Positions 1 through 64,000 of a DNA stretch of 64,000 nucleotides are shown here, one piece after another. The position numbers and the translations under genes were made by a program. The notes under the pieces are model-generated. The model ran no database searches and was not told the DNA's origin. It saw nothing but the letters and a program-made list of their open reading frames with translations. The stretch spans positions 62,001 through 126,000 of the IMG/VR virus record IMGVR_UViG_3300025364_000003; one strand, given 5' to 3'. Each line of letters starts with the position of its first letter. Position 1 is the stretch's first letter.

Positions 1-57
1 TAGAGATTAGTGTTTGGTAAACAAAAGAAAGAATATTAAAGAAAAAAGCATGACAAC

Positions 58-90
58 CAATTAAGGTGTCATGCAATTAAGGTGTCATGC
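58..90. repeat. Tandem duplication, 2 x 16 nt (CAATTAAGGTGTCATG)
   Basis: Two exact adjacent copies at 58-73 and 74-89, just past the stop of the 113..475 gene. Confidence 0.9.
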
Positions 91-112
91 TTTTCTTTTG
101 TGTCAAGTCACT

Positions 113-475
113 TTAGTTATTTTTCATACGAAACTTTTTTATGTATCGAAGATCTTTTTTTTCGATCCAAATTTTTGCTTCTTGATTGAAGAAAGAAAAG
201 TAAGTGTAAGGAGAGAACATTCCATCTGTTCTCTGAACAATTGTTTCGCCAATGTAAACAAAGGGAGGAGAGCCTACCCATCTCCAGGCCCAGGCCCCTG
301 TAATCTTACGGTCATCTTCAGAAGAGTAAGCAACAGGTTCCGTGTTCTTTCTTCTGGTATAGAGCTTACCTACCTGTAGTAGGATAGGCTTACCAGGATA
401 AGTGTGAAAATATGAAGGAGCCTGACCTTGTGAGAATTCCCCAGGGTTGTAGATGTAACGATCAGGCTCCCTCAT
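113..475 (-). CDS. Hypothetical protein (possible member of the SH3-like beta-barrel family)
   Basis: 120-aa ORF, GGAG upstream of ATG, same strand as the upstream VWA gene. Confidence 0.65.
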   Translation of the reverse strand: MREPDRYIYNPGEFSQGQAPSYFHTYPGKPILLQVGKLYTRRKNTEPVAYSSEDDRKITGAWAWRWVGSPPFVYIGETIVQRTDGMFSPYTYFSFFNQEAKIWIEKKDLRYIKKFRMKNN

Positions 476-543
476 TTTTCTTTTTTCTCCGTAGCGCTTG
501 ACCTGCTTTAGTTTATTAACGTCGTTTTCTAAAATAGAACAGT

Positions 544-2052
544 CTAATACCTTTTGAAAGCTTTGTCTCGCTTCATCTGAACTGCGAGGTCGCCCTTACG
601 GACGGCATCCATGGTACCATGCTCGGTGATGACCCAGATCACACGGGTTCCGATGATCTGACCCATGGTCGGAGCATAGCCATCGGTGAGCATAACGATG
701 CCGGCCCACTTGCCTCGGTTCTCGGGGAGGTTCATGAAATTCCGAACGCAGTCAAAATCGGTACCACCGCAGCGGGTACGATGGGCAGGAGGGAAGGGAC
801 GCCCCTTCTTCCAGACCGTGTGACTCCTCTCGTCCACCTGAGTATCGAAGTGATAGACATCGAGGTCGGTTTCACCAGCGAAGGACTCAAGCTCAGAGAA
901 CAACATTGCGATATCGTCATCGCTCATGGAACCCGACTGGTCGATGAAGCAAGCAAAGTTGGCCTTGTACTTGCGCTTGTAGCCTGGGAACATGTAAGGC
1001 GCCTTCTTGTTGATGCGCTTGATGGTGCTGTTACGCTCCATGGAACGACAACGACCGATGAACTGACGAAGGATGGAACGCCAGTCGATTTCCCTGGAAA
1101 GAATCTTACGAATGATTTCCGCAATTTCCAACGGAACCGAGCCCCAATCGTTGGTACGATCGGCACGCTTCACAGCCTTTTCGAGAACGTCACGGACCTT
1201 GTCACGAATCTGCTCCTTGACTTCCTCAGGGAGTTCGCCCCATTTTCCGTGGTCATCGATCGATGACATGCCCTTACCGACAGCGACGGTAACGGAATTT
1301 CCGTTCCCATTCTTCTTCTGCTCTTCTTCGATTTCTCGGAGCTTCTCGAAATAGAAGTCTGAGGACTCCATCTTTGGAGCGTTGGCGATAAACTCTGCGT
1401 AGGGACCATCAATTTCCTTGCCGGTAGCAGGATCAATGGGGTTCTTGCCGGGGATCAAGCAAGCGTCTGGGAGATTCTTTTCTCCAATGATGGAGTTGAT
1501 TGCAAGGTCGGTTGCCCAATTCCAAAGGACCTGATAATCCTTATCACCGGGAGCACGCTCGAAAATGTGCTGGAAAATCAGGTGGTACATCTCGTGCTTG
1601 ATGACGCCCTGTCGCTGACTCGGGGAGAGCGACTTGAAGAAATTCGGGTTGAAGCCCATGACCACCTCATGACGACGCCCGTTAGGACGAACGCCCACGT
1701 AAGCGGTAGGCATGTCATAGTCCGAGATCTTGGTAACTTCTGCGGACACCGTTCCGATGAACGGATCATTCATGTAGACCTTAAGGAAGTCGTGGTCGAA
1801 CTCACGGGCGCCTACGGTGCGCTCTTCCTCAGCCTTCTTAGCGATCTCACCAATTGCGGCATCGGCAGCAGCCTCGGCTTCCTGCCGAGACATGCCTTGT
1901 TCCTTCATGCGACGTTCGATGATCTGCTCACGGACCTGAGCCTTGATATCGTTCAGTTTTTCTGGAGAGACACCTGCGGTCTTCTTCTCCGACATTTCCT
2001 GTCCTGGCAGTCCCTTGTGAGCGGTGGTCTTATCTGACATATTTTCTCCCAT
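544..2052 (-). CDS. DUF2201-type metallopeptidase / VWA-domain protein (MoxR partner)
   Basis: HExxH motif (KHEMYH), WNWATDLAIN, C-terminal VWA with DQSGS MIDAS, FDT, GGTDF and TDG motifs; start may be 2040. Confidence 0.9.
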   Translation of the reverse strand: MGENMSDKTTAHKGLPGQEMSEKKTAGVSPEKLNDIKAQVREQIIERRMKEQGMSRQEAEAAADAAIGEIAKKAEEERTVGAREFDHDFLKVYMNDPFIGTVSAEVTKISDYDMPTAYVGVRPNGRRHEVVMGFNPNFFKSLSPSQRQGVIKHEMYHLIFQHIFERAPGDKDYQVLWNWATDLAINSIIGEKNLPDACLIPGKNPIDPATGKEIDGPYAEFIANAPKMESSDFYFEKLREIEEEQKKNGNGNSVTVAVGKGMSSIDDHGKWGELPEEVKEQIRDKVRDVLEKAVKRADRTNDWGSVPLEIAEIIRKILSREIDWRSILRQFIGRCRSMERNSTIKRINKKAPYMFPGYKRKYKANFACFIDQSGSMSDDDIAMLFSELESFAGETDLDVYHFDTQVDERSHTVWKKGRPFPPAHRTRCGGTDFDCVRNFMNLPENRGKWAGIVMLTDGYAPTMGQIIGTRVIWVITEHGTMDAVRKGDLAVQMKRDKAFKRY

Positions 2053-2113
2053 TAGGTTAAGTATGGGTCTCGATTATCACAACAGAGATACGGATCCCAT
2101 CCTCACAAGGGGT

Positions 2114-2144
2114 AGCATACATCGCCAAAAGCCTGAAGTAAACC
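2114..2144 (-). promoter_or_regulatory. Early-type promoter for the VWA gene (GG-TTTACT-17-TATGCT)
   Basis: Matches the recurrent motif with 17-nt spacing. Confidence 0.6.
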
Positions 2145-2194
2145 GGATTTTAATATTTTCGGGCTTTCCTTATAGGTCCCCTACCCTTTGGAAT

Positions 2195-2224
2195 ATATCG
2201 TGCGACTCCATATCGTGCGACTCC
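2195..2224. repeat. Tandem 2 x 15 nt ATATCGTGCGACTCC (TCGTRCGAC motif)
   Basis: Exact tandem copies in the intergenic region between divergent genes. Confidence 0.9.
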
Positions 2225-2285
2225 AGGTTTGGAAAAAATCCCAAAAGGGGTTCAAGAAAAGAAGAAATGGTGGTATGGTTTCATC

Positions 2286-2459
2286 ATGGACGATTTAGTC
2301 ATTCCAGTGTTTCGCCCGGCGAATCCTTGGTGTGGCAACGAACGTATTTCGTGCGACTCCAAAAAGCTGCTTCCGTTGGAGCAGGCAGTGGTAAACTACA
2401 TGGAATCCAATTTTGGAGACATCGATCTTCGAGATAAAAATGAAGTAGATGGTCATTGA
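2286..2459 (+). CDS. Small hypothetical protein (57 aa, leaderless)
   Basis: ATG 2286 lies 6 nt after TATGGT of a GG-TTCAAG-17 promoter. Confidence 0.6.
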   Translation: MDDLVIPVFRPANPWCGNERISCDSKKLLPLEQAVVNYMESNFGDIDLRDKNEVDGH

Positions 2460-2556
2460 CCATAAAACGAAGTTGTGGTTCACTCACAACTTTAGAGGTG
2501 CTACCTTCTTAGAGGTCATCCCACAGGGAAAAGGTTGAAAGGTAAGGAATAGATTT

Positions 2557-3876
2557 ATGAGTGTACTTTGTCAGATTGTCGGCATGGAAAGTCTCAAGCG
2601 GGTGCTTCGCCATGTTAGTTCCGATATCACCATCTGCGTACGTGGTCGCCACGCTGTCGGTAAGTCCGAGGCCGTCTACCAGGCAGCTTCCGAGATTCGG
2701 TCCGACTTCTACAAGGACCCAGCCAATTGTGCCAAGATGATGATGGCTCTTGGTGGAGAGGTTCGTACCGTTCTCAATGGCGAGAAGGTGTGGACGTCCG
2801 AGTGGAAGTACGAATACGGCATTCCCGTCGTCGAGCGCCGTCTTTCTCAGATGACGGAGGGTGATATCATCGGTCTCCCGGAGATGGTGCAGCTCACCGA
2901 CGGTGAGCGCCAGTGGAATTCTACGGCTTTCCGTCCGTGCGACTGGCTCATCCAGGCATGCCAGTTCCCTGTTATGCTCTTCCTCGACGAGCGCAACCGT
3001 GCTCTACAGGGCGTGAAGCAGGCTGTGTTCCAGCTAGCAGATTCCAAGGTGTTCTATGGTGCCAAGCTTCACAATGACACTCACATTGTCGTTGCTGAGA
3101 ACGTCGGCGAGAACTATCAGGTTGAACAGAGCGACCCGGCTGAGGTGTCTCGTTGGGTTACTTTTGAGCTGGAGCCGTCAGAGGACGAGTGGCTCAAGTG
3201 GGCAGAGGGCAAGTGTCATCTAGCAACCATCGAGTTCATTCGTGCAAACCCGAAGGCTCTAGAGCACAAGGGTACGTTCGAGGCGGACAAGAAGTACCCG
3301 GACCGTCGTTCTTGGTTCAAGCTCGATCAGGAGTGTCAGCGTCTTGGCATTTTTGATACCGACGATAAGGATCTTGTCGGCAAGGCAGGTCTTTTGTACC
3401 ACTTGGCCGGTGGTTTCATCGGGCCCGAGTGGGGTTCGAAGTTCACCAAGTTTGTCCAGGAGCGTGACCGTGAGATTAAGGCCACCGACATTCTGAATTC
3501 TTGGAAGAAGGCCAAGAAGAGGTTGTCGAAGGGTCAGAACGGCCAGATTTCCAACGAGCAGTACATCGAGGCGGTTCATAAGCTCGGTGACTGGTTGAAG
3601 GAAGAAAAGAACCAGCTTGATGTTCGTCAGGCCAAGAACTTCGCTGCTTTCATGCACGATTGTCCCCCGGAGCCCTGCATGAGTGCCTGGGCAATGCTTC
3701 AGAAGAACACGAAGAACCTTTTCAAGGTTCACCCCTACATCGAGAAGCTCATGGTCGCCCGTGCTTCTGGTCAGTCCATCACGGACCTCACTCCTCCGGA
3801 TCCGGACGAGGATGACAGTGTCAGCGATACTGAGGCTGCTCCAAAGCCTCGTAGCAAGCGAGGACGACGTCTGTAA
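2557..3876 (+). CDS. MoxR-family AAA+ ATPase
   Basis: Walker A GRHAVGKS, RLSQMTEGDIIGLP, Walker B LFLDERNRA, sensor region DPAEVSRW; SD AAGGA. Confidence 0.9.
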   Translation: MSVLCQIVGMESLKRVLRHVSSDITICVRGRHAVGKSEAVYQAASEIRSDFYKDPANCAKMMMALGGEVRTVLNGEKVWTSEWKYEYGIPVVERRLSQMTEGDIIGLPEMVQLTDGERQWNSTAFRPCDWLIQACQFPVMLFLDERNRALQGVKQAVFQLADSKVFYGAKLHNDTHIVVAENVGENYQVEQSDPAEVSRWVTFELEPSEDEWLKWAEGKCHLATIEFIRANPKALEHKGTFEADKKYPDRRSWFKLDQECQRLGIFDTDDKDLVGKAGLLYHLAGGFIGPEWGSKFTKFVQERDREIKATDILNSWKKAKKRLSKGQNGQISNEQYIEAVHKLGDWLKEEKNQLDVRQAKNFAAFMHDCPPEPCMSAWAMLQKNTKNLFKVHPYIEKLMVARASGQSITDLTPPDPDEDDSVSDTEAAPKPRSKRGRRL

Positions 3877-3897
3877 AATCCCAACCTCCCTTTCCCC

Positions 3898-3925
3898 GGC
3901 CGGGGGGCAATTCTGCCCCCCGGCC
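3898..3925 (+). terminator. 12-bp GC hairpin after the MoxR gene
   Basis: GGCCGGGGGGCA-ATTC-TGCCCCCCGGCC followed by CCTCTTT. Confidence 0.65.
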
Positions 3926-3951
3926 CCTCTTTGTCTGGATACCCCTTCATA

Positions 3952-3982
3952 TATTTCGTACGACTCGTATTTCGTACGACTC
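3952..3982. repeat. Tandem 2 x 16 nt TATTTCGTACGACTC(G) (TCGTACGA palindrome)
   Basis: Exact tandem copies upstream of the 3995 gene. Confidence 0.9.
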
Positions 3983-3994
3983 AGAAAAGAGGAT

Positions 3995-4297
3995 ATGAGA
4001 GATCTTGATGAAGCCATCGGAAAGTTTGTTCGTATTGGTTACAACACAGTTGAATACAACAACGTAACCAGACCACGAGCTTATCCTGCGTGGCTCCCAG
4101 GTGTGGCTTTGAAACCAAGTTCATCGGAACCATATCTTTTTATACCACATGGTTCGGTAGTTTTGTTGATTTCGGCAGGTTACGACTTTAGTAGCATTTT
4201 TTATGGCGAGCAGGTTTTATTTGTTCATTCTGGACATTTGAGCAAAATGACTTCTGAAGAAGTAGAGGAGTGGGCAAATGCCCAACCGCAAGTTTAA
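3995..4297 (+). CDS. Hypothetical protein, SH3-like beta-barrel family
   Basis: GAGGA SD before ATG 3995 (MRDLDEAIGKFVRI...IPHGSVVLL). Confidence 0.65.
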   Translation: MRDLDEAIGKFVRIGYNTVEYNNVTRPRAYPAWLPGVALKPSSSEPYLFIPHGSVVLLISAGYDFSSIFYGEQVLFVHSGHLSKMTSEEVEEWANAQPQV

Positions 4298-4622
4298 AGT
4301 TCCTGAACCGGGGACATTAGTTTTGGCTAAGGGCCGTTGGTCTTTGTTTACCAAGGCTCCAAGTGTTATAATTAAAAACTATACAAGTTGGCCTGATGGT
4401 CGTGGTGAAGTCATTGAGCTGATTCCAGGACAACCTTTGATGTTTTTGGAGACAATAACCTGCCCAGGTAGTGTTACACTTGGCTACAATAAATTTGTTT
4501 ATAAGTTTTTGGCAGATGGTAAAGTAGCTTATACAGTTCCTACCAGAGACAAGCCGAAGAAGTTTTTGGCGCAACACGTTAGAATACCAAAGAATAAAAA
4601 TGAACGCAAAACCAGAAGTTAG
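4278..4622 (+). CDS. Hypothetical protein, SH3-like beta-barrel family
   Basis: PEPGTLVLA...IPGQPLMFLE...YKFLADGKV signature; overlaps both neighbours as in an operon. Confidence 0.75.
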   Translation: MPNRKFKVPEPGTLVLAKGRWSLFTKAPSVIIKNYTSWPDGRGEVIELIPGQPLMFLETITCPGSVTLGYNKFVYKFLADGKVAYTVPTRDKPKKFLAQHVRIPKNKNERKTRS

Positions 4623-4827
4623 TTCTTCAGTTGAATCATTGCTCATAAAAGAAGTTCATTATGATCCTTTTATGAGTGTAATGACACTTACATTTTCCAA
4701 TGGTGGAATCTACGAGTACATCGAAGTCCCTGAGGAAACTTACAAGGAACTTACGGAAGCCCCTTCAGCTGGAAAGTATTTCCACATGAACATCAAGAAC
4801 AAGTTCCAGTTTCTTAGAAGAAAGTGA
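4600..4827 (+). CDS. KTSC-domain protein
   Basis: SS..I.EVHYD...L.F.NGGIYEY..VP...Y..L..APSAGKYF..NIK pattern. Confidence 0.9.
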   Translation: MNAKPEVSSSVESLLIKEVHYDPFMSVMTLTFSNGGIYEYIEVPEETYKELTEAPSAGKYFHMNIKNKFQFLRRK

Positions 4828-5045
4828 GATTTATTTTCAATGAAGTTTTTCATTCCGGTTACTTTATGCCGGAAAGACGAAATCTGGAAAACAGAAGAAG
4901 TCCTTAGGAGACTTTTGGGCGAAACTCGTGGATTTCAACCAGATTGATTCGGAAATTATCGACGATAACGTACGACTTCATAAGTAATAAATCGTACGAC
5001 ATGACCGAAGTTTACATCTAATCTCCAATATGGTATATTGGACAT

Positions 5046-5540
5046 ATGTCTAAGGGAATTAAAAATCCACGACTCACAGACCAGCCCTGGATGCTTCCTC
5101 AGCCGAGGAATGCAGTAAATACTCCAGATGAGCCGCTTACCCGAGGTCAGGAGTTAAAGGTAGATTGTATTGAGCACGGATTTGATTTTATTCCATGCTT
5201 TCCTAAACCGGGTGAAGAGCGTACGATTACAAGGATTGCTAATGGTACATGGATTATCTACCTTGGAACGGTAGAGTTTAATGGTGCGACTTGTATGGAG
5301 TTTATGACCAAAGAGGGAGAACAATTCTTCTATCTTGGTGATGGAGCCCTACGGCATCTTTTGAATATCCCGGTGAGGAAAATCAAGAAAGGCAACCCTT
5401 TTAGAAAAAAGAGCGGCTCCAAGGTTGGTCATCGGGGTGGTCAACGACATAAACCCCATGGTCGCAAGAAGCGTCCTGGGGAGGGATTGATCAATTTAGC
5501 TAGTGGCAAAGCTCGAACTAAAAAGGAACGTAGGAAATAA
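5046..5540 (+). CDS. Hypothetical protein with basic C-terminal tail (leaderless)
   Basis: TTTACA-17-TATATT-6-ATG promoter; IANGTWIIYLG beta-barrel-like core; K/R-rich tail. Confidence 0.75.
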   Translation: MSKGIKNPRLTDQPWMLPQPRNAVNTPDEPLTRGQELKVDCIEHGFDFIPCFPKPGEERTITRIANGTWIIYLGTVEFNGATCMEFMTKEGEQFFYLGDGALRHLLNIPVRKIKKGNPFRKKSGSKVGHRGGQRHKPHGRKKRPGEGLINLASGKARTKKERRK

Positions 5541-5755
5541 TGACCGACTTTAAAAAGTATCAAGTGGAAGCTGCATGTTGGGAAGACTCTATTACTAGAA
5601 TTTTTTTTGCTCCCAACAAGGAATCAGCTTTTAAAGCGGTCTTTAAAGAAATAAGCCGTACGCATCCTGGTTTTGATATCGTACGACTTTGGGGAGAAGG
5701 TAAGCTTCTCTGGACTATTGATGAAGGTTGGCTTAGGGAACACGAAGCCTTCTAA
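5540..5755 (+). CDS. Small hypothetical protein
   Basis: TAATG-coupled to the upstream gene. Confidence 0.7.
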   Translation: MTDFKKYQVEAACWEDSITRIFFAPNKESAFKAVFKEISRTHPGFDIVRLWGEGKLLWTIDEGWLREHEAF

Positions 5756-5761
5756 TCTACC

Positions 5762-6019
5762 TTAGACTCCTAGGATGTATCCCTCCACCAAGGAGGCCGA
5801 CACCCAACAGATTAAACCATTTGGTAGTGTCACTCGATACTCCAGTTCGGGTGTTCCAAGCCATTGGCTGGCTTCCATGTCGATATTCCAGCCGATGATA
5901 CGACACATCCTCTGTCGGATGTCCCCAAACAGGAATGCATCCCGAATAAAGATTCTGGTGCCCTCTGGAAGGATGTTCAGTCCATCCAGCTTCAAAATTT
6001 GCTTAGCATTACCTCTCAT
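5762..6019 (-). CDS. Hypothetical protein, SH3-like barrel
   Basis: LPEGTRIFI...CRIIGW...YRVTLPNGLICWV; start uncertain (6019 or 6028). Confidence 0.6.
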   Translation of the reverse strand: MRGNAKQILKLDGLNILPEGTRIFIRDAFLFGDIRQRMCRIIGWNIDMEASQWLGTPELEYRVTLPNGLICWVSASLVEGYILGV

Positions 6020-6320
6020 TTGAGCCATCCTCACGGTACGGAATTTGCTTTTTGGTAAAGTCCTTGATCGAGCCATCATAAACGTATTCGAGGCCGTACG
6101 ACTCAAAACAATGAAGCCAAGGGTTCGAGCGACCCTTTCTCATTCGTTTGATATAAACGAGATGTTCACCGGGCCAGATTACCCTTTGGATACTCTCAGT
6201 ATAATCCCAGCTTTCATCCGACGGAAACACTTGCTGAGCTTGTTTGAAGAAGCAAATGTCTCCATTGTGAATAAAGTTTGGGTTCTTTTTCTTCGTTGCG
6301 AATCGCTGCTTGTGATACAT
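6009..6320 (-). CDS. Hypothetical protein, SH3-like family
   Basis: IHNGDICFFK...IWPGEHLVYI signature. Confidence 0.65.
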   Translation of the reverse strand: MYHKQRFATKKKNPNFIHNGDICFFKQAQQVFPSDESWDYTESIQRVIWPGEHLVYIKRMRKGRSNPWLHCFESYGLEYVYDGSIKDFTKKQIPYREDGSNER

Positions 6321-6321
6321 T

Positions 6322-6543
6322 TTAGCTCTGGCTTAGCTCATCTGCTACAGCAATTAGCAACTCTACCCAATCCCTCGATTCGATAGCAGCTTCCATGCAA
6401 AGGGTAAGCAGATGGATCTTTTGTTCAAAATTCAGTGTGATAGGCTCGGTAACTTTATTGAGGTAAACGGTTACCTCTTTTGCTTTGTTCCATCCTGGCG
6501 TGTTCCAATCACCCAGCTGGAATGCTTCGGTTACCTTGTTCAT
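6322..6543 (-). CDS. Small hypothetical protein (leaderless)
   Basis: GG-TTCACA-18-TACGCT-7-ATG promoter with a TCGTACGAC motif in the spacer. Confidence 0.7.
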   Translation of the reverse strand: MNKVTEAFQLGDWNTPGWNKAKEVTVYLNKVTEPITLNFEQKIHLLTLCMEAAIESRDWVELLIAVADELSQS

Positions 6544-6696
6544 TCTCTTTAGCGTAACATATTCGTACGACTATTGTGAACCGAATTTCCCATAAACCAG
6601 ATGGTATCACCTTTGATACATCATCGGGCAGGGTTGCCGTTCCCCTCCTCCTGGAGTATTTTAAAGGTACCACTTCGGCTGACACTTTTAAACCGA

Positions 6697-6733
6697 ATAA
6701 AAGAAAAGGCGGCCCCAGGGGTGGGCCGCCTTT
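6697..6733 (-). terminator. Intrinsic terminator
   Basis: 11-bp stem AAAGGCGGCCC/GGGCCGCCTTT followed by a U-tract on the minus strand. Confidence 0.75.
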
Positions 6734-6753
6734 CTAAAGGGTATCACTCAGGA

Positions 6754-7005
6754 TTACCTGTTGGGAGGTGGAGTTGGAGGAGGGAGTGCCCCGTCCGGTC
6801 CGTCCTCAAAAATTCTGAGATACTTTTCTTCCTGGACATTGGCCTTGCAGTCCTTCTTGCGCTTATGCATCCAGCCGCTGCGTTCAATGCCCTCTACGAT
6901 CTGTCCTTCCTGGTAGCCCGAGGGAACACCTGGCCCCCAGATTTCCATGTGGCAATAATCACACTCGACGTCTTCTTCGACGATCTTTTCGGCCTTATTT
7001 GTCAT
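6754..7005 (-). CDS. Small putative Zn-binding protein
   Basis: CDYC...H...C motif, Pro-rich end. Confidence 0.65.
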   Translation of the reverse strand: MTNKAEKIVEEDVECDYCHMEIWGPGVPSGYQEGQIVEGIERSGWMHKRKKDCKANVQEEKYLRIFEDGPDGALPPPTPPPNR

Positions 7006-7069
7006 CGTTTCGTTTCCTTAACGTTTAGGGGAATAACGGCCTGAACAGGCCGTTATTTTTGTTTATGGC

Positions 7070-7852
7070 TCAAGCTTCGTCGAGGTCGTCCTCATCGTCG
7101 TCGTCTGCCGCTGCTGCTCGGGCCTGTTCGAAGCAGAGTCCCTTGGCAGTGAGATCGAAGTTGTAGAAGGTTCCGGCGACACCGAATCGGTTCTTGCGCA
7201 TCTCGCAGACTCGCTCCTCGTACTCGGGATCATAGGACAAATGAAGGTGACAGTCGACGATATGCTTGATCGTCTGCTTACCTGAGAATTCACCCTTCTT
7301 GTTCACGTGACCGATAAGGAACAGGGTGACCCAATTGTTCTTGGCATACTCAGTAAGCTTCTCTAGGGCCATGATCTGCTGCTTGTCCTTGCCAGGCGGA
7401 CGGCCCCGACCACCGGCCGGACGAACCGTAAGGCACTGGAGCGAATCCTGAATGAGGAAAAGCTGCTTGCCGGGGTGCTTAGCCCGGATGCGCTCGCAAT
7501 GTTCGATGATATCCTCGGCGTCTCGGTTGTACGACGGGATGAACCCATGCTTGAGGCTGAGACGCTTCGTCACACGGCGCACCTGGTAGAGGGACTCCTC
7601 ACCGGTGTTGACGATTACCTTGTGCCCCATGCGAGTCAGGTTGTCGGCCAACTGGAGCATTAGCGTGGTCTTGCCCGCACCGGGCCCACCGCTCACCAGA
7701 GAGACCGTACCGGCGATAATCCCATCGCCAGCGTAAAGCAGATCAATGTGCTGATGCCCCGTGGGGATCGCCACCTCCATCTGCGGGGGAACTTCGATAT
7801 CCAGAATGTTGCCATCGATATCGACGGTGGGCTGTCCGATTCCAAGCTTCAT
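7070..7852 (-). CDS. radA: RadA/Sms-like RecA-family ATPase (ATPase domain only)
   Basis: Walker A GGPGAGKTT, GEES, Walker B IQDSLQ, IGHVNKKG, H.VD, KNRFG signature; no N-terminal Zn finger and no Lon-like C-terminal domain. Confidence 0.85.
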   Translation of the reverse strand: MKLGIGQPTVDIDGNILDIEVPPQMEVAIPTGHQHIDLLYAGDGIIAGTVSLVSGGPGAGKTTLMLQLADNLTRMGHKVIVNTGEESLYQVRRVTKRLSLKHGFIPSYNRDAEDIIEHCERIRAKHPGKQLFLIQDSLQCLTVRPAGGRGRPPGKDKQQIMALEKLTEYAKNNWVTLFLIGHVNKKGEFSGKQTIKHIVDCHLHLSYDPEYEERVCEMRKNRFGVAGTFYNFDLTAKGLCFEQARAAAADDDDEDDLDEA

Positions 7853-8214
7853 GTTTCCCTCTTTCCTTTCGAGGCGACGCCGCCCCCTGATGTTGAATCG
7901 AATATAACTTATTCGTTCCGTGATTTAAACCGTTTGTCGGATTTTCTTTGTGACAGCCAGGTGACAGCCAAAATGGCGGCTGACCTGCTCGCTGTCCAGA
8001 AGAACGAATATGACATATTCCTTCAGGTATGTGAACCGGATGGCGGGGAAATTTGTAAGTTATTGAGATCGCTGAAGAATGCAGAAAAAATCCTAAAAGG
8101 AGTTCATACCCATGGATACCGTTGTTATTCTCTAACCATTGACGGGCCCTAGGGGGGCCGCAAGGCAAAACCAACGGAAACCAAACAAAACTTTGTGAGA
8201 AAAAGGTAGGAATC

Positions 8215-8748
8215 ATGACTCAGGATCGACTTCGTAGCACGGGCCGCAAGCCCACTCTCGACGTGACCGGCATCCAGGCGCTCCTGGAGCGCTACATGGA
8301 CGGCAGCAACGTCTCCATCTCCACCCTCGCCGAGGAGCAGAGCCTCACCACGGCCACCGTCCGCAAGTACCTCAAGGCGGCAGGACTCACCCTGCCCCGA
8401 GGCCGAGCCGCTCTCAAGCCCCGTGAGGTGATCAGCGTGCGCACCCTCATGAACCGTATGTCCGTGGAGGATCTTCTCGGTTCGGGCCGTGTGGAGCTTC
8501 TGCGCCGCCGCCTGGAGCTGGGTCAGAGCATGACCAGCCTCGCCACCGAGTTCGGCCTCAGCCGTGACCGGATCCGCAAGTTCCGGGACGAGTCGGGTCT
8601 GGCCCCGGAGGTCAGTGCGGAGGCCGAGGCGCCCGAGAGCCCCGAGGAGCCCACGGTCGAGGAGTCGGCCGAGGAGTCGGCCGAGGAGGCGGTGGCCGAG
8701 ACCACCGAGGATGCCATGGAGACGGCCGAAAGCACCGAGCGGGTCTGA
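8215..8748 (+). CDS. Tandem-HTH protein with sigma4-like C-terminal HTH and acidic tail (paralog 1)
   Basis: HTH1 ISTLAEEQSLTTATVRKYL; HTH2 MTSLATEFGLSRDRIRK; paralog of 27402..27878. Confidence 0.8.
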   Translation: MTQDRLRSTGRKPTLDVTGIQALLERYMDGSNVSISTLAEEQSLTTATVRKYLKAAGLTLPRGRAALKPREVISVRTLMNRMSVEDLLGSGRVELLRRRLELGQSMTSLATEFGLSRDRIRKFRDESGLAPEVSAEAEAPESPEEPTVEESAEESAEEAVAETTEDAMETAESTERV

Positions 8749-8915
8749 GCCAGACTTAGCTGAAAACTAAGAAAGCTTGAAGCTAGAAAACTAAGAAAAA
8801 AGGACCCTTGGTCGAAAGGCCAAGGGTTCGTTGTGTTTAACACTTGATAATAGTTCTTGATAGTTTTATTATAAAAGCTGTTCAGTAGTTGGACGTCCTG
8901 TGATAGATTTGTACT

Positions 8916-9926
8916 ATGGCAAGATCACGAAGAATTTCCAGAAAGAAGACTCCCGAGGTTGTGATTGCCGAGGGTGTTCTAACGAAAACAATTCCTGGAG
9001 ACCTTATCGATAGATTTGAGGTGCCAGAAGGCACTCGTGTTAAAATTGCACGTATTATCAATACGCCGATCGGACTACGTTTTCGTATCATTAATACGAC
9101 CAGGTGGATCCCCCAGGACAGTATCAACTGTGATTTCGATCATAATCTAATCGTCGATTATGTAAAAATCGCAAATGAAAACAGAAACAGGAAATTGACT
9201 CAGTCTGGGGACGGCTTTAACTCTAAAGGGTACAAACCTGATAAGGAGTTTGTTAGAACTGACAGTGTCTCAAGAAGGAGACATGGTAAACAAGGAAGGA
9301 CTAAAACCATGGATAAGAAAGACCTAAAAGATGCTATTGTAGCACTAACTACCGGGGACCGTGTCTCTGTGACGTTTCTTAGCACAATGCCTGGCGGTGC
9401 TTCAAACACCCGTTATGATGGCATTCGTGGCTTTGCTGGCAAGACCGTTGAGGCGACTCTTGTTGAGACGAAGAAGGGACGTGGCAAGGGCGGTTCCCAG
9501 CTGATGGTTCTCAAGACCGATGATGGTGAGAATTTTACGACTGGCACCCCACACTCTGATGTGATTCTGAACTTCACTACTCCTGCGGGTATGGTTGGTC
9601 ATGAGTCCGAGGCGGATGCTCCGAAGTCGTTCGAGACCAATGCTGGTCAGGCAGCTGAGTTGAAGGAGCAGTTCAAGAACCTCGTGGGCACTGTTGGTGC
9701 CACTGTCCGTGTTCAGTCCACCGAAAGTGAATACACGGGTGATTTCACGGTAACCGAAGTGGAGCAGCTCCGTGGCCGACACGGTCAGATTAGACTCCAT
9801 CTACAGGGTGACGATGGTCGGAACTTTACGCTCTGGAGCTACCGTCACAGTGGTGTGGTTACCAGTTTTGAAGTCCTTACTGAGGGCACCACACAGTCTG
9901 CATCTACGAGCACCGAGGCTGCTTGA
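8916..9926 (+). CDS. Hypothetical protein with duplicated beta-barrel domains (second start likely ATG 9309)
   Basis: Strong SD before 9309; internal repeat TGDRVSV..GRGKGG..TDDGENFT versus VGATVRV..LRGRHG..GDDGRNFT. Confidence 0.7.
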   Translation: MARSRRISRKKTPEVVIAEGVLTKTIPGDLIDRFEVPEGTRVKIARIINTPIGLRFRIINTTRWIPQDSINCDFDHNLIVDYVKIANENRNRKLTQSGDGFNSKGYKPDKEFVRTDSVSRRRHGKQGRTKTMDKKDLKDAIVALTTGDRVSVTFLSTMPGGASNTRYDGIRGFAGKTVEATLVETKKGRGKGGSQLMVLKTDDGENFTTGTPHSDVILNFTTPAGMVGHESEADAPKSFETNAGQAAELKEQFKNLVGTVGATVRVQSTESEYTGDFTVTEVEQLRGRHGQIRLHLQGDDGRNFTLWSYRHSGVVTSFEVLTEGTTQSASTSTEAA

Positions 9927-9980
9927 GAATTGCAGTAGCAGACTCATAGGGTTTGATAGGTTTCTGTATCTTACTCTTTA

Positions 9981-10197
9981 GGGCAAGAGCCCGTAGATTC
10001 CCCGGAGGTTGCACCCAAACAGCACGGATAAGGCCGGGTGCTGACTTGGTCCAACGGAAATAAAATTCTGGCCTTAATAGTCTTCTTGGCCTGCCCCCAC
10101 CTAGAAGATGAAGTCGCCTGGGGGAAGTCTTGGTCATGCGGGAGTGCAACCCTGATCTTGTCCAAGGCGAGCGCTCTACGGCCCTCTGAGGGCTTTT
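9981..10197 (+). ncRNA. Candidate structured non-coding RNA (~185-215 nt)
   Basis: No credible ORF; nested long-range helices GGGCAAGA/TCTTGTCC and GGTTGCAC/GTGCAACC, inner hairpins, own terminator GCCCT-CTG-AGGGC-TTTT. Confidence 0.55.
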
Positions 10198-10200
10198 AAT

Positions 10201-10232
10201 AAAGAACCGGGCTCCTGGCCCGGTTCTTTTAT
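10201..10232. terminator. Bidirectional terminator
   Basis: AAAGAACCGGGC-TCCTG-GCCCGGTTCTTTT between convergent transcription units. Confidence 0.85.
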
Positions 10233-10322
10233 TTTGGCGGTCCTGAAAGCTTCTCAGACGTTCAAGAGGACCATCTCCATCGGGTGGCTTTCCGGGATCG
10301 GTCTCATCTCTGGGAGATATTC

Positions 10323-11081
10323 TTATTCCTTTGGGAAGAGGGTTTTGACCCTCTTATTCAAGCTGGCCAGCTTCATCATCTCGCTGTAGAGTTGACCCAC
10401 TTGATTCTGGGTAGCAGTTTTATTGTTGATATCCTTGAGGTACTGTTCCAGCTCTTGGATCAGATTTGTCACCTGGTTGCAGACGGCCATCTTTCGGTTT
10501 GTCTGTTGAGCAAGTCTGCGGGCCTTTCTCTTTTCCTGAGCTTCGCCCCAATTACCGTTTTCCTTTTGTTCCTTGACCCAAGCCTTGCGGGCTTCCTTAT
10601 AAGCTGGAAGAAATCGGCGTTCCTCTAGGACTTCAAGCTTCCTACGGGTTTTCTGCCAGTCGGGATGCCGATGCGTTTCGCTCGGACCATCCACCTCATC
10701 GGTCATGTATCGAAGATGGGGAGCGCCTTTCACCCAAACGATGGTCTTGAAGAAGGACCAGCCTCCCATACGGAGGAACACCTGGCCAGAAGGTGTAATT
10801 GCAAAATTAATCCTGGCATAAGACATGTTCTTAGCCCAATGATTTACTGACTTTTCGACCTCATAAGGCTTAAAATTTGGGTCGGCCTTCTCGGTTCGTT
10901 CTATAGCTTTCAAAAATTCACGGGATGTTCCAGAGAACAATCGAATGTCGTCGTAACAGTAAAGAACCCCGTGGTGTCGAGCGTACTCATTGGCATATTT
11001 CCAAAGGTCAGGAGCCGGAGGAGCCTTGTAAGACTTATAGCAGGGTAGCAGTTCGATTTCGTAGTTCTTTTTATTGTTCAT
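10323..11081 (-). CDS. Hypothetical protein
   Basis: 252-aa ORF with plausible composition and coiled-coil C-terminus. Confidence 0.75.
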   Translation of the reverse strand: MNNKKNYEIELLPCYKSYKAPPAPDLWKYANEYARHHGVLYCYDDIRLFSGTSREFLKAIERTEKADPNFKPYEVEKSVNHWAKNMSYARINFAITPSGQVFLRMGGWSFFKTIVWVKGAPHLRYMTDEVDGPSETHRHPDWQKTRRKLEVLEERRFLPAYKEARKAWVKEQKENGNWGEAQEKRKARRLAQQTNRKMAVCNQVTNLIQELEQYLKDINNKTATQNQVGQLYSEMMKLASLNKRVKTLFPKE

Positions 11082-11374
11082 TATTGCTTCACTTCCTTGG
11101 CGTTAACCGTAGTAGAGATTGAAAAGGTACGAAGTACAGTGCCCTCATAATTCGAGACCTGAACCACTACGGTATCATCCTTGAGCGAGATGACACTGGT
11201 AGGATAATTCCGTAGCTTTGCAGCCATGTGGTAATCGCATACCACTTTACCATTTCGACTCCCTTTTCTGGGTATCTGAAATATACGATATTCAAGGGAA
11301 AGTATGAACCAGATAACGAAAAAAGGCGCCTCCCTAAACGGGGACGCCTTGGTGGCTACTGCTCAAGTGTTCAG

Positions 11375-11755
11375 TTAGCCCCAATCCTCCAGCGCCTTCT
11401 TTACGTCTGCATGGTAGTCCCCCTCATAGGTACCTCTGCCCTTGTGTCCCTCATCGGTGGCCACCACATAGAGATCCTCTGAGCCGTTATTTAGCTCCAC
11501 CCACTGGACAACTGCACCCAGGTAGGGAACCCCATCCCTGTCTTCGGTGGAATAATATTTCGCATCCTGAGGGTCCAGGGGAAAATAAATACGGTCACCT
11601 GGTCGAGGCACGATCGGATATCCAGCTTCGGCATGAACAGAGACGGGTCGGAAAGGATTTTCTCCCCTGAGCTTGGCCATCCTGATCTTTAGGTCTCGGT
11701 TGGCGAAGCCCTCATAATAAATAATATTAAGCTTATGCACCATCAACCTCGACAA
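11375..11755 (-). CDS. Hypothetical protein
   Basis: PIVPRPGDRIYF core; start uncertain. Confidence 0.65.
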   Translation of the reverse strand: MSRLMVHKLNIIYYEGFANRDLKIRMAKLRGENPFRPVSVHAEAGYPIVPRPGDRIYFPLDPQDAKYYSTEDRDGVPYLGAVVQWVELNNGSEDLYVVATDEGHKGRGTYEGDYHADVKKALEDWG

Positions 11756-11942
11756 ACTTATCCGGGGGGTAACAAACCATCAACGAATACCCATTATCCC
11801 ATTCTACGGAAATCTGCCAAAACTGTTGTGGAGCGCCGAGGTAAATTAGTTCCGCTGAGGTGACCGTTCCTTCGGTGCCAGGAGGGATACCCTCTGGGTC
11901 GTCCATTTCGATAAGACGAATTCTCTGTCCTGTTTTAACCAT
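11733..11942 (-). CDS. DUF4314-family protein
   Basis: G.RIRLIEMDDP...PPGTEGTV....ISVEWDNG.SL....D pattern; TAATG coupling. Confidence 0.8.
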   Translation of the reverse strand: MVKTGQRIRLIEMDDPEGIPPGTEGTVTSAELIYLGAPQQFWQISVEWDNGYSLMVCYPPDKFVEVDGA

Positions 11943-12493
11943 TATTTGTTCTCCGGTCCTGTGCAATCGCTTGCATCATGGATAAGGTCAGTATAGCAGT
12001 ACCAGTCCCCCTGGTCAAGCTGATTATATTCGCCCTCGGAAACCGACCACGTAGCCGTTTGGCCTCGATAGGCAATGTCGACCGTCCAATACTCGGGATA
12101 GGTCGTACAGCTTGTGTGACCGTCCGAATCCGTAGTGCAACGAGTCTCCGGGGGGTGATACTCCTTGGAAGTGACCACACCCTCCTGAATATCAGTAAAA
12201 TACTGATATACGGACAATCCAATCATTCCAACAATGAACAAGAAAATCCCGCCAATGGCTAGGTTGTGAAAGCTCGGCATTGCCGGTATAGAAGGCATTG
12301 CTGGCATAGAGAAATGCCGGCGAGACAAAGAATGCTTAAGCGAAGCCTTTTTTTCCTTGGTGCGACGAAGTTCCTCTTCGGCCTTTCGGACCTTTTCGAA
12401 CATTTCCTCATCGTCAGCCTTGGCTCTCGCCAGCTCATCACGGAGCCTGGCGATTTCCTTTTCTTTGGCTGCCAGCGTAGGGTCTCTGTACAT
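11942..12493 (-). CDS. Membrane-anchored protein (coiled coil, one TM helix, exported beta domain)
   Basis: ATG 12493 coupled to the upstream stop; TM LAIGGIFLFIVGMIGLSVY; EGVVTSKEYHP..CT..CT..YW motif. Confidence 0.75.
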   Translation of the reverse strand: MYRDPTLAAKEKEIARLRDELARAKADDEEMFEKVRKAEEELRRTKEKKASLKHSLSRRHFSMPAMPSIPAMPSFHNLAIGGIFLFIVGMIGLSVYQYFTDIQEGVVTSKEYHPPETRCTTDSDGHTSCTTYPEYWTVDIAYRGQTATWSVSEGEYNQLDQGDWYCYTDLIHDASDCTGPENK

Positions 12494-12774
12494 TAGCGCA
12501 CCTTTGCTGAAAGGGGCCAGTACCAAGGGTACCGATGGAAATAGCCAGAGACGAAACCGCCCCTGCCCAGCTTTGGAAGCTTCATTCCATTTGGGTCGTC
12601 CGCCTCGTCTGGGGGATGCTGGCACTTGTGCCCGGCGATCATCAGTGCTTTTGGCTCCTCCAGGAGCAGAGACACGAAGTGTAGGTTGAGCCATCCAGAA
12701 CGGTCAACATGGAACGTAAGATAAAAGGGACCGACTTTTACATCGGTCTCGATATCATGTCGCTTGCGGTTCAT
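12493..12774 (-). CDS. Hypothetical protein
   Basis: 93-aa ORF inside the minus-strand operon. Confidence 0.65.
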   Translation of the reverse strand: MNRKRHDIETDVKVGPFYLTFHVDRSGWLNLHFVSLLLEEPKALMIAGHKCQHPPDEADDPNGMKLPKLGRGGFVSGYFHRYPWYWPLSAKVR

Positions 12775-12785
12775 TTTATACTAGT

Positions 12786-12977
12786 CTAATAAGAGGTATT
12801 GAGGATGCACTCGTGAAAATGATAGTTCGATTCGGAGATGTAAGCCCTGGGCAATCGGACCTTCTCCTGGGCCATGTGCTTGCACATGGCTTCTTCGGCC
12901 TTTTCTTCGGAGCTGAAGACGCCCAGGAAAGTCATATCCTTGTCGGGGTGCGACTCTACGTAGGTAACTGCCCACAC
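12786..12977 (-). CDS. Small protein with LGVFSSEEKA motif (common phage beta-beta-alpha family)
   Basis: WAVTY...FLGVFSSEEKAEEA; start uncertain. Confidence 0.6.
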   Translation of the reverse strand: MWAVTYVESHPDKDMTFLGVFSSEEKAEEAMCKHMAQEKVRLPRAYISESNYHFHECILNTSY

Positions 12978-13478
12978 TTCCTGATCATCGTCCTCGTCCT
13001 GGACGTATTTGGTGGAAAAATCCTCCTGAAGGATTTTGCTCTTGAACTCGATGATACATCATCGCCCAGGACCGCCGTTGCCCGCCTCATGATGTAAAAA
13101 TAGGATACCACATGGGCATCCTGTTTTGAACTCATTAACGGATTTTGCGGACAAGAACCTCGTGGAAATCAAAACACCTCGATCACGAGGACGTAGCGGT
13201 CGCTGTGCCTGGTATAGAGCTTGCTCTTGGCGTGAGCCTCAGAACGAGCCTTGGTACGCCACCAGTGCTTGACGCCATCGATGCTATAGTGTAGTTCGAA
13301 CATTTCACACTCCCGTAAGATGTGCGAGAATCGTTGCCGTGGTACAGGGGTCGAACGACCCCAACCGCCACATGAGTTTAAACATCCAGAGTCGCATCCT
13401 TTCTTTTCCTCTCATTAGTCCTTATAAGGTAGCACAGCTAGAGGAAGATGTAAACCTATTTTAGGATATTGGTGATTC

Positions 13479-13853
13479 TCAGAACGTGGAGGTATCGATA
13501 TAGCCACGACGGAAATAGTTGGCCAAAGCCTTGGTCTCATCCGAAGTGAGCTTGTCCAGAGCCTTCGCCACCAGGTTATCAGCGTCCTTACTGTAGGGGC
13601 TCCTGATGGAGTAGGTAGCACCGACCTCGGCTCTAAGAGCATCGGTCACAGCCTTGCCGCCTCGCTCCTCCAGTTGACAGAGGCTCGGGGCGACCCGCCA
13701 CTTGGCTCCAACCTTGGTTCGACCGCCCCTTCCTCGGCCCTCCAGAGTCTGGACCAGCAAGGTCTTTCTGTTGATCTTCACGATCTGACCAAGGGTCTGT
13801 TCGCCGTTCGGACGTCCGAACGTGACCACATCATCGATTCTGAATCCACTCAT
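13479..13853 (-). CDS. Hypothetical protein, SH3-like N-terminus with RG loop
   Basis: FRIDDVVTF...GQIVKINRKTLLVQT..GRGRGG...WRVAPSL. Confidence 0.75.
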   Translation of the reverse strand: MSGFRIDDVVTFGRPNGEQTLGQIVKINRKTLLVQTLEGRGRGGRTKVGAKWRVAPSLCQLEERGGKAVTDALRAEVGATYSIRSPYSKDADNLVAKALDKLTSDETKALANYFRRGYIDTSTF

Positions 13854-13864
13854 TTTATTACCTT

Positions 13865-14092
13865 TCAGTCTAGGGGACCTTCCCCGTCATTGGGGGCAAG
13901 CCCTCGAAATTCGTTGCAGAGGTGGAAGAAATCCGTGAGACTATGCCGCTTTGCAAACAAAACTCGGTCTCCCACAAGGCCAACCTCGAAGGTACCGCCG
14001 GTATTTCGAGCGATGCGCTGCTCGAAGGTAACCCTACCAAGCTTATTCTGCTCGGCGATTTCCTTCACATCCTCATGAGTTAGACTTGCCAT
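13865..14092 (-). CDS. Small hypothetical protein
   Basis: GAGG SD before ATG 14092. Confidence 0.6.
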   Translation of the reverse strand: MASLTHEDVKEIAEQNKLGRVTFEQRIARNTGGTFEVGLVGDRVLFAKRHSLTDFFHLCNEFRGLAPNDGEGPLD

Positions 14093-14099
14093 GTTTTCC

Positions 14100-14345
14100 T
14101 CAGGAGCAGTTAGGAACCTTCGGACCATCGGGTTTGGAAAATAGCGAGATGACTTCGAAATGGTCCGGATGTTGAGATCTTACTCCTGGACCTGGTGCGT
14201 CTCCTGGGTCTCCACAGCACGCTCTGCGATGCTCAGCCCCCACCAGATAGCATATCCGATACCACCCATGGTCGCCAGGCTCAACATGATACAAAAAGCG
14301 AACCAGAGCCCAAACCGAACCCAACTCGCTTAAACGTCCTGCCAA
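14100..14345 (-). CDS. Small hypothetical protein
   Basis: 81-aa ORF filling the gap in the operon. Confidence 0.5.
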   Translation of the reverse strand: MAGRLSELGSVWALVRFLYHVEPGDHGWYRICYLVGAEHRRACCGDPGDAPGPGVRSQHPDHFEVISLFSKPDGPKVPNCS

Positions 14346-14373
14346 AATGATCTTCCCTCATTTTATTCCTTCT

Positions 14374-14988
14374 TCAGTTGGAAGCCGCATGGCTTCCATC
14401 TTCGTTCAACCAAGGGCACTTCTCGTTGTAGAGAGCCGTAGCCTTGTCGCCCAGCTTCTCCATGAGAGAGCGAATCTCATTCATCCGTCGATTGCCAGCT
14501 GCGTAGACGCTGTAGTCATCGGAGTAGTGGTAATACCAATCGTGATTGGTGACCAGGCGCTCGAACTTTTCCCAATCCGTCTCGATCATGGTCTCCCAAA
14601 CCGTGAACACGTCATGGACAGCTGCCGGGTAGGTACAACCGTCGACCGACGGCAGCTTTCCCTGAAGCTCTCCAAGCTTACGGTTACGGGCATCACGGAG
14701 GAGCTTTTCCTCGCAGCGAATGTCCTCCGCACGGCCACGGTAGCGCTTCTGGAACCTCGGAAGCTTTTCCAGCTCTTGGATCCTTCGTCGGCACTCCTCG
14801 TCCACCGGAGCTGTCAACTTCTTCCAGGCATCGGACTTGCGCTGGTTAGCCTCGCCGCAGCGCTTGACGGCTTCCTCACGGAGAGCTGTGCGCTCCGTCT
14901 TGGACAGCTGCTTGTAATCCTCGAAGTAATAGCTCTGGCCATCGACTCGGACGAAATCGAAAAACTGACCGAAGGTGTGCCTGTACAT
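14374..14988 (-). CDS. Hypothetical protein with HDWYYHYSDD motif
   Basis: Own promoter (GG-TTCAAA-17-TATATT) and GAGGAG SD; C-terminal HDW.Y.YSDD motif recurrent in phage proteins. Confidence 0.8.
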   Translation of the reverse strand: MYRHTFGQFFDFVRVDGQSYYFEDYKQLSKTERTALREEAVKRCGEANQRKSDAWKKLTAPVDEECRRRIQELEKLPRFQKRYRGRAEDIRCEEKLLRDARNRKLGELQGKLPSVDGCTYPAAVHDVFTVWETMIETDWEKFERLVTNHDWYYHYSDDYSVYAAGNRRMNEIRSLMEKLGDKATALYNEKCPWLNEDGSHAASN

Positions 14989-15075
14989 TCGCTATCTCCT
15001 CTTTCCTTGATATGCTACGAATATAGCATATTGCCAGAGGGGTTTGAACCTATTAGCAAAAGGTTTGGGTTACAG

Positions 15076-15363
15076 TTATACTGGATTCTTTAGCACGAGC
15101 TGATCTTGTGTGGCTGGAACAAAATCACCCCAACGTGCTTCTGTGCCCAGGAAACGAAGCCCCTTGACCTGATCATCCTCGAAGAGGATTCGGAACTGAT
15201 ACCTCTGGACCTTGTCCAGATGCTCCCACTGGAGTCCAGATAGCTTGGCGGCCATATAAAAGGGTCCGCCCCCTCCAACATAATCTTCGGGCCATACGGA
15301 GGCATTCTCATCCTCCACCCACATTTCCTGTTCGGGGTCGTACTCAATCGTAACGAAATTCAT
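15076..15363 (-). CDS. Hypothetical protein
   Basis: 95-aa ORF with AGGA SD. Confidence 0.65.
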   Translation of the reverse strand: MNFVTIEYDPEQEMWVEDENASVWPEDYVGGGGPFYMAAKLSGLQWEHLDKVQRYQFRILFEDDQVKGLRFLGTEARWGDFVPATQDQLVLKNPV

Positions 15364-15395
15364 GTTCGTTTCCTGTGCGAAAGGTGGAACTGGAT

Positions 15396-15545
15396 TTACC
15401 TGTAAGGTCCAAACATTATGCTTTTTTTGGGTAACCAGAATTTATTGATATACCATCGGCTGATGGCATGACCTATCATGATTCCCAGGATAAACAACCT
15501 GACATGTAGCCAAGTTTTAAACAGAAATATTGCAATTGTAAGCAT
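15396..15545 (-). CDS. Small membrane protein
   Basis: Hydrophobic 49-aa ORF downstream of tRNA-Glu. Confidence 0.45.
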   Translation of the reverse strand: MLTIAIFLFKTWLHVRLFILGIMIGHAISRWYINKFWLPKKSIMFGPYR

Positions 15546-15666
15546 TTGATTTAGGCTCCTACCCGGCATTGCAGCACGAACCAAGTCGACATTGGTTCTC
15601 GGGATCTTCTGTGAGCAATTTCCCAATGGGAACACAGATGTTCTCTGCTTGAACTATAAGAGCTAG

Positions 15667-15739
15667 TGACCCCAACGGGATTCGAACCCGTATTAACAGC
15701 GTGAAAGGCTGCTGTCCTGAACCGTTAGACGATGGGGCC
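15667..15739 (-). tRNA. trnE: tRNA-Glu(UUC)
   Basis: GGCCCCA/TGGGGTC acceptor stem, GCAGC-CTTTCAC-GCTGT anticodon arm, GGTTCGAATCC T-arm; followed by CTA, not CCA. Confidence 0.95.
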
Positions 15740-15902
15740 AAGCGTGTAGAAGTTGCGACCCACAGAGTCTACACCCTCTGTGCATGTCCAGCAGTGTCGG
15801 TGGTGGCCATTTGTAGTGCGGGCCTGTTAGGAGGCAACCGCCGGGGGACATTATTAGTTTAGCAGGAATTAGCTTGAATATGAACCCCATTGGGGAATTT
15901 AG

Positions 15903-16301
15903 TTATTCTCGGTTGTCTTTACAGCGATGACAATCATCACAAAGGGGTTGAATGTTGTCAACAGTGTTGGAACCGCCATCACTCATCGAGTGGATGTGAT
16001 CAAGTTGTAAATTGAGATCAAATGTTCTGCAATAGCTGCATTTATGCTTGTAATCAAGCAAAATCTGGGCCCAGGCCCGAGATTGCAGTCTGCCAGGCAG
16101 TTTTCTCTTTTTTGCTCGTCTGTTGTGCCGATGAGTTCTTCGTTGGCTGTCAGCAAAACAATCGTAACAAATTTTGTATTGTCGTTTGTTTGCGACGCAT
16201 TGCTGATCAATGGTATGTCCTCTGTTTTGTTTTAGGCAACAAAGCGCACAGTGCACCTTTGTCGTGTTGAGCACAACAATGGGAGGAGCTGACAGTGACA
16301 T
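15903..16301 (-). CDS. HNH endonuclease with N-terminal Cys motif, inside the tRNA cluster
   Basis: CSYC...LDHIHSMSDGGSNTVDNIQPLCDDCH. Confidence 0.9.
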   Translation of the reverse strand: MSLSAPPIVVLNTTKVHCALCCLKQNRGHTIDQQCVANKRQYKICYDCFADSQRRTHRHNRRAKKRKLPGRLQSRAWAQILLDYKHKCSYCRTFDLNLQLDHIHSMSDGGSNTVDNIQPLCDDCHRCKDNRE

Positions 16302-16335
16302 AACTTTATCAATTTACTGTAAAATGCTTCGCTTA

Positions 16336-16419
16336 TAGGGCCGGTGGGACTCGAACCCACAAGGGCTTGCGCCCGAGAGATTTTAAGTCTCCTCTGTATG
16401 CCAATTCCAGCACGGCCCC
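16336..16419 (-). tRNA. trnL: tRNA-Leu(UAA)
   Basis: Anticodon loop CTTAAAA, long variable arm GGGCGCAAGCCC, GGTTCGAGTCC T-arm; no encoded CCA. Confidence 0.95.
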
Positions 16420-16502
16420 GTGAAATGTTTAACTATAGGTCACCCAAAGTCCCTGCATCCACTTTGAAAAAATGGTGACTAAAATCTTACTCATATCATT
16501 GA

Positions 16503-16575
16503 TGGGTCCAGAGGGAATCGAACCCCCAACCGTCGGGTTAAAAGCCCGCTGCTCTGCCGATTGAGCTATGGACCC
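16503..16575 (-). tRNA. trnK: tRNA-Lys(UUU)
   Basis: GGGTCCA/TGGACCC acceptor stem, loop CTTTTAA, GGTTCGATTCC T-arm; no encoded CCA. Confidence 0.95.
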
Positions 16576-16659
16576 AATACCAGGTTCTCCCACCATTGGG
16601 ACATTGCCTGGCTAGAACATCTCTATGTTAGCATGCCCGAGCCCAAGTTTGAACCGATT

Positions 16660-16944
16660 TTAGTTCTTGCTGTTGCTCTTAGGCATGAAAGCCCAGAGGA
16701 ACAGTGTGGTCACAAAGGCGTGCCAGTACGAGATCGCATGGGGCAGCATGGGCACCATAGCCGGAACGTACCAGGCCCAGAGCAGCTGAAACAGCCAGGC
16801 GAAGCCGAACAGTAGTCCGACATTCAGAGCGAAACCCAGGAACATGAACGTGGTCGCCTGCGACTTGGTTGCACCCTTGAGCCAGAGCTTCGTGAAGCCA
16901 AGGAGGGGCACGTGTACATTGTAATTGCTGTTGTATCCGAACAT
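16660..16944 (-). CDS. Small membrane protein (2 TM)
   Basis: Two hydrophobic segments; AAGGA SD. Confidence 0.75.
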   Translation of the reverse strand: MFGYNSNYNVHVPLLGFTKLWLKGATKSQATTFMFLGFALNVGLLFGFAWLFQLLWAWYVPAMVPMLPHAISYWHAFVTTLFLWAFMPKSNSKN

Positions 16945-17055
16945 TTTCCATTCCTTCTTTTAAAGGCCCAGAGCTGCACGCTCATCAAAGGTGTGAACCG
17001 ATTATAGAATATTGGTGGCTACAGTATAGATGTAATTTGATAGGGGCGGAAAGTT

Positions 17056-17433
17056 TCAGTAGGAACTTGCGAGTTCCTTGGCATTTGCCAGGATGGTGGG
17101 CCAGGGATGGTTCTCCAGTTCCTCTTGAGCTGCTAGGAGGAGGGCTTGGTTCTTTTCGGAGTTGTTCTTCTCCACGAGAAGGCGCAGGTCGTCGACCTTG
17201 CGGAGCAAACTCTCGTATTCCTGACGAGTCGGCTTGGTGTCGCCGTGTCCGGCCTGACAGAGGAAGCAGAAGTGCTTCTTCTTGTGCATGTAAATGCTTC
17301 GGGCAATTGGTGCTCCTCGATGGTAAGGACACATACCCTGCCCCAAAGCGTTCTTCATCAAGGAATCGCCACCATTATGCCTGTAAGGCGGCTGCTGGAC
17401 CACATATGTCATATCACCGTCGTCGTTGCTCAT
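17056..17433 (-). CDS. Putative Zn-finger / coiled-coil protein
   Basis: CPYH...CFLC motif then coiled coil; GAGG SD before ATG 17433. Confidence 0.7.
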   Translation of the reverse strand: MSNDDGDMTYVVQQPPYRHNGGDSLMKNALGQGMCPYHRGAPIARSIYMHKKKHFCFLCQAGHGDTKPTRQEYESLLRKVDDLRLLVEKNNSEKNQALLLAAQEELENHPWPTILANAKELASSY

Positions 17434-17496
17434 TTGTTTACCTCTTGTTATAAACACTGGTAGGCTACCATAGATGCAGCCACAATTTTACCTAAA

Positions 17497-17679
17497 TTAG
17501 ATTGGCTTCCAATCTTCATCCAGCTCGGTTACGTGCTCCACATGGGTCTCTTCCTGATACATCTCGTCGAGTTCCCCTCGGCGAATGACTTCTTCCACCT
17601 TTTTCTGAGCTTCTCGCCAATCTTTGGCTTCGACAAAAACCTGTGTAGAAACCGAAACCTTATACTTTCTCTTAATCAC
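17497..17679 (-). CDS. Small hypothetical protein (DpnD/PcfM-like pattern)
   Basis: KYKVSV.TQVFVEAKDWREA; GTG start overlapping the upstream stop. Confidence 0.55.
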   Translation of the reverse strand: MIKRKYKVSVSTQVFVEAKDWREAQKKVEEVIRRGELDEMYQEETHVEHVTELDEDWKPI

Positions 17680-17909
17680 TAAGTTCCTCCTCTGATGTTG
17701 CTGCAAAGCCAACACCTGGCATTCCAGTCGGTCTTTTCCGCACGAAGAGCCTTGAGCCATTTCTCTTCTTCTTTGCGGCAGTCCTTGAACAGGGTCACAA
17801 GCTCTTGATCTTTATTTTTGTATGCTTGGCCCACCAGTTTTTTATAAGAGGCCACACGGGCCTCTGAGGCCGCAATGTACCTAGAAAGTGTTTTGCCCCA
17901 ATCTTCCAT
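17679..17909 (-). CDS. Small coiled-coil protein
   Basis: 76-aa ORF in the operon. Confidence 0.65.
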   Translation of the reverse strand: MEDWGKTLSRYIAASEARVASYKKLVGQAYKNKDQELVTLFKDCRKEEEKWLKALRAEKTDWNARCWLCSNIRGGT

Positions 17910-18105
17910 ATTACTTTAGATAAAAGAGAAGGTTACCCTCTCTTTTGCGAAGAGGGGAAGTTTCTTCTTTGTTCTCGAAGTGGCAATCCACGCAAACATG
18001 TGCCTGTTCCGACACTCCTGCGAACCGTTGTATCACAGTGCACGCAACGAGTCATTGTCCACCAGAAAACGAGTTTTTTCCAAAGTTTCTGAAGCCAATA
18101 CATGC

Positions 18106-18804
18106 TCACTCTCCAATGGAGAAACGCAAGCGCAAGACCCTCTCTTCTCTCGGAGAAAGAGTGCGAAGCAACTGTTTTACGATATTGGCCTGAGACTCAG
18201 ACTCCAACTGCTCCTGGGCAGATGAAACCTCGGTATCTTCGATAAAATCGCCAAGAGAAGCATCCCCCTCTTCTCCAATGCTCATATCAAGCGACAGAGG
18301 ATTTTTGATATATTCAAAAATTCGTACGACCTTATCTTTCGGCAGCTCCAAGAAAGCGGAGAGTTCTTCTGGAGAAGGTTCGGAGCCGTTGACCTCCATC
18401 ATGAGCCGAATGGCCTTACGGAGTCGGCCAATGGTTTCCTGCATATGCACAGGAATACGAATGGTGCGAGCTTTATCTTGAAGGGCTCGACCAATCGCCT
18501 GACGAATCCAGTGGGTTGCGTAAGTAGAAAAACGGAATCCCTTGGTGTGATCGAACTTCTCTACTGCTCGCATGAGCCCGATGTTACCCTCCTGAATGAG
18601 GGCCATGAAGTCCATGCCTCGACCACGGTAGCGCTTTGCAATAGAAATAACCAGACGAAGATTCGACTCGACCATTTCGTTTCGAGCACGATCACCGTCT
18701 GGTCCACCTTTGAGTACCCGCTTGGCGAGCATAACCTCGCCCTCTCGGGTGAGAAGGTTGTCCTTCATTTTGTTGATATACACGCTTGTGGTAGTTTTGG
18801 TCAT
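18106..18804 (-). CDS. RpoD-derived sigma factor A, ending before region 4.2
   Basis: Regions 1.2 (LLTREGEV), 2 ([40 protein letters not shown]), 3 ([18 protein letters not shown]) and 4.1 ([13 protein letters not shown]), then IGE-stop. Confidence 0.92.
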
Positions 18805-18839
18805 TGTTCAACCCTACCACATTTTAGTGCATCTGTCAA
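18805..18839 (-). promoter_or_regulatory. Canonical sigma70 promoter for sigma A (TTGACA-17-TAGGGT, extended -10, leaderless)
   Basis: Exact TTGACA at 18839-18834, TG before the -10, ATG 6 nt after the -10. Confidence 0.8.
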
Positions 18840-18964
18840 TCGACTATAATTTATTGGCGGTTTAGTAAACCACCTTCGGCATCACAGTGTAACCATCTGG
18901 TGACAGTCGACGAACCCTTTCCTGTGAATTCTCATAACCTGGCATGGGCCTTGCTTCGATTGCA

Positions 18965-19150
18965 TCAGCCCCACCCCAGTTCACGGTCACGACGAATCAT
19001 CCGAGCGATATATTCCTCTTCCTTGGCAGTTCCTTGAAGCAAGCTCGGAAAGACAGGCTTGAGTCGCTGACTCAAGCACCGCTCGGTCGTAGTCTTCTCC
19101 AGAGTAGTCTGCCCGACTCGAAATTCGACCCGCTCGTTACCGTCAGCCAT
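18965..19150 (-). CDS. Small hypothetical protein
   Basis: 61-aa ORF overlapping the HNH stop, GGAGG SD. Confidence 0.6.
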   Translation of the reverse strand: MADGNERVEFRVGQTTLEKTTTERCLSQRLKPVFPSLLQGTAKEEEYIARMIRRDRELGWG

Positions 19151-19559
19151 TGTTGCCTCCCATTTCCTTCAATACTAGCATGAAGTCGTCCGGGAGTGAA
19201 CCGATTAGGATCATTTTCGAGACTTCTCGCTGTAGCTGAATCAGCCTCTCAGCCTCAGGAAGATTTTCGCCCTTCTTGCACAGCTCGATTGCTTGTCCAA
19301 TCGAAATCCTGGTCTCATGGAGGATCTTCCTCCGCAAAACCATATCGAGTTGAGCAGGCGTCGGGTTACTGTCGCCCTTCGTCTTGTTGCAAGGCAAACA
19401 AGAGATAACAAGGTTCCACGCCCGGTGAGGACCACCCTTGGACTTGGGGATCACGTGGTCCACCGTCTTGGAGTCCCAAGTCAGAGACTCCCCACAGTAG
19501 AAACAACGTCCCTTGTCTCGCTTCCAGAGCGTGCGCTTGACCTTTAGTGAGGCCGACAC
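19143..19559 (-). CDS. HNH endonuclease
   Basis: CFYCG...TVDHVIPKSKGG...NLVISCLPCNKTKG. Confidence 0.92.
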   Translation of the reverse strand: MSASLKVKRTLWKRDKGRCFYCGESLTWDSKTVDHVIPKSKGGPHRAWNLVISCLPCNKTKGDSNPTPAQLDMVLRRKILHETRISIGQAIELCKKGENLPEAERLIQLQREVSKMILIGSLPDDFMLVLKEMGGNNG

Positions 19560-19573
19560 TTTCTTTCCTCGGT

Positions 19574-19915
19574 TTAGCTGTTTGGATCGAAACCAGCGTG
19601 ATAGATGTGATAGATCACATCCTCCCGCTGAGGAACGCTCAGTACAGAGTCATTATCCCAATGGATATGCCCCTGACAATCCTGTGAATTGCTCTTCACT
19701 GCCTCGTACCACTCGTCATCGTCCATCTGGACCAGGGTCCCAGGAAGAGCCTCGATATTATCATAAAACGGCACGACAGAATCGAGACTCGACCACCAGG
19801 CTACTAGCTCAGACTCCGACATCCCGGTGTCCCACCGCCAGTAACGGTAACCGTATTCCTCCTCTAGCCAGACGATAACGGTGTTGTTCATGTTTTCCTC
19901 AGCAGTCACGGGCAA
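19574..19915 (-). CDS. Hypothetical protein (acidic, aromatic-rich)
   Basis: 113-aa ORF in the operon. Confidence 0.7.
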   Translation of the reverse strand: MPVTAEENMNNTVIVWLEEEYGYRYWRWDTGMSESELVAWWSSLDSVVPFYDNIEALPGTLVQMDDDEWYEAVKSNSQDCQGHIHWDNDSVLSVPQREDVIYHIYHAGFDPNS

Positions 19916-20174
19916 TTTTCATATCGATCTCGCCGATGAGATCGTGCATCTCTTCCAGCTCTTCCAGGGTACAGAACAGGTTAAACCCCGAGCGGTAACG
20001 GAGCTCCTGAAAACGGAGCGAGTGCTCCGTTTGGATACGAACCATTCGGAGCGGCTGTCCCTTATTGATCCCGGAGGTCATCGTGCCAACATGGCACACC
20101 GTCGAGGTGTTGCCGTAGTCGTACGACTCCGGAGCATCGGTAAAGCGGATGAAAACCTTGTCTTCGTTGTTCAT
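19899..20174 (-). CDS. Hypothetical protein (leaderless)
   Basis: GG-TTCATT-17-TATATT-6-ATG promoter. Confidence 0.75.
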   Translation of the reverse strand: MNNEDKVFIRFTDAPESYDYGNTSTVCHVGTMTSGINKGQPLRMVRIQTEHSLRFQELRYRSGFNLFCTLEELEEMHDLIGEIDMKIARDC

Positions 20175-20188
20175 GTTCTGAATATACC

Positions 20189-20362
20189 TTATTCGGAGTT
20201 AGAAATGAACCGAATATGAATTTTGTCGTAGGCTTTCTTGGCCTGCTTCAGGGTGGTGACAATTCCCTCCCTGGCTTGAGTGGCAACAATCACCCTGCTG
20301 AAGAGTTCCCGACGTTTGATCGGATCCTTGAGGATCTCACGGATATTGACTCGCTGCCTCAT
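20189..20362 (-). CDS. Small hypothetical protein
   Basis: ATGA overlap with the upstream stop at 20359-20361. Confidence 0.6.
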   Translation of the reverse strand: MRQRVNIREILKDPIKRRELFSRVIVATQAREGIVTTLKQAKKAYDKIHIRFISNSE

Positions 20363-20604
20363 CGGCCACCCTGACGAGCGGTCCATTCTGCCTCGAACGC
20401 TTCCTCGGCCCGTTCGCCCACGTCCACAGCTACATCCCAAACCCAATGACCTGGATCGTCGAGCCAGTGATCGCAATCGAAGTGCCAAGCGGCATTCTCT
20501 GCAAGGCGGGTACAGTTGACCTCACCACCCTGCCAAAGGTCCGGGTGACTATGGTCGGAAAGTTGTTCCCGCATGAATTGGCGGACTTGTGTCTTGACGA
20601 ACAT
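20359..20604 (-). CDS. Small acidic protein
   Basis: GEVNCTRLAENAAWHFD..WLDDPGHWVWDVA; AAGGAG SD. Confidence 0.7.
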   Translation of the reverse strand: MFVKTQVRQFMREQLSDHSHPDLWQGGEVNCTRLAENAAWHFDCDHWLDDPGHWVWDVAVDVGERAEEAFEAEWTARQGGR

Positions 20605-20616
20605 TATTGCTCTTTC

Positions 20617-20808
20617 TCAGTAAATCTTGACCCAGCCAGCCTTTAGAGCCGGCTGTAGCTGAACGCCGTTAACCGGATGACGGTGGCCCTCGTTGAGGAG
20701 CACGAAATAATTTCCCTCGTGGTCCTTGACCAGGGACTGATTAACGTCACTGCTAACGTGCTTACCGTTTCGGTAGTAATGAACCTCGACGTAACGTACG
20801 TGCTCCAT
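20617..20808 (-). CDS. Small hypothetical protein (leaderless)
   Basis: GG-TTCACA-17-TAATAT-7-ATG places the start at 20808. Confidence 0.65.
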   Translation of the reverse strand: MEHVRYVEVHYYRNGKHVSSDVNQSLVKDHEGNYFVLLNEGHRHPVNGVQLQPALKAGWVKIY

Positions 20809-20966
20809 GGTTCCCATATTAGTAAATAAGTCATCAGGTGTGAACCGAATATGGATTTTATCCATGAATCAGACCCATATAGAAAAATACTGTTGTCCCC
20901 ATTTGGTGACCGGCCTTTTTATTTAATTCGGTGCAAACTGAGGAAAGCCCGTGATAACTTAGAATC

Positions 20967-21482
20967 ACGGACGCACTTGTAGAAAAGGCTCGTCGATTCG
21001 CCCTGGAACATCATGGGGACCAGAGATATGGTGAACATCCGTACAGTCCCCATCTGGGGGAGGTGGCTGATTTGGCTCGGCCCTGGGGTCCGGTAGCGGA
21101 AGCGGTTGCCTGGCTTCACGATGTGGTCGAGGATACGGACGTGTCGAGCTACGACGTGTTCATGTCTTTCGGGGATCCTGTGGCGTCCTGTGTCTGGATC
21201 GTTACGGATCCAGGCGGTAGGAACCGCAAGGAAAAGAAGCTCCGACTTCACGAGAGACTCAAAGAAATCGTAGCCAACGATGCTAAGGGTTATGTTCAGT
21301 ACCGTCCAGCCCTCCTTGTCAAGGTCTGTGACCGCCTGGCTAACCTACGAGCAGGCAAGGCCGGCAATCCAGGGCTCCTGAAGATGTACCGTAAGGAGCA
21401 TACTGCGTTCAAGGATGCAGCATATGTGCCAGGTCTCTGCGATCGGCTTTGGAACGAAATCGAAGAAATCCTAGCCGATTAA
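20967..21482 (+). CDS. HD-domain small alarmone hydrolase-like protein (SpoT/Mesh1 type) with ACG at the start position
   Basis: KARRFALEHH..QRYG..PY..HL..V, LHDVVEDT, LLVKVCDRLAN; frame open from 20958 with ACG exactly 6 nt after the promoter -10. Confidence 0.85.
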   Translation, partial: TDALVEKARRFALEHHGDQRYGEHPYSPHLGEVADLARPWGPVAEAVAWLHDVVEDTDVSSYDVFMSFGDPVASCVWIVTDPGGRNRKEKKLRLHERLKEIVANDAKGYVQYRPALLVKVCDRLANLRAGKAGNPGLLKMYRKEHTAFKDAAYVPGLCDRLWNEIEEILAD

Positions 21483-21528
21483 CAGAAATAGGTTCAAACC
21501 TAGTCTAGGGCATGGTATATTCATAAGC

Positions 21529-22119
21529 ATGAAGGTACACGTCAACAGCTTCGTCAAGCGTCAGACCCCGGAGTCGGAGTTTTCTCATTTCGAGGGACCT
21601 CCAGGTTGTGAGGACGTCTGGGAAAACCTCCGTGTTTCGATCGAGCTAATGATCGAGCAGGATCATGGCATCGAACCCGGTTACCGGGATGGCGTGATTC
21701 TCGTTCACGTGAACCCCCAGCATTTCTTTTCTGGCGTGGTTCAGCTCAAGGAGGGTGACCACCTTGTGGGAGAGTTCAAGGCCCGTCGACCCGGCGAGTC
21801 TCCTCGGAAGTCGATCGGCGTGGTTGGTGCAGAAAAGATGCCCGCCAAGACCGCTTTCGTGGTTCTCTACGCTTCCACCGTGCTTGCGGAGGGTGGAGAT
21901 AACGAGCTTCCGGCCGAGGAAGGGAATTGGGAGATCATTTCCTTGAATGCCAGTCCGGTCGAGGGTGAAATGCCCATCAGTCCGATGGTGCTTCTTCACA
22001 ACCACTTCGGTAGCGACGGTGGCACCAGTACCAACCTAAGCGATTCTGAGCTGGTCGCCATGCTCCGTGAGTCTTTCGAGTTCTGGAAGGACAAGGCAAT
22101 GGTAGCCCCGAAGGGTTGA
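21529..22119 (+). CDS. DUF3228-like protein (leaderless)
   Basis: F..RQ, GYRDG, VVLY, WEIISLNA, E.P..P...HN.FG..GG, FEFW..KA pattern. Confidence 0.65.
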   Translation: MKVHVNSFVKRQTPESEFSHFEGPPGCEDVWENLRVSIELMIEQDHGIEPGYRDGVILVHVNPQHFFSGVVQLKEGDHLVGEFKARRPGESPRKSIGVVGAEKMPAKTAFVVLYASTVLAEGGDNELPAEEGNWEIISLNASPVEGEMPISPMVLLHNHFGSDGGTSTNLSDSELVAMLRESFEFWKDKAMVAPKG

Positions 22120-22337
22120 ACATGTCCCAAAAAAGCCCCGAATATCGAAATGGATACGGAGACGCAAAAGCTGATCTCCTACGGCTAGTCAAGGAGGCTC
22201 TCAAGAGCCTCCATGAGGCTTGCCAAAATAATGGCTTCTGCGACCCCTCCGAAAAAGATAAGGAGCTTCTGAGGCTCCGTGAGGCCGAGCTACGCCGCAT
22301 TAGGGGCATGATCAAGGCATTAAAGCCAAAAGAGTGA
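22116..22337 (+). CDS. Small helical protein
   Basis: TTGA overlap; EYRNGY motif. Confidence 0.65.
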   Translation: MNMSQKSPEYRNGYGDAKADLLRLVKEALKSLHEACQNNGFCDPSEKDKELLRLREAELRRIRGMIKALKPKE

Positions 22338-22379
22338 ATTCTCTTTACCTGGGAAACCGGAAAAGGTAAGTTGTAGCAC

Positions 22380-23153
22380 ATGAGTATCCCGAATCGTCCG
22401 TTTGGTGTCGAACTTGAGTTCAACAGTGCACCTCCACCGGAAGTGCTGGCGTGGCTTCTCAGAGATAAGGGCATCAAGGCTCATGATGACGCCGTTGCCC
22501 GTGATCATTCGTTTTGGCTCGTGCATGATGATGCCTCTATCACTGGACCTGGGGTGCATATTGAGGTTTCTTCCCCGATCCTCCGAGGAAAGAAAGGTTT
22601 GGCCGAGGTTCGTTCAGTCTGTCGTTTTCTCACCAAGTTGGGCTGTAAGACGAATTCGTCTTGTGGGCTTCATGTCCACGTGAGTGATAGCAGAATCACC
22701 AATTCGACTCTGATAAACATTCTCAAGCGCTATGCAGAAAATGAAGAATTGATCGACTCTTGGATGACAAAGAGTCGTCGTGGAAACCGAAACCCATTTT
22801 GTCGTTCTCACAAGAGGGACTGGAAAGATATGGTTGCATGTCTTTCCGACAAGGAAGAGAATCTTAGATTGCGTTTTGGTGAACGTTTTGAGGTTTCTTC
22901 TACTGTTGGTGGTGATAAGATCAACTTCGATTCCAATTACGCCACCCTGGAATTCCGTCACCATCATGGGACACTCAACTCCACAGAAGTCTCCAATTGG
23001 GTACAATTCTGCCTAAACTTCGTGGAGGTTTCTGCCGATCTCACCCCTGGAACCCGACGAGCAACCAAGCGCACCAGGGACACTGGACCTCTGATGGGTT
23101 TGTCCACAAATATTCGGAATCATTTCACTTACCAGGCCGAGCGTCTTCGCTAA
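22380..23153 (+). CDS. Putative amidoligase (Amidoligase_2 family)
   Basis: FGVELE, D.SI, EVSSPIL, NSSCGLHVHV, TLEFRHHHGTLN motifs. Confidence 0.88.
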   Translation: MSIPNRPFGVELEFNSAPPPEVLAWLLRDKGIKAHDDAVARDHSFWLVHDDASITGPGVHIEVSSPILRGKKGLAEVRSVCRFLTKLGCKTNSSCGLHVHVSDSRITNSTLINILKRYAENEELIDSWMTKSRRGNRNPFCRSHKRDWKDMVACLSDKEENLRLRFGERFEVSSTVGGDKINFDSNYATLEFRHHHGTLNSTEVSNWVQFCLNFVEVSADLTPGTRRATKRTRDTGPLMGLSTNIRNHFTYQAERLR

Positions 23154-23206
23154 CGAATAACAGTTATTTGGTGTAAATCTTAGAACGTCTATAATAGGAT
23201 AATAAC

Positions 23207-23452
23207 ATGCTCATCAAGCTCAAAGACCGCAACGGAACCATCCCGGACTTCGATCGCCAGCTCGGGGAGGCTCGATACTGTCTGCCGGACATGGAAATGT
23301 ATCACCGAGCCTGTCTCGTCCTGTACGACACCGAGGCCAACAAGTTCACCCTGTTCACCCGTGATCTGGTCACTTCGGAGTACATGGTGACTCAGGTGGA
23401 GGGAACCCGTCGGGGCTTGCAGTACAAAAAGTTCTGGGAAAAAGCTTCGTAA
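23207..23452 (+). CDS. Small hypothetical protein (leaderless)
   Basis: GG-TGTAAA-17-TAGGAT-6-ATG. Confidence 0.7.
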   Translation: MLIKLKDRNGTIPDFDRQLGEARYCLPDMEMYHRACLVLYDTEANKFTLFTRDLVTSEYMVTQVEGTRRGLQYKKFWEKAS

Positions 23453-23491
23453 TAGGTTCACAACCAGGCTTTGGCCTGATATATTAAGACC

Positions 23492-23656
23492 ATGGCCAAG
23501 CGAAACAAGAAGAACGTCTCGGACGTGAAGCGACGCAGTGCCGCTGCCGTGGCCGCTATCCTCAAGACTGGTGCTGGTAAGCACGGGGACCGTCGCTTGA
23601 AGCGGATGAAGACCCGTGCGGCCCAGAAGCGGGCTGCCTTCCGAGACTGGAGGTGA
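23492..23656 (+). CDS. Very basic 54-aa protein (MAKRNKK...GAGKHGDRRLKR...)
   Basis: Below the ORF-track cutoff; leaderless GG-TTCACA-17-TATATT-6-ATG promoter; stop overlaps the next start. Confidence 0.75.
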   Translation: MAKRNKKNVSDVKRRSAAAVAAILKTGAGKHGDRRLKRMKTRAAQKRAAFRDWR

Positions 23657-23853
23657 GCATTACTGAACGGGAAGAAGAAGCCTTCAAGAAGGGCTACGAG
23701 CGCTGTCGGCTGGATATGGCCCGAGAGCTGGGTCAACTCATTGCGTATTACTACAACAAAGGTCAGACCAATGGTGGTGATGCGCTCCGTCATGCTAGCA
23801 CCGTGCTGCGAGCTGTGAAGCCTGGACAGAAGCCTTGGAATCCAGATATTTGA
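23653..23853 (+). CDS. Small helical protein
   Basis: GTGA overlap; FKKGYE motif. Confidence 0.65.
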   Translation: MSITEREEEAFKKGYERCRLDMARELGQLIAYYYNKGQTNGGDALRHASTVLRAVKPGQKPWNPDI

Positions 23854-23879
23854 ACCGATTAATAATCGGTTCAAATATC
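23845..23879. repeat. Perfect 16-bp inverted repeat containing back-to-back GGTTCAAA elements
   Basis: GATATTTGAACCGATT-AAT-AATCGGTTCAAATATC. Confidence 0.9.
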
Positions 23880-23907
23880 GAGAAATTCGGGATAAGCTAA
23901 ATTTAAG

Positions 23908-24243
23908 ATGACCAAGCCCACCTTGATATTCTACACCACGTTCAAGAACGTTCCTTATTCCGATGAGGAGTGGGAGCGTGCCAATAAGTGGCGTGCCAAA
24001 TTGGCCCAGGACAATCCGACCTGGGCTGAGAAGCACCCCGAAGACGTAGAGCCGCTGAAAACCCGTCCCGTTCATTCGTTCAGATATGGTCACGCATGTT
24101 TCTCTCACGAGGAAGCCCGTAAGGTCTGTGAGCAAGCCTTGGAAAGTGGTGTCCAGATGGTGACCTACTCAGCTTGGGACAGTAATAAGCAGGTAGGGGA
24201 GTGGTCTAGGCGTCAGGGTGGACATTGGTACCAGAGTAAATAA
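23908..24243 (+). CDS. Hypothetical protein
   Basis: 111-aa ORF downstream of the promoter at 23870. Confidence 0.75.
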   Translation: MTKPTLIFYTTFKNVPYSDEEWERANKWRAKLAQDNPTWAEKHPEDVEPLKTRPVHSFRYGHACFSHEEARKVCEQALESGVQMVTYSAWDSNKQVGEWSRRQGGHWYQSK

Positions 24244-24508
24244 TACTAGTATTTGGGTTCACATTCATCTTTACAAGCGCACCACCAAGCGCATTCAGAA
24301 CTTGAATTCTGAGCTTCGCAGGCTTCGTGCCAAGGCTAAGGCTATGAAGCCGGGTCTTGACGACATCCATGCCTTGGAGGAGATGTATCCCGAAGAAAAG
24401 GCTATCATTTGGGGGCGTACCGAATACATCTGAGGTATCAAATATGCAGTTAGCCGAATTTTCTTGAAATAGGTTCAGAATCCAACAAATATAGGACATA
24501 TTAAGAAC

Positions 24509-24772
24509 ATGAGTAACCGACGTAAGCGTAAGCAGGCCCGTAAGCAGGCTCGCCGTGAGGAGCGTAAGACTCGTTTGGTCGAGCTGGAGTCCCGTCGCCT
24601 CCAGGAGGAGGATGCTGGGCTGGAGATGAGCACTGAGCGTGTCTCCCCGGTTCTGGTGGACGAGTGGGATGACTTCGACCCGGAGTACGAGGAGCGCATC
24701 CGCAAGGACCGTGCCATCAAGGATCGTCGTGCCCGTAAGCAGGAGCTTCTCAACGAGGCTCTGAGCCGCTGA
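24509..24772 (+). CDS. Highly charged small protein (paralog 1)
   Basis: Leaderless promoter; C-terminus EWDD..EERIRKDR..RKQELLNEAL. Confidence 0.75.
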   Translation: MSNRRKRKQARKQARREERKTRLVELESRRLQEEDAGLEMSTERVSPVLVDEWDDFDPEYEERIRKDRAIKDRRARKQELLNEALSR

Positions 24773-24822
24773 AAAAACCTAAAAAGGTTTAAAACCCCAC
24801 CCTAATAAGGTATATTCTAATC

Positions 24823-25140
24823 ATGGCAGACAACAGGACCCGTAAGCTCGACCGCAAGGCCATCAAGCGTCTCCAGAAGGCCATTCAGCGTCTCGATCGT
24901 CAGATCGAGCGGGAGATCGAAACGCACCCTGACGGAGCCGAGTCCCCGTTCCTCTTCGACTTGAACGACGTGAGGTGGGTTCTGGAGCTACAGCTACAGC
25001 GACTCGACCAGCAGATGGACCCTCCGGGCGAGTGGGACGATCGGGACGAGTCCCGTGAGGACCGAATCCGGGAGGACCGCAGCCGTAAGGCTTGTCGTGC
25101 GGACAAGCAGTTTTTGTTCGATGAGGCCCTGGGTCTTTAA
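24823..25140 (+). CDS. Highly charged small protein (paralog 2)
   Basis: Leaderless promoter; C-terminus EWDD..EDRIREDR..DKQFLFDEAL. Confidence 0.75.
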   Translation: MADNRTRKLDRKAIKRLQKAIQRLDRQIEREIETHPDGAESPFLFDLNDVRWVLELQLQRLDQQMDPPGEWDDRDESREDRIREDRSRKACRADKQFLFDEALGL

Positions 25141-25157
25141 AAGAAAAGAAGGTAAAA

Positions 25158-25442
25158 ATGGACGCTCTAGACAAGATCAAGGCCATGAGGGGTGACGCTA
25201 AACTTTCTCCCAAGGTTGCCATGTGTTTGGCACGGGAAATGCACGATTTGCCGGATGACCGACTCAAGGAAGCCTGGCGAGAGCTTACCGTGAGCAAGGC
25301 CCTTGAAGGGAGTGAGCTTTTGCTCACTCTGCATCCTTACATCGAGGTACTGATGGTGAATTTGGCCTCGGGTCTTCCTCGCCCGACCTGGGAAGAGACA
25401 CTGTCAGGCAAGGATCCTGCGGCTGGGCAGACCGTGGAGTGA
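25158..25442 (+). CDS. Stand-alone homolog of the MoxR C-terminal domain
   Basis: MHDLP..AW..LHPYIEVLMV..ASG matches MHDCP..AW..VHPYIEKLMV..ASG in 2557..3876. Confidence 0.75.
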   Translation: MDALDKIKAMRGDAKLSPKVAMCLAREMHDLPDDRLKEAWRELTVSKALEGSELLLTLHPYIEVLMVNLASGLPRPTWEETLSGKDPAAGQTVE

Positions 25443-25535
25443 CACAAGGGCTGAATCCGTTCGGCTCCAAATCCCCAAAAAGGTTCAAACCTGGCCTGAA
25501 TATGATATATTCAAGGCTAAGGAAGGGAGACCTAC

Positions 25536-25910
25536 ATGGGTTTTGAAATGCGTGACGAGTACATGGTTCGAGGTGAGGACGTGGACCACTGGTGCCCTGC
25601 TTGTGGTCACAAGATCGTTCCAATGGATACCTCGGATCGTCGGGGATGGTGGGAACACGAGAGCGTCGAGGCTTTCGGGCTCTGTGATGTGGCCGACGAG
25701 CTGGAGTCTCCGGTGATGCACGTGGAGTTCCTGCTGGCCTGGGACGACATGACCTGGGATACCGAGATTCTGGAAGTTCCGCCCATTCTCCACCACGAGG
25801 ACTGCACCGACGAAAATCGAATCGATTGGTTCCATCGGGTTCATGGAGGTGAAGCTAGGTACAGGAAGCTCGCTATGGCTGCCGTGTACCATCTTCAGCC
25901 TTACGCATAG
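25536..25910 (+). CDS. Putative Zn-binding acidic protein
   Basis: CPACG..HE...C motif; own promoter and SD. Confidence 0.7.
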   Translation: MGFEMRDEYMVRGEDVDHWCPACGHKIVPMDTSDRRGWWEHESVEAFGLCDVADELESPVMHVEFLLAWDDMTWDTEILEVPPILHHEDCTDENRIDWFHRVHGGEARYRKLAMAAVYHLQPYA

Positions 25911-26126
25911 GTTTAGGTTGGGCCTCATCAGCCCATAGTAGGGGTGGCGAGTTCCCTATGAACAAGTGAGGTGATGCTCACAAAAAAAGCCCCTAGCCTC
26001 GGAGAGGCCGGCGGTGGGAGCCGTAGCGGGACCCGTGGGGCCTGAAAAGGTGACGAAGCGGTACCGTACCCACAATTCTATCCATATTAGGTTCAAACCC
26101 CAAGGGGGATAGGATATTCTAGGACC

Positions 26127-26423
26127 ATGAAGACGATCACGAAGGCAGACCTCACCAAGATCCGAAGCAATCTTGCCCTGCACGCCCTACCGGAGGATGC
26201 GGTCAGCTACAAGTGGGAGCAGGTTTCCAGCGCCATGGGAACGGTTCCTATGCTTGAGACCGTTCGGGGGCTCAAGATCGTTCTGTTTCTCGTCAAAAAG
26301 GCCGAGGTCATAATGACGAGCGAGGTTGCTCTCCGGGGCTCTGAGGGCACCTTTGTGGGCTTCGAGAAGATTGAGACTATCAAGAACAAGGCCAATGAAC
26401 TTTTGGCCGTTTTGGAGGGATGA
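26127..26423 (+). CDS. Hypothetical protein (leaderless)
   Basis: GG-TTCAAA-17-TATTCT-6-ATG. Confidence 0.75.
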   Translation: MKTITKADLTKIRSNLALHALPEDAVSYKWEQVSSAMGTVPMLETVRGLKIVLFLVKKAEVIMTSEVALRGSEGTFVGFEKIETIKNKANELLAVLEG

Positions 26424-26533
26424 TTTATGGGTGTGTCGAGACGCATCTCGGAAATTGTCCTCCGTAAACAAAAAAGGGTTCAAAGATTAGCCAGACTATG
26501 GCATTCTAAGAACCATAGAGAGGGAGACAACGA

Positions 26534-26815
26534 ATGACCTGGTACAGCAGCAAGCGAGCGACGACGGTTCTGGACGACGGTGAGGGGATGGAAGCGTGCG
26601 TCTACCACCGAACGAAGGTGGTCCGGTGGGGCCGAGGAACGGTGACGCTCAACTCTGGTGGACACGAGACGTACACCACCAAGAAGCGCATGAACGAGGT
26701 CTCTGAGGAGTACCGCCTGGGCTTCCGGGTCTTCCAGAAGGACCACCAGTGGTTCGTCAAGCTCCCCACGGGTTCGGTGGTGGAGTTCCGGGATGGGATG
26801 ACCTTTTCCTACTGA
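26534..26815 (+). CDS. Conserved-type phage hypothetical protein
   Basis: YH.T.VV...TLNSGG..T.TTK.RMN...FQKD..WFV motif; promoter and SD. Confidence 0.75.
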   Translation: MTWYSSKRATTVLDDGEGMEACVYHRTKVVRWGRGTVTLNSGGHETYTTKKRMNEVSEEYRLGFRVFQKDHQWFVKLPTGSVVEFRDGMTFSY

Positions 26816-26872
26816 CCCGAAAAAAAGAAAAAGGCGGTTCAGAAAATAACCGCCCCATGCTATAACAAGAAC

Positions 26873-27184
26873 ATAGGCAAGAGGCTAACCCAAGGAAGGC
26901 AGGGCCGCACCATTGGACAAGTGACACCTAGCTAGCTTCGTTGTTCTCGTCGAGCTAGTATTAGGACACCCGAGAGGGCCAGTAAAACAAGCCCCCATAA
27001 GTTACCTACCCCATTAGGGATGGCAGGGGGTGCAAGCGAGGACTCGGGGAGAGCCAAATGGCCTCGGCTCTCCCTTAAAGGAACCGGCCAAAGGTTATGG
27101 GTCTAAGTGCTAGGTAAAAGACCTGAGGCGGTGGGACGTTGAACGTCCCCGGAGAGCACTCAAGCTAGGGTCTGCCCAGTCTAC
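26873..27184 (+). ncRNA. Candidate ~310-nt structured ncRNA co-transcribed ahead of tRNA-Ala
   Basis: Promoter GG-TTCAGA-17-TATAAC but no ORF; 5'/3' end pairing and several strong internal stems. Confidence 0.6.
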
Positions 27185-27257
27185 GGGGTCGTAGCTCAAT
27201 TGGGAGAGCACCTGTTTTGCACGCAGGGGGTTGAGGGTTCAAGTCCCTCCGATTCCA
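27185..27257 (+). tRNA. trnA: tRNA-Ala(UGC)
   Basis: GGGGTCG/CGATTCC acceptor stem with G3:U70, loop TTTGCAC, GGTTCAAGTCC T-arm; no encoded CCA. Confidence 0.95.
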
Positions 27258-27401
27258 TTTAAGATGAACCTCAAAAAATTGATAATCGGTTCATAATCCT
27301 GACCAAGTCTGTGATTCTTAGAATCATGGAGGTTGAGGCTAGCTCCTAAAAAGCCTCCCAACAACCAACCAAGTTCACAGAGAAACCAAAGGAAACAAAT
27401 C

Positions 27402-27878
27402 ATGCCCAAGCTCACTTCCACCGGTCGCAAGCCCGCTCTCGATCTCACCGGCGTCGAGTCCCTTCTCGGTCGCTACTTCTCGGAGGACCAGCCCGGCGTC
27501 GAGGCCCTCGCCAGCGAGTTCGAGATCACCCCGGCCACCGTCCGCAAGTACCTCAAGCTCGCCCTCGGCAGCCTTCCCCGTGGCCGTGCGGCCCTGCTCC
27601 CCCGTGAGCCCCGCAACGTCAAGGTGCTCATGAACGGCATCTCGACCGAGGATCTTCTCGGTGCCGGCCGGGTCGAGCTTCTCCTGCGTCACCGTGAGGC
27701 CGGCGTCAGCCTGACCGCCCTCGCCAGCGAGTTCGGGATCAGTCGTGACCGGGTGACCAAGCTCGTCCGGGCCCACGAGCCGGAGAGCGAGCCGGAGGTC
27801 GCCGAGGCGTCGCCGGAGCCGGAGAGCGTCCAGGTGCCCGATTCGGAGCCGGTCTGCCTCGACGAGGCGGTGGCCTGA
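27402..27878 (+). CDS. Tandem-HTH protein with sigma4-like C-terminal HTH and acidic tail (paralog 2)
   Basis: STGRKPALDLTG, ATVRKYLK, LPRGRAAL.PRE, LLG.GRVELL, LTALASEFGISRDRV shared with 8215..8748. Confidence 0.8.
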   Translation: MPKLTSTGRKPALDLTGVESLLGRYFSEDQPGVEALASEFEITPATVRKYLKLALGSLPRGRAALLPREPRNVKVLMNGISTEDLLGAGRVELLLRHREAGVSLTALASEFGISRDRVTKLVRAHEPESEPEVAEASPEPESVQVPDSEPVCLDEAVA

Positions 27879-27907
27879 CACCAGCCAAGGTCTTAGCATT
27901 GGCCGTA

Positions 27908-27946
27908 GCCCCCTTCTCCCTGACCGGAGAAGGGGGTTTTTCTTTT
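27908..27946 (+). terminator. Intrinsic terminator
   Basis: GCCCCCTTCTCC/GGAGAAGGGGGT stem followed by TTTTCTTTT. Confidence 0.85.
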
Positions 27947-27987
27947 ATTCGGTACAAACCCAGTCTCGGATATGAGATATTAGAACC

Positions 27988-28560
27988 ATGACGAACGACA
28001 CGCAGAAGACGACGACCATTTCCCCTGACCCCGAGCCTCAGAATCTCACGACTCGGCTCATGTTTGAGGATAGTTGCAAGACTGTCCCCTGGCCTGCTCT
28101 GAGTCAGAGTCTTTCTGGGCTCCTTGAAAGGGACTTCATTCGGTTGGACGAGAAGTTGCATGCGAAGGGCTGGGATCTCCTGGGCGAGGGACGACATCGA
28201 ACCGGCTATTTTCACAAGAACGCCAATGGCGTTCTTAAGGTTTCCAGCAATGTTGCTGGCGTGAAAGCAAACCTGACCGAGCTGCACTATTCCAAGCTAG
28301 GCACCAAGATTTCTGTGACCTTGCCCTGGGCCGACTACAGGGTAGTAACCCTTCCCATTCCTCGGGTGCTGGGTCATCGACGAGTGGGACTGTTGTCGGT
28401 TCTTTGCGTCGAGCGAGTGCAACGAGTCTCGTACAGGGCTGCTAAAAATTTGGCCCAGAACCATCCTTGGATTGACGACGTGGATGAAGATGAAGATGGT
28501 CCCCAGGTTGGGTACACCAACGATGGACGGCTGGTCTGCTTTGACTGGTGTAACTTTTAG
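27988..28560 (+). CDS. Protein kinase-like fold protein (atypical)
   Basis: Gly loop LGEGRHR, VLKV, N..E, terminal GRLVCFDW; catalytic loop atypical. Confidence 0.5.
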   Translation: MTNDTQKTTTISPDPEPQNLTTRLMFEDSCKTVPWPALSQSLSGLLERDFIRLDEKLHAKGWDLLGEGRHRTGYFHKNANGVLKVSSNVAGVKANLTELHYSKLGTKISVTLPWADYRVVTLPIPRVLGHRRVGLLSVLCVERVQRVSYRAAKNLAQNHPWIDDVDEDEDGPQVGYTNDGRLVCFDWCNF

Positions 28561-28605
28561 AATATTCGGTTCACTAGGCTAGCGGATTTTGGTATATTAA
28601 AGACT

Positions 28606-29796
28606 ATGACGACGTTGGTACAGAAGTTCCTCCGTGAGCGCTCGCTGGCCGAGCTTGAGGCCGAGCACGGTGTCAAGGCTCGTGTGGCCGGGCACAAGTT
28701 CTCGCTCAACTACGATCAGATCGAGGCAAAGGACAGCGATCCGCTGGCACAGGAGTGCCGTGGCTTGATCCTGACGCCCGTTCAGGGTTCGATCGTGACG
28801 GAGGCTCCGCTTGGAGAGACCCGAATTCTGGCCCGTCCGTTCAACCGTTTCTTTAATCTGGGCCAGGAGGCTGCTGCCCCGGTCGACCTCGATCACCCGG
28901 AGACTTGTTTCTACGAGAAGATGGATGGAACGTTGACGATCCTCTACTTCGACGATGTTGTGGAGAAGTGGCATGTTGCCACCCGTGGGGTGCCGGAGGC
29001 CGATCTCCCGATCGATGGTTTCGGGCAGTACACCTTTCGGACGCTTTTCGAGCACGCCTGCCGTGATACCACTGGTCGTGACTTCAAGGATTTCGTTCGT
29101 TACTTGGATGTGCAGAGCACGTACATCTTCGAGCTGACGACGCCGATGAACCGTATCGTGGTTGATTATCAGGATTACAAGATCACCCTGTTGGGTGCTC
29201 GTGCCCGAGAGACCGGGGTGGAGTTTGATCCGGTGGACCTGGCACCGGTGCTTGAGGTGCCTCACGCTCCGGTGTACCGATTCGGCTCGTTGCAGGCAAT
29301 GGTGGATTTTGTGTCATCCCGTAACCCCCAGGACCACGAGGGCATCGTGGTTTGTGACCCCTCGTATCGTCGAATCAAGGTCAAGAACGCTGGCTATCTT
29401 GCCTTGAACAAGGTTCGGGACAGTGTGCTCAGTTCGCCCCGTGGGCTCGTGGAGTTGCTTCTTTTGGAGAAGCTCGACGATGCTCTGCCTCTGTTTCCTG
29501 ACCACGTTGTGGAGTGAGCTGAGAAGCTCCGAGATGCCTTCCGTGTACTGGTTCAGGATTTCCGCAAGGATTACCTAATCTGCCAAGAGGAGGCCGATCG
29601 GGGTTCCCCGGATGCACACCGCAAGTCTTTCGCTCTGGCGGTGCAGGCTCGGAAGCTTTGGATGGCTCCAATGATGGACGTGTACCAGGGCAAGGCTGAC
29701 GATCTTGTGAGCTGGATCAAGAGCCGGCGCCAGGTCGACGGTGGTTGGCCTAACAGCTTCTTGGATCAGGTTCTCCGGCAGCTAGAAAGCAAGTGA
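28606..29796 (+). pseudogene. T4 Rnl1-like RNA ligase interrupted by an in-frame TGA at 29515-29517
   Basis: ECRGL, FNRFFN, motif I YEKMDG, FEL, EGIVV, KVKN..Y; frame stays open 92 codons after the TGA to TGA 29794-29796. Confidence 0.8.
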
Positions 29797-29847
29797 ATAA
29801 GGTATAATGGGGTTCAAATCCGGGCCCCATTATTTTATAATAAAACC

Positions 29848-30021
29848 ATGATGAACCTGGATACGTCCAATATGGCTGACAGTCTCCAAAAGGATGTCCA
29901 GGCATTGCAGGGCCAAATTGAGGACGCCAGGCGGAACGTCGCCCGAGCCCAAGGGTGGGAAGAAGGCTACAGGGAAGGGCTGCGACAGGCTCTAGAACTG
30001 ATCAATATCACCTTGCGATAA
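29848..30021 (+). CDS. Small coiled-coil protein (57 aa, leaderless)
   Basis: GG-TTCAAA-17-TATAAT-6-ATG; WEEGYREG motif. Confidence 0.7.
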   Translation: MMNLDTSNMADSLQKDVQALQGQIEDARRNVARAQGWEEGYREGLRQALELINITLR

Positions 30022-30096
30022 ATCCAGAAAATCCCATAAAGGGTTTAAATCTCTCGTCGATTATCGTATATTCAAGAGTGTTGGGAGATCACGAGA

Positions 30097-30275
30097 TGGA
30101 AGCGAAGTCTGGCATGGTCGTTTACGCCGTCCACGTGTACATGGACTACGAGTACAACGACGTGATTTCGATCCACCTCACGGCCGAGGGTGCCGAAGCA
30201 AAGCGGGCCAAGGTTCAGAAGGACGAGCCGTGGCACCACGGGGTCTATGTCCGGGAGCGAAAGGTGGAACTGTGA
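30097..30275 (+). CDS. Small beta-beta-alpha family protein
   Basis: VYAVHV...VISIHLTAEGA; GGAGA SD. Confidence 0.6.
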
Positions 30276-30520
30276 AATACGTTCGACGAAAGTTCTTCCG
30301 GGAGTACCGTAAATACGGCCTTCCCTTCATGGCCGCCCAGCGGCTTGCCAGGCTTCGTGCCATTGGCGGTTTTGCCTGCGAGCTTCAGGCAGAACTCCAC
30401 AAGGAGGGTTTCGTGGTCGAAGTCTTGACCTTCTGTGACTGCTGCGGTCCCGAGGTCGTTCGCCTGCTCAAGGACGAAAAGACGTGGGATCTTCACTACT
30501 TCAGCCTCGCCCCCTGTTGA
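30272..30520 (+). CDS. Small protein with CDCC motif
   Basis: GTGA overlap with the upstream gene. Confidence 0.6.
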   Translation: MKYVRRKFFREYRKYGLPFMAAQRLARLRAIGGFACELQAELHKEGFVVEVLTFCDCCGPEVVRLLKDEKTWDLHYFSLAPC

Positions 30521-30578
30521 GCGAAAAAAAGTTCGCTATTAGGTTCAGAACCAAGGGCGAATAAGCTATATTCTAATC

Positions 30579-31469
30579 ATGGGCCGAGGGACGGCCCGAC
30601 CGGGAGTCAGGCCGGCGCAACCCAAGCACCTGACAGAAAGCAAAAAAATGGCCATTCGTTTTCGTCACATCAAGGTCAGCTCCACCATTTCTTACGAGCA
30701 GCGCCGTGAGATCGAGGAGCAGACGGGATCCAAGATCGGTTACCCCCGAATCCACCTGAGCAACCTCGACGACGAGGTCAAGCTCTCAATGAGCACCGGT
30801 CGGAACGAGTGCCTCGGGCTCTACTACATCGAAGAGGATGAGACGAGCCATGAGGGCCACGTGGTCGGGATCGAAGTCGATTACAACGTCCGCATCATGA
30901 GCGACGTTTGGGCCGATATCACCTATGCGGTGGTCTACGAGCCTACCCGTGAGCACACTGGCTGTCACTCCACCACGGTGGTGGATTACGCCACCATGGA
31001 AAAGGGACCGAAGGGGCCTTGTGGGATGTTCCGGCGTATCCAGATCGCCAACTCGGAATTTTCCGAGGCGATCAGCGAGATCACCCGTGCCGAGGTGGAC
31101 GCCGATCCGTGGCTTTTGGAGGTCTACGAGACGTGGAAGGCTGCCCAGAAGTACGCCAAGGCGCTTCAGAGCTACAACCGAAGCCAGGAGGACATTCAGC
31201 GCCACCGGCGGGCCGTCGAGCGTGACAAGTGGGTCCGTGTGACCCGTGGTCGCAAGGTCGCCCAGGGGACCGAGGGGATCGTGTTCTGGATCGGCGAGTC
31301 CCAGTATGGGGACAAGGTCGGAATCGCCCTCCCCAGGGAGGGTGGCACCTTCCGCAAGGAAAAGAAGACCGGACGTTACGGCAAGGTTTACGAGAGCTAC
31401 GCCGACGTGGCCTGGACCTACGCAAGGAACGTGGACGTGATCTCCGGCCCTGGTGGTCGGGTCCTCTGA
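30579..31469 (+). CDS. Hypothetical protein with C-terminal KOW/SH3-like segment (start 30579 or 30648)
   Basis: Own promoter; VRVTRGRKVAQGTEGIVFWIG...VGI. Confidence 0.8.
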   Translation: MGRGTARPGVRPAQPKHLTESKKMAIRFRHIKVSSTISYEQRREIEEQTGSKIGYPRIHLSNLDDEVKLSMSTGRNECLGLYYIEEDETSHEGHVVGIEVDYNVRIMSDVWADITYAVVYEPTREHTGCHSTTVVDYATMEKGPKGPCGMFRRIQIANSEFSEAISEITRAEVDADPWLLEVYETWKAAQKYAKALQSYNRSQEDIQRHRRAVERDKWVRVTRGRKVAQGTEGIVFWIGESQYGDKVGIALPREGGTFRKEKKTGRYGKVYESYADVAWTYARNVDVISGPGGRVL

Positions 31470-31475
31470 GAGGGG

Positions 31476-31501
31476 AAGGGGCCTCCGGGCCCCTTTTTTA
31501 T
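31476..31501 (+). terminator. Intrinsic terminator
   Basis: AAGGGGCC-TCCG-GGCCCCTT followed by TTTT. Confidence 0.85.
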
Positions 31502-31715
31502 TCCTATTCGGTTCACATTTTGTCTACCGTGGGCTATTCTAGTACCATGCTGAACAAGGAACCGAGGGCTGAGGATGTTCTAAAGCGAGTTTTGGCTCGT
31601 ATCGAGAAGAACACTCCCAAGTACCATCATCACCGAGATGTGAGTCGGACCTTGGATTCGATCTAGCAGATCCTACTTACGGAGCTTCGTTCTCTACAGA
31701 ATCGAGACTGATACC

Positions 31716-31946
31716 ATGTACAAGCCCCTGTCCTACCCTTCCCGTTTTGGGATGCACTGCACCTCTTGTGGGTCCCTCGTGGAAGCCTGCGAGCTTGCCA
31801 ATGGCTCCTTGGAGCAGTGTAAGGAGGATGCCAGCTTTCATATCGAAGAGTCGATCCGAAACGGGGACATAGACCATCCCATTCTAGGGACTGCCCATGA
31901 GATGCTCTGCGACACCATCCTGAGAGCCCGTTCACGGGCCCTGTAG
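31716..31946 (+). CDS. Small Cys/His protein
   Basis: HCTSCG...C...H. Confidence 0.6.
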   Translation: MYKPLSYPSRFGMHCTSCGSLVEACELANGSLEQCKEDASFHIEESIRNGDIDHPILGTAHEMLCDTILRARSRAL

Positions 31947-32035
31947 CCTCCTGGGAGGGCCAAAGTTTTTTCCCATAAGGGTTTAGACCTGGCCCTAAAT
32001 CTGTTATTCTAAAAACAATCGAGGGAGCACAAAAG

Positions 32036-32752
32036 ATGGATACCACGACTCAGGACCGAATCGCTCGCATGAAGGCTCGGAACGCCAAGCACAACCCGTG
32101 GGATCGCTGGTCCCCGTCGGAGCGTTCGATGTCGCTCCAGACCATGGGTGGTGCTCGTCCGATCAAGTGGACCACCGACGTCACCAAGGCGGGACAGGTC
32201 ACCGAGGACGGTTTCGTGTGGGCCTTCGCTGGTGGTCCGGTGGAGGGTACGCCGCAGGCTTCGGTCAAGAAGCGTGCCGATGGCAAGGTCGACGGTCGCT
32301 CCAAGGGTGTCCGCAAGTGCGGCAAGTGCGGGGAGTCCGGCCACAACGCTCGCACCTGTGGTCGCCAGCGCAAGTCGATCGCCAGCCTTCCGGCAAGCCT
32401 TCGCAAGCCGGTGGGCGAGTCCGAGCCGGCCAAGGGGCCAGAGTCTAAGCCGGTGCCGGACCAGATTTCGGCGGCAATGGGTCTTCCGGTGATCGAGCGT
32501 CCGACGAAGAGCACGCCCTCCGGCAAGGCTCCCAAGCCCCGCACCATGGCGGACCGTGAGTCGGCTCGTGGCGAGTCTCGGGCGAGCAGGAAGGGTTCTC
32601 GGAAGTGCGGCAAGTGTGGTCAGTCAGGTCACAACGCTCGGACCTGTAGCAAGGGTGGTGCCAAGCCCAAGGTCAAGCACTCTCGGGCTCGCCAGAACAC
32701 CTGTGGTCGCTGCGGTGGCAAGGGTCACAACGCTCGGACCTGTAATAAGTGA
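32036..32752 (+). CDS. Basic protein with three CCHC zinc knuckles
   Basis: CGKCGESGHNARTC, CGKCGQSGHNARTC and CGRCGGKGHNARTC (CX2CX4HX4C). Confidence 0.9.
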   Translation: MDTTTQDRIARMKARNAKHNPWDRWSPSERSMSLQTMGGARPIKWTTDVTKAGQVTEDGFVWAFAGGPVEGTPQASVKKRADGKVDGRSKGVRKCGKCGESGHNARTCGRQRKSIASLPASLRKPVGESEPAKGPESKPVPDQISAAMGLPVIERPTKSTPSGKAPKPRTMADRESARGESRASRKGSRKCGKCGQSGHNARTCSKGGAKPKVKHSRARQNTCGRCGGKGHNARTCNK

Positions 32753-32815
32753 AGGAATATCTGAATAACCGAAAATCGGTTCATAATCCCACCCTAGACT
32801 GGTATTCTTTAAACC

Positions 32816-33016
32816 ATGGACAAGCCGCTCACGAAGAACGACCAGATCAACATCTACCCCCTGATCGAGGACGGTGTCACCTACGGCTGGGCTGCCGAAA
32901 TCATGCTCTATCCCGGCGAAGAGTGTTCCTACCAGGACCGGGAGTGGCTCCGACTCGGCTACTTCTCCGACAAGGCCACCGCCCGCAAGCGGGCGCTTGA
33001 AGCAGTCAATGATTGA
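32816..33016 (+). CDS. Small protein (LGYFSDKATA motif, leaderless)
   Basis: GG-TTCATA-17-TATTCT-7-ATG. Confidence 0.75.
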   Translation: MDKPLTKNDQINIYPLIEDGVTYGWAAEIMLYPGEECSYQDREWLRLGYFSDKATARKRALEAVND

Positions 33017-33070
33017 CAGTGGAAGGGGAAACAAAAGGAAGAGCACAAAGAATTCAGCTCGTGTTATCAC

Positions 33071-33268
33071 GTGTGGTACGGCATCTGCCCCCATGAGGGC
33101 TGGGACATGCGCTGGTACTTCGTCCAGACCTATCAAACCGATGGGAATGCTATTGGCCGAGCCAGGAAGCTAGAAAAGGAAAGCAAGGCTGTCAGGGTCG
33201 TCCAGCACTGGTGGGATGGGAAGTCCTTCCAAGTCGAGGTAATTTACGAGAAAATGGGCAATACCTGA
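33071..33268 (+). CDS. Small hypothetical protein
   Basis: 65-aa ORF; start uncertain. Confidence 0.5.
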   Translation: MWYGICPHEGWDMRWYFVQTYQTDGNAIGRARKLEKESKAVRVVQHWWDGKSFQVEVIYEKMGNT

Positions 33269-33359
33269 ACATCCTAACAGGATAAGGAAAATAGGCGGCT
33301 AACCACATTTTTTCGATAATCGGTTCATAAAAGAGGTCTACTAGGGTATTCTCTTAACC

Positions 33360-33881
33360 ATGGACAACACGCACCACGGTGCCCCCAAGGGCACGCACAA
33401 GCTCTCCACCGCCGCCGTTCTCCCCTTCCTCCTCGCCGGTCGCTCGCTGGTGACCGTCCTGAATCGCACCACCGATGGTCACTACACCTACCGGATCCAG
33501 GCCCCCGGCAAGACCGCCAAGGAGCGCCGAAACGCCTCCATCCTCTTCGTGTCCGTTCTCACTGGACCGGACAACGGCGAGCGTGGCTCGTACACCTACA
33601 TCGGAATCCTCATCCGTCAGACCGGGGAGTTCAAGCTCACGGCGAAGAGTCGCCTTCCCAAGAGCAGCGCTTCTGTTGCCGGCTTCGACTGGCTCTGCCG
33701 TCAGGCTCGCCGGGAGAACCTCGACAGCTTCCCGCACGTGGAAGTCCGCCACCACAACGAGTGTGGCGCCTGCGCCCGAACCCTCACGGTCCCCGAGTCG
33801 ATCGACACCGGCCTCGGTCCAATCTGCGCCAAGCGCCTCGGCGCCCATTGGGCCAGGAACGACCAGCGCAAGGTCGCTTGA
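33360..33881 (+). CDS. DUF6011-domain protein (leaderless)
   Basis: C-terminal CGACARTLTVPESIDTGLGPICA; N-terminal TYRI..FVSVLTGPDN. Confidence 0.85.
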   Translation: MDNTHHGAPKGTHKLSTAAVLPFLLAGRSLVTVLNRTTDGHYTYRIQAPGKTAKERRNASILFVSVLTGPDNGERGSYTYIGILIRQTGEFKLTAKSRLPKSSASVAGFDWLCRQARRENLDSFPHVEVRHHNECGACARTLTVPESIDTGLGPICAKRLGAHWARNDQRKVA

Positions 33882-33975
33882 CCCAACATGGGGACCCCTA
33901 AGGGGTCCCCGCCCTTCAGGGCTTTTCTTTTGCTAATCGGTTCAAAAGGCAGTCCGGATCGGATATATTAGAACC

Positions 33976-34209
33976 ATGAGCACAACGACCTATCCCGCCG
34001 CCGAGTCCGCCGCCAAGGCCATGCAGCTTCCGGTCACCGTCTGCAAGGTGACCCGTAAGTTGTACAACAGGACGGTGCCTGCCCTCAACGAGGAGCTGGC
34101 CGCCTCCCTGATCGCTTCCGCCGGGTTCCCTTGCGGAACCCCGGCCCACGAGGCCGCCATGGGTGTCCTTCGGGCTCGGTTCGAGTCCTACCTTTACAAC
34201 AGTTTCTAA
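33976..34209 (+). CDS. Small hypothetical protein (leaderless)
   Basis: GG-TTCAAA-17-TATATT-6-ATG; flanked by GGGGACCCC/GGGGTCCCC hairpins. Confidence 0.75.
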   Translation: MSTTTYPAAESAAKAMQLPVTVCKVTRKLYNRTVPALNEELAASLIASAGFPCGTPAHEAAMGVLRARFESYLYNSF

Positions 34210-34303
34210 GGCCCAGGGGGTCCCCAAACGGGGACCCCAACCTTTCTCGAAAAAAATTGTCTAATAGGTTCATAAAAGGGTCCAGCTAGGGTAATATCAA
34301 AAT

Positions 34304-35023
34304 ATGCCGATGACGAAGACCGCTACCGACGCCTACCTCGCTCTCCTCACCGCTGACCTCCTCACCCGTGAGGATGAGGTCGCCCTCGCTGCCATCGCCC
34401 AGGACACCGAACACCCCGAGTCCGAGAAGGCTCGTCAGGCCATGATCGAGGCCAACCTCCGGCTGGTGGTCCACGTGGCGAAGAAGTACCGTGGCCGTGC
34501 TTCCAAGCTCGGCGTGTCTTACATCGATCTCATTCAAGAGGGTAACATCGGTCTCATGACCGCTGTCGAGAAGTTCGATGGTGACCGTGGGCACCGCTTC
34601 TCCACCTATGCCGTTCACTGGATCCGTCAGTCCATCGGTCGTGCCCTCCAGAACAAGGCGAGCACGATCCGGGTCCCGGTTCACGTCCACGAGGTCGTGG
34701 GCAAGCTCAAGTCCGCCGCTCGGCTCATCGGTGAGATGAACGGTGAGGGTCCGACCCCGGCTGAGGTCGCTTCCTTTCTGGAGCTTCCCGAGGACAAGGT
34801 TACTCGCCTGTGGCAGTACGTCCGCCCCTGCGATTCCCTCGATCGTCAGGTGGGTTCCGAGGATGGTGACTCCGTGCTCGGTGACTTCGTGGAGGACACC
34901 GGCAACAGCCTGACCGATGCGGTCGACGATGCCGCTTCCAAGTCGCTCGTGCACACCGTGCTCCGCACCCTGACTCCCCGTGAGGAAAAGGTGCTCAAGC
35001 TCCGGTTCGCCGTCGGCGCCTGA
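34304..35023 (+). CDS. RpoD-derived sigma factor B, ending before region 4.2
   Basis: [71 protein letters not shown] then AVGA-TGA-TAG; GG-TTCATA-17-TAATAT-6-ATG promoter. Confidence 0.92.
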
Positions 35024-35044
35024 TAGCAACCCGTCCAGAACTAA

Positions 35045-35072
35045 GCCGCTCTCCGGGGCGGCTTTTCTTTTT
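35045..35072 (+). terminator. Intrinsic terminator right after sigma B
   Basis: AGCCGCTC-TCCG-GGGCGGCT followed by TTTCTTTTT. Confidence 0.85.
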
Positions 35073-35113
35073 AATCGGTTCACATTATCATCAATTTGGG
35101 GCAATCTCTAACC

Positions 35114-35332
35114 ATGCGATACACCCTCTTCATCAAGTACCCCGACGTCCCCTACGACTTCTACGAGGGCAATGACCTCGACTCCCACATGAAGGAAGCC
35201 AAGCGCCTGGCCAAGCAGCACCCCAAGGCCACCATCACCGTCTGTGACAGGCAGACCGATACCATGCTCTTCTCCAGGGAGAACGGTAAGGGGGGAGAGT
35301 GCAAGTTCTCCCTGTCCGGCATGTTCAACTAA
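35114..35332 (+). CDS. Small hypothetical protein (leaderless)
   Basis: GG-TTCACA-17-CAATCT-6-ATG at 35114. Confidence 0.7.
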   Translation: MRYTLFIKYPDVPYDFYEGNDLDSHMKEAKRLAKQHPKATITVCDRQTDTMLFSRENGKGGECKFSLSGMFN

Positions 35333-35356
35333 CATTCAAACCATAAGACTACAGAA

Positions 35357-35690
35357 GTCGTACGACTCAAGAGGGGTGAGAGCCCCCCTTTTCTTATGGG
35401 GGGGGCCCCCCCCTTTTCACCCCCTATCGAACCCCCCATGCTTATAGGGGGGGGTCCCCCTCCCCCCCCCCCGGACAAGATCAGTGGGGGTCCTATACTG
35501 GCATATGAGGTGCTTGACCCTCAAAAACAATTTTTGGGAAATTTTGAAAATGAAAACCCTTTTCGCAATATTTGGCCCTAAAATGAAGATTCTAAACAAA
35601 AGAGAGTGGAAAATCTGGTAGGAGACAAGGGGGGGGTATGAAATCAAATTGGGAATTAAAATTTTTGGGAAATTTTGAATTTTGAAAAGG
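35357..35690. other. Non-coding junction of G/C homopolymer runs, A/T tracts and a 20-nt direct repeat (candidate terminal-repeat end or packaging site)
   Basis: G8C8 near 35398-35413, further G8 and C11 runs, AATTTTTGGGAAATTTTGAA at 35529 and 35660; marks the GC-to-AT switch. Confidence 0.55.
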
Positions 35691-35738
35691 GTTGTTTATA
35701 GAATATTGTGCGGATATTAGTATTGAAGTAGCATTGAG

Positions 35739-36140
35739 TTGAGAATAGTTGCTTTAATGGTGGTTCTCGTAGAGGTGAAAACTGTTCACAAGAGCAAGGA
35801 GATAATTTTGGAGGGATTGCATTATCAAAAGACGGATGATCCTGCGTTTAGGGAATTTTATAAGGAACTTAGGGTTGGAGGGCTTTTTGAGGTGAGTGTC
35901 GATTATTATGAAACCGGAGCGTTCTTGGGAGGAGAATACTATGTGCTATTACCTGCTTTACTTCCAGGGAAGTCTATGATGTTTTTGGGTTGGATTGACT
36001 CTCCAGGGGAAGAGGTTGTTCTTAGGTCTGTTAGTGGATTTGAAAAAGTTTGGAAGCTTACAGGACCCAAGTGGCTCTTAGACGGCAAGGTATGGATACA
36101 ACGTGTGCCTACAGGTATACTCCAGCCTGTTGTGGGCTAG
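35739..36140 (+). CDS. SH3-like family protein (close paralog of the next gene's C-terminal domain)
   Basis: LLPGKSMMFLGWIDSPGEEVVLRS...LTGPKWLLDGKV. Confidence 0.75.
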   Translation: MRIVALMVVLVEVKTVHKSKEIILEGLHYQKTDDPAFREFYKELRVGGLFEVSVDYYETGAFLGGEYYVLLPALLPGKSMMFLGWIDSPGEEVVLRSVSGFEKVWKLTGPKWLLDGKVWIQRVPTGILQPVVG

Positions 36141-36179
36141 AGATAGTTGTGGGCTAGAGATAGTTGTGGGCTAGAGATA
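36129..36179. repeat. Tandem 3 x 17 nt GTTGTGGGCTAGAGATA spanning a stop codon
   Basis: Three exact copies at 36129, 36146 and 36163. Confidence 0.92.
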
Positions 36180-36203
36180 AAAGAGAAAATGAGGAACGGG
36201 AAA

Positions 36204-36827
36204 ATGAGTGGAAAGAAAAAAGGCGGTACAGATAAGCTTAAAGACTCTCCAGCTATTTCTAAAGAAGACAAGGGGCCTTATGATTCTCAGGGGAATCTTA
36301 GAGAAGGATGGGTACTTGACAGGGCTGGGAAACCTTGTTGGGCTCCTTTGTGGAACAAACAGGATGCAGAAGCACTTCAGTATTCTGTAGATGACACTCA
36401 GCAACGGATTGGGGAGTTGGAGTTAGAACTTGAGGCAAGTAAGCAACTAATCACGGAGCAATTCTTTCAGGCTTTAGCACCCGGTGAGTTGGTTGAGTGC
36501 ACAGGCATCTGTGACAAGATAGGTATTTATTCAGCACCTACGATAGTCTCCGGGGGTTTTTCAGAATGCTTTGAAGTGTTCCCTGGGTTATCTCCTGGAG
36601 AAACCATGCTTTACTTGGGCTGGGCAGACCCTCCAGGGGAAGAAATAAAACTAAGGTCTAACCGTGGCACAGAAAAAGTTTGCATGCTCACAGGGCCAAA
36701 ATGGCTTATAGGAGACCGAGTTTACATAGCATCGGTACCTATAGGATTGTTGAATCCTTATGAGATAGAGGTAGAAGATGAGTTCGCCCAAAAAATTGGA
36801 ATTGATTTTAAAGTTTTAGACGGATAA
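36204..36827 (+). CDS. SH3-like family protein with N-terminal coiled coil
   Basis: LSPGETMLYLGWADPPGEEIKLRS...LTGPKWLIGDRV; start 36189 or 36204. Confidence 0.75.
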   Translation: MSGKKKGGTDKLKDSPAISKEDKGPYDSQGNLREGWVLDRAGKPCWAPLWNKQDAEALQYSVDDTQQRIGELELELEASKQLITEQFFQALAPGELVECTGICDKIGIYSAPTIVSGGFSECFEVFPGLSPGETMLYLGWADPPGEEIKLRSNRGTEKVCMLTGPKWLIGDRVYIASVPIGLLNPYEIEVEDEFAQKIGIDFKVLDG

Positions 36828-36870
36828 AGTTTAGAATGGATAAAAGCAAAAGAAACTGAGGAAAGCAAAG

Positions 36871-37704
36871 ATGAGTAATATTAAGACGCCTCAAGAAATT
36901 TCGGCAGAGATTTTCGAACGGGTCATGAAGGCATTTAATGAGGAATATGATAACCATCCAATCAACGAAAAAGCTGAACAAGTTTTTTTGAAGGCAGAAG
37001 CAAGTAGACAGAAATACCTTGAGGAAATTTTTAATCAAGTAGACTTTGATATGGAGAAGGGAACATTGATCAAGATTGATCTTGGTCCTAGTGATTCTTC
37101 TATCCGTGGTCAATGGGAGCTTGGAATAAACCGTCCTAGTGAGTTAGAGGAGGGAGAAATTTTACTTTACACGGGATGGTTTTCTCGGGAGGTAAAAGTA
37201 TCTACTCAATCAAAAAAGGCAATGGTATCCAAACCTGAAGACACAGAAGTTTTCAAGAGGAAGGATGGTTCGATTGGAGTTCAAGTTTCTGAGACCAAGA
37301 AAGCAGAAATTAAGAAAGCAGAAGCTGAGAAAGAAGATAACAATGAAGATTTGGGAACCGCCTTTTCTTCTAAAATCCAAGTCTTCCTACGAGGAGGCAG
37401 GGAGGATGTGTGGACGGGTTTAATTCCTAGTTGTTATTATGTTACGGTGGCCAAGGGCTCTGGCGGCCCCTGTAAGGAGCCGTTATTTGTTCAAGAGCAT
37501 GGACTAATATTTGACCCTGCCATTATTGGCAAGGTCAAAGAAAAAAGCAGAGATGTATCTTTGCCGAAGCTTGAAGAAGAACCGCCTGCTTTGAAGCAAA
37601 TTATGGGTGAAACAGGCATGAAAACGGTTGCTGGGGAAGTCAAAGAACGCCACACAAAAGCAGAAATAGAAAAATTAGCTAAAGCTTTAAAAGCCAACTA
37701 TTGA
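36871..37704 (+). CDS. Hypothetical protein (SH3-like core)
   Basis: EKGTLIKI...LEEGEILLYTGW. Confidence 0.8.
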   Translation: MSNIKTPQEISAEIFERVMKAFNEEYDNHPINEKAEQVFLKAEASRQKYLEEIFNQVDFDMEKGTLIKIDLGPSDSSIRGQWELGINRPSELEEGEILLYTGWFSREVKVSTQSKKAMVSKPEDTEVFKRKDGSIGVQVSETKKAEIKKAEAEKEDNNEDLGTAFSSKIQVFLRGGREDVWTGLIPSCYYVTVAKGSGGPCKEPLFVQEHGLIFDPAIIGKVKEKSRDVSLPKLEEEPPALKQIMGETGMKTVAGEVKERHTKAEIEKLAKALKANY

Positions 37705-37832
37705 TTTCGTCATTTATTTGCTTGCTTGCTGACAAAGCTGGCAGACTTTTATTGTCTGATGTGGTTTGCCTTCGTTTTGGGATTTTATATCTATGTGTAA
37801 GAAAGTGAATAAAAATCTCTGGAGTATATGTC

Positions 37833-38501
37833 ATGTCTGGTCGCAACAAAAGGAATAAAGAAATCTTTAACAAGATATTCCGCAAGCTATGCAAACAGGT
37901 TAAACCTGAACAGTTGACTGCAAGCAGGAGGCGATGGGAGGATCGACATGTTGGGCCTAGATTGAATCAACCGATGACGGTATCAAAGTTTAAGCTTTTA
38001 TCGAAGGAGACCCGTAAGTGGTATTTGAAGGAACCGAGGAAATTTGAGGCATGGGCTCAAAATTGGGATAGCACTACGAGACGTATCCATGAGTTGGATC
38101 GACCGCCTTATAAAAATAAGAATGTTATTGACCGCAACAAATTGGAAAAATCCCGTGAGGGGTTGATCACGGAATATTTTGAATCATTGAGCCGTTTTGT
38201 AAGTGGCCACGAGGGCGTTGACCCTCTTTTGAGGGAGGTGACGCCCGAGGCCCGAGTCGAAGCCGTATTGGAAAGGAGGCGAGCGAAGGTCACGAATAAA
38301 ATGGCCCGAGGTGTCCTTTGGTCACCTGGGACATTGCTTGAAGTGAAGGACTTTCACAAACACACACATTACGGATGGGCCCCAACGATAGAGTGGGCAG
38401 GATGGTTTTTCCCGACGACCGACGTCAACTGGAAGGCCATGGTCGAAGCTTTTAGCGCAGGTCAATCGTTATTATGCATCTTCCATTACACATTCATTTA
38501 G
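37833..38501 (+). CDS. Hypothetical protein
   Basis: 222-aa ORF; WSPGTLLEVK segment. Confidence 0.75.
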   Translation: MSGRNKRNKEIFNKIFRKLCKQVKPEQLTASRRRWEDRHVGPRLNQPMTVSKFKLLSKETRKWYLKEPRKFEAWAQNWDSTTRRIHELDRPPYKNKNVIDRNKLEKSREGLITEYFESLSRFVSGHEGVDPLLREVTPEARVEAVLERRRAKVTNKMARGVLWSPGTLLEVKDFHKHTHYGWAPTIEWAGWFFPTTDVNWKAMVEAFSAGQSLLCIFHYTFI

Positions 38502-38502
38502 G

Positions 38503-39267
38503 ATGACAAAGAGTCGAATGACACTATCAAGAGAGCAAAGAAGAAACCATGATCCGCTAGAAATTGGCATTAACGATCTTCTAGCAATGTTGTTCAACCG
38601 CTTAGAAGGAGATTGCGATTTTGCTGCAAAAATGCAGTTTTCAAAAGTCAACATACCCGATCCAGCTATTCGCTGGGAAATGACGATGGGTAGAAATGGC
38701 AGTCCGGATTTCTGTGGTAGTCATAGCCATAAATTTGCCAATCGACGAGAACGTCGAGAATTTCTTGCAGAAAAGCGTCGATGGCTTCAGATGGCGATTG
38801 ATTGGAAGATAAAAGAACATGGCCAATTCTTCTCAGTTGGAGAGATGATAAAATTCAAGGATGTGGCACAATTTTATCCCATAACTGATGACATGCGTCC
38901 TTTTGTTCAAGAAACTATTGTCAAAGAAGGTAAAATTACAGATTTGGCCAATTTCCATGGGACGAGGCACAGACTGTTTTATCCTCAGTATCTTCATGCA
39001 GAAGACACTGCTTTAGTTGTCAAAGATCAGATCTTATACAAAGAAATGATTTCCAATCCGGATGATTGGGCAGGAGTTGTTCGATTCCAACGTGAAGTAG
39101 AATTGTTGCTTACGAGTTTTCGGAGCACTAATCATGTTGTGCCGAACGATCCTATGGACAAGAATGCCGATGAATGGAAGACCCGTAGGGCAATTCTATT
39201 GCTTTCGCCACACAACGTTTCAGGTCCTGGTCAGCAAAAGCGGCTTTTTGAACGAATGAGTGCGTAA
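38503..39267 (+). CDS. Hypothetical protein
   Basis: 254-aa ORF; FSVGEMIKFK segment. Confidence 0.8.
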   Translation: MTKSRMTLSREQRRNHDPLEIGINDLLAMLFNRLEGDCDFAAKMQFSKVNIPDPAIRWEMTMGRNGSPDFCGSHSHKFANRRERREFLAEKRRWLQMAIDWKIKEHGQFFSVGEMIKFKDVAQFYPITDDMRPFVQETIVKEGKITDLANFHGTRHRLFYPQYLHAEDTALVVKDQILYKEMISNPDDWAGVVRFQREVELLLTSFRSTNHVVPNDPMDKNADEWKTRRAILLLSPHNVSGPGQQKRLFERMSA

Positions 39268-39271
39268 ATAA

Positions 39272-39754
39272 ATGGCTTTTAATAAAAATTTCAAAAATTC
39301 TGTTATTGTCACATATACATCAGCAGATTTTCAAAGAGAGAGTCGCTTTAAAAGCTCTGAAGAAATGTTTATCAGGCTTTCGTACACGATTGGCATGGGT
39401 AAACCCAAGTCTGTTGATGATTTGTTTGGTGATTGTTTTACAGAAAAGGATTGGTGGTCAAGGTGGTATCCATTACTTGAATTGAAGGATTGGGCAGATT
39501 CGAATAATGGGTACAATCAATTAGTTCCAGGGCATCTGTCATCAGAAGTAAAAGCAAAGGCTCACACAATGGTTGAAGATTGGTCTGATATGCTTCTTCA
39601 GCTCTTAAACTTGGCTCGTCAAAAATGGCAATCACCCGCAATTTCAGTGGGGCAATTTATTAGAGCAGCCGAAGACGTGAGTAGAGAAAGCCATTCGCTA
39701 AGCTATAGACAATATATGCACCCATCTTCTGCTTTTGTTTCTAACAGATATTGA
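39272..39754 (+). CDS. Hypothetical protein
   Basis: 160-aa ORF in the operon. Confidence 0.75.
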   Translation: MAFNKNFKNSVIVTYTSADFQRESRFKSSEEMFIRLSYTIGMGKPKSVDDLFGDCFTEKDWWSRWYPLLELKDWADSNNGYNQLVPGHLSSEVKAKAHTMVEDWSDMLLQLLNLARQKWQSPAISVGQFIRAAEDVSRESHSLSYRQYMHPSSAFVSNRY

Positions 39755-39950
39755 ATGTGAAAAACGTTGGCAGCAAAAATCAACAAGTCTACCTGATGGG
39801 CTTATTCCTGATTTGTGGTTTTATCGAATTGTCAAGTGTTTAATGGTTTTGGAAGAAACGCCCAAAACCATTTGTTTGTTCATTAATCCAGAGTGGTCTG
39901 TTGATGATTTGATTCACTATGGTTTTGCATCAGCTGTAAAATAGTGTAGA

Positions 39951-40379
39951 ATGACGAGATTAAGCAGAGAAAGAATTCGCTCGTTGGATCCAAGGATTGT
40001 TCCTCCAACGCCTGAAGGATATAAAAAAGTTGTGCTTGACAGTTACGAATATTTGTCAACACTAACACCGGGAGATGTGGTATTTTCTTATTTTGCGCAA
40101 TATTGGTTGCGGTTTGATGAAACAAATGATGGCTATCCTATAACGGGTGGTATGCATTTTGTTAGTCCCGGTGTCCCTTTGATGTATTTGAAACCAACTG
40201 AATGGTATGCGGCCGATTCAATGGAAATCATTTCCTCAGCTCTTTGGCTTGTAGAAGATAAAATTAGAATTATTAATCCACTACCCGAAATAGTTGCCTT
40301 TTGGACAGATGAAAGAGTTTATGACTTCCTAAGAAAGTATGAACTTGGTTTAGATGATATTTGGATTCTGGTAGACTAA
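39951..40379 (+). CDS. SH3-like family protein
   Basis: LTPGDVVF...VSPGVPLMYL...LWLVEDKI. Confidence 0.75.
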   Translation: MTRLSRERIRSLDPRIVPPTPEGYKKVVLDSYEYLSTLTPGDVVFSYFAQYWLRFDETNDGYPITGGMHFVSPGVPLMYLKPTEWYAADSMEIISSALWLVEDKIRIINPLPEIVAFWTDERVYDFLRKYELGLDDIWILVD

Positions 40380-40903
40380 TTTCGGAGCTATGCGAGGTCT
40401 TTGTCTTGTTAAACACTATTGAAAAAACTATTGACAAGTTTTGCTGGCTATTGGTAAAAGCATTTCCAAGTAGAGTGAGAACAATTGAAGTTGAAGGTGA
40501 TAAATACCTACTTCGTTTTTATCTAAAGCATAGCAGCAAAAGATTTCCAGGTCTTTATCTACATTACTTTTATCGAGGTGACCAAGACAGAGATTTACAC
40601 AACCATCCTTGGACAAAGTCGGTATCATTGATATTGACTGGTGGTTATGTTGAGGAAAGACTCTCTAAGAAAGAGAAGATTGGACCAAACTACAAAGTTA
40701 TTAAGAGAGTTGTTGGTCCTGGCTCTTTAAACGTGATTAGGTCTGATGATTTTCATAGAATTGATTTAATCGGTGGTTCTACTTGGACTCTTTTCACAAG
40801 CGGCAAAAAAGTAAAAGATTGGGGATTTATAATCCGTGAAACTGGAAAGTACATGGACCACGTTACTTACGAAAAAACAAAATTAAATCAAAAAACTCAA
40901 TAG
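40361..40903 (+). CDS. Cupin-fold protein
   Basis: LHYF...D.DRDLHNHPW...SLILTGGYVEE...FHRIDL...WTLF. Confidence 0.8.
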   Translation: MDSGRLISELCEVFVLLNTIEKTIDKFCWLLVKAFPSRVRTIEVEGDKYLLRFYLKHSSKRFPGLYLHYFYRGDQDRDLHNHPWTKSVSLILTGGYVEERLSKKEKIGPNYKVIKRVVGPGSLNVIRSDDFHRIDLIGGSTWTLFTSGKKVKDWGFIIRETGKYMDHVTYEKTKLNQKTQ

Positions 40904-40939
40904 TAAATTCTTTCGACAAAACAAATCTACAATTTTTTC

Positions 40940-41584
40940 ATGAGGCAAAAAAAGCAAACATACAGTGTCCAAATGCCTGATAAATCAGGTGAAAACAAAA
41001 TATATTCAAAGATTGAAAACTTCATCAATATGATGTTTGATGATGAAGCTCAACATGACTTGATGGTCAAACATAAAAATCGTGCTTCCTGGGCAATGGA
41101 CAATATACGTGTTGGTTCGTTATTAACCACAAACTGTTCATATTTGTTAAACCTTTTTAACAATAAAGCTGATGGTAAACCTTTTGTTTCTAGTTGGATG
41201 GAAACGTTGCCTAAAAGCAGTCAGATTATGTCGTTGGGTTATCAACTAATTCAAATACATCGCTCTAACGTAGGGGAACCCCTCTCAGAACCAACTTACG
41301 AAATCCGTCACAAGTGGTTAATAAACGACAAAACCTTGCTTTGCAATATTCATCCAATGAATTTTGAGGTATCACAAATGGGGGCAGGGGATGTTTGGCA
41401 CGAATCTCTTCAAAAAGAACACAATAGAGCTACTCAGCTTTTGAATAAAAAATATAAAATCGACGATGAAGAAAAAATAACTTGTAAATTACTTCTTCCG
41501 CAATTAGAAACATTGGTCAATTTTTGGTCTGGTGCAATGGCAGGTAATCCAGTTCGGGTTGATGCTTTTGTAGATGATGAATAA
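40940..41584 (+). CDS. SH3-like family protein
   Basis: IRVGSLL...LPKSSQIMSLG...KWLINDK. Confidence 0.75.
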   Translation: MRQKKQTYSVQMPDKSGENKIYSKIENFINMMFDDEAQHDLMVKHKNRASWAMDNIRVGSLLTTNCSYLLNLFNNKADGKPFVSSWMETLPKSSQIMSLGYQLIQIHRSNVGEPLSEPTYEIRHKWLINDKTLLCNIHPMNFEVSQMGAGDVWHESLQKEHNRATQLLNKKYKIDDEEKITCKLLLPQLETLVNFWSGAMAGNPVRVDAFVDDE

Positions 41585-41634
41585 ACTTACGAAAGCAAGT
41601 GTTTTGTAAATGATCAACGACAAAAAACGTATTT

Positions 41635-42003
41635 ATGCCAATAGATCAACTCAACAAACTCGTGTCGCAACTTGAAGATTTTGAGCGGCAACTAAAAGAA
41701 GTAGAAGAAAAACAAAAATTGTTATTTGAGTTTGTTTTAAAAAATGGTGATATAAAACCAGGTGCTGTATTTGAAGTGTTGACAACGCAACATACATTAT
41801 GCCAAACCCAAAATGATAAAAATAAGAAAAAACACATCTTGATAAAAAAAGGCCAAACAATTATGTTTGTAGGTGTTGAAACAAGAAATGACAATTTGAT
41901 GTATGATTGGTTAATAGAAGAGAAAGTTACTTCAATTCATCCTGGTAACATAGTAACCAATATTGGTTTGGTGAAAACCGGCGGGTCGAATGAATCTACA
42001 TAA
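41635..42003 (+). CDS. SH3-like family protein with N-terminal coiled coil
   Basis: IKPGAVFEV...IKKGQTIMFVG...DWLIEEKV. Confidence 0.8.
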   Translation: MPIDQLNKLVSQLEDFERQLKEVEEKQKLLFEFVLKNGDIKPGAVFEVLTTQHTLCQTQNDKNKKKHILIKKGQTIMFVGVETRNDNLMYDWLIEEKVTSIHPGNIVTNIGLVKTGGSNEST

Positions 42004-42433
42004 TCCAGATAACTTTGATGAAAAAGTTAGAAACAAAAAAAGGCAAATCGTTTCTAAGGATGAGCTTGATTATAAGATAGAGTTGCCTGTGGTAGGTAAA
42101 CTTTATCAGGTCATTGCCGACAATGAATTTAACGATAAAATTCAAGCATGTTTTGTTCAAGAATTTGAGGAAGCAGCATATGCTAATACTGTGGCAAATT
42201 TTCCTACACTATATCGAGTTCGAAAAACTGTAGACGTACCAAAAGGCGAAGTGCTGCTCCTTCTTGATTACATTATTGAAAAATTACTTTACTTGCAATC
42301 TGCTGAAAAGAACGCAGCATACTCAATATTGTCAAAGTTTCTTTGGCAAGAACGTGTGGTATACTTTACGCATTGGGTAACCCCTAAATATAATGAATTC
42401 TACAACAAACTTTCTCTTTCTCCTGGAGAATAA
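41990..42433 (+). CDS. SH3-like family protein
   Basis: PVVGKLYQV...VPKGEVLLLL...KFLWQERV. Confidence 0.8.
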   Translation: MNLHNPDNFDEKVRNKKRQIVSKDELDYKIELPVVGKLYQVIADNEFNDKIQACFVQEFEEAAYANTVANFPTLYRVRKTVDVPKGEVLLLLDYIIEKLLYLQSAEKNAAYSILSKFLWQERVVYFTHWVTPKYNEFYNKLSLSPGE

Positions 42434-42771
42434 TGATGTCTTCCAACTGGACTAAAGAACTGTCAGCATGGTGTCAAAAGAAGAGATGGTCAAAACCAAT
42501 TTTTGATAAAAGAAAACAAAAACCAGCAGTTGTGCCCAAAAAGGGAATGTTGGTTCGAAAAAAAGAGTATTATATTTATTCTGATTTGTTACGTTTGCTT
42601 GACAGTGAAGACACTGGCAGTGGGCCGTTCTTTTGCATTATTGATTCTATTGTTGATGAAAGAGGAAGGTGCATATTCAAATATATTTCATCTGAAGAAA
42701 TCCAATGGACTGAATGGATGACGGTTAAAGAATTCAATGAAGAATGGTACATACAAAATCCTTGGATTTAA
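42433..42771 (+). CDS. SH3-like family protein
   Basis: PKKGMLVR...FCIIDSIV; TAATG coupling. Confidence 0.75.
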   Translation: MMSSNWTKELSAWCQKKRWSKPIFDKRKQKPAVVPKKGMLVRKKEYYIYSDLLRLLDSEDTGSGPFFCIIDSIVDERGRCIFKYISSEEIQWTEWMTVKEFNEEWYIQNPWI

Positions 42772-42792
42772 ACACGAAAAACTTTGAACGCA

Positions 42793-42901
42793 GATTGTAA
42801 TACAAAGATTTTTAATCCAACTTCTGAAAACATAAGGTTATGTTTTCGGGCGAACGACAATAATGGATTATAAACTTGTTTTTTATCTTTTTATTACAAT
42901 C
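42793..42901. other. Nested intergenic hairpin (three tiers)
   Basis: GATTGTAATA/TATTACAATC, TAATCCA/TGGATTA and CTGAAAACATA/TATGTTTTCGG. Confidence 0.6.
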
Positions 42902-42993
42902 AACAAACCAATAACAAAAGACCTAATTCGCAGGGTTTCTTGTTATCTTGCTAGTCAGGTAGTGGTACAATCTGCTTAGGAGTAAATTTAAAC

Positions 42994-43374
42994 ATGGCTA
43001 AGGAAACTGAAAGTATGGACAAGCTCAAAATTGATAATTCGGTTCAGGATGACGATGACCCCAAAAATTTTAAAACCGTTTCAAACGGAGCGGGTAGCCT
43101 TTTGCGGATCAAGCAAAATATTGAACATGTAATGAAGATTAAAGATCGTTCTTTTATTGAACTTGAAACAGGCGAAGGAGTTCTTGTACTTTATGATTTT
43201 CTAAATATAAAGACGGAGGAACGAACATTAATCTTCTTAATTGAAGAATCTCAGTATATGTATATGACCAAGGACTTTGACAAAGAATTTGAAGTTCTTC
43301 GTACTGGCACATACGAACATTCAAACATTGAAAAAGACTCAAATATAACTCAAGCCATTGAGGATTTGGAATGA
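42994..43374 (+). CDS. SH3-like family protein
   Basis: AGGAG SD; LETGEGVLVL..LIFLIEE. Confidence 0.75.
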   Translation: MAKETESMDKLKIDNSVQDDDDPKNFKTVSNGAGSLLRIKQNIEHVMKIKDRSFIELETGEGVLVLYDFLNIKTEERTLIFLIEESQYMYMTKDFDKEFEVLRTGTYEHSNIEKDSNITQAIEDLE

Positions 43375-43970
43375 TTCCTAATGTCAATGAAGAAAAATTT
43401 GATTTTGCAAATGTAAAGGCTGGTACATTAGTTTTTGTCAAGGACACAGTCCCATGCTTCAAACCTCAAAACCTTGAAGACAAAAGCAAAAAAATTCTCA
43501 TGAGTCCCCGCCATTACTCTGGCACGGTCAATTTATCAGGAAATGTTGTTCTTCTCACAAAAATTTCAATTGAAGAAAAAGAAAAGGACGAGCCTTTCTT
43601 TTCTGGGGCAGAAGCCCGACGTTATACTCTTGAAGTTCTTCACGAGGGAAAACTTTATTGTTGTGAAGTTGACACATATTCTCTCGTAAAAAGTTTGGAT
43701 TTTCTTCACATCCCAGAACGACCGATAACTGACAAAACAGATTTGTGGCTAACCACATATTTCGGTGTTGATTGCAACCCCTTTAGGGTCAGGAAAGATT
43801 TCCGGGCTCGCCGAGGAAATAGTTTGGAAGATTTGAAAAAATATCGTCGTCGACTGCCAAGAAGAGACGATGCAGTCAAAACCTTTTATGTTAAAGAGGG
43901 AGAGTTGTGCATTTGCATTGGTGCTCGAAGATCAGCTGCTCGCAGGCTCATCATAATTGATTTTTTGTAA
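43371..43970 (+). CDS. Double SH3-like protein, second domain cut by a stop right after T-TTT-TTG
   Basis: VKAGTLVFVKD...VKEGELCICIG; the -1 frame continues FFVNGVLCWIEL to 44137. Confidence 0.75.
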   Translation: MIPNVNEEKFDFANVKAGTLVFVKDTVPCFKPQNLEDKSKKILMSPRHYSGTVNLSGNVVLLTKISIEEKEKDEPFFSGAEARRYTLEVLHEGKLYCCEVDTYSLVKSLDFLHIPERPITDKTDLWLTTYFGVDCNPFRVRKDFRARRGNSLEDLKKYRRRLPRRDDAVKTFYVKEGELCICIGARRSAARRLIIIDFL

Positions 43971-44066
43971 ATGGCGTTCTGTGCTGGATTGAATTGGAAG
44001 AGACCAGGAAATCCAAAGCAAAGAGATTTGAGCAATTTTTTTATTCTCTGAAGGGAGCAACACCTT

Positions 44067-44492
44067 ATGAAAAGGATCTCAGCACTGAAAGCCGCATTAG
44101 AAGCGAAGAAGGCTGTTCCACAGATTTCCACATCTAGTTTTAATAAAATTAGCTTAAATGGTGAAGGCTTATTGTTGCATTGCATCCTTCCGTTTGAAGG
44201 AAAATTTAAAAGAATAACAGACAAGAGTGGTCGAAATATGTATATCATGCCTGTAATTTCAAAGGATAGCGTTGTTCTTTTCTTAGGTTGTTGGCATTAT
44301 AAGATGAAATTGAAGCCACCAGTGCTAGATGTCGTAGCTAAAAAGGAATTAACTTCACCAATTTGGACCACATGTTTGCGATTCCTGAGTGGACAAGATA
44401 TAGTTAAAGTTGATTGGCACGGAAATGACAAACTTGATCAGTTATATCAAGCTGCAAGTTTTATTTATAAGCATTTCCGACTATGCGAATAG
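44067..44492 (+). CDS. SH3-like family protein
   Basis: ISKDSVVLFLG...RFLSGQDIV. Confidence 0.7.
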   Translation: MKRISALKAALEAKKAVPQISTSSFNKISLNGEGLLLHCILPFEGKFKRITDKSGRNMYIMPVISKDSVVLFLGCWHYKMKLKPPVLDVVAKKELTSPIWTTCLRFLSGQDIVKVDWHGNDKLDQLYQAASFIYKHFRLCE

Positions 44493-44505
44493 GTGAAGGA
44501 ATGCA

Positions 44506-45045
44506 ATGATTTTTATACTTTTTCTCGTGTTGCAAGTTGTACTTGGGTTGTTTTATGGCAACTTTATGGAATGGTTGCTGCACAAATACCTACTGCATAA
44601 CTTAGGCAAAAGGAAAAAATCATCTTTTTCATTTCACTGGTTTGATCATCATAGAAAATCTAGGTTGCATAATTTCTATGATGATGATTATGAAAAAAGC
44701 ATTTGGAATTGGAATGCAAGAGGAAAGGAAGCCGCAGGACTAGGGTTATTATGGTTAGCACATTCCTGGCTTTTCTTTATAGTTCCCGTGTTTGCTTTCA
44801 CAATAACCTATTGCGTATTCAATTATTATATAACGCACAAAATAGCTCATGAGAATCCTGGTTGGGCAAAAATTCATCTTAGATGGCACTGGGAACATCA
44901 CATGGGTAAAAACCAAGAAGCCAACTATTGTGTTACAAAACCTTGGTGTGATTACTTGTTTGGGACCCGTATTCATTATCGGGAAAAAGTTTTAAGAACT
45001 GGAAAAACAAAAATGATACCAATAAAGGAAAACTTTTTTAAATGA
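44506..45045 (+). CDS. Fatty acid hydroxylase / sterol desaturase superfamily membrane protein
   Basis: His boxes EWLLHKYLLH, HWFDHH, HKIAH, HWEHH; C-terminal NY.VT.PW.DYLFGT; TM segments. Confidence 0.88.
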   Translation: MIFILFLVLQVVLGLFYGNFMEWLLHKYLLHNLGKRKKSSFSFHWFDHHRKSRLHNFYDDDYEKSIWNWNARGKEAAGLGLLWLAHSWLFFIVPVFAFTITYCVFNYYITHKIAHENPGWAKIHLRWHWEHHMGKNQEANYCVTKPWCDYLFGTRIHYREKVLRTGKTKMIPIKENFFK

Positions 45046-45476
45046 CAACAGACGAAAGCAATTTCTCAAAAAAAGTTGGAATGACGCTTTCATTTGGTAG
45101 TGAGCAAACACCGTCTAAAGGATGGATACATTTAATTAAAGAAAGAAAAGTGCCCTCTGAAGCCCCGTGGAGAAAAGGCTCCCTAATAAAGGTAAATAAC
45201 TCTCCAGCTCCCTCTAAAATTCTAAACAACTCAGTTGTTATGTTTCTCGAACACAGTCTCATCAAATATAAGGTTTCTGAAACCGAGTACGTTACTGTGG
45301 TAGAAAGCAAAGATACAGAAGATGAGTTAATGGTAACAGCACATGAAAGAAAAGAAACAGACCATCTTCAACACCGAATTACTGTCCTTTTTGACGAAAA
45401 GATTGTTAATCTATACTCACAAGAACTTAGAGGCAACTTTGGAGAGGTGGATAAACAAGAAGCAGGAACAAGATGA
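45042..45476 (+). CDS. SH3-like family protein
   Basis: WRKGSLIKV...LNNSVVMFLE...TVLFDEKI. Confidence 0.75.
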   Translation: MTTDESNFSKKVGMTLSFGSEQTPSKGWIHLIKERKVPSEAPWRKGSLIKVNNSPAPSKILNNSVVMFLEHSLIKYKVSETEYVTVVESKDTEDELMVTAHERKETDHLQHRITVLFDEKIVNLYSQELRGNFGEVDKQEAGTR

Positions 45477-45834
45477 TTGGCGGCAGGTTGAAAAAATTGT
45501 TAATGAATTTAATATACGAGGCTCGGATAGATTTTACGTTGTTCCTGGCAACTTATTGCAACTAAAAGACCAGAATTTTATTAAACCATCAACACTTTCT
45601 CCTGTCGTGTTTTTACCAAAACCTGGGTCCAAGCTTATTAAAACGCCCGAACCAGGTGACACTTTCATGGTTGTATCTCATTCTTTCTCTCAAAAAGAAA
45701 AGGGAAAATTGAACATAGAAATGCTTTGGGGGGACAGAATAGTATTGGCAATAATAGACATGAAAAAATACTCTGTAAGAGATGTATTTTTTATTATTTC
45801 GTCATCATCAGACTGTCGTAAAACCAAACTCTGA
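45343..45834 (+). CDS. SH3-like family protein (true start probably later)
   Basis: VVPGNLLQL...PEPGDTFMVV...EMLWGDRI. Confidence 0.7.
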   Translation: MKEKKQTIFNTELLSFLTKRLLIYTHKNLEATLERWINKKQEQDDWRQVEKIVNEFNIRGSDRFYVVPGNLLQLKDQNFIKPSTLSPVVFLPKPGSKLIKTPEPGDTFMVVSHSFSQKEKGKLNIEMLWGDRIVLAIIDMKKYSVRDVFFIISSSSDCRKTKL

Positions 45835-45958
45835 GCTTGGTCTAATTTATAAAATAAATTTAACAAAATCAAAAAACGTCGTTTACAACTCTGTTTTTCT
45901 TTGTGATACTCATTGAATCGAAATAAAACTTAGATAAAGTATTGTTTGAAAGACTTTT

Positions 45959-46267
45959 TTGAAGAAGACCGAGATGAAAAAAGGTAATAACGATATGCTC
46001 TTATTGAGAACAATAGCCAAGTTTGGTTTTAGCGATAGACCTTGGATATCAACTGAAATTCCTGTTGGTGTCATTGTAAAATTTGTACGTACAATTAAAC
46101 CAAAAATATCAGCACATTCGCAATGTTATTATCACGGACACGGTTCCAATAAATGTCGACACATTGTGATTGAATGGGATGGAATCGAAGTGCCGACTTC
46201 CATTTGTATGGAGGACGCAGCGCTTCATTATTTTGTCGAGGTCAAGACGCAAAATGAGCAATCCTAA
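45959..46267 (+). CDS. Hypothetical beta-barrel protein
   Basis: IPVGVIVKFV...HIVIEWDG; TTTACA-17-GATACT promoter upstream. Confidence 0.65.
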   Translation: MKKTEMKKGNNDMLLLRTIAKFGFSDRPWISTEIPVGVIVKFVRTIKPKISAHSQCYYHGHGSNKCRHIVIEWDGIEVPTSICMEDAALHYFVEVKTQNEQS

Positions 46268-46568
46268 TGGACTTGAAGGACATGAAGGAAAGCTTCTTCA
46301 AGTAAAATCCTTGATCGCCGGATACCCAAAGTGCGAAAATAAAGAGAAGTGGGAAAAATGGGAAACCGCTACACCTGCTAGATGGAGCGGCAGTCAGGAC
46401 TTAGAAGCAGGTACAGTAGGCATGATTGTTTCTTTCGGGGTAGACCGATACGAACAAGCATGGCTTGATTTACTGACAGATGAGAAGGTTTTTAGAATCT
46501 TCTTTAGATACAACCGATGGATGGACCACTTTATCCCATGGCCACATGGTGCGTTTTTAAGAGAATAA
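46254..46568 (+). CDS. SH3-like family protein
   Basis: HEGKLLQVK...LEAGTVGMIV...DLLTDEKV. Confidence 0.75.
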   Translation: MSNPNGLEGHEGKLLQVKSLIAGYPKCENKEKWEKWETATPARWSGSQDLEAGTVGMIVSFGVDRYEQAWLDLLTDEKVFRIFFRYNRWMDHFIPWPHGAFLRE

Positions 46569-46619
46569 ACTCACTCTCTTAAAATTTCGAATATTTTGTT
46601 CGCTATTTAAATTGGCAAT

Positions 46620-47012
46620 ATGGCGTTTCCGTTTATAACAACTGATAAACGTTTTTTTCTTTTACAAGATGGTGTTGAGTATCTTGTACCCGATTCAAGC
46701 TTATTTGATGTCAACCAACAGCCTTTAGATTTTGATTTTTATAAGGTAGAACCCGGTGCTCAATCCGAAGAGTTGATTACAACGCTGTTGCCAGGTGACA
46801 GAGTTTTGAAAACTCTCAACTCAAATGGTGATGTAATCATCACACTCATTAAGCTAGATCCCGACACTGGTGATCGAAATCCTACATTCCAAAATAGAAG
46901 TGCCTTGGGTGACCCAGAAGGTACAGATTATTATCTATATGTTGGCGAAGGTGTAGATTTTAGTGGAGGCCAAAGCGGTCCCCCTGGACCCTCGGGACCT
47001 GGTGGTTTATAA
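46620..47012 (+). CDS. Hypothetical protein with Gly-Pro tail (possibly virion)
   Basis: 130-aa ORF ending GGQSGPPGPSGPGGL. Confidence 0.7.
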   Translation: MAFPFITTDKRFFLLQDGVEYLVPDSSLFDVNQQPLDFDFYKVEPGAQSEELITTLLPGDRVLKTLNSNGDVIITLIKLDPDTGDRNPTFQNRSALGDPEGTDYYLYVGEGVDFSGGQSGPPGPSGPGGL

Positions 47013-47104
47013 TTAAGCGAGTTCGGGTTCTATTTGACAGCTAATCAAACTTTACACTTTTACTATTCTATATTATCCTACTCAACAGCAACAATGGTAA
47101 ATTC

Positions 47105-47941
47105 ATGACTACGGATAATAAACAAAAGAATATTTCAACTAAGTTGAAAATTGGAAATCTTGTTTTCATAAAGACACACAACGCTTTCAGTGGCCACGGA
47201 AATAATTGGGCGACACAAACAACGGGTAAAATTACTCTTCCAAGTTATCAGCGTTCTATATCGCATAGAACAGTAACGGTTCCATATGTTGAACCGCAGA
47301 CAAACACGGGAGGTTGGTACGTAGAATCTCTTGACATTGATAATCATTCATATGATTATAGTGAAGTAATCGATACTACTGGCAAGTTTTCTAGTGAAGA
47401 AATCAATTCTCTAAAACAACTTTATGATGCTTATCTAAACCAAAGTTCTGGCAAAGGTAGGGGTAATAGTGGCAACCTTGGGATGTCCACATGGAACAGA
47501 CCTCCTGCATTTAGCTCGTCAAACAACTGGAAAATCACGACCGGTACTGCCAATGCCACCATTAGCCCAACAACTTTTGGAGGCACGGCAATAATATCCA
47601 CAAGCCTTCCAACGCAGCTTGACGTTTCTTTTTATGCCCATGGATTTGAAAAAATTGAAGACTATTTCAAGGGTCGTGTAAAGCCTGTAGAACAAAAAGA
47701 AGGCTTTACTGAAAAGGAAATTGAGAGTTTGAATAAAACTAAAAACCTGTCGCTTACCTGGGGGAAACCGTTTAAGGGTATAATCGTCGATGTGTTTTCG
47801 CCCAAGTTAAAAACTGTAACTGGCGAAGAGGTAAATCTTGATGTAACCAAAATGCCAACGCTGTACAAAGTATTAATTGATGAAAACAATTGTCTTTGGT
47901 TTAACGCAGACGATGTTTACGAAATGACCGATGAGGAATGA
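47105..47941 (+). CDS. SH3-like family protein with large Ser/Thr/Gly insertion
   Basis: LKIGNLVFIK...FKGIIVDV...YKVLIDENNCLWF. Confidence 0.8.
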   Translation: MTTDNKQKNISTKLKIGNLVFIKTHNAFSGHGNNWATQTTGKITLPSYQRSISHRTVTVPYVEPQTNTGGWYVESLDIDNHSYDYSEVIDTTGKFSSEEINSLKQLYDAYLNQSSGKGRGNSGNLGMSTWNRPPAFSSSNNWKITTGTANATISPTTFGGTAIISTSLPTQLDVSFYAHGFEKIEDYFKGRVKPVEQKEGFTEKEIESLNKTKNLSLTWGKPFKGIIVDVFSPKLKTVTGEEVNLDVTKMPTLYKVLIDENNCLWFNADDVYEMTDEE

Positions 47942-48233
47942 TATGAATCCGCCACTTAGAATGACCACTGGAGTTGAAAGAGTTTTTAGAGCAACCTTTG
48001 ACGGGTTATTCCGTGAGGTTTATCTTCACTGGATTCACTTCTTAGATGAAAACAGCAACATAGTAAGAACAAAGCTTGATAAATCGGTCAAGGGTAGACT
48101 GTATAAAGTTGCTGGACCTAACGAGCACTCACAATATGGAGAAGTAGAATACAAGTTCCCAGACAGTGAAGAGCCGGTCCGCTTAATAGCACTTGGAATT
48201 GACCGTGAAGATCAAAGATATGGAAGGTTTTAG
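47931..48233 (+). CDS. Hypothetical protein
   Basis: 100-aa ORF overlapping the upstream stop. Confidence 0.65.
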   Translation: MRNDMNPPLRMTTGVERVFRATFDGLFREVYLHWIHFLDENSNIVRTKLDKSVKGRLYKVAGPNEHSQYGEVEYKFPDSEEPVRLIALGIDREDQRYGRF

Positions 48234-49408
48234 TCAAACATTTTCATCAAACGAACCTTAATCTCGTTTGGGTGAACTTTGCCTTGGCTGTTTCTTATTT
48301 CTACATTGTAATAAGCGGTCGTGGTGTAAATCTTAACGGTAACTTGTTTAGAACTACTTTTTGGATTCCAATAAGGGTAGTTCACAATTACACTTGTAAT
48401 GTCGCCAACCTTTTCCATTGCATCTTCCGCAGAGGCAAGGTTGATTAGTTGGTATCCCGGTCCTTGTGAAGCCATCTTTGGTCTGAGATACCAATATCCA
48501 TATCCATATGCACTTGCAAGATATGATTTTATAATTTCTTCATCGTAGTTGACTGGGACATTTCTATAAGGCGGGTTTGTAATTTTGTGCTGAACATAAT
48601 CATTCAGACCTTCGACGACTTTTGTTTTGTCTACTCCGCACCCATCAACTATAAATTCATCCAGTACATGAGTCCCGTTTTCAAAACCAATTATGTTTTT
48701 TCTAATAAGTTTTGGTATGAACGCAGAAAAATATCCTGAGTTTGCTAAAGTTTTACCTTCCCTATTCTTAAGGCTGATGTGAATTTTTCTTCCATTTTTA
48801 AGAAGAAAATCAAGGTCTGAGATCATTTCACCAACATCAGTTGGACCTCTTAGAATTGGTCTCTTCACTCTCTTGGAACCGACGTGAATAATTTCTGCAA
48901 CATCTGATGTCTTGATATTGAAAGCATTTAATAAAATCTTGTGAAGCTCTCCACGAGCTTTGTTGTTTTTCTTAACTGCTGCTTTTTGGCTTGCCTTAAG
49001 TTTTTCGATTGTTTGAGTTTCAAAATCGTGACCTCGGTTTGTGCCCTGACCAAATACAATGAAAAACTCAAACTCTCCATGACGCATTACGTAGGTGTTG
49101 AATTTGCTTGAGTCTGACCCTGGCGCACCAGGCGGAATGATCTTGATGACAGAAGCCCCAGCTTCTTTAATAATGTCGGCAAGTTCATCGGACGGCACTT
49201 CCACTTTTGAATTTTGCCTTTGGATTCTATAGGATTTACGTTTTTTACCACTCAGTCTAAGTCTTCCATTAGACAGGTCCACAATCCTACGAGCAATTTC
49301 AACTGGCGACCTAGCTTTGGTTATTTCCAGTTCGGAATTGGGCGTAATAGACACGTCTTCTTTGAGGGTTGGTAAAAATGTTTTGGTTAAAGTTTTCATA
49401 AAAATCAA
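48230..49408 (-). CDS. Putative PD-(D/E)xK-fold nuclease-like protein
   Basis: G..FE early helix and ISDL....ISLK motif. Confidence 0.55.
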   Translation of the reverse strand: MIFMKTLTKTFLPTLKEDVSITPNSELEITKARSPVEIARRIVDLSNGRLRLSGKKRKSYRIQRQNSKVEVPSDELADIIKEAGASVIKIIPPGAPGSDSSKFNTYVMRHGEFEFFIVFGQGTNRGHDFETQTIEKLKASQKAAVKKNNKARGELHKILLNAFNIKTSDVAEIIHVGSKRVKRPILRGPTDVGEMISDLDFLLKNGRKIHISLKNREGKTLANSGYFSAFIPKLIRKNIIGFENGTHVLDEFIVDGCGVDKTKVVEGLNDYVQHKITNPPYRNVPVNYDEEIIKSYLASAYGYGYWYLRPKMASQGPGYQLINLASAEDAMEKVGDITSVIVNYPYWNPKSSSKQVTVKIYTTTAYYNVEIRNSQGKVHPNEIKVRLMKMFD

Positions 49409-50121
49409 TCCTCAAGTGCTTCGTCAAATTCACCATAACGAGCATTGTCTTGTGTTAGAGCCGAGACAACATCAGTTTTAGAAACTTCTTCACGATCGTC
49501 AGCATCGTCGCCATGTGGTGTTTCTGGAATATTGTTCGACGAGGCAATGTTCAATTTAGATTGGTAATCAACTTCGGCACTGTCAGTAGTTTGTACACCA
49601 TATCGTGTCTCTTGCTCGTTTTCAACTATCCCGCCAGCCGAACTTTCAATGTCATCACTTTCTAAAAATAAAGCTTTGAGACTATATTTTGATTGTTTCA
49701 TGTGTTCTTTCCTGGTACGCCAAGCAATTGGTCTGCCACCTCTCATAATAGGATATCGTTTTCCCTTACTATTCTGCGAAGGTTGCCCAGACAAATTTTT
49801 CATAAAGCTCATGAGATCCATGCTGCGCTCATCGTCGTCCCCATCAGTTAATTCACGCTCAATAGCTGGAATCGCTTTATCAAGGTCCGTATCAAACATT
49901 TTTTTCACACCAAGCTTATTTAACTTTTTCAAGATACCAAGCGTTTTTTTGCTAAGCTCATATTTCCCCTTCTTATGAAATTTTTTGAGCTGGTTATCAA
50001 TTATTTGTTTAATAATTGAAGAAAATTCTTCATCCAATATACCCTCTTCAAGAATAAGTTGGTCATTGATGCTTACAGATGCGAAAGTTTCTTTTAAGGA
50101 AGTTTTGGACATTATATACAC
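49405..50121 (-). CDS. Acidic hypothetical protein (possible internal head protein)
   Basis: 238-aa ORF with several LxE motifs; divergent from the portal unit. Confidence 0.7.
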   Translation of the reverse strand: MYIMSKTSLKETFASVSINDQLILEEGILDEEFSSIIKQIIDNQLKKFHKKGKYELSKKTLGILKKLNKLGVKKMFDTDLDKAIPAIERELTDGDDDERSMDLMSFMKNLSGQPSQNSKGKRYPIMRGGRPIAWRTRKEHMKQSKYSLKALFLESDDIESSAGGIVENEQETRYGVQTTDSAEVDYQSKLNIASSNNIPETPHGDDADDREEVSKTDVVSALTQDNARYGEFDEALED

Positions 50122-50163
50122 TCTGGATGTATTTCAAGCATAATTAGACGTTGATAGGTTAAT

Positions 50164-50985
50164 ATGGCACGCAACGAATCATTCTTTCAAAGACTAATCG
50201 AAAGTCATGCTCTTATTCCCCTGGTGCGCAAAGCTCACATGGGCAAGTCTGGGATTTATTTAATTCACAATGTAAGAACTGACCGGTTTTATGTTGGAAG
50301 TGCTACCAACCTCTATACTAGAAAAAATGTTCACCTGACTCAACTAAGAAAAAATAAGCATCACAATATCTTCCTTCAAAGAGATTTTAATAAGACTAAC
50401 GGTGAAATCAAATTTTTTGTATTACATTCAACAGAGAAATCATTACTGATTTCCAAGGAACAAGAAATTTTAGACAAGGTTTTTGGAAAGTCAGATTGTT
50501 ATAACCTAAATCCAATTGCCAATAGCTGGTTGGGTCGAAATCACAATGAAAAAACCAAAAATTTGTTGTCAGTTATAGCACTCAAAAGAAAAATTTCAAA
50601 TAAAACTCGTAAAAAAATGAGCGAATCTAAAAAGGGAATTCCGCTTCCTGAAAACCACTCAATCAGAAACGGCCACAGCGAAAAAACGAAAGAAAAAATC
50701 AGAAATTCGATGATTGGTCAGAAAAATCACTTTTTTGGCAAGACGCATTCAAAAAAAACAAAGAAAAAAATCAGTGAAAGTCTAAAGGGAAAATATTTTG
50801 GTCCCAAAAGCAAAATAAAGGCAACAAACATTATTTCTAGTGAAGTGTTATATTATGAAAGCATGGCCGAAGCTGCCAGAGATTTGAAATTAAACCAAGG
50901 GCATATTAGCAGTGTCTGCTCAGATAAATTTCAACAAACGGGGGGCTGGAAATTTGTAAAGGTGGAAAACAATGGCTCGGAATGA
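50164..50985 (+). CDS. Free-standing GIY-YIG homing endonuclease with NUMOD3-like repeats; begins with the portal's first 11 residues
   Basis: SGIYLI...FYVGSA..R, HHN..LQ.DF, HSEKTKEKI and HSKKTKKKIS repeats, C-terminal YESMAEAARDL HTH. Confidence 0.92.
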   Translation: MARNESFFQRLIESHALIPLVRKAHMGKSGIYLIHNVRTDRFYVGSATNLYTRKNVHLTQLRKNKHHNIFLQRDFNKTNGEIKFFVLHSTEKSLLISKEQEILDKVFGKSDCYNLNPIANSWLGRNHNEKTKNLLSVIALKRKISNKTRKKMSESKKGIPLPENHSIRNGHSEKTKEKIRNSMIGQKNHFFGKTHSKKTKKKISESLKGKYFGPKSKIKATNIISSEVLYYESMAEAARDLKLNQGHISSVCSDKFQQTGGWKFVKVENNGSE

Positions 50986-53900
50986 AAGTTTTTTCCAGCG
51001 TCTGACGAGGCTCTTTAGATCTGGCCCTGCAATTCAGCGTAGGATCAAAGGCCAGAATGTAGCTTCGTACTATGATACAAAGCTCATTCAGGGCAATTAT
51101 GGATATCGTGCCCCTGCACCATTCGGCTTTGGCCGAGAAAATTCTCCATTTTCCGTGCTTGGTTCATACGGAATGCTCGATCGTATGGCTCGTTATGCTG
51201 AGTTTGCTGAGATGGAGTATTGCCTTCATGGGGATACAAAAATTGCAGTTCCTGGTGGATACAAAACCATCAAAGAGTTAGCTGAGCAGCATGGCCTTGA
51301 TGGTGAGTTTATTGTTTACTCTTGGGACCACTCAAAAGAAAAAATCGTTCCAGCAGTTGGACGACAGGCACGGCAGACACGAACAGATCATGCGTTTAAA
51401 GTCACATTCGACTCAGGCAAAGAAATTATTGGAACAAGTAATCATCGCCTAATGAAGCGAGATGGTACCTATTGTGAAATTGGTGATCTGAAGCCTGGCG
51501 ATGCTATGATGCCATTCTACAGACGTTCTGTTGCCTCAGATAGAACTGAAGGTCAGGAAAACCTATACCAAACAATCTATACGGTCAACAGAGAAGAAAA
51601 TCCATATGGATGGACAGCTGAACATAAGTTGCTGGCCGAGTTTATTCTTGGTCGGTCATTGACTGAGGATGAGGTTGTTCATCATAAGAATTTCAAGGTA
51701 CACGATAATAGGATTGAGAATCTTGAAGTCATGAGCGCAGAGGATCATCGTCGTTTGCATGCTGAAATTCTCAATGGTAAAAAATGGGATTACAAAACCA
51801 ATTCTGAATGGATTGAAAACTTCAAGAGACAACATAGTACATGGATGAAAGCTAACAATCCTGCGGAGCGTAAAGACATCACGTTCGAACGTATCCTTTA
51901 CTGGTGTGACACAAACAGTTTCAACCTATACAAGGTTGCACGTGCATTTGACACAGACACCAATACCATCAAGCGAAAGTTGGCCTCAAAGGGTTTCACA
52001 TCCTGGATTGATTTTGCAACGGCATATTCTCCTGGCTGGAGAAGTGAAAGCTGGATCAACGCAGGAAAGCAGAACCCGAGATACCGATCCGATGTGTCTT
52101 TTGGTAAGATTTGTGACGTGTACAAGCAAGGTATGACCAAAAAGGCGATTGCAGAAGCGCTTGGAGTTTCCGTAGTGCCAATTCAAAATCGCTTGAAGGA
52201 GGCAGGTTACCAAACTTGGACTGAATTTGTGTCAAGTTATGAAAACCACAAGGTGGTTTCGGTTGAATACTACGGAGAAATTCCCTTATATGACCTTACG
52301 GTTGATGGGTATAAGAATTTCGCAACTGACAGTGTCATCTCACACAACACTCCTGAGATTGCAACAGCATTGGACATTTATGCTGACGAATCTGTGGGAG
52401 GCGATGAACACGGACATTCTTTCCATGTGTTTTCAGACAACGTTCAGATCAAACGAGCTTTAGAAGAGCTTTTCTATGATGTTCTGAACGTAGAATTCAA
52501 CATCCGAGTTTGGGCAAGGAATCTTGTCAAATATGGAGATTTTTTCCTTTATAATGAAGTTCTGCCAGACATTGGCGTGATCAATGCACAGCCGATTCCA
52601 GTAAACGATATTGAACGTGAAGAAGGTTTCGACGAAGAGGACCCATATGCAATTCGCTTCAAGTGGCTTACTAGAGGAAACGTTTATTTGGAAAACTGGC
52701 AGGTTACACACTTCAGAATCTTGGGCAATGACTTGTTCTTGCCTTATGGTACCGCCGTTTTAGAACCAGCACGAAGAATATGGCGTCAGCTCATCATGAT
52801 GGAAGATGCCATGTTGGTCTATCGAGTTGTCCGTTCACCTGAGCGTCGAGTTTTCTACATTGATGTTGGGAATGTAGCGCCAAACGATGTTCCTTCTTAC
52901 ATGGAAGCAGCAAAACAAACGCTACGTTCTCATTCTGTCATTGATAGAACATCAGGTCGTCAGGACTTGCGTTATAACCCACTTGCAATCGACGAGGATT
53001 ATTATATCCCCGTTCGAGGCAACCAGTCAGGTACTAAAATTGAAACATTGGCAGGTGGCCAGCATGTTACTGCTACGGAAGACGTTCAATATATTCAAAG
53101 CAAACTATTCGCAGCACTCAAAGTTCCCAAACCTTACTTGAACTATGATGAAAACCTTTCCTCTAAGGCGACACTTGCACAGACTGATGTACGATTTAGC
53201 CGTACCATTTCTGCAATTCAGAAGATTATTATTGCAGAAATGTCAAAACTTGCAATGATTCACCTTTATGCCAAGGGGTTTGATGGAGAAGATTTAATCA
53301 ACTTTGAATTGAAGCTCAGTAATCCTTCTACAGTGGCACTCCAGCAGAAACTGGAACTTTGGGCAACTAAGATGGACGTTGCAGGAACAGCTAAAGAAAC
53401 TAAACTGGTTGATGAGCGTTGGATTCAGAAGGTATTGCTTGAACTAACGGACGACGACATTAATAAAATCAATAAAGGACTTTACGAGGATAAGATTCGT
53501 GAAGTGCAACTTGACCAAGTTGCATTTGAAGAAGAGGTCTTTAAACCAACCACAACGGATGAATTCTCACCAGCTGGTTATGGCATTCCAGGAGAGAATA
53601 TTCCGAAGGGAGAAGTGCCATCCCCGCCACCTAGAGGCGGAAGTGAAATTGTCGGTCCGCCACCAAAGAAGAATCCATATAAGCTTGATTACAAACAAGG
53701 AACAACTCCGATTAAAGCTACGCCATTCTTGACGAGAAATCGAAAAAATAGAAAGAGAAGGGTTGGTGCTGGTGGGAGATCCAATACTGCAAACCCGGAC
53801 TTTGGCGCAATGCTTCATCCAGGTAAGAACAGATCCCTAAGTGACATTTATGGTCGTCAATCTCGCATGGAGGGAATTGAAATTGATGGTGAGGAATTCG

Positions 53901-54199
53901 TATTTGGTGAAAGCAACGACTTTAAGCCAGAACCAGTTTTACCTGGCGAACTTAAGAGTATCTTTAGAAGGATGACAGAACATTTTCAAAAAAACCAACA
54001 AAAGAGGACAAAAATTATTACTGAAGAACTTGAAACTGATATCATCGAAGAAACCGACGAAGACCAAAAACTTATTGAAGAAGTGTTATCAAATGGTGAG
54101 GATATGGAAATTAAGTCATCCTCATTAAAGGAAACATTTAGCCTAGAATCAGATGAAGAAGTTGACATAGAAGATATTATTGAAATCGACTTAGAATAA
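50972..54199 (+). CDS. Portal protein (T4 gp20-like) containing an intein
   Basis: PEIATALDIYADES, R.LVKYGD.F, FLPYGT.VLEPAR..WRQL..MEDAM.VYR..R.PERRVFYIDVGN, DEDYYIP, I.TL.GG, KLF.ALKVP motifs. Confidence 0.93.
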   Translation: MARNESFFQRLTRLFRSGPAIQRRIKGQNVASYYDTKLIQGNYGYRAPAPFGFGRENSPFSVLGSYGMLDRMARYAEFAEMEYCLHGDTKIAVPGGYKTIKELAEQHGLDGEFIVYSWDHSKEKIVPAVGRQARQTRTDHAFKVTFDSGKEIIGTSNHRLMKRDGTYCEIGDLKPGDAMMPFYRRSVASDRTEGQENLYQTIYTVNREENPYGWTAEHKLLAEFILGRSLTEDEVVHHKNFKVHDNRIENLEVMSAEDHRRLHAEILNGKKWDYKTNSEWIENFKRQHSTWMKANNPAERKDITFERILYWCDTNSFNLYKVARAFDTDTNTIKRKLASKGFTSWIDFATAYSPGWRSESWINAGKQNPRYRSDVSFGKICDVYKQGMTKKAIAEALGVSVVPIQNRLKEAGYQTWTEFVSSYENHKVVSVEYYGEIPLYDLTVDGYKNFATDSVISHNTPEIATALDIYADESVGGDEHGHSFHVFSDNVQIKRALEELFYDVLNVEFNIRVWARNLVKYGDFFLYNEVLPDIGVINAQPIPVNDIEREEGFDEEDPYAIRFKWLTRGNVYLENWQVTHFRILGNDLFLPYGTAVLEPARRIWRQLIMMEDAMLVYRVVRSPERRVFYIDVGNVAPNDVPSYMEAAKQTLRSHSVIDRTSGRQDLRYNPLAIDEDYYIPVRGNQSGTKIETLAGGQHVTATEDVQYIQSKLFAALKVPKPYLNYDENLSSKATLAQTDVRFSRTISAIQKIIIAEMSKLAMIHLYAKGFDGEDLINFELKLSNPSTVALQQKLELWATKMDVAGTAKETKLVDERWIQKVLLELTDDDINKINKGLYEDKIREVQLDQVAFEEEVFKPTTTDEFSPAGYGIPGENIPKGEVPSPPPRGGSEIVGPPPKKNPYKLDYKQGTTPIKATPFLTRNRKNRKRRVGAGGRSNTANPDFGAMLHPGKNRSLSDIYGRQSRMEGIEIDGEEFVFGESNDFKPEPVLPGELKSIFRRMTEHFQKNQQKRTKIITEELETDIIEETDEDQKLIEEVLSNGEDMEIKSSSLKETFSLESDEEVDIEDIIEIDLE
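51221..52348 (+). mobile_element. Intein (376 aa) with HNH endonuclease and two HTH repeats
   Basis: Starts CLHGDT, block B T..H, EHKL...VVHHKN..HDNRIENL HNH, ends YDLTV..YKNFA...SHN followed by Thr+1. Confidence 0.93.
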
Positions 54200-54275
54200 T
54201 GCTTGGATATTAGGGTCAAATGTCATCTATTTAATCATGCGTAAGGAACATAATACTGAAGCAAATGGATAGAAA

Positions 54276-55151
54276 ATGCTGAAACATAATAAAAAAAGAA
54301 ACGTTGGATTGTTAAACGAATTTTTTGCTCAATACATGGCAAATGCAGCAGTTGAATTTAGATTTGATGATTATGCCAAGGCAGATCGGCTTTGGAAGAA
54401 GCACTTTAGTGAAGGAACTGAATTGGCGAAAGAACTTCAAATGTTTGAGACGGTCTCAAGTGCAAATTTAAAGGACCGTACCATTGCTCATAAAATGCTT
54501 GAACAGGTAAAGAGGCATGTTAAAACACAAAATCAAGAGAGGCTCGATAGAGAAAAGACCAACTTGATTCATGAGATTAGGAATGAACTTTCAGACGACA
54601 ACTTTTTTGACCGTCAAATTGGCGATTACAAAACAAATGCAACGATTCAATTGGTTTTAAATCACTGGAGAAACGGTGATGATGAACACACAAGAAATTT
54701 TTCTACCATTTCTCATCTAGAAGAAAAGGTTGTTGATCACATGGTTTCAGGGAAAGCTGAACTGCCACCATTTAACAACACCCTTCTCGAAACCTCGAAA
54801 GAAGATATTGACAAGTTGGTAATCAATGTCTTTAGAGAAAAGGTAGATGCCAAATATAGTGAAGTATTAAACGAAGATCAAAAAGAAATCATCGGTCTTT
54901 ATACGTTTTCAAACGACAGTGAGGAGTCAAAAAAGGCTCTTACAAACAAACTTTCCTCAATTAAGGAAACCGTACTCAAGAAGATTAACGGCGAACTTTC
55001 TAAAACCAATGGAAAGTCTCCAAACGACAAACTAAATGAAGTTAAAAATTGTATTCAAGAAGAGAGTTACAATATTAATAACCCAGGTGAAGAAACAATA
55101 ACCTTTTACCTTTCGGTTTGTTCGTTGAAACATGAACTTGAATCGGATTAA
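54276..55151 (+). CDS. Helical hypothetical protein between portal and prohead protease
   Basis: 291-aa ORF starting LKHNKKRN; position suggests a head-assembly role. Confidence 0.75.
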   Translation: MLKHNKKRNVGLLNEFFAQYMANAAVEFRFDDYAKADRLWKKHFSEGTELAKELQMFETVSSANLKDRTIAHKMLEQVKRHVKTQNQERLDREKTNLIHEIRNELSDDNFFDRQIGDYKTNATIQLVLNHWRNGDDEHTRNFSTISHLEEKVVDHMVSGKAELPPFNNTLLETSKEDIDKLVINVFREKVDAKYSEVLNEDQKEIIGLYTFSNDSEESKKALTNKLSSIKETVLKKINGELSKTNGKSPNDKLNEVKNCIQEESYNINNPGEETITFYLSVCSLKHELESD

Positions 55152-55182
55152 AAGATAATTATATTTTAACCAAGGGTGCAGC

Positions 55183-55803
55183 ATGAAATTACTACAAGAG
55201 TTAACAGTTTTTGATTATGACCAAAGTCAGGTCAAAGAATCTATTGAGAAAAACAATGGTAAAATTATTGTGCGTGGAGTAATACAACGTGCAGACACAT
55301 TGAATGCAAACGGCAGAGTTTATCCAAGGCATGTTCTTGAGCGTGAAATCAGAAACTATTTGAAGCTCGTAGATGAACGCAGGGCCACTGGAGAACTTGA
55401 TCATGCTGATGACCCGGTTGTAAATCTTAAGAACGTCAGTCACGTTATAACAAAACTTTGGATGGAACATGACGGTACTGTCATGGGTGAAGTTGAAGTT
55501 TTGGATCAATTGCCAATGGGCAAGATTCTTCGAGGTTTGATTGAAGCTGGAATCAAGGTTGGCATCTCAAGTAGAGCACTTGGTTCTGTAGAACACAATG
55601 GCGAAGGCGACGTTGTTCAAGATGATCTTCATTTTATTTGTTGGGATTTCGTTTCCGAACCTTCTACGCCTGGAGCCTGGATGATGAGAGAGGGAAAGGA
55701 ATATGGACCTGACATTCTCGAAAAAGTATTTTCTCGTGAAGATCGTATCTGGAGAGCTGCGAACGACATCCTTTCAGTTCACAAAAGTCTTAAAAGTTTT
55801 TAA
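55183..55803 (+). CDS. Prohead protease (T4 gp21-like)
   Basis: IQRAD..NANGRVYP, GELDH, VSH, GISSR..GS, WDFVSEPSTPGA. Confidence 0.93.
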   Translation: MKLLQELTVFDYDQSQVKESIEKNNGKIIVRGVIQRADTLNANGRVYPRHVLEREIRNYLKLVDERRATGELDHADDPVVNLKNVSHVITKLWMEHDGTVMGEVEVLDQLPMGKILRGLIEAGIKVGISSRALGSVEHNGEGDVVQDDLHFICWDFVSEPSTPGAWMMREGKEYGPDILEKVFSREDRIWRAANDILSVHKSLKSF

Positions 55804-55848
55804 TCAAAAGAGTTATACTCAAAAACATAAGTGTGTTAAGATTCAATT

Positions 55849-56166
55849 ATGACCAATACCATAAATGATAACACATTTGCTTCCGAGGTACTTGCCAGCG
55901 ATCTTCCGGTTCTTGTTGATTTTAGTGCTTCTTGGTGCGGACCATGTCGCTTTGTGACCCCAATTATTGACAAGCTTGCTGAGGACTATAAAGATAAAGT
56001 AAAGATAGTAAAGCTTGATATTGACGATGCTCCTGATACAACTCAAGAGTTCGGTATTCGTGGTGTTCCAACTTTTGTTTTCTTCAAGGAAGGCAAAGAA
56101 GTAGAACGTTGGGTTGGCGCTAATAAATCTGACAAGGATTTCAGAGAAAAGCTGGACACTCTTTGA
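55849..56166 (+). CDS. trxA: Thioredoxin
   Basis: VLVDF.A.WCGPC, FGIRGVPT. Confidence 0.95.
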   Translation: MTNTINDNTFASEVLASDLPVLVDFSASWCGPCRFVTPIIDKLAEDYKDKVKIVKLDIDDAPDTTQEFGIRGVPTFVFFKEGKEVERWVGANKSDKDFREKLDTL

Positions 56167-56180
56167 GTTTTAGATTTCTT

Positions 56181-56783
56181 CTACTTCTTTGAAGCCTTTT
56201 TCTTTGGCTTTGACTGCTTTATCATAGGTATGGATTTAGCTAAGATGTCAAAAATTTCTTGACCATATCGTTGAATTGGTTGCGGCAAACCTGCCGTAAA
56301 ACCTGCTACGTCGCCAGCGATAATATAGTTTCGCATTTTGGTTCCAGAAATGTCAATGTTTTCCGCTCTGGCAAAACCTCGTCTTTCAATTTGATCATTT
56401 TCCATTAGCCTTGGAAAATATTTAATCAGGGTTTTGTCAGGGTAATACTTTTCTACGTCTTCGGCATCCCCGTAAAGAATATAGGTGTTGTCATTTGTTT
56501 CGTCATTTTCAGCATCACCCAATATTTGATAAGTTGTAGCTGTTGGATTTTTGACAAACATGATCTCAACATTGCCTGGCATTGCTTTGGTGAGATATTT
56601 GTCCCAAATTGTTTCCATTTGTTCATCCCAGAAAATTGGGAGTTCGCCTTTCCTCACACGGTTGCTAGTAGACACCAATAGCAAAATCTTATCTGCATCT
56701 CTTGCAGCTTGTTCAACTAGAAAATAATGACCCTTGGTAAAGGGTTTGAACCCACCGCCAACAATTCCAATATGTTGTCTCAT
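56181..56783 (-). CDS. HIGH-superfamily nucleotidyltransferase (cytidyltransferase-like)
   Basis: GGFKPFTKGH, YGD..D and ISGTKMR motifs. Confidence 0.85.
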   Translation of the reverse strand: MRQHIGIVGGGFKPFTKGHYFLVEQAARDADKILLLVSTSNRVRKGELPIFWDEQMETIWDKYLTKAMPGNVEIMFVKNPTATTYQILGDAENDETNDNTYILYGDAEDVEKYYPDKTLIKYFPRLMENDQIERRGFARAENIDISGTKMRNYIIAGDVAGFTAGLPQPIQRYGQEIFDILAKSIPMIKQSKPKKKASKK

Positions 56784-56820
56784 TTAATCTACCTTAGAGT
56801 TTACGTCAATAATTACCAAC

Positions 56821-57156
56821 GTGATTCCAAACGAGCTAAAAGAAATCATTGATTATGTTATCGATTATGCGAGCAAAAGCTCAAATGATTGGTTTCGAAT
56901 CAAAAAAGAACTTATTAAGTTGTTTCCTCCAAAGGAAAGAAGTCGGTTTTCAAGAAGGCATTATTCAACAAAAAAACAAATAATTAACGATTTCGATCGT
57001 GAGGTGATAAAATATTGGGAAAAGCAAACTGGACAGAAACTATTCATAGATGAAACAAAGCTTCATTCAAGCTCATGGAAAAGACGACCAAAAGGTTGGG
57101 GATTAGCGGTATATAATGAAAAAAGACGCAGAGAAAAAGCTAAAAGTTCTAATTGA
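56821..57156 (+). CDS. Basic hypothetical protein
   Basis: 111-aa ORF. Confidence 0.7.
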   Translation: MIPNELKEIIDYVIDYASKSSNDWFRIKKELIKLFPPKERSRFSRRHYSTKKQIINDFDREVIKYWEKQTGQKLFIDETKLHSSSWKRRPKGWGLAVYNEKRRREKAKSSN

Positions 57157-58267
57157 GTCATTGGTTGAACAATATATCAATGAATTTGAGGACGACATTG
57201 TCGCCCAAGACCCGTTGATTAAAATTTTTATCACTCCATTTACTGACGTTATCAAAACTGCAAAAGGAGAACTGGAAAAAACGGTTGCAGTTACAGCAAC
57301 CACCATTACAAGTCTTGCCAAACAAGCTGCTGTTTTAGCTATACCATTTTTTGCTTCAAGTATGATCGATGATATTCAAGAAGAATCACAAAAAAAGTTA
57401 GAAGAAAGACTTTCAACAATTAATGAAAGGTATGCTGACGTCCTTAAGAGAAACTGGGACACAGTTCGTGGAAGAGATGTTTGGGGCATTACTTTCATGC
57501 TTGACCCAAGTTTTGGTATTGCAGAAAAATTTGCACTTAGGGCACCGTATGCTGCGCTTGGCGTCCTTGAAGTTTTGACCGGTGGGCATCCAAAAGTAAC
57601 TGAGTTAAAGCAAAAGGCAAAGAAATTAGTCCACCATGTTACTCCCGATTACCTTTCCAGTGTGGGTGCTGCGACCTACGGCGGCGGCGGCGGTTTTGGC
57701 GGCGGCTTTGGCGGCTACGGCGAATATGGTGACTTTGGAGGATTCGGAGAATCTGTTAAAAGGTTGCGAGAACAACAAGCTCAACAAGCTCAGCCACGAC
57801 AACAAGTTCAACAACAACAACAAGCTCAGCCGCAACAACAACCTACTGCACAACAACAAGCTCAACTTGAAAATGTAAAAAAGAGAATTGGAGCAGCCAT
57901 TTCAGCACTTAAGCAAGACCCTGCAATACAGCAAGCCATTCAGCAAGGTCCGGTAGCGAAACAAATGCAAGCAGCAGCCTTGGAATCGATTCAGTCAGTG
58001 GTGCAGCCAGTTTTATCTGCAAGCACATACGAACAGCTTAAGAAGGCTATTGGTTCAGAATTTAACAAGTATGAGCAAGAATATATGAAAGAAATTCCTG
58101 AAGAAGTTAAAAATGATTCACAGGCATTAGAACAATTTCAAGAACAGTTAGTTCCGCAATTAAAGCAATCATATATAGCTGTTTTAGTGAAGCAACTACA
58201 ACGTCTTGCCAAGACTCATCCAAGCATCGCCAAGCCGATGCAATCACTAATTCAAAAAATTAGCTAA
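57116..58267 (+). CDS. Helical protein with central Gly/Tyr/Phe-rich and Gln-rich low-complexity tracts
   Basis: YGGGGGFGGGFGGYGEYGDFGGFG then QQAQQAQPRQQVQQQQQ. Confidence 0.8.
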   Translation: MKKDAEKKLKVLIESLVEQYINEFEDDIVAQDPLIKIFITPFTDVIKTAKGELEKTVAVTATTITSLAKQAAVLAIPFFASSMIDDIQEESQKKLEERLSTINERYADVLKRNWDTVRGRDVWGITFMLDPSFGIAEKFALRAPYAALGVLEVLTGGHPKVTELKQKAKKLVHHVTPDYLSSVGAATYGGGGGFGGGFGGYGEYGDFGGFGESVKRLREQQAQQAQPRQQVQQQQQAQPQQQPTAQQQAQLENVKKRIGAAISALKQDPAIQQAIQQGPVAKQMQAAALESIQSVVQPVLSASTYEQLKKAIGSEFNKYEQEYMKEIPEEVKNDSQALEQFQEQLVPQLKQSYIAVLVKQLQRLAKTHPSIAKPMQSLIQKIS

Positions 58268-58324
58268 ACATATTCTATACACGACACTTTGCTTTATTTA
58301 TCCTTTCTCATATTGGAGGATCAT

Positions 58325-58591
58325 ATGCAAGGACCGGAAAAACAACCTTCTGAACTTGGGGAACTCAAGAAAACAGTTGGAGAATTTGTCAGACGTTTAA
58401 AGAATGTGGAAAACGAGATGGAGTTGTTGAAAGAGCAACGAAAAGATCTTATTGAAGAATACAAAGAACAGCTAGACATGAAAACCTTGAATGCGGCAAT
58501 TCGTGCTGTAAAAATTAAAAAAAAGGTAGCACATAAAGATACTTTTGATGTATTTGTCGACATTCTTGAAGAATATGAGACTGTTGACTAA
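58325..58591 (+). CDS. T4 DsbA / GapR (DUF2312)-like DNA-binding protein
   Basis: F..RL..VE.E...L.E..KD...E.K..LD.K.L..AI pattern; GGAGG SD. Confidence 0.7.
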   Translation: MQGPEKQPSELGELKKTVGEFVRRLKNVENEMELLKEQRKDLIEEYKEQLDMKTLNAAIRAVKIKKKVAHKDTFDVFVDILEEYETVD

Positions 58592-58856
58592 AAGAAAATA
58601 TTTGGCAACTTGGTATGTCAATGTTGATGATGTTGATCCAAGCCAAGTTTACAAGTATCTTGATGCATTTAAGAGTGCTATCGCAAGAGGAGCGGGAAGT
58701 CCCTGGTATGAACTAGAAGTATTTTTAGAAGCACCAGTTTTAGGTTACTTTATTCCCGTTAGAGGATCCGATACAAGAATAGAAGTTCAAGAAATAACGT
58801 TTAGGACAGAAGATTACAATGAAGAAGCAAGTAAAAATTCCAGTAATACTCTATGA
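58545..58856 (+). CDS. Hypothetical protein
   Basis: YVNV....Q...Y, YFIPVRG..TRIE; start probably TTG 58584. Confidence 0.65.
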   Translation: MMYLSTFLKNMRLLTKRKYLATWYVNVDDVDPSQVYKYLDAFKSAIARGAGSPWYELEVFLEAPVLGYFIPVRGSDTRIEVQEITFRTEDYNEEASKNSSNTL

Positions 58857-59265
58857 ATCAGAAGAGCAGGCATTGCCGTATATTGAAGTTGAACAAGAAG
58901 AAGAAATGCCTCACGCTTTATTCATCCAAGAGTACAAACATACTGGCGAGTTTGAACCTGACCAAGATGGGGAAGAAGCCCCCATTGTTGATATCATGAT
59001 GCACATGTTTGTAAACATGACAACCTTGCAGGAAAAATTAACTCCAGAACTTAATGACAAAGTTCGTGTTGCCATCGGACTTCAACCTTTAGCCAAGGCA
59101 AAGGAAGAAGGGCGAAAAATCATGGACAAGGTCTATGAAAATGTTAACAAACGCATGGAAGATTCACATGCTAATAAAGAACAAGTTAAAGAAGAGCTTG
59201 GCCGTCATCTGAATGAAAAACTGACTGAGAAATTCTTTAAGACTGAGGAAATAAAAGAGGATTAA
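58819..59265 (+). CDS. Acidic hypothetical protein
   Basis: 148-aa ORF in the operon. Confidence 0.75.
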   Translation: MKKQVKIPVILYESEEQALPYIEVEQEEEMPHALFIQEYKHTGEFEPDQDGEEAPIVDIMMHMFVNMTTLQEKLTPELNDKVRVAIGLQPLAKAKEEGRKIMDKVYENVNKRMEDSHANKEQVKEELGRHLNEKLTEKFFKTEEIKED

Positions 59266-59266
59266 T

Positions 59267-59464
59267 ATGAAATTGCATCCAAGTGTAGTTGAAAAACTTC
59301 TGTATCTTTACAAGACCTACGGTGGTTTTGCAGACGAAAGAAAGCTTAAAGACCACGTTCAAGCTTTGGATCTAACCGTTTACGAACGTAAGACCACTGC
59401 CAATCAAGAAATGGTCCTTGTATTGACTGAAGATTACATTAAACAACTTAACCAGAACAAGTAA
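59267..59464 (+). CDS. Small hypothetical protein
   Basis: GAGGA SD, TAATG coupling downstream. Confidence 0.7.
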   Translation: MKLHPSVVEKLLYLYKTYGGFADERKLKDHVQALDLTVYERKTTANQEMVLVLTEDYIKQLNQNK

Positions 59465-60117
59465 TGTCAGATAAAAAACAACAATCTTTTGAAATTGGAC
59501 AGGTGGTTTACGTACTATCTGATAAAGCTGAGGCTATTGTTCCTGCTGTTATCGTTGAGGAAATGGTGGTCAAAAAGCTTGATGGTAGTTCTACATCTTG
59601 GAAGGTGGCCATAGGACCGCCTGGCAAGAAGAAGGTTGTTGAAACTCATGATTTAAGTGGCGATGTATATACATCGCTAGATGAAATCAAAGAGGTGATG
59701 TCAAAACGTCTAGAAGAATTTGTTGACAATCTTCTCACTCAAGCCAAACAAAGAACGGAAGCTTGGTACGGAAAACAGATTGAAAACTCAGAGCGGGCTC
59801 AAACCCCCGAGGGAAAAATTGATCCTGCAAGTCTAATAGACAGTATTGAGGGTAGAAGTAACGCCAAAGAATTCATACAGTCGCCTGGACAAGAAGTTCC
59901 AACTGGCAAATCTCTTGCAATTAGAGCGCCGGTCAATCAAGGTCCGCTTCAACCGCAAGAAAATGTAGATCCATCAGATCCCAAGTCAGTTCTTAGGGCC
60001 AGGTTGAGAAGTATGGCCGTGCCAGACGAAGAAGAAGTTGATGAAAATTATGAAGGCGAATTCATCATGACTGAAGATGGTAGAAGAATTCCAGTAAAAT
60101 ACAATCAAAATCAGTAA
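59464..60117 (+). CDS. Hypothetical protein (N-terminal beta-barrel)
   Basis: FEIGQVVYVL...PAVIVEE. Confidence 0.8.
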   Translation: MSDKKQQSFEIGQVVYVLSDKAEAIVPAVIVEEMVVKKLDGSSTSWKVAIGPPGKKKVVETHDLSGDVYTSLDEIKEVMSKRLEEFVDNLLTQAKQRTEAWYGKQIENSERAQTPEGKIDPASLIDSIEGRSNAKEFIQSPGQEVPTGKSLAIRAPVNQGPLQPQENVDPSDPKSVLRARLRSMAVPDEEEVDENYEGEFIMTEDGRRIPVKYNQNQ

Positions 60118-60120
60118 TAT

Positions 60121-61788
60121 ATGAGTCATCCAAACCAACCAATTGCTCCACAAGAACCAAACACTCAAAGAGTGGTGTTTAGGGAAACAGCACATTCAGA
60201 ATTGTTGAAAGGTGCTGATATCCTTGCGCAGGCCGTAGCAAGCACAATGGGTCCAAGTGGTCATAGTGTCATTATCGACAATGACCTTGGCGCACCTTCT
60301 ATCACCAAAGATGGTGTTACTGTAGCAAGATCAATTAATTTAAAAGACAGACTTCAATCTATGGGAGCAGAGCTTCTCAAAGAAGTCGCTTCTAAAACAA
60401 ATGACCAAGCCGGTGATGGCACCACAACTGCGACGGTTATTGGACACGCTTTACTAAAAGAGGGAATCAAACAAATTTCAACTGGTAGAAGCCCAATTCA
60501 TGTTAAGAAAGGCATGGAAATGGCTACCGAATATATCATTGATTTTCTCAAGGAAAATCGTATTCCTGTAGGTTCTAGAAGTGACATTGTAAACGTTGGA
60601 ACCATATCTGCCAATGGTGATCGAGAGATCGGTGAACTTCTTGCTTCGGCGATTGAAAAGGTTGGTAAAGATGGAATTATAACAATTGAGCCAGCTAAAT
60701 CGGTTCAGACTACTTTAGATGTTGTCGAAGGTATGCAACTTGAAAAGGGTTACATATCTCCATTTTTTGTTACCAATTCTGAGAAATCTACTTGCGAATT
60801 AGAAGATCCATATGTTCTTACAACGAGCAACAAAATTTCGTCTATCGGCGATATTATGAATGTTCTTGAAAAGGTTGCAAGAGCCGAAAAACCTTTGCTC
60901 ATTGTTGCTGATGAAGTGGAGGGTGATGCGCTTCACACCCTTATTGTTAACAAAATGAAGGGTGTTATCAAAGTTTGTGCCGTGAAGGCTCCGAGTTATG
61001 GAGAACACAGGGCAGATATTCTTAGCGACCTATCAACCGTTGTGGGTGGTGAAGTTTTTGGAGCTACAAGTAGCGTAGCACTTAAAAGTGCAGACCTGAG
61101 CCACCTTGGCAGAGCCAAGAAAGTTGTAGTATCCAGAAACTCATGTGTTATTGTTGGCGATGCCGGCAACACTGAACGTAGGACAGCTATTCAAGAAAGA
61201 ATTGAGTCTCTAAGAACCGCATTAGAAACTGATTCCACATTAGACGATTTAAGAATTAATCGTTATCGTGAGAGACTTGCCAAACTGTCTGGTGGTATTG
61301 CTATCATCAAAGTTGGCGGTTCCACTGAAGTTGAAATTCAAGAGAAGAAAGATAGAGTAGAAGATGCTGTAAATGCAACTATGGCTGCCACGCAGGAAGG
61401 AATTGTTCCGGGTGGCGGGGTTGCACTTTTTTATGCGTCACAAGCTCTTAGAGCCCAACTTAGAGCTGGAAAATGGAATGAATATCACGATGATACAATT
61501 AACGGTGTAAAGATCATTGCAGATGTTTGCGAATCACCTCTAAGAACAATTGTTAGGAACACGGGAGTCTCTGAAGACGTTGTTGCAAACCAACTTCTCG
61601 AAAAAATGAGATTAAATCCAGACTTCCGAATCGGGTATAATGCTGCCTCCAAAAATTACACAGATTTGATTCAAGAAGGTATTATTGATCCTGTGAAGGT
61701 TACTCGTTACGCATTAGAACATGCGACGTCGGTTGTTGGGCTCATGCTCACTTGTAATTGTGTAATTGTAAACGAAGAAAGTGATTAA
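60121..61788 (+). CDS. groEL: Group I chaperonin GroEL-like
   Basis: [61 protein letters not shown]; no GGM tail. Confidence 0.96.
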
Positions 61789-61834
61789 TATGACGAAGAA
61801 AGTGATTAATATGACGAAGAAAGTGATTAATATG
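61772..61834. repeat. Tandem 3 x 21 nt ACGAAGAAAGTGATTAATATG spanning the groEL stop and next start
   Basis: Three exact copies at 61772, 61793 and 61814. Confidence 0.92.
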
Positions 61835-62203
61835 ACCAATCAAACTTATAATGCTACCAACACAGTTAATGTTGACGATGAGTCAGCTCAATTGCTCAAA
61901 GAGGCCGAAGAGTGGATGGCCGAAGCCGCAAAAAAACAAGAAGAAGTCAACAAGACAAGAACCGAACAAGGTTTGTTTGAATTAGGTGCAATCGACTTCT
62001 TATCAGGCAAGGGTCCCAATGCATTATTGTTTGAAAATTCAGTTGCATATTTTCAAGGGTACGATTTTGGTCAACGATTAAGAACAGAAATTTTAGAAGA
62101 GGCGAAAAAAAGATTTCCTTCTCCTGTCGATGGCCCGAAAGCAAAAGTAGGCTTATATGCAAATGCGTTAATTAAAAAAAATACGGAGATAAAAGAACTA
62201 TGA
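61781..62203 (+). CDS. Hypothetical protein
   Basis: N-terminus MTKKVIN x2 arises from the tandem repeat; start ambiguous. Confidence 0.7.
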   Translation: MINMTKKVINMTKKVINMTNQTYNATNTVNVDDESAQLLKEAEEWMAEAAKKQEEVNKTRTEQGLFELGAIDFLSGKGPNALLFENSVAYFQGYDFGQRLRTEILEEAKKRFPSPVDGPKAKVGLYANALIKKNTEIKEL

Positions 62204-62553
62204 AAGGTGATAGAGTAAGAATTGTAAATTCGAGTCACGTCCACGAGGATGAGAGTGGAGCATTGGCTTACGTTTATGGAGTGGTTCTTGATGATCAAGG
62301 TCGTCCAGTTCACAACCATGATGGAACTGTTCAGGTTTTTAGTCAAGGAGGCGTAAAGAATGGCTCAACTGGCGTGGTAGTTGGTCATCCAGAAAAATGT
62401 CACAGAACCCAACTCAAAGAACAGGGACAAGCTGTAGGGCTTGGTGCAAATGATTTCGTCAACATCATTCCAGTTATGCTTGACACCTACCAAAAGCTTG
62501 GTTGGTTTCCAGCAGATAAAGTTCGTGTTGTTGCAGGTGGAGTTGCACAATAA
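62200..62553 (+). CDS. Hypothetical SH3-like protein
   Basis: KGDRVRI...GSTGVVVG...GWFPADKVRV. Confidence 0.75.
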   Translation: MKGDRVRIVNSSHVHEDESGALAYVYGVVLDDQGRPVHNHDGTVQVFSQGGVKNGSTGVVVGHPEKCHRTQLKEQGQAVGLGANDFVNIIPVMLDTYQKLGWFPADKVRVVAGGVAQ

Positions 62554-62580
62554 TACCTACTTAAAGCGTAGGAGTAAAGA

Positions 62581-63036
62581 ATGACAGTACCACCAAACCC
62601 ATTACAGGCTCACGAGACTTTCCAATACAGAAAAGCAGGCCAAGCAAGTGTTCTTGAATATATGGCTAGCGGATTGCCTTATGTGACGCAATCTAGCGTG
62701 GGAACAACTCCTGAAAAAATTGAGTTTCCTTTTGTTACAAAGTTTTTTACTGTGAAGAATACTAGTGCAAATGACCTTCATGTTGGCTTCACAGAAAATG
62801 GAGTTCAGGGCACGAATAGATTCACCCTTTCTACCAGTGAGTCTTTTACTGGCGATATTCGAATCAGAGATCTGTATCTGCAATCAGCTGGTGGCACAGC
62901 CGATTTCGAGATCATTGCCGGACTAACCGGTATTCTACGCAGAGATTTCTTTATTTTAACCGGTTCTTTCGTTGGTTTTAGTGGAAGTCAGCAAGATTTT
63001 GGTTATCGTGCATTTGGTTATGACGGAATAGGATAA
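62581..63036 (+). CDS. Beta-rich hypothetical protein (probably virion)
   Basis: SG.PYV, IEFPFVTK..TVKN, VGF..NG; GGAG SD. Confidence 0.7.
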   Translation: MTVPPNPLQAHETFQYRKAGQASVLEYMASGLPYVTQSSVGTTPEKIEFPFVTKFFTVKNTSANDLHVGFTENGVQGTNRFTLSTSESFTGDIRIRDLYLQSAGGTADFEIIAGLTGILRRDFFILTGSFVGFSGSQQDFGYRAFGYDGIG

Positions 63037-63085
63037 TTTAAACATATGACCTCTGATTGTCTAAACTTATCTAAGGAGTTTAGAC

Positions 63086-63931
63086 ATGAAGAAGACATAT
63101 GGTGGAAATGCTAATAAAAGTGGGATCTATAAAATCATCAACCATTCTAATGGACGATTTTACATTGGTTCCTGTAAGCGCTTTAAGCAAAGAGCATCCG
63201 AACATCACGGAGATTTAAGAACCAATCGACACTCGAATAAATTTTTGCAAAATGATTGGAATAAATGCGGGCCCGATTGTTTTGAATTTTTAGTGTTTGA
63301 GACTATAGAGAAACCAGAAGAAGAACGTCGTTTGCGAGAACAAGCGCTGTTGGACGAATTTTACGATGATCAAGTTCTTTGTTATAATATTGCAAAAACA
63401 ACTGTGGCAATTCCTCGACGAGTTTTTTCAAACGACCCTGATATCACCAAAAAGGTTCTTTCCCAAAAATCTAAGGCAATGTGGGCCGATTCTGAGTTTA
63501 GGGCTAAGATGAAAAAAATATATTCTGACCCTGGATTCCGCAAGAAGCAGTCTGAAAATCAGAAAAAAGTTTCACAAGACCCAAGCAATGGAAATTCGGC
63601 CGAAACTCTTCGAAAAAACATGTCGAATCCAGAAACGAAAGCGAAGTTATCTAAGAAGTTGAAAGAAGCTTGGGCTAGTGATGATGGAAGTCGTCGCAAA
63701 AAGGCTTCTAAAATTGCCAAGAAAGTGTATGAAGCAAACAAAGAAAAAATTACTAAAGCTAGGGTGAAAGCTAGAGCAAAATATTACGGCAAGGTTGTTT
63801 CTCCAGAAGGTGAAGTGTTTGAAATATACAACGCCAAGTCTTTTATAAGAGAGCAGGGTTTTTCGCAGACGTTTTATGACTTTTTAAATGGAAGGTACGA
63901 AGCCTATAAGGGTTGGAAGCGAGTGGAATAG
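63086..63931 (+). CDS. GIY-YIG homing endonuclease
   Basis: SGIYKI.N..NGRFYIGS..R, H.N.FLQNDW, basic helical repeats, YKGWK end. Confidence 0.92.
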   Translation: MKKTYGGNANKSGIYKIINHSNGRFYIGSCKRFKQRASEHHGDLRTNRHSNKFLQNDWNKCGPDCFEFLVFETIEKPEEERRLREQALLDEFYDDQVLCYNIAKTTVAIPRRVFSNDPDITKKVLSQKSKAMWADSEFRAKMKKIYSDPGFRKKQSENQKKVSQDPSNGNSAETLRKNMSNPETKAKLSKKLKEAWASDDGSRRKKASKIAKKVYEANKEKITKARVKARAKYYGKVVSPEGEVFEIYNAKSFIREQGFSQTFYDFLNGRYEAYKGWKRVE

Positions 63932-64000
63932 AATTAACGAATTCCGCTTCCCTCTTCAGCTTCAAGCTCGTTAGGTTTTCTAACGAGCTTTTTCTTTTCT

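What the first reader, a model, noticed from the sequence alone, without database searches (positions are those of the whole stretch)
26873..27184. Promoter-driven ~310-nt structured non-coding RNA directly ahead of tRNA-Ala
Seen: a full phage promoter (GG-TTCAGA-17-TATAAC-6-A) with no ORF behind it. The ends can pair (TAGGC 26874-78 with GTCTA 27179-83; GGC..ACCC with GGGT..GCC) and close one nt before tRNA-Ala. Internal stems include GGGAGAGCC/GGCTCTCCC (27047/27066), GGGACG/CGTCCC (27133/27144), GGTCT/AGACC (27100/27119) and CCCCC/GGGGG. I see no RNase P (GAGGAAAGUCC), tmRNA or group I hallmarks. Known: large phage ncRNAs such as GOLLD and ROOL often sit beside tRNAs but are longer. Inference: possibly an uncatalogued RNA class released by RNase P cleavage at the tRNA.
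Basis: partly seen in the sequence, partly recalled or inferred. Interest (0 to 1): 0.7.

Follow-up and report, generated by a model that had tools for sequence, protein, structure and literature searches.

The report
New pseudoknotted phage RNA beside tRNA-Ala

Summary
The window comes from a giant T4-like phage (about 461 kb) in a hypersaline-lake metagenome. At 26838-26866 there is an extended -10 promoter of a type that recurs across a GC-rich part of this genome. No conserved ORF follows it.

Homologues on seven further groups of uncultured-phage contigs share the promoter and a core of about 200 nt (window 26885-27082). The core has three covarying hairpins (H1, H3, H4), an optional GNRA hairpin (H2) and an 8-bp pseudoknot (26943-50 with 27036-43). 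Of 42 nested pairs, 14 show compensatory changes against 5.7±1.5 in shuffles. The pseudoknot pairs in 64 of 64 cells. G-U pairs outnumber A-C by 54 to 1, which puts the RNA on the + strand.

Rfam 15, ARAGORN and blastn against 50,697 phage records find nothing except tRNAs.

A 96% relative carries an 87-nt insertion inside that helix. Abutting a tRNA is a feature of this lineage only: other members are followed by another tRNA unit, a small ORF, or directly by the next promoter.

Most likely this is an early-expressed, stable, trans-acting RNA cut from a longer transcript. That function is inferred, not shown.

The parts
26534..26815 (+). Upstream gene for a 93-aa Kyano_Gp96-family protein. 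It served as the syntenic anchor for finding homologues.
   Evidence: Pfam PF23790, E 2.4e-13. Homologues at 65-73% identity lie upstream of the same RNA.
26820..26832 (+). A-rich tract upstream of the -35, resembling an UP element.
   Evidence: Present before the RNA promoter in most homologues and before many promoters of this type in the genome. Reading it as an UP element is inference.
26833..26854 (+). Hairpin GGCGG-12-CCGCC that encloses the -35. On the minus strand it reads as stem plus T-run, the shape of an intrinsic terminator.
   Evidence: Flagged by the terminator scan on the minus strand. The arms covary among homologues: GGCGG/CCGCC, GGGG/CCCC, GGTGC/GCACC. Its role is unexplained.
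26838..26866 (+). Promoter: -35 TTCAGA (26838-43), TG (26858-59), -10 TATAAC (26861-66). The inferred start is near 26873.
   Evidence: Exact pattern match. The -35 and the TGnTAnnnT motif are conserved in homologues. The same promoter type recurs 31 times against 4-16 in shuffles (mean about 9). The start site is inferred from spacing.
26885..27082 (+). Conserved core of the new structured RNA family, about 198 nt here.
   Evidence: nhmmer and CM matches in 7 other contig groups at 149-233 and 177-238 bits. There is a single copy in the phage's own record at 178 bits. Of 313 cells, 96.8% are paired, and 14 pairs show compensatory change.
26927..26965 (+). H1: long hairpin (26927-40 with 26951-65) containing an invariant G-U pair and a 2-nt bulge. 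Its apical loop carries the 5' strand of the pseudoknot.
   Evidence: Five pairs show changes on both sides. The relative's A26963G change turns a U-A pair into U-G.
26943..26950 (+). Pseudoknot 5' strand GUUCUCGU, in the H1 loop.
   Evidence: Pairs with 27036-43 in 64 of 64 cells. There are two compensatory pairs across three haplotypes. Only 2 of 2000 shuffles reach the observed score, and slid controls pair in 31-63% of cells.
26969..26978 (+). H2: CCC-GAGA-GGG hairpin with a GNRA loop. It is optional in the family.
   Evidence: Absent in L032 and L048. Replaced by GCUC-UUA-GAGC in L036.
26991..27031 (+). H3: GCCCCC with GGGGGU, a conserved internal loop AUAAGUYA, and a variable distal stem.
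   Evidence: Two basal pairs show compensatory change. Six of the relative's 12 substitutions fall in the distal stem. The distal part is deleted in L036.
27036..27043 (+). Pseudoknot 3' strand GCGAGGAC, between H3 and H4.
27046..27075 (+). H4: GGGGAGAGCC with GGCUCUCCCU. Most homologues carry a longer branched extension here.
   Evidence: All basal pairs are formed, and three of them show compensatory change. The distal hairpin of the homologues has four covarying pairs.
27076..27081 (+). Conserved single-stranded 3' motif UAAAGG, which ends the conserved RNA.
   Evidence: The columns CTTAAA are invariant in the alignment. Similarity stops after it.
27083..27184 (+). Lineage-specific tail, acting as a leader for tRNA-Ala.
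   Evidence: No homologue aligns here. It is kept only in the 96% relative, with 4 substitutions that include a G-C to G-U change, and that relative has an 87-nt insertion at 27181.
27185..27257 (+). tRNA-Ala (anticodon UGC).
   Evidence: ARAGORN and Rfam, 65.8 bits.
27288..27318 (+). Second promoter of the same type (GGTTCA-16-TGTGATTCT), serving the HTH gene.
   Evidence: The same motif precedes the HTH gene in L037, L048 and L039. In the relative, T27312A and G27313T bring the -10 closer to the consensus. That it works as a promoter is inferred.
27402..27878 (+). Downstream gene for a 158-aa protein with two helix-turn-helix motifs. It is the syntenic partner of the RNA.
   Evidence: Pfam HTH_11, HTH_28 and HTH_7 hits. 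Orthologues at 64-73% identity in L037, L048 and L058.

Best explanation
The locus is a stand-alone gene for a new structured RNA of about 200 nt (window about 26873/26885 to 27082). It is carried by a narrow lineage of uncultured T4-like phages.

**How it is made.** A strong sigma-70-type promoter, with an A tract, a -35 and a TG-extended -10, drives it. This promoter type is used throughout this early-gene-like block of the genome.

**How it folds.** The RNA forms four hairpins. An 8-bp pseudoknot joins the apical loop of H1 to the segment between H3 and H4. This leaves nearly invariant purine-rich junctions exposed: AUGGAYUAG, AAACAAG, the AUAAGUCA internal loop and the 3' UAAAGG.

**How its ends arise.** The family has no terminator of its own, so transcription runs on into whatever follows. 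In this phage that is a 100-nt tail and tRNA-Ala. RNase P would therefore cut at 27184/27185, and a further cut near the UAAAGG/A-rich boundary would free the core.

**What it does.** Most likely it acts in trans as a stable RNA that binds a protein or RNA partner through its conserved junctions, in the manner of the stable RNAs of the T4 tRNA region.

**Shown:** conservation, structure, strand, promoter conservation and the absence of any catalogued relative.
**Inferred:** transcription, processing sites, stability and trans action.
For: **Homologues.** They were found through synteny. nhmmer scores are 149-233 bits and CM scores 177-238 bits.

**Covariation.**
- 96.8% of cells are paired.
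- 14 of 42 pairs show changes on both sides, against 5.7±1.5 in shuffles (0 of 500 reach the observed value). Slid controls give at most 3. RNAalifold agrees.
- The pseudoknot pairs in 64 of 64 cells, with two compensatory pairs; 2 of 2000 shuffles reach it.

**Strand.** G-U 54 against A-C 1.

**Not coding.** There is no shared ORF; the longest open stretches fall on different strands and frames.

**Promoter.** It is conserved in five lineages and recurs in the genome.

**Against cis regulation.**
- The next unit always has its own promoter.
- The interval after the core is an insertion hot spot holding a tail plus tRNA-Ala, a small ORF, tRNA-Gln/Pro, or nothing. An HNH-like ORF lies further on in L050.

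**Selective constraint.** The core is 57-87% identical between lineages whose flanking intergenic DNA no longer aligns. The 96% relative changes only variable parts or makes structure-compatible changes.
Against: - There is no expression data. No RNA run was listed, so the transcript, its ends and its stability are unobserved.
- Only 8 distinct sequences, all from one narrow clade, so junction conservation may partly reflect shallow divergence.
- In L037 and L048 the RNA would be the 5' part of a read-through mRNA for the HTH gene. A cis role is therefore not excluded.
- No partner protein is identified. Both neighbouring genes also occur without the RNA (L054, L056, L058).
- The MFE z-scores are weak: -1.0 for the 312 nt and -1.8 for the core against mononucleotide shuffles.
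Confidence: 0.6

Rival explanations
1. The RNA is a cis-acting leader. The folded nascent RNA would modify the transcribing polymerase (processive antitermination or Rho resistance, as with HK022 put RNA or the Bacillus EAR element), or stabilise the transcript. Untranslated tRNA genes and the HTH gene downstream would then be fully transcribed.
For: - It sits directly after a promoter and has no terminator of its own in any lineage.
- In L037 and L048 it is simply the 5' part of a read-through transcript into the HTH gene.
- In four lineages untranslated tRNA genes follow it.
- In L036, L052 and L050 a hairpin plus U-run lies just before tRNA-Gln, or in L050 before a tRNA-Gln-like sequence that ARAGORN does not call.
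Against: - Every downstream unit has its own promoter of the same type, so read-through from the RNA promoter is not needed.
- Spacing to downstream elements is highly variable.
- No similarity to put or EAR families in Rfam.
- At about 200 nt with four helices, it is far larger than known antiterminator RNAs (my own knowledge).
Confidence: 0.15
2. The RNA is a riboswitch-like sensor. The conserved junctions would form a ligand pocket that controls read-through into the downstream genes.
For: Highly conserved junction nucleotides around a pseudoknotted multi-helix core, placed promoter-proximal in a 5' untranslated position.
Against: - No expression platform exists. There is no terminator or RBS-sequestering helix overlapping the 3' strand of the core.
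- What follows the core is the A tract and -35 of the next promoter, or unrelated inserts.
- The downstream genes (tRNAs, an HTH protein) suggest no metabolite.
- No Rfam riboswitch match.
Confidence: 0.07
3. One reading: one RNA of about 312 nt, closed by pairing of its two ends, a GOLLD/ROOL-like large RNA whose 3' end is defined by RNase P at tRNA-Ala.
For: - The end complementarity exists and is used in the MFE fold.
- The RNA abuts the tRNA with no spacer.
- The tail's hairpin at 27133-49 keeps pairing in the 96% relative through a G-C to G-U change.
Against: - The tail (27083-27184), and the 5' segments it would pair with, are not conserved in any homologue.
- The nearest relative has an 87-nt insertion inside the closing helix.
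- Other family members have no adjacent tRNA.
- GOLLD and ROOL models do not match.
Confidence: 0.08
4. The RNA is a strongly reduced RNase P RNA or tmRNA encoded by the phage.
For: - By eye there are short resemblances in this window: AAGGAAGGCAGGGCC resembles the RNase P CR-I motif, and GGCCAAAGG resembles the J5/15 region.
- Portal-related phages do encode a tmRNA beside their tRNAs (L021:289-661).
Against: - RF00010 and all other RNase P and tmRNA models give nothing at the locus, even at E<=10.
- The CR-I-like and J5/15-like strings lie in segments that are not conserved in the family.
- There is no P4-type pairing, no tag ORF and no tRNA-like end.
- ARAGORN is negative.
Confidence: 0.02

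Closest known systems
Phage T4 stable RNAs rnaC (species 1) and rnaD (species 2) in the tRNA gene region
   Same: Non-coding stable RNAs of unknown function, encoded by a T4-type phage in the same transcription region as its tRNA genes and lying directly against a tRNA gene. In T4 the order is tRNA-Arg, rnaD, rnaC (annotation). They would be released by processing rather than by a terminator of their own.
   Different: - No sequence similarity; nhmmer with the family profile finds nothing in the T4 tRNA region.
- The T4 RNAs are 119 and 139 nt and lie after the tRNAs. rnaC ends in a T-arm-like GGTTCGAATCC sequence (read from the sequence).
- This RNA is about 200 nt, pseudoknotted, lies ahead of the tRNA and has its own promoter.
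GOLLD and ROOL large ornate RNAs (Rfam)
   Same: The cryo-EM paper on GOLLD and ROOL turned up in a literature search.
   Different: No match to either model. This RNA is roughly a third or less of their size, with a different architecture. Nothing here bears on multimer formation.
Bacterial RNase P RNA (Rfam RF00010/RF00011)
   Same: A tRNA-associated, pseudoknotted RNA of similar length. RNase P is also the enzyme expected to cut this transcript at the tRNA 5' end.
   Different: No CM match. The family has no conserved CR-I or CR-V motifs and no P4 helix. The pseudoknot here joins a hairpin loop to a downstream junction.
Cis-acting antiterminator RNAs (HK022 put; EAR)
   Same: A promoter-proximal folded RNA with no terminator of its own. 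EAR also has a pseudoknot (my own knowledge).
   Different: No sequence or model similarity. This RNA is much larger, and the downstream units have their own promoters. Function was not tested.

Membership tests
RNase P RNA (bacterial type A/B, archaeal, nuclear) | Match to the Rfam covariance model | tested here: not met
   No hit at gathering score or at E<=10 in 26700-27450. RF00010 searched over the whole record gives only a 5.9-bit hit elsewhere. Nothing in six homologue loci.
RNase P RNA (bacterial type A/B, archaeal, nuclear) | Conserved CR-I and CR-V sequences forming the P4 helix | tested here: not met
   The CR-I-like string at 26893-26907 is not conserved in homologues. No 3' partner lies within the conserved core. 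This judgement was made by eye on alignment A5.
tmRNA | tRNA-Ala-like acceptor and T-arm ends, plus a tag reading frame | tested here: not met
   ARAGORN finds no tmRNA in the window or the record. Three-frame translation shows no tag-like ORF. No Rfam match.
GOLLD / ROOL | Match to the Rfam covariance model | tested here: not met
   No hit.
Group I / group II introns and self-cleaving ribozymes in Rfam | Match to the Rfam covariance model | tested here: not met
   No hit at E<=10 or at E<=1 in homologues.
T4 rnaC / rnaD | Sequence homology to the T4 RNAs | tested here: not met
   nhmmer --max with the family profile against the T4 region 66-76 kb gives only a 3.9-bit hit elsewhere in that region.
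T4 rnaC / rnaD | Stable processed RNA co-transcribed with phage tRNAs | not testable with these tools
   No RNA-seq run was listed. Only the adjacency to tRNA-Ala is shown.
New family defined here (model R1) | H1, H3 and H4 with compensatory changes, plus the pseudoknot from the H1 loop to the H3/H4 junction | tested here: met
   The window scores 178.5 bits against R1, though the window is one of the model's training sequences.
Riboswitch | Expression platform (terminator or RBS-sequestering helix) overlapping the aptamer | tested here: not met
   What follows the core is the next promoter or unrelated inserts. No + strand terminator was found between 26873 and 27906.

The most novel reading that the evidence does not exclude
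The RNA is a new functional class of phage RNA with a complex tertiary fold. It could be a ribozyme, or the RNA subunit or decoy of an RNA-processing or anti-defence activity tied to the phage's tRNA supply-and-repair module. A T4 Rnl1-type RNA ligase lies about 1.4 kb downstream, and tRNA-Lys/Leu/Glu lie about 10 kb upstream. On this reading its invariant junctions and pseudoknot form an active or binding site with no known counterpart.
Probability: 0.2. Interest if true: 0.8.

Novelty: new variant of a known kind. Interest (0 to 1): 0.55.

Why it matters
Giant phages carry many tRNAs and other translation-related genes, but very few of their non-coding RNAs have been defined. This locus offers a clean, testable example. 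It has a promoter, a covariation-supported fold with a pseudoknot, about 60 invariant positions and a working covariance model (R1), and it lies next to tRNA genes.

If it proves to be a stable RNA, it would join T4 rnaC and rnaD, whose functions are still unassigned in the GenBank annotation, as a second, unrelated case of tRNA-region stable RNAs. It could therefore help explain why T4-type phages keep such RNAs.

The result also corrects the unit to study. The target is about 200 nt, not 312, and the tRNA junction is incidental.

Tried and rejected
**Database searches that found nothing**
- Rfam at gathering score and at E<=10 on the locus, and at E<=1 on six homologue loci, gave only tRNAs.
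- RF00010 searched directly over the whole record gave nothing at the locus.
- blastn 'distant' against 50,697 phage records, using the window and two homologues, gave only tRNA hits or none.
- A 17-mer scan of IMG/VR gave one chance hit in a coding region.
- Two-anchor pattern scans of IMG/VR, JGI metagenomes and GTDB genomes found only the same phage plus chance hits in GC-rich genomes.
- A scan of IMG/VR with the HTH-protein alignment found only the same phage.

**Relatives and paralogues**
- Portal-protein relatives (a 320-kb record and others) were searched by blastn and with model R1. They carry no copy.
- No paralogue exists in the phage's own record.

**Identity hypotheses rejected**
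- tmRNA: no tag ORF and no tRNA-like ends.
- RNase P by eye: the similar strings are not conserved in the family.
- A closing helix between the 5' region and downstream sequence in each homologue: no consistent pairing.
- Long-range pairings suggested by a complementarity scan (J1 AUGG with CCAU in H3; UAAG with CUUA): either invariant or explained by local hairpins, so not adopted.
- H2's GNRA loop docking on a CCUAA-type receptor in H4: rejected. Some members have one element without the other, and the motif is not the canonical 11-nt receptor.
- Anti-Shine-Dalgarno mimicry by CCUCCC: rejected because that pair varies (A-U, U-A, U-G, C-G).

**Steps that gave no usable result**
- RNA-seq: no RNA run was listed.
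- Complex prediction of the RNA with the Gp96-like protein was not folded by the tool. It is no evidence either way.
- The protein-atlas look-up of the Gp96-like protein gave its family only, with no function.

Full report
**Setting**

The window is bases 62001-126000 of a 206.5-kb IMG/VR virus record. A near-identical record of about 461 kb exists, and DNA runs that hold the stretch come from hypersaline-lake metagenomes. The phage is T4-like: its portal protein matches the T4 gp20 family and is interrupted by an intein with an HNH domain. The genome is about 40% GC, but window 3000-38000 is a block of 50-57% GC. The finding lies inside that block.

**Checking the observation**

- The string TTCAGA-17-TATAAC is at 26838-26866.
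- tRNA-Ala(UGC) is at 27185-27257.
- No ORF longer than 41 aa lies between them.
That fold is no more stable than shuffles (z = -1.0), so the single sequence gives no statistical support for structure.
- Rfam 15 gives nothing except the tRNA, at gathering score and at E<=10. RF00010 searched directly does not touch the locus. ARAGORN finds no tmRNA.

**Finding relatives**

Direct DNA searches failed. This covers blastn against 50,697 phage records, exact and two-anchor pattern scans of IMG/VR, JGI metagenomes and GTDB genomes, and searches of portal-related giant phages by blastn and by covariance model.

Synteny worked. The upstream 93-aa protein belongs to Pfam Kyano_Gp96. Its homologues at 64-73% identity lie on short Logan contigs. 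In seven distinct contig groups the DNA just downstream of that gene aligns to the finding: L037, L039, L032/33, L034-36, L052, L048/49 and L050/51. The more distant Gp96 contigs L054-L058 lack it. L053 also gave no hit, but its contig ends about 220 nt past the gene, so it says nothing either way.

Laying metagenome contigs on the window also revealed a microbial-mat relative that is about 96% identical. It has 12 substitutions in the 312 nt and an 87-nt insertion between 27180 and 27182.

**What is conserved**

Two things are shared.

1. *The promoter.* It has an A-rich tract, a -35 of GTTCA type, and a TG-extended -10 (CCATGnTAnnnT).
   - The same promoter type sits directly in front of the phage's other tRNA-Ala and in front of the downstream HTH gene here and in L037, L048 and L039.
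   - A regex for it finds 31 sites in the record against 4-16 in shuffles (mean about 9), and 24 of them lie in the GC-rich block.
The simple sigma-70 scan missed it because the -10 ends in C.
2. *A core running from about 26885 to 27082.* It ends in the invariant CTTAAA(G)G motif.

After that motif the sequences are unrelated:
- L037 and L048 go straight into the A tract and -35 of the next promoter.
- L039 has a small Arg-rich ORF.
- L036, L052 and L050 have another promoter, a leader hairpin with a U-run, and then tRNA-Gln. In L050 ARAGORN does not call that tRNA-Gln-like sequence; an HNH-like ORF and tRNA-Arg lie further on.
- This window has a 100-nt tail and tRNA-Ala.

It is a conserved RNA of about 200 nt joined to a tRNA leader specific to this lineage. 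The proposed end-closing helix needs that tail, has no counterpart in other members, and is split by the 87-nt insertion in the closest relative.

**Structure**

RNAalifold on five sequences, and then on eight, predicts three hairpins:
- H1: 26927-40 with 26951-65
- H3: 26991-96 with 27026-31, plus a variable distal stem
- H4: 27046-55 with 27066-75, extended and branched in most members

On the model-fitted alignment:
- 96.8% of 313 cells are standard pairs.
- 14 of 42 pairs carry changes on both sides, against 5.7±1.5 in column shuffles (0 of 500 reach the observed value).
- Controls with partners slid by 1-3 columns give 0-3 such pairs.

A small GNRA hairpin, H2 (26969-78), is present in five members, replaced by a different hairpin in L036, and absent in L032 and L048.

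The apical loop of H1 (GUUCUCGU, 26943-50) is complementary to GCGAGGAC (27036-43), which lies between H3 and H4. Across the eight sequences all 64 cells pair. There are three haplotypes that differ by two compensatory exchanges (C-G/U-A, C-G/C-G and U-A/C-G), plus U-A to U-G transitions. Only 2 of 2000 shuffles reach the observed score, and slid registers pair in only 31-63% of cells. This pseudoknot competes with three weak apical pairs in the RNAalifold model, and I prefer the pseudoknot.

In the supported helices G-U occurs 54 times and A-C once, so the RNA is read from the + strand. No ORF is shared: the longest open stretches fall on different strands and frames.

The close relative's substitutions fit the model:
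- A26963G turns a U-A pair of H1 into U-G.
- Six changes cluster in the variable tip of H3.
- None touches the pseudoknot or H4.

**Identity**

Model R1 (228 positions, 42 pairs) finds a single copy in the phage's own record and none in four portal-related records, including one of 320 kb estimated 81% complete. The RNA therefore belongs to the Gp96-HTH gene module, not to the giant-phage core.

The contigs carrying it are 50-57% GC, like the GC-rich block here. This suggests the block shares ancestry with those phages, which is inference.

No Rfam family matches any member. A by-eye resemblance of 26893-26907 to RNase P CR-I, and of 27086-27100 to J5/15, falls in non-conserved segments and is rejected. 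There is no tag ORF and no tRNA-like terminus.

T4's own tRNA region carries two stable RNAs, rnaD and rnaC, right after tRNA-Arg. The family profile does not match them. They are the closest known analogue by context, not by homology.

**How it most likely works**

*Shown:* a conserved promoter, a conserved pseudoknotted fold, the strand, the lack of a terminator of its own, a variable downstream neighbour, and independent promoters for the downstream units.

*Inferred:*
- The RNA is transcribed early from a host-type promoter.
- The primary transcript runs into the next unit.
- In this phage RNase P cleavage at the tRNA 5' end (27184/27185) trims it. A further endonucleolytic cut near the single-stranded UAAAGG/A-rich boundary would release the core of about 200 nt.
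- The compact fold then displays nearly invariant purine-rich junctions to a partner in trans.

A cis role, either antitermination with transcript stabilisation or ligand sensing, is less likely. Each downstream unit has its own promoter, the spacing is unconstrained, and no expression platform exists. It is not excluded, however, above all for L037 and L048, where the RNA is the 5' part of a read-through HTH mRNA. No RNA-seq data could be found, so transcription itself remains unobserved.

**Verdict**

This is a real feature and a new RNA family, of a kind already known in outline: stable structured RNAs in phage tRNA regions. Interest is moderate to good for RNA biologists. The family is narrow (8 sequences from one clade) and its function is unknown.

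Noticed in passing
window 3000-38000 (genome 65-100 kb): A block of about 35 kb at 50-57% GC sits in a phage of about 40% GC. It is densely set with promoters of the GGTTCA-N16-TGnTAnnnT type on both strands: 24 of 31 regex hits fall here. It carries small ORFs, four tRNAs and an Rnl1-type RNA ligase. The homologous contigs from other samples have the same GC content, which suggests a horizontally shared early-gene module.
   Followed up: partly
window 26833-26854: A hairpin encloses the -35 of the RNA promoter. Its arms covary among homologues, and on the minus strand it reads as a canonical intrinsic terminator (stem plus T-run). Yet all neighbouring genes are on the + strand. Its role is unexplained; it could be an insulator, a processing site or an antisense stop.
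   Followed up: partly
L036:1463-1521, L052 about 4745-4782, L050 about 3930-3975: In relatives, tRNA-Gln (in L050 a tRNA-Gln-like sequence that ARAGORN does not call) is preceded by its own promoter and a conserved Y-shaped leader hairpin containing CGUAAGUCG, ending in a U-run that abuts the tRNA. This has the shape of a terminator or attenuator directly before a tRNA. T4 rnaD and rnaC contain similar GGUAAGUCG and CGUAAGCCG strings.
   Followed up: no
window 50972-54199: The T4-type portal protein gene is interrupted by an intein with an HNH endonuclease domain (Pfam Portal_T4, Intein_splicing, HNH_3).
   Followed up: no
L021:289-661 (record G002, a portal relative): A related giant phage encodes a tmRNA (tag ADDAPFALAA) next to a tRNA cluster. 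The 288 nt upstream of it also appear to be non-coding.
   Followed up: no
genome 42500-42630 (outside the window): A second tRNA-Ala(UGC) lies in the AT-rich part of the genome. It is driven by TTTACA-17-TATAGT and has almost no leader. The two copies differ in sequence.
   Followed up: partly
window 28606-29517 and 15666-16576: A T4 Rnl1-family RNA ligase gene lies 1.4 kb downstream, and tRNA-Lys(UUU)/Leu/Glu lie on the minus strand about 10 kb upstream. The combination resembles the T4 answer to anticodon nucleases.
   Followed up: no
window 27181 in the microbial-mat relative (runs X6, X7): The 96% relative has 87 extra bases between the tail and tRNA-Ala, beginning AAATCGAGCC. Their content could not be fetched.
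   Followed up: no
L050:3975-4493: An HNH-type homing-endonuclease-like ORF is inserted among tRNA genes downstream of the RNA in one relative, much as segB is in the T4 tRNA cluster.
   Followed up: no

What the first reader, a model, noticed from the sequence alone, without database searches (positions are those of the whole stretch)
35357..35740. Sharp GC-to-AT junction with G/C homopolymer palindromes and A-tract repeats: likely end of a long terminal repeat
Seen: the leaderless promoter array and C-ending codon style stop at ~35.3 kb. There follow a GTCGTACGAC motif, self-complementary G8C8, more G and C runs, closely spaced A/T tracts and a 20-nt direct repeat (35529, 35660); then AT-rich polycistronic genes begin. 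Known: T5 and SPO1 carry promoter-dense host-takeover genes in long terminal repeats that enter the cell first. Inference: the left arm is such a module and the junction is a terminase cut or two-step-injection stop site. Homopolymer runs can also mark mis-assembly.
Basis: partly seen in the sequence, partly recalled or inferred. Interest (0 to 1): 0.65.

Follow-up and report, generated by a model that had tools for sequence, protein, structure and literature searches.

The report
Conserved early-block boundary inside a megaphage
This stretch is not a genome end or an assembly error: it is a conserved non-coding boundary (stacked G/C-hairpin terminators, then promoter-like A/T repeats) that closes a 35-kb GC-rich block of early-type genes inside a ~461-kb T4-like phage from salt lakes.

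Summary
The interpretation as the end of a long terminal repeat fails. The GC-rich "arm" is an internal ~35-kb island (window ~580-35,332) with ~40% GC DNA on both sides. It lies in a genome that assembles as a ~461-kb circle. Independent contigs from several salt-lake samples read straight through the junction, and depth is about equal on both sides (no 2x step).

The same junction sits at the same place in two diverged relatives (sigma protein 74% and 60% identical): G/C-run hairpins with T tails, an invariant ~50-nt block, and 2-3 copies of the A/T repeat.

The best reading is a transcriptional boundary. Two tandem intrinsic terminators, plus extra G/C hairpins, stop rightward transcription from an array of more than 20 leaderless sigma-70-type promoters. 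Promoter-like repeats then start the AT-rich operon that leads toward the T4-type portal.

The island also carries two sigma genes that lack region 4.2, and four tRNAs for A-ending codons, which the AT-rich remainder prefers.

The parts
580..35332 (.). GC-rich island (52% GC overall, 58% in its last 8 kb) inside a ~40% GC phage genome. Transcription units diverge: '-' strand promoters at 11310-20846 and '+' strand promoters at 21491-35077.
   Evidence: GC profiles; promoter scans; codon usage differs from the rest of the contig (AAG 0.77 vs 0.37, GAG 0.68 vs 0.25, AGA 0.09 vs 0.37)
34304..35023 (+). RpoD-like sigma factor (239 aa) with regions 2 and 3. It ends exactly where region 4.2 would begin. 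A paralogue (53% identical) lies at 18106-18804 on the '-' strand.
   Evidence: Pfam; search of the phage's own contig; alignments to a bacterial primary sigma and to the paralogue
35077..35332 (+). Last unit of the array: a promoter-like site (GGTTCA, N19, CAATCT, 7 nt, ATG) and a 72-aa ORF at 35114-35332 with GC3 0.86
35356..35367 (.). 12-nt palindrome containing GTCGTACGAC. It is conserved at the same place in L013/L025/L026 and degenerate in L018.
35373..35395 (+). Terminator-like hairpin 1: G4, a 6-nt loop, a C run, then TTTTCTT
   Evidence: consensus scan; ViennaRNA scan; G-run/loop/C-run plus T run conserved in L018, altered but still present in L013
35398..35417 (+). Terminator-like hairpin 2: G8C8 followed by TTTT. 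It is the most stable hairpin-plus-T-run in the island and its immediate flanks (window -2 to +38 kb; -26.8 kcal/mol in context).
   Evidence: G-run/short loop/C-run plus TATTTT retained in L018, L013 and L025
35420..35472 (+). Further C and G runs (C5, C6, G8-T-C5-T-C11) forming a third hairpin without a T tail. Relatives have two G-run/C-run hairpins here. The only point differences between assemblies lie in these runs (35419 A/C, 35461 T/C).
35470..35521 (+). Nearly invariant non-coding block (CCGGACA.GATCAGTGGG ... GGTGCTTGACCC). It contains a -35-like TTGACC at 35514-35519, followed after 17-18 nt by GAAATT (TAAAAT in L018).
   Evidence: alignments A1 and A2; a pattern scan found it only in this phage lineage
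35529..35548 (+). A/T-tract repeat, copy 1 (20 nt). Its 3' end supplies the -35-like TTGAAA (35544-35549), followed after 17 nt by AATATT (35567-35572).
   Evidence: 2-3 copies in each relative
35620..35636 (+). Conserved purine block ending in G8
35660..35704 (+). A/T-tract repeat, copy 2 (35660-35679), with -35-like TTGAAT (35675-35680), an 18-nt spacer and -10-like TAGAAT (35699-35704). TTGAAA-N10-12-TA(G/A)AATAT is conserved in all lineages.
35739..36140 (+). First ORF of the AT-rich side (in-frame ATG at 35757; GC3 0.42). The next two genes (36147-36827 and 36871-37704) are syntenic with L013 at 47% and 42% identity.
15667..16576 (-). tRNA-Glu(UUC), tRNA-Leu(UAA) and tRNA-Lys(UUU) downstream of array-type promoters. 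tRNA-Ala(UGC) lies at 27185-27257 on the '+' strand.
   Evidence: ARAGORN; Rfam

Best explanation
The stretch 35357-35740 is the conserved non-coding boundary between two expression compartments of one ~461-kb T4-like phage genome.

Its 5' half stops rightward transcription coming from the GC-rich array of leaderless, individually promoted early-type genes. It holds two tandem intrinsic terminators made of G-run/C-run hairpins with T tails, plus one or two further G/C hairpins.

Its 3' half holds promoter-like elements that start the co-oriented AT-rich operon leading toward the portal gene. These elements are an invariant block carrying TTGACC and 2-3 copies of an A/T-tract repeat whose end supplies a -35-like hexamer.

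Shown: the anatomy, its uniqueness in the genome, its conservation in diverged relatives, its internal single-copy position, and its continuity across assemblies.

Inferred: that the hairpins terminate transcription and the repeats promote it; that the island is expressed early by host sigma-70 holoenzyme; and that its host-like codon usage and its tRNAs for A-ending codons prepare translation of the AT-rich remainder.
For: (1) Position and orientation. Hairpins 1 and 2 lie 41 and 66 nt after the stop of the last '+' strand island ORF. T runs occur only on the '+' strand side, so termination would be unidirectional for rightward transcripts.

(2) G/C-run hairpins with T runs are this phage's terminator style elsewhere. 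Examples are the G8 hairpin at contig 31048 (A run, C5TCCGG...CCGG8, T run) and the G6/C6 hairpin at window 3894-3927, after the ATPase gene.

(3) Many island genes have a hairpin plus T run abutting the next promoter, for example at 27937/27951, 28555/28568, 31494/31510, 33923/33939 and 35063/35077. A stronger, multiple stop at the end of the array therefore fits.

(4) Conservation. The same order of elements follows the sigma region in L018 (sigma 74% identical) and in L013/L025/L026 (60%). Non-coding identity is ~73%, about the same as the neighbouring coding DNA. G/C-run lengths and loops vary, but hairpin plus T run is kept.

(5) The early-type promoter stops at 35077 and does not recur in the next 170 kb. 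GC3, codon usage and operon style all change at the junction.

(6) Sigma-70-like hexamer pairs sit at 35544/35567 and 35675/35699, and the -35-like TTGACC is invariant in all lineages.

(7) The junction is not a terminus or a chimera.
Against: - There are no transcript data of any kind.
- T tails are short (4 T), and the third and fourth hairpins have none.
- The folding energy of 35330-35520 is not better than dinucleotide shuffles (z = -1.0), because any set of G and C runs folds well.
- The -10 elements of the first two putative promoters are weak (GAAATT, AATATT).
- The -35 position of the last promoter is not conserved. Only TTGAAA-N10-12-TA(G/A)AAT is conserved.
- The amount of conserved non-coding sequence (~400 nt, including a 50-nt near-invariant block and repeated units) exceeds what a terminator and a promoter need. 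An additional DNA-level or regulatory role is therefore likely.
- The repeat occurs nowhere else in the contig, so it is not a general promoter class.
Confidence: 0.6

Rival explanations
1. The junction is the end of a long terminal repeat, a terminase cut site or a two-step-injection stop site (T5/SPO1-like).
For: The left side is a promoter-dense block of small genes, as in the T5 and SPO1 terminal repeats. The junction is rich in palindromes and repeats. One assembly's contig ends inside it at 35535, and one unitig breaks at 35461.
Against: The island has AT-rich phage DNA on both sides within one contig. The genome closes as a ~461-kb circle with the junction internal. Unitigs of runs X1 and X5 cross the junction without branching, and island-side depth is 0.86-1.3 times AT-side depth, not 2 times. 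The two contig breaks fall exactly on a C11 run and on the first copy of the 20-nt repeat, which are ordinary assembler break points. The portal is T4-type, a group that, from general knowledge, packages by headful. No terminase gene lies in the 206-kb contig, so this could not be checked.
Confidence: 0.04
2. The junction is a chimeric mis-assembly that joins a GC-rich and an AT-rich genome at low-complexity homopolymers.
For: There is a sharp GC step at homopolymer runs. The only base differences between assemblies lie in the runs.
Against: The same join is found in Logan unitigs of separate runs and samples. It is also in two ~461-kb contigs and a 40.7-kb contig from other assemblies. Diverged relatives carry the same left and right neighbours. 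A ~92%-identical strain in a microbial-mat run holds both sides at equal depth.
Confidence: 0.01
3. The conserved block and the A/T-tract repeats are mainly a DNA-level site. One option is a replication origin of the T4 oriF/oriG type (a promoter followed by an easily unwound region, with iteron-like repeats). Another is a binding platform for a phage regulator.
For: About 400 nt of non-coding DNA is as conserved as coding DNA. There are 2-3 direct repeats per lineage. A/T-tract density is the highest in the contig. A conserved promoter-like element sits immediately upstream of the AT-rich stretch. A conserved palindrome is present.
Against: There is no GC-skew inflection at the junction; skew follows gene orientation. 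No initiator or replication gene is adjacent. A-tract phasing is unexceptional. Nothing distinguishes an origin from a promoter region by sequence alone.
Confidence: 0.12
4. The junction is the edge of a recently inserted foreign element (a satellite, a transposon, or DNA captured from a GC-rich phage or host).
For: There is a compositional island with sharp edges. HNH endonuclease genes lie inside it.
Against: No integrase, transposase or recombinase was found among 33 island ORFs scanned. The two edges share no direct or inverted repeats. The left edge is an ordinary gene-gene boundary. The island, with the same GC contrast and the same neighbours, is present in lineages whose proteins are only 42-75% identical. 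It is therefore old and vertically kept.
Confidence: 0.05
5. The junction is a module-exchange (recombination) boundary like the PeSL cassettes of T4-type phages, conserved because it serves as a homologous crossover point rather than for its regulatory output.
For: The island has the composite stem-loop-plus-early-promoter architecture of PeSLs (PMC2839356, PMC4122927). Gene content just left of the junction differs between 92-93%-identical strains: a 1.2-kb Endonuclease VII/HTH insertion in L013 versus L025/L026.
Against: That indel is not bounded by the junction itself. This role is not exclusive of the regulatory one, and there is no direct evidence of crossovers at the junction.
Confidence: 0.1

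Closest known systems
PeSL (promoter-early stem-loop) cassettes in hyperplastic regions of T4-type phages (Arbiol et al. 2010, PMC2839356; Comeau et al. 2014, PMC4122927)
   Same: The phage is T4-type (gp20 portal). It has a block of mostly unknown small ORFs, each preceded by a sigma-70-like early promoter that directly follows a stem-loop with a T run. Gene content is variable between close strains.
   Different: Here the block is one 35-kb compartment, 12-18 GC points richer than the rest of the genome. Its transcripts are leaderless. The promoter has its own extended consensus (ATAATCGGTTCA-N19-TATATT). The block ends in a unique, conserved multi-hairpin junction that is not described for PeSLs.
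Early-region terminator that separates host-polymerase early genes from later genes (T7 TE, from general knowledge)
   Same: A strong intrinsic terminator sits at the end of a co-oriented early gene block and prevents read-through into later genes.
   Different: Here there are two to four stacked hairpins built from G and C homopolymers, followed by conserved repeats. The phage type is different, and the function is untested.
T5 first-step-transfer region / long terminal repeat, and the SPO1 host-takeover module in its terminal redundancy
   Same: A promoter-dense cluster of small early genes is bounded by a repeat- and palindrome-rich non-coding region.
   Different: The block is not terminal and not duplicated, depth is single-copy, the genome map is circular, and the portal is T4-like.
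Phage tRNAs that match codons preferred by the phage's later genes rather than by the host (T4 and T4-like cyanophages, from general knowledge)
   Same: The phage tRNAs (Lys-UUU, Glu-UUC, Leu-UAA, Arg-UCU, Ala-UGC) read the A-ending codons favoured by the AT-rich bulk of the genome.
   Different: The contrast between compartments is extreme and has sharp boundaries. Four of the eight tRNA genes lie inside the GC-rich block; three of these sit downstream of its promoters.

Membership tests
Long terminal repeat boundary (T5/SPO1 type) | The repeat region is present twice per genome, giving about 2x read depth relative to unique DNA | tested here: not met
   Contig k-mer depth, island side versus AT side: 13.8 vs 16.1 (X1), 17.1 vs 15.9/13.9 (X2), 8.25 vs 3.2-7.3 (X5). 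Depth is one value per contig, but the island-side contigs are mostly island sequence.
Long terminal repeat boundary (T5/SPO1 type) | The repeat lies at the physical end, with unique DNA on one side only and a branch in the assembly graph at its inner edge | tested here: not met
   AT-rich phage DNA lies on both sides in one contig. Unitigs cross the junction without a branch. The map is a ~461-kb circle.
Long terminal repeat boundary (T5/SPO1 type) | Read starts or molecule ends pile up at the terminus | not testable with these tools
   Only Logan contigs, not raw reads, were available for the runs that hold this DNA.
Intrinsic (rho-independent) terminator | A G+C-rich hairpin immediately followed by a T run, downstream of and co-oriented with a gene | tested here: met
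   Hairpin 1 is at 35373-35388 plus TTTTCTT; hairpin 2 is at 35398-35413 plus TTTT. Both lie after the stop at 35332.
Intrinsic (rho-independent) terminator | The structure is kept in relatives despite sequence change | tested here: met
   Run lengths and loops differ (G8C8; G7-AGA-C5; G-rich run then C5), but hairpin plus T run is retained in 3 lineages. With G/C runs, this is weak covariation evidence.
Intrinsic (rho-independent) terminator | Transcript 3' ends map to the T run | not testable with these tools
   No RNA run holds this DNA.
PeSL / hyperplastic early region of T4-type phages | Composite stem-loop plus sigma-70-like early promoter between small ORFs in a T4-type genome | tested here: met
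   Promoter array; hairpin plus T run abutting promoters; gp20 portal.
PeSL / hyperplastic early region of T4-type phages | Indels between close relatives are bounded by the cassettes | tested here: inconclusive
   One 1.2-kb indel exists between 92-93%-identical strains next to the junction. Its ends were not shown to be cassettes.
Sigma-70-type promoter (junction elements) | -35 and -10 hexamers with a 17 +/- 1 spacer, conserved in relatives | tested here: inconclusive
   Pattern matches at 35544/35567 and 35675/35699 (9 of 12). TTGACC is invariant, but the -10 is good only in L018. The last -10, TA(G/A)AAT, is conserved, but its -35 is not.
Replication origin with iterons | Direct repeats plus an AT-rich unwinding region plus a skew switch or an adjacent initiator gene | tested here: inconclusive
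   Repeats and AT-rich DNA are present. There is no skew inflection and no initiator gene nearby.
Known RNA family (Rfam) | A match at or above the gathering score | tested here: not met
   Only tRNAs matched in the window. In the junction the best match was 6C RNA at 28.6 bits against a cut-off of 47.

The most novel reading that the evidence does not exclude
This lineage of ~460-510-kb salt-lake phages keeps its genome in two deliberately different compartments.

The first is a ~35-kb GC-rich block with host-like codon usage, made of leaderless, individually promoted early genes. It also encodes the tRNAs for A-ending codons and two sigma factors that lack the -35-reading region 4.2.

The second is the AT-rich remainder, which depends on those products.

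Under this reading, the conserved G/C-homopolymer and A/T-repeat junction is the regulated gate between the compartments. Its alternating G and C runs allow alternative pairings, so it could act as a termination/antitermination switch or as the point where the sigma change takes effect, rather than as a passive stop.
Probability: 0.25. Interest if true: 0.7.

Novelty: new variant of a known kind. Interest (0 to 1): 0.45.

Why it matters
It removes a false lead: this is neither a terminal repeat nor a chimera. It also defines a clean, conserved landmark in an uncultured ~461-kb phage lineage. At this landmark, promoter type, leader type, codon usage and GC content all change within 400 bp.

If the compartment reading is right, the lineage would be a sharp natural example of a phage separating "run on host machinery" genes from "run on phage-supplied tRNAs and sigma" genes. 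The junction would then be a compact element for testing how very large phages time their gene expression. The stacked G/C-run terminators and the region-4.2-less sigma factors can each be tested directly in vitro.

Tried and rejected
- **att sites or target duplications at the two island edges.** A search for shared 10-mers, direct and inverted, found nothing meaningful.
- **GenBank phage matches.** DNA matched only sigma-gene fragments. The right-flank 277-aa protein had no match. The sigma protein search returned host-like RpoD hits only.
- **PHROGs and Pfam on right-flank genes.** Almost all are ORFans. ESM Atlas gave no usable hit for the 277-aa protein, whose own model has pLDDT 0.37.
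- **A middle or late promoter motif in the AT-rich part, by k-mer enrichment.** Only CTATTTAA stood out (7 copies, all '+' strand, mostly between or just upstream of ORFs). It is absent from the junction.
- **T4 late (TATAAATA) and MotA-box-like words.** These are not enriched.
- **Helical phasing of A-tracts.** Not exceptional.
- **RNA structure significance of the G/C region.** z = -1.0.
- **Rfam.** Nothing matched.
- **Host identification via GroEL in bacterial genomes.** Only 41-44% identical hits in unrelated MAGs, which is uninformative.
- **Terminase search in the 206-kb contig.** No terminase found.
- **The 461-kb IMG/VR record.** It is not held as a whole record, so its other 255 kb could not be scanned for a second copy of the island.

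Full report
**Observation.** It contains GTCGTACGAC (35357), G8C8 (35398-35413), G8 (35447), C5-T-C11 (35456-35472) and G8 (35629). It also contains an exact 20-nt direct repeat at 35529 and 35660.
- All eight G8/C8 matches in the 64-kb window fall within 239 bp here, against 1.8 expected for the whole window.
- In the full contig, five of the six G/C runs of 7 or more are here.
- The repeat core occurs nowhere else, even with three mismatches allowed.
- A/T-tract density (14 per 150 nt) ties the contig maximum, but helical phasing is ordinary.
- GC falls from 0.58 (27000-35332) to 0.33 (35501-35756) and 0.39 beyond.
- GC3 falls from 0.86 in the last left-hand ORF to 0.42 in the first right-hand ORF.

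**Context.** The window is bases 62001-126000 of a 206,528-bp linear IMG/VR virus record that CheckV rates 45% complete. The GC-rich "arm" is not an arm. It is an internal island, window ~580-35332, with ~40% GC DNA on both sides.

The right flank leads to a T4-type gp20 portal carrying an intein, a GroEL gene and homing endonucleases. The left flank carries SprT-like, NUDIX, RNA ligase and DnaJ genes. The nearest portals belong to two uncultured huge phages (484 and 595 kb) and to Microcystis, Flavobacterium and Rhodothermus myoviruses.

A 460,987-bp IMG/VR contig is 100% identical over three fetched stretches (13-21 kb each). The window's contig runs past the end of that contig and re-enters at its start. 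The contig's last ~41 nt overlap its first bases, imperfectly. A second contig of 461,086 bp exists. The genome map is therefore a ~461-kb circle, and the junction lies well inside it.

**Not a chimera and not a repeat edge.** The DNA is found in hypersaline-lake metagenomes, and a ~92%-identical strain occurs in microbial-mat runs.
- Logan unitigs of runs X1 (32800-36158) and X5 (32800-36124) cross the junction with 0-1 differences and no branch.
- X2 breaks only at the C11 run.
- The breaks at 36129-36179 are caused by a 17-nt tandem repeat.
- Depth on the island side versus the AT side is 13.8/16.1, 17.1/13.9-15.9 and 8.25/3.2-7.3.
- Another assembly reads through with only three differences in 14 kb. 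Two of them are bases that interrupt C runs (35419, 35461), and the third is the tandem-repeat copy number.
- A third contig ends at 35535, on the first repeat copy.

These are ordinary low-complexity break points. A collapsed terminal repeat would instead show 2x depth and a graph branch.

**What the island is.** A strong motif, ATAATCGGTTCA-N19-TATATT, lies 6-7 nt before an ATG. It reads as a sigma-70-type promoter (TTCAnA, 17 nt, TATATT) that would start transcripts at the ATG itself, making them leaderless.
- The core pattern occurs 14 times in the window against 0.15 expected.
- About 25 good copies lie between 11.3 and 35.1 kb. They are on the '-' strand up to 20846 and on the '+' strand from 21491 to 35077. 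There is one outlier elsewhere in the 206 kb.
- Many copies abut a preceding hairpin plus T run. This is the composite architecture described as PeSL cassettes in T4-type hyperplastic regions (PMC2839356, PMC4122927).

The island encodes two RpoD-like sigma factors, 53% identical to each other. Both stop exactly where region 4.2 begins. Relatives in the database are likewise ~230 aa with regions 2 and 3 only. Other island genes include:
- an Rnl1-type RNA ligase, an amidoligase and HNH endonucleases;
- a KaiC-like ATPase and a MoxR-like ATPase paired with a DUF2201/VWA protein;
- many ORFans.

No integrase or transposase was found.

Four of the contig's eight tRNA genes lie in the island: Glu-UUC, Leu-UAA, Lys-UUU and Ala-UGC. 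Three of them sit behind array-type promoters. Codon usage differs sharply between the island and the rest: AAG 0.77 vs 0.37, GAG 0.68 vs 0.25, AGA 0.09 vs 0.37 and TTA 0.04 vs 0.16. The phage tRNAs read the A-ending codons that the AT-rich remainder prefers.

By inference only, the host is GC-rich, the island is tuned to host translation, and the tRNAs serve the rest of the genome. The host was not identified.

**Conservation of the junction.** Contigs carrying sigma homologues show the same layout.
- L013, from a 507,812-bp contig (sigma 60% identical), has a GC-rich region with the same promoter motif. A cluster of G6-G9/C7-C9 runs follows, then a GC drop, then syntenic genes at 47% and 42% identity.
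- L025 and L026 are 92-93%-identical strains of L013 with slightly different run lengths. L013 has an extra 1.2-kb Endonuclease VII/HTH insertion just left of the junction.
- L018 (sigma 74% identical) has the junction directly after its sigma gene.

Alignments A1 and A2 show the following order of elements:
1. a palindrome;
2. hairpin 1 (G run, loop, C run, T run);
3. hairpin 2 (G run, short or no loop, C run, T run);
4. free C runs;
5. one or two further G-run/C-run hairpins;
6. a near-invariant block, CCGGACA.GATCAGTGGG ... GGTGCTTGACCC;
7. two or three copies of AATTTTTGGGAAATTTT;
8. a purine block;
9. TTGAAA-N10-12-TA(G/A)AATAT just before the first AT-side ORF.

Non-coding identity is ~73%, about the same as the flanking coding DNA. 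Selection is therefore acting on this stretch.

**Mechanism proposed.** Hairpins 1 and 2 meet the sequence definition of intrinsic terminators. They are co-oriented with the array and have T runs on the '+' side only. Hairpin 2 is the most stable such structure in the island and its immediate flanks, the only region for which scan results were inspected. The same G/C-run style is used at clear terminators elsewhere in the genome. They most likely stop rightward early transcription.

The invariant TTGACC has a -10-like hexamer 17-18 nt downstream. Each repeat copy ends in a -35-like hexamer with a -10-like hexamer at 17-18 nt. These elements most likely promote the AT-rich operon.

Termination and promotion are inferred, not shown. 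The extra hairpins, the 50-nt invariant block, the palindrome and the repeats suggest further regulation or a DNA-level role. Options include alternative G/C pairings acting as an attenuator, a regulator-binding site, or an origin of the promoter-plus-unwinding-region type. None of these could be tested. GC skew gives no origin signal, and Rfam gives nothing.

**Comparison and verdict.** Functionally, this resembles an early-region terminator placed at the end of a PeSL-like hyperplastic early block of a T4-type phage. It fails the tested criteria for a terminal-repeat boundary.

What is unusual:
- the 12-18 point GC contrast, kept in several lineages;
- the leaderless design;
- tRNA genes and region-4.2-less sigma genes inside the GC-rich block;
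- a boundary built from stacked homopolymer hairpins plus conserved repeats.

I rate it a new variant of a known kind, with moderate interest (0.45). Confidence is 0.6 in the terminator-plus-promoter boundary and about 0.04 in the terminal-repeat reading.

Noticed in passing
window 34304-35023 (+) and 18106-18804 (-): Two paralogous RpoD-like sigma factors (53% identical) both end exactly at the start of region 4.2, the -35-reading helix-turn-helix. About 15 database relatives of 228-242 aa also have regions 2 and 3 only. Such a sigma could not read the island's own -35-like element, which suggests an early-to-later switch.
   Followed up: partly
window 27333-27878 (+) and 8215-8748 (+): Paralogous double helix-turn-helix proteins (a 138-nt DNA repeat, 73% identical). 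One has a weak Sigma70_r4_2 match (E = 0.009). They could be a separately encoded partner for the truncated sigmas.
   Followed up: no
window 15667-16576 (-), 27185-27257 (+); contig 4106-4257, 33199, 42557: Eight tRNA genes lie in the 206-kb contig, four of them inside the GC-rich island. The identified anticodons read A- or G-ending codons (Lys-UUU, Glu-UUC, Leu-UAA, Arg-UCU, Arg-CCU, Ala-UGC x2). One has an odd anticodon loop.
   Followed up: partly
window 36129-36179: A 17-nt tandem repeat (GTTGTGGGCTAGAGATA) is present in 3 copies here and 4 copies in contig Ga0081526_100001. A 34-nt skip (1 copy) is seen in the ~92%-identical microbial-mat strain. Copy number therefore varies. The repeat also breaks k-mer assemblies.
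   Followed up: partly
window 35419 and 35461: The only point differences between independent assemblies over 14 kb are bases that interrupt C runs (A/C and T/C; the latter gives C17). This could be real hypervariability or a homopolymer sequencing error.
   Followed up: partly
window 50972-54199 (+): The T4-type portal gene (gp20) is interrupted by an intein with an HNH endonuclease. GIY-YIG homing endonuclease genes lie next to it (50164-50985) and at 63086-63931.
   Followed up: no
window 32036-32752 (+): This protein has three repeats of a CX2CX4HX4C zinc-knuckle-like motif (DNA repeats at 32303, 32591 and 32723). The L018 orthologue has faint zf-CCHC hits.
   Followed up: no
window 544-3876: A MoxR-like ATPase gene (2557-3876, +) lies divergent from a DUF2201 metallopeptidase/VWA gene (544-2052, -) at the left edge of the island. 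The GC drop on the left falls at the 3' end of the DUF2201 gene, with no special sequence.
   Followed up: partly
contig 108603, 116227, 143737, 175728, 199551, 201047, 203989 (window 46603, 54227 and beyond): The word CTATTTAA occurs 7 times, always on the '+' strand, mostly between or just upstream of ORFs, and several times right after a terminator. It is a candidate later-class promoter of the AT-rich compartment.
   Followed up: partly
window 35739-37704: The first three AT-side genes share a C-terminal motif (..LYLGW..PGEE..GPKWL..), so the AT-rich operon opens with a small paralogous family of unknown function.
   Followed up: no
L013:11248-12441: A 1.2-kb insertion carries an Endonuclease VII gene and an HTH_3 gene, relative to the 92-93%-identical strains L025 and L026. 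It lies just left of the junction.
   Followed up: partly
window 20118-20127 and 35357-35366: The 10-nt palindrome GTCGTACGAC occurs twice in the contig (about 0.2 expected). A near copy sits in a promoter spacer at about 6560-6570. It may be a protein-binding or restriction-type site.
   Followed up: no

What the first reader, a model, noticed from the sequence alone, without database searches (positions are those of the whole stretch)
35739..47941. Expansion of ~20 highly divergent SH3-like beta-barrel paralogs
Seen: many 'hypothetical' ORFs share a three-part signature: xxG(x)L(V/I)x(V/I), then (I/V/L)xxG(E/T/S)x(L/V)(M/L)(F/Y)(L/V), then (K/x)(F/W)Lxx(D/E)(K/R)(V/I). Examples are IKPGAVFEV/IKKGQTIMFVG/DWLIEEKV, PVVGKLYQV/VPKGEVLLLL/KFLWQERV and LLPGKSMMFLG/KWLLDGKV. 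Members also occur at 4.0-6.3 kb and 62.2 kb. Only the first two are close paralogs. Inference: an accordion-like family with a conserved fold and variable loops, possibly binders or decoys for host defence proteins. The fold call is by pattern only.
Basis: inference. Interest (0 to 1): 0.6.

Follow-up and report, generated by a model that had tools for sequence, protein, structure and literature searches.

The report
Divergent SH3-like paralogs, huge phage
A huge phage from hypersaline lakes carries a real but very divergent family of small proteins. They have no database match, are predicted to share an SH3-like beta-barrel, and sit in an old, conserved gene row whose function is unknown.

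Summary
The three-part signature is real, but fewer genes carry it than claimed. Of 24 ORFs in 35739-47941, 11 are statistically supported members. Four are probable, seven are unsupported, and two belong to other families (a cupin and a fatty-acid-hydroxylase-like protein). ORF 4278 is a member; ORF 62200 is not supported. At least 9 more members lie outside the window in the same 206.5 kb phage record.

Homology rests on an unaided MAFFT alignment of all three blocks, leave-one-out HMM and PSSM tests against shuffled decoys, and hhalign between disjoint member sets (93% probability, E 2.7e-7). Two AlphaFold models (pLDDT 76 and 80) give a six-strand barrel. Their weak structural neighbours are nearly all SH3-like (FeoA, DtxR C-terminal domain, RecD2/Dda and Abl SH3, 3g1j). 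No neighbour is significant.

The family has no Pfam, PHROG or PDB sequence match. It has eight foreign hits (seven credible relatives) among 1.84 billion representative proteins.

"Accordion-like" is not supported. Each paralog has its own orthologue in conserved order in distant contigs, dN/dS is about 0.08, and only one pair is close.

Function is inferred only. The most likely reading is a repertoire of binding modules in a fast-evolving accessory gene block.

The parts
35739..36140 (+). Family member (domain about 35841-36134); close paralog of 36147
   Evidence: BLASTP E 1e-22 to 36147. In alignment A1. Leave-one-out HMM E 0.018 with both members of the close pair removed. The database gene call P0001 starts 6 codons later.
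36147..36827 (+). Family member with a long N-terminal helix, an SH3-like barrel and an acidic C-terminal tail
   Evidence: AlphaFold model m2a8f4f814a34: pLDDT 80, helix at residues 52-90, strands across 96-185. Six foreign orthologues: P0009, P0011, P0015-17, P0019. hhalign of A2 against A3 gave E 2.7e-7.
36871..37704 (+). Family member: N-terminal helical part, domain at about residues 50-136, long C-terminal extension
   Evidence: Recruited by the iterated HMM at E 0.038, ahead of all decoys. Its orthologue-group profile against A2 gave E 1.9e-4 over 66 columns. Orthologues sit next to the 36147-type gene in L059 and L060.
37833..38501 (+). Probable member; only blocks 1-2 are seen, at the C-terminus, and the ORF ends just after block 2
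   Evidence: hhalign score 18.6, above all 120 decoys. Orthologue-pair profile against A1 gave E 0.0048 over 44 columns. The L060 orthologue is 308 aa, against 222 aa here.
39951..40379 (+). Family member
   Evidence: In A1. PSSM leave-one-out p 0.006. Leave-one-out HMM only E 1.0. Local alignment to 41635 covers block 3.
40361..40903 (+). Not a member: cupin / cysteine-dioxygenase-like gene interspersed in the row
   Evidence: PHROG 4786, E 1.8e-33.
40940..41584 (+). Family member (domain at about residues 48-142)
   Evidence: In A1. PSSM leave-one-out score 30.9, p<0.0004. Leave-one-out HMM did not recover it (E 12). Collinear three-block alignment with 41635. Orthologue in L060, E 1.5e-21.
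41635..42003 (+). Family member; the reference domain that was folded (41725-41970)
   Evidence: Leave-one-out HMM E 8.9e-6, rank 1. AlphaFold model m851e6f6635f9: pLDDT 76, pTM 0.65, six strands. The ESM Atlas holds its own model with pTM 0.62.
41990..42433 (+). Family member with a long loop between blocks 1 and 2
   Evidence: A1 HMM E 0.003 as a non-training sequence, ahead of all decoys. PSSM leave-one-out score 36.3.
42994..43374 (+). Probable member (blocks 1-2 match)
   Evidence: hhalign score 15.5, above the 95th percentile of decoys, over 32 columns. PSSM p 0.027.
43371..43970 (+). Family member (domain at residues 6-109) plus a C-terminal extension
   Evidence: Leave-one-out HMM E 2.5e-4, rank 1. 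PSSM leave-one-out score 32.9.
44067..44492 (+). Probable member (strong block 2)
   Evidence: hhalign score 19.4, above all 120 decoys. PSSM p 0.0125.
44506..45045 (+). Not a member: fatty-acid-hydroxylase-like protein
   Evidence: Pfam FA_hydroxylase, E 4.4e-7, 30.8 bits against a curated cut-off of 31.
45042..45476 (+). Family member; the N-terminus also resembles blocks 2-3 of 46170
   Evidence: A1 HMM E 1.7e-4 as a non-training sequence. PSSM leave-one-out score 29.4. Local alignment to 46170 has z 4.3.
45343..45834 (+). Family member (the database gene call P0003 is 131 aa, so the true start is probably near 45439)
   Evidence: Leave-one-out HMM E 0.012, rank 2. P0003 identity to this ORF confirmed.
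46170..46568 (+). Family member (likely start 46254)
   Evidence: In A1. PSSM leave-one-out p 0.0008. Leave-one-out HMM did not recover it (E 31). Orthologue P0014 is 74% identical, with dN/dS 0.08.
47105..47941 (+). Possible member (block 1 at the N-terminus; a motif-like C-terminus seen by eye)
   Evidence: hhalign score 15.0, above the 95th percentile of decoys. PSSM p 0.027. Not individually significant.
4278..4622 (+). Family member outside the row, in a lower-GC patch of the GC-rich block
   Evidence: BLASTP E 0.025 to 35739. Leave-one-out HMM E 0.0096, rank 2. PSSM score 38.0.
35333..35738 (.). Non-coding boundary upstream of the row: G/C-run palindromes at about 35370-35475 and a 15-nt direct repeat at 35534 and 35665. 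Possibly a terminator and promoter region for the row.
   Evidence: Sequence read directly. The repeat occurs only at these two places in the 206 kb record. Contigs of two runs span the boundary.

Best explanation
SHOWN. The window is part of a huge T4-like phage from hypersaline lakes. The record is 206.5 kb, and the same phage is also assembled as a 461 kb contig. The phage encodes a lineage-restricted family of small cytoplasmic proteins that has no match in Pfam, PHROGs or PDB sequences. There are at least 21 supported members in the 206 kb record, and 11-15 of them lie in the row at 35.7-48 kb.

The shared domain is about 80-100 residues. Three conserved hydrophobic blocks map onto predicted strands:
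- beta1: 'PGxLhxh'.
- beta4: 'GxxhMhL'.
- the beta5-turn-beta6 hairpin: 'KhLxE/DxKhh'.
A short helical turn follows beta6 in the 82-residue model.

AlphaFold predicts a six-strand SH3-like barrel. The segment between beta1 and beta4 (the RT-loop position), the termini and the net charge vary widely.

The duplications are old. Each paralog has its own orthologue in conserved gene order in distant metagenomic contigs and is under purifying selection. Relatives whose portal is 55-59% identical share no recognisable orthologue of any row gene. One of them, G001, has its own cluster of weakly matching small ORFs.

INFERRED. Only fold-determining residues are conserved across the family, while surfaces, loops and appended helices or acidic tails differ. 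The genes sit in a dense, one-directional block of small accessory ORFs that evolves much faster than the core genes. The most likely role is therefore a repertoire of stable binding modules, each keeping a distinct partner (a host or phage protein), used in host takeover or counter-defence. It is not a recently amplified array.
For: Family and homology.

Fold:
- Models have pLDDT 76 and 80.
- Abl and Pex13 SH3 domains appear in the Foldseek list for the second model, and SH3_3 clusters in the ESM Atlas at TM 0.48-0.54 for the first.

Restriction: 17 hits in 1.84e9 representatives, 9 of them from this genome. There is no Pfam, PHROG or PDB sequence hit.

Age and constraint:
- L029 keeps the order 45959, 46170, 46620.
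- L060 keeps the order 36147-type, 36871, 37833, then 40940.
- dN/dS is 0.08-0.09.

Accessory status: none of the row ORFs has a phmmer homologue in G001 or G002, while 79 of 298 ORFs of the genome do in G001. G001 shows 14 weak PSSM matches against 4.4 expected, clustered at 242-314 kb.

Surface diversity: pI 4.6-10.2.
Against: - No functional evidence of any kind exists: no expression data, no partner and no known host.
- Conserved order and strong purifying selection also fit subunits of one conserved machine. They are not typical of arms-race genes.
- Four of 12 seed members fail the plain leave-one-out HMM test.
- Seeds were first picked by eye, which leaves some circularity. It was reduced by the leave-one-out runs, the decoys and the disjoint-set hhalign.
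Confidence: 0.55

Rival explanations
1. Recent accordion-like amplification. Tandem copies were made and lost quickly under selection from host defences.
For: The genes are tandem and on one strand. One pair (35739 and 36147) is still 42% identical. In L029 the gene upstream of the 45959 orthologue differs from the window's 45343. A related strain has an in-frame 147-nt skip in 36147.
Against: All other pairs are below BLAST detection. Orthologues of individual paralogs keep their order in distant contigs. dS is saturated and dN/dS is about 0.08. There are no near-identical repeats.
Confidence: 0.05
2. The members are nucleic-acid-binding or RNA-polymerase/ribosome-binding regulators, working like KOW, Tudor (CarD/Mfd RID) or Sm domains. 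They would retune transcription or translation together with the phage's own sigma factors.
For: CarD, Mfd RID, Tudor domains and Hfq are among the weak structural neighbours. The row starts directly downstream of a sigma-70-type gene at 34304-35023, and a second sigma gene lies at 18106-18804. Some members are very basic, with pI 9-10.
Confidence: 0.15
3. The members are structural or assembly parts: paralogous subunits of a virion or assembly structure, or packaged internal proteins. This would explain the conserved order and the purifying selection.
Against: Relatives that share the portal and 79 core ORFs have no orthologue of any row gene. Members are scattered in three small-ORF regions and on both strands. 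A cupin and a hydroxylase gene are interspersed in the row.
Confidence: 0.12
4. There is no true family. The signature is a generic beta-strand and turn pattern that unrelated small beta-rich proteins share by convergence.
For: The blocks are short and mostly hydrophobic. Four seeds fail the leave-one-out HMM.
Against: hhalign between disjoint sets gave E 2.7e-7 with collinear blocks. Real ORFs of the same genome and of G002 do not score. The seeds aligned without guidance.
Confidence: 0.05

Closest known systems
Stand-alone prokaryotic SH3-like proteins (FeoA; C-terminal SH3-like domain of DtxR/IdeR/ScaR)
   Different: There is no sequence relation. Those are single-copy genes tied to iron or manganese regulation (own knowledge). 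Here there are more than 20 paralogs in a phage, with long insertions at the RT-loop position.
Vibrio cholerae integron cassette protein VCH_CASS4 (PDB 3g1j)
   Different: Its function is unknown. Identity is 13%. The match is not significant.
Bacterial SH3b / SH3_3 cell-wall-binding domains (phage endolysin binding domains, InlB GW domains)
   Same: The fold class is the same. They recur among weak hits in PDB, BFVD and the ESM Atlas.
   Different: There is no Pfam SH3_3 match. The family is not fused to lytic enzymes, and I saw no signal peptide when reading the sequences (no predictor was run).
Lineage-specific expansions of small domains in jumbo phages (for example about 35 zinc-ribbon copies and Myb-type HTH proteins in Bacillus phage G; Iyer et al. 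2021, PMC7824862)
   Same: The phenomenon is the same: one giant phage lineage multiplies one small domain into tens of divergent copies of unknown role.
   Different: The domain differs: an SH3-like barrel rather than a zinc ribbon or HTH. Here the copies have fixed orthologues in related phages.
Poxvirus genomic accordions (K3L amplification) - own knowledge
   Same: Tandem paralogs in a large DNA virus, thought to face host defences.
   Different: Accordion copies are near-identical and their number changes within passages. Here the copies are ancient, individually conserved and ordered.

Membership tests
SH3-like small beta-barrel fold class | Five to six antiparallel strands forming a small barrel, with a long loop after strand 1 and a short 3-10 turn before the last strand | tested here: met
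   DSSP of model 1 gives strands at 15-17, 24-29, 35-40, 45-54, 57-64 and 67-71, then a helical turn at 73-75. In model 2 the strands span residues 96-185. This rests on predictions with pLDDT 76-80, not on solved structures.
SH3-like small beta-barrel fold class | Significant structural superposition on solved SH3-like domains | tested here: inconclusive
Pfam SH3_3 / SH3b, KOW, Tudor, FeoA families | Sequence match to the family HMM at or above its threshold | tested here: not met
   No such family matched any member at E<=1 or at E<=10 for the 12 domains of A1. The A1 profile against PDB sequences gave nothing below E 0.8.
   hhalign of A2 against A3, which share no sequence: probability 93.3%, E 2.7e-7, 73 columns.
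   11 supported, 4 probable, 7 unsupported and 2 in other families.
Genomic accordion | Near-identical tandem copies whose number differs between close relatives | tested here: not met
   Only one pair is detectable by BLAST, at 42% identity. Orthologues keep their order. dN/dS is about 0.08 with saturated dS.
Lineage-specific expansion | Many copies in one lineage, few or none in relatives and elsewhere | tested here: met
   At least 21 copies in G000. G001 has only weak matches, 14 against 4.4 expected, and G002 has none. There are 8 foreign hits (7 credible relatives, plus Cys-rich P0010, a likely false hit) in 1.84e9 representatives.
Anti-defence or host-takeover proteins | Demonstrated binding to or inhibition of a host factor, or early expression | not testable with these tools
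   The host is unknown. No RNA run holds the stretch.

The most novel reading that the evidence does not exclude
The phage keeps a fixed 'library' of more than 20 SH3-like binders built on one scaffold. Each has a different RT-loop insert and surface charge. Together they recognise a panel of host proteins (defence or takeover targets), as a viral counterpart of scaffold-based binder repertoires.
Probability: 0.15. Interest if true: 0.7.

Novelty: new member of a known kind. Interest (0 to 1): 0.4.

Why it matters
Huge phages are filled with small ORFs that have no annotation. This work shows that a good share of one such region, and of two other regions in the same genome, collapses into a single sequence family with no database match, a common fold and conserved orthologue groups.

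That gives a handle for structural and interaction studies. It also gives a profile (alignments A1 and A2) that can annotate related metagenomic phages.

It shows as well that an apparent gene 'expansion' can be ancient and stably inherited rather than a fast-turnover array. This changes what kind of function one should look for.

Tried and rejected
- A two-sequence HMM seeded from 35739 and 36147 found nothing beyond decoys. Wider seeds were needed.
- Genome-wide hhalign runs timed out twice. Only 24 candidates and 120 decoys were scored.
- Pfam, PHROG and PDB sequence searches were blank for the family.
- The language-model look-alike search gave only sub-threshold leads. The T4 PinA-like 'Inhibitor_I24' cluster scored 0.76, which is within the range of shuffled proteins, so I rejected it as evidence.
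- IMG/VR scans with 46170 and 36147 returned only the same phage's 461 kb contig.
- Megablast of the row against GenBank phages gave no match.
- The portal segment recruited by the iterated HMM (residues 503-588, E 0.071) was treated as a false positive and removed.
- ORF 14347-15093 passed the PSSM but is a leucine-rich, low-complexity ORF in the GC-rich block. I dropped it.
- The sigma-70 promoter and terminator scan was no better than shuffles.
- I checked whether the GC shift at 35.4 kb is a chimeric join. It is not: contigs of two runs span it.


Full report
CONTEXT

The window is bases 62001-126000 of a 206.5 kb IMG/VR virus record, which CheckV rates 45% complete. Its portal gene (50972-54199) is T4-like and is interrupted by an intein with an HNH domain. 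The portal is 100% identical to the one on a 461 kb IMG/VR contig, so this is a huge phage. It occurs in five hypersaline-lake metagenome runs, and a related strain occurs in a microbial-mat run.

The finding's interval is a dense, one-directional block of 24 small ORFs. It lies between a GC-rich block (window 1-35.4 kb, 49-60% GC in 2-kb windows except one 42% patch, against about 39% elsewhere) and the head genes.

IS THE SIGNATURE REAL?

BLASTP all-against-all confirms that only 35739 and 36147 are close (E 1e-22). ORF 4278 against 35739 is marginal (E 0.025), and nothing else is detectable.

Pairwise Smith-Waterman z-scores are nevertheless shifted within the row compared with row-versus-outside pairs (Mann-Whitney p 2.5e-5). 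The best local alignments put the same three motifs in register.

MAFFT aligned twelve domain segments with all three blocks in columns, without guidance (A1). Further tests:
- An HMM of A1 ranked six non-training ORFs ahead of every one of about 1500 shuffled or reversed decoys.
- In leave-one-out runs, 8 of 12 held-out seeds ranked in the top 6 of about 1800 sequences.
- A gapped three-block PSSM with leave-one-out scoring passed 19 short ORFs at decoy p<0.002, against 0.5 expected.
- The cleanest test used two sets that share no sequence: the 36147 orthologue group plus 35739 (A2), and twelve other members (A3). hhalign matched them at 93.3% probability and E 2.7e-7 over 73 columns that include all three blocks.
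- G002, a related phage fragment, showed no enrichment and serves as a negative control made of real proteins.

HOW MANY MEMBERS?

Inside 35739-47941:
- Eleven ORFs are supported: 35739, 36147, 36871, 39951, 40940, 41635, 41990, 43371, 45042, 45343, 46170.
- Four are probable, on one or two blocks: 37833, 42994, 44067, 47105.
- Seven have no support: 38503, 39272, 39735, 42433, 45959, 46620, 47931.
- Two belong to other families: 40361-40903 is cupin-like (PHROG 4786) and 44506-45045 is FA_hydroxylase-like.

ORF 4278 is a solid member. ORF 4600 is a KTSC protein, and ORF 62200 is unsupported.

The family is not confined to the row. At least nine further members lie outside the window, mostly in two other small-ORF stretches of the record (30-44 kb and 55-62 kb) and three on the far side.

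FOLD

AlphaFold with the paralog alignment gave an 82-residue model with pLDDT 76 and pTM 0.65. It has six strands and a helical turn after the sixth strand. Block 1 is strand 1, block 2 is strand 4, and block 3 is the strand 5-turn-strand 6 hairpin.

A second model, built for 36147 on an independent alignment made mostly of orthologues, reached pLDDT 80. It has a 39-residue helix followed by the barrel.

No structural match is significant. The lists for the barrels are nevertheless made up almost entirely of SH3-like domains:
- SH3, KOW and endolysin binding-domain proteins in BFVD.
- SH3_3 clusters in the ESM Atlas at TM 0.48-0.54, with the best Atlas row overall at 0.63.

So the SH3-like call holds at fold-class level only.

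DISTRIBUTION AND AGE

A profile search of 1.84 billion representative proteins found 17 hits. Nine are this genome's own proteins. One is a Cys-rich repeat protein and is probably false.

The rest are six 36147-type proteins, one 46170 orthologue and one other member. Their contigs show conserved order:
- L029 carries orthologues of 45959, 46170 and 46620 in that order.
- L059 carries the 36147-type gene followed by the 36871 orthologue.
- L060 carries the 36147-type gene, then orthologues of 36871 and 37833, two unmatched genes, and then the 40940 orthologue.

dN/dS is 0.08-0.09 for 46170 and 45959, with saturated dS. A related strain keeps the first row genes at 94-97% nucleotide identity (five of six pieces; the sixth is a 175-nt contig with 9 differences). 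That strain has an in-frame 147-nt skip in the N-terminal part of 36147.

By contrast, G001 (portal 59% identical) shares 79 of 298 ORFs with this genome but no row orthologue. It does have a cluster of weak family-like ORFs at 242-314 kb: 14 above the 99th decoy percentile against 4.4 expected.

The picture is an old, ordered set of distinct paralogs inside a fast-evolving accessory region. It is not an accordion.

FUNCTION (INFERRED)

Across the family only fold-forming residues are conserved. Start-to-start spacing between blocks 1 and 2 ranges from 24 to 68 residues. pI ranges from 4.6 to 10.2. Members carry different additions, such as a coiled helix or an acidic tail.

This fits one stable scaffold used for many specific contacts, and I rate that reading the most likely. 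The rivals are RNA-polymerase or nucleic-acid binders and structural subunits. The conserved order and purifying selection keep both alive.

No expression data were found.

Noticed in passing
window 1-35400: A 35 kb GC-rich block (49-60% GC in 2-kb windows, one 42% patch) in a genome of about 39% GC. It holds two sigma-70-type genes (18106-18804 minus strand, 34304-35023 plus strand), four tRNAs (Glu, Leu, Lys, Ala), a T4-type RNA ligase, an amidoligase, a KaiC-like ATPase and a DUF2201 metallopeptidase/VWA gene. Several of these have strong homologues in the related phage G001, so the block is phage core and not foreign. Contigs of two runs span its right edge.
   Followed up: partly
window 35370-35700: Long G and C runs form palindromes (GGGGGGG/CCCCCCC). 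Downstream, a 15-nt direct repeat (TTGGGAAATTTTGAA) occurs at 35534 and 35665 and nowhere else in the 206 kb record. This may be a terminator plus a control site for the row.
   Followed up: partly
window 50972-54199: The T4-like portal gene is interrupted by an intein with an HNH endonuclease domain. The small ORF 58545-58856 resembles portal residues 628-711 (BLASTP E 0.002).
   Followed up: no
window 50164-50985 and 63086-63931: Two GIY-YIG-type paralogs, 31% identical (E 9e-11). One lies directly upstream of the portal. They are probably homing endonucleases.
   Followed up: no
window 60121-61788: A phage-encoded GroEL-type chaperonin, 44-46% identical to those of Bacteroides and Vibrio phages.
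   Followed up: no
window 8215-8748 and 27333-27878; locus L030 1110-1490: A pair of HTH paralogs (59% identical). In a foreign contig, a 54%-identical homologue lies two genes downstream of a family member (P0013).
   Followed up: no
window 36128-36389: In the microbial-mat strain (run X6), contigs skip 34 nt at 36128-36163 and 147 nt in frame at 36241-36389. The second skip removes part of the N-terminal region of 36147. Assemblies of three other runs all break near 36130-36160.
   Followed up: no
window 37833-38501 vs locus L060 2431-3357: The window copy is 222 aa and stops just after block 2, while its orthologue is 308 aa. The window gene may be truncated, or the next ORF may have replaced its end.
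   Followed up: no
window 45042-45476: The N-terminal residues 11-37 resemble blocks 2-3 of 46170, and they sit ahead of a complete domain. This may be a remnant of a partial internal duplication.
   Followed up: no
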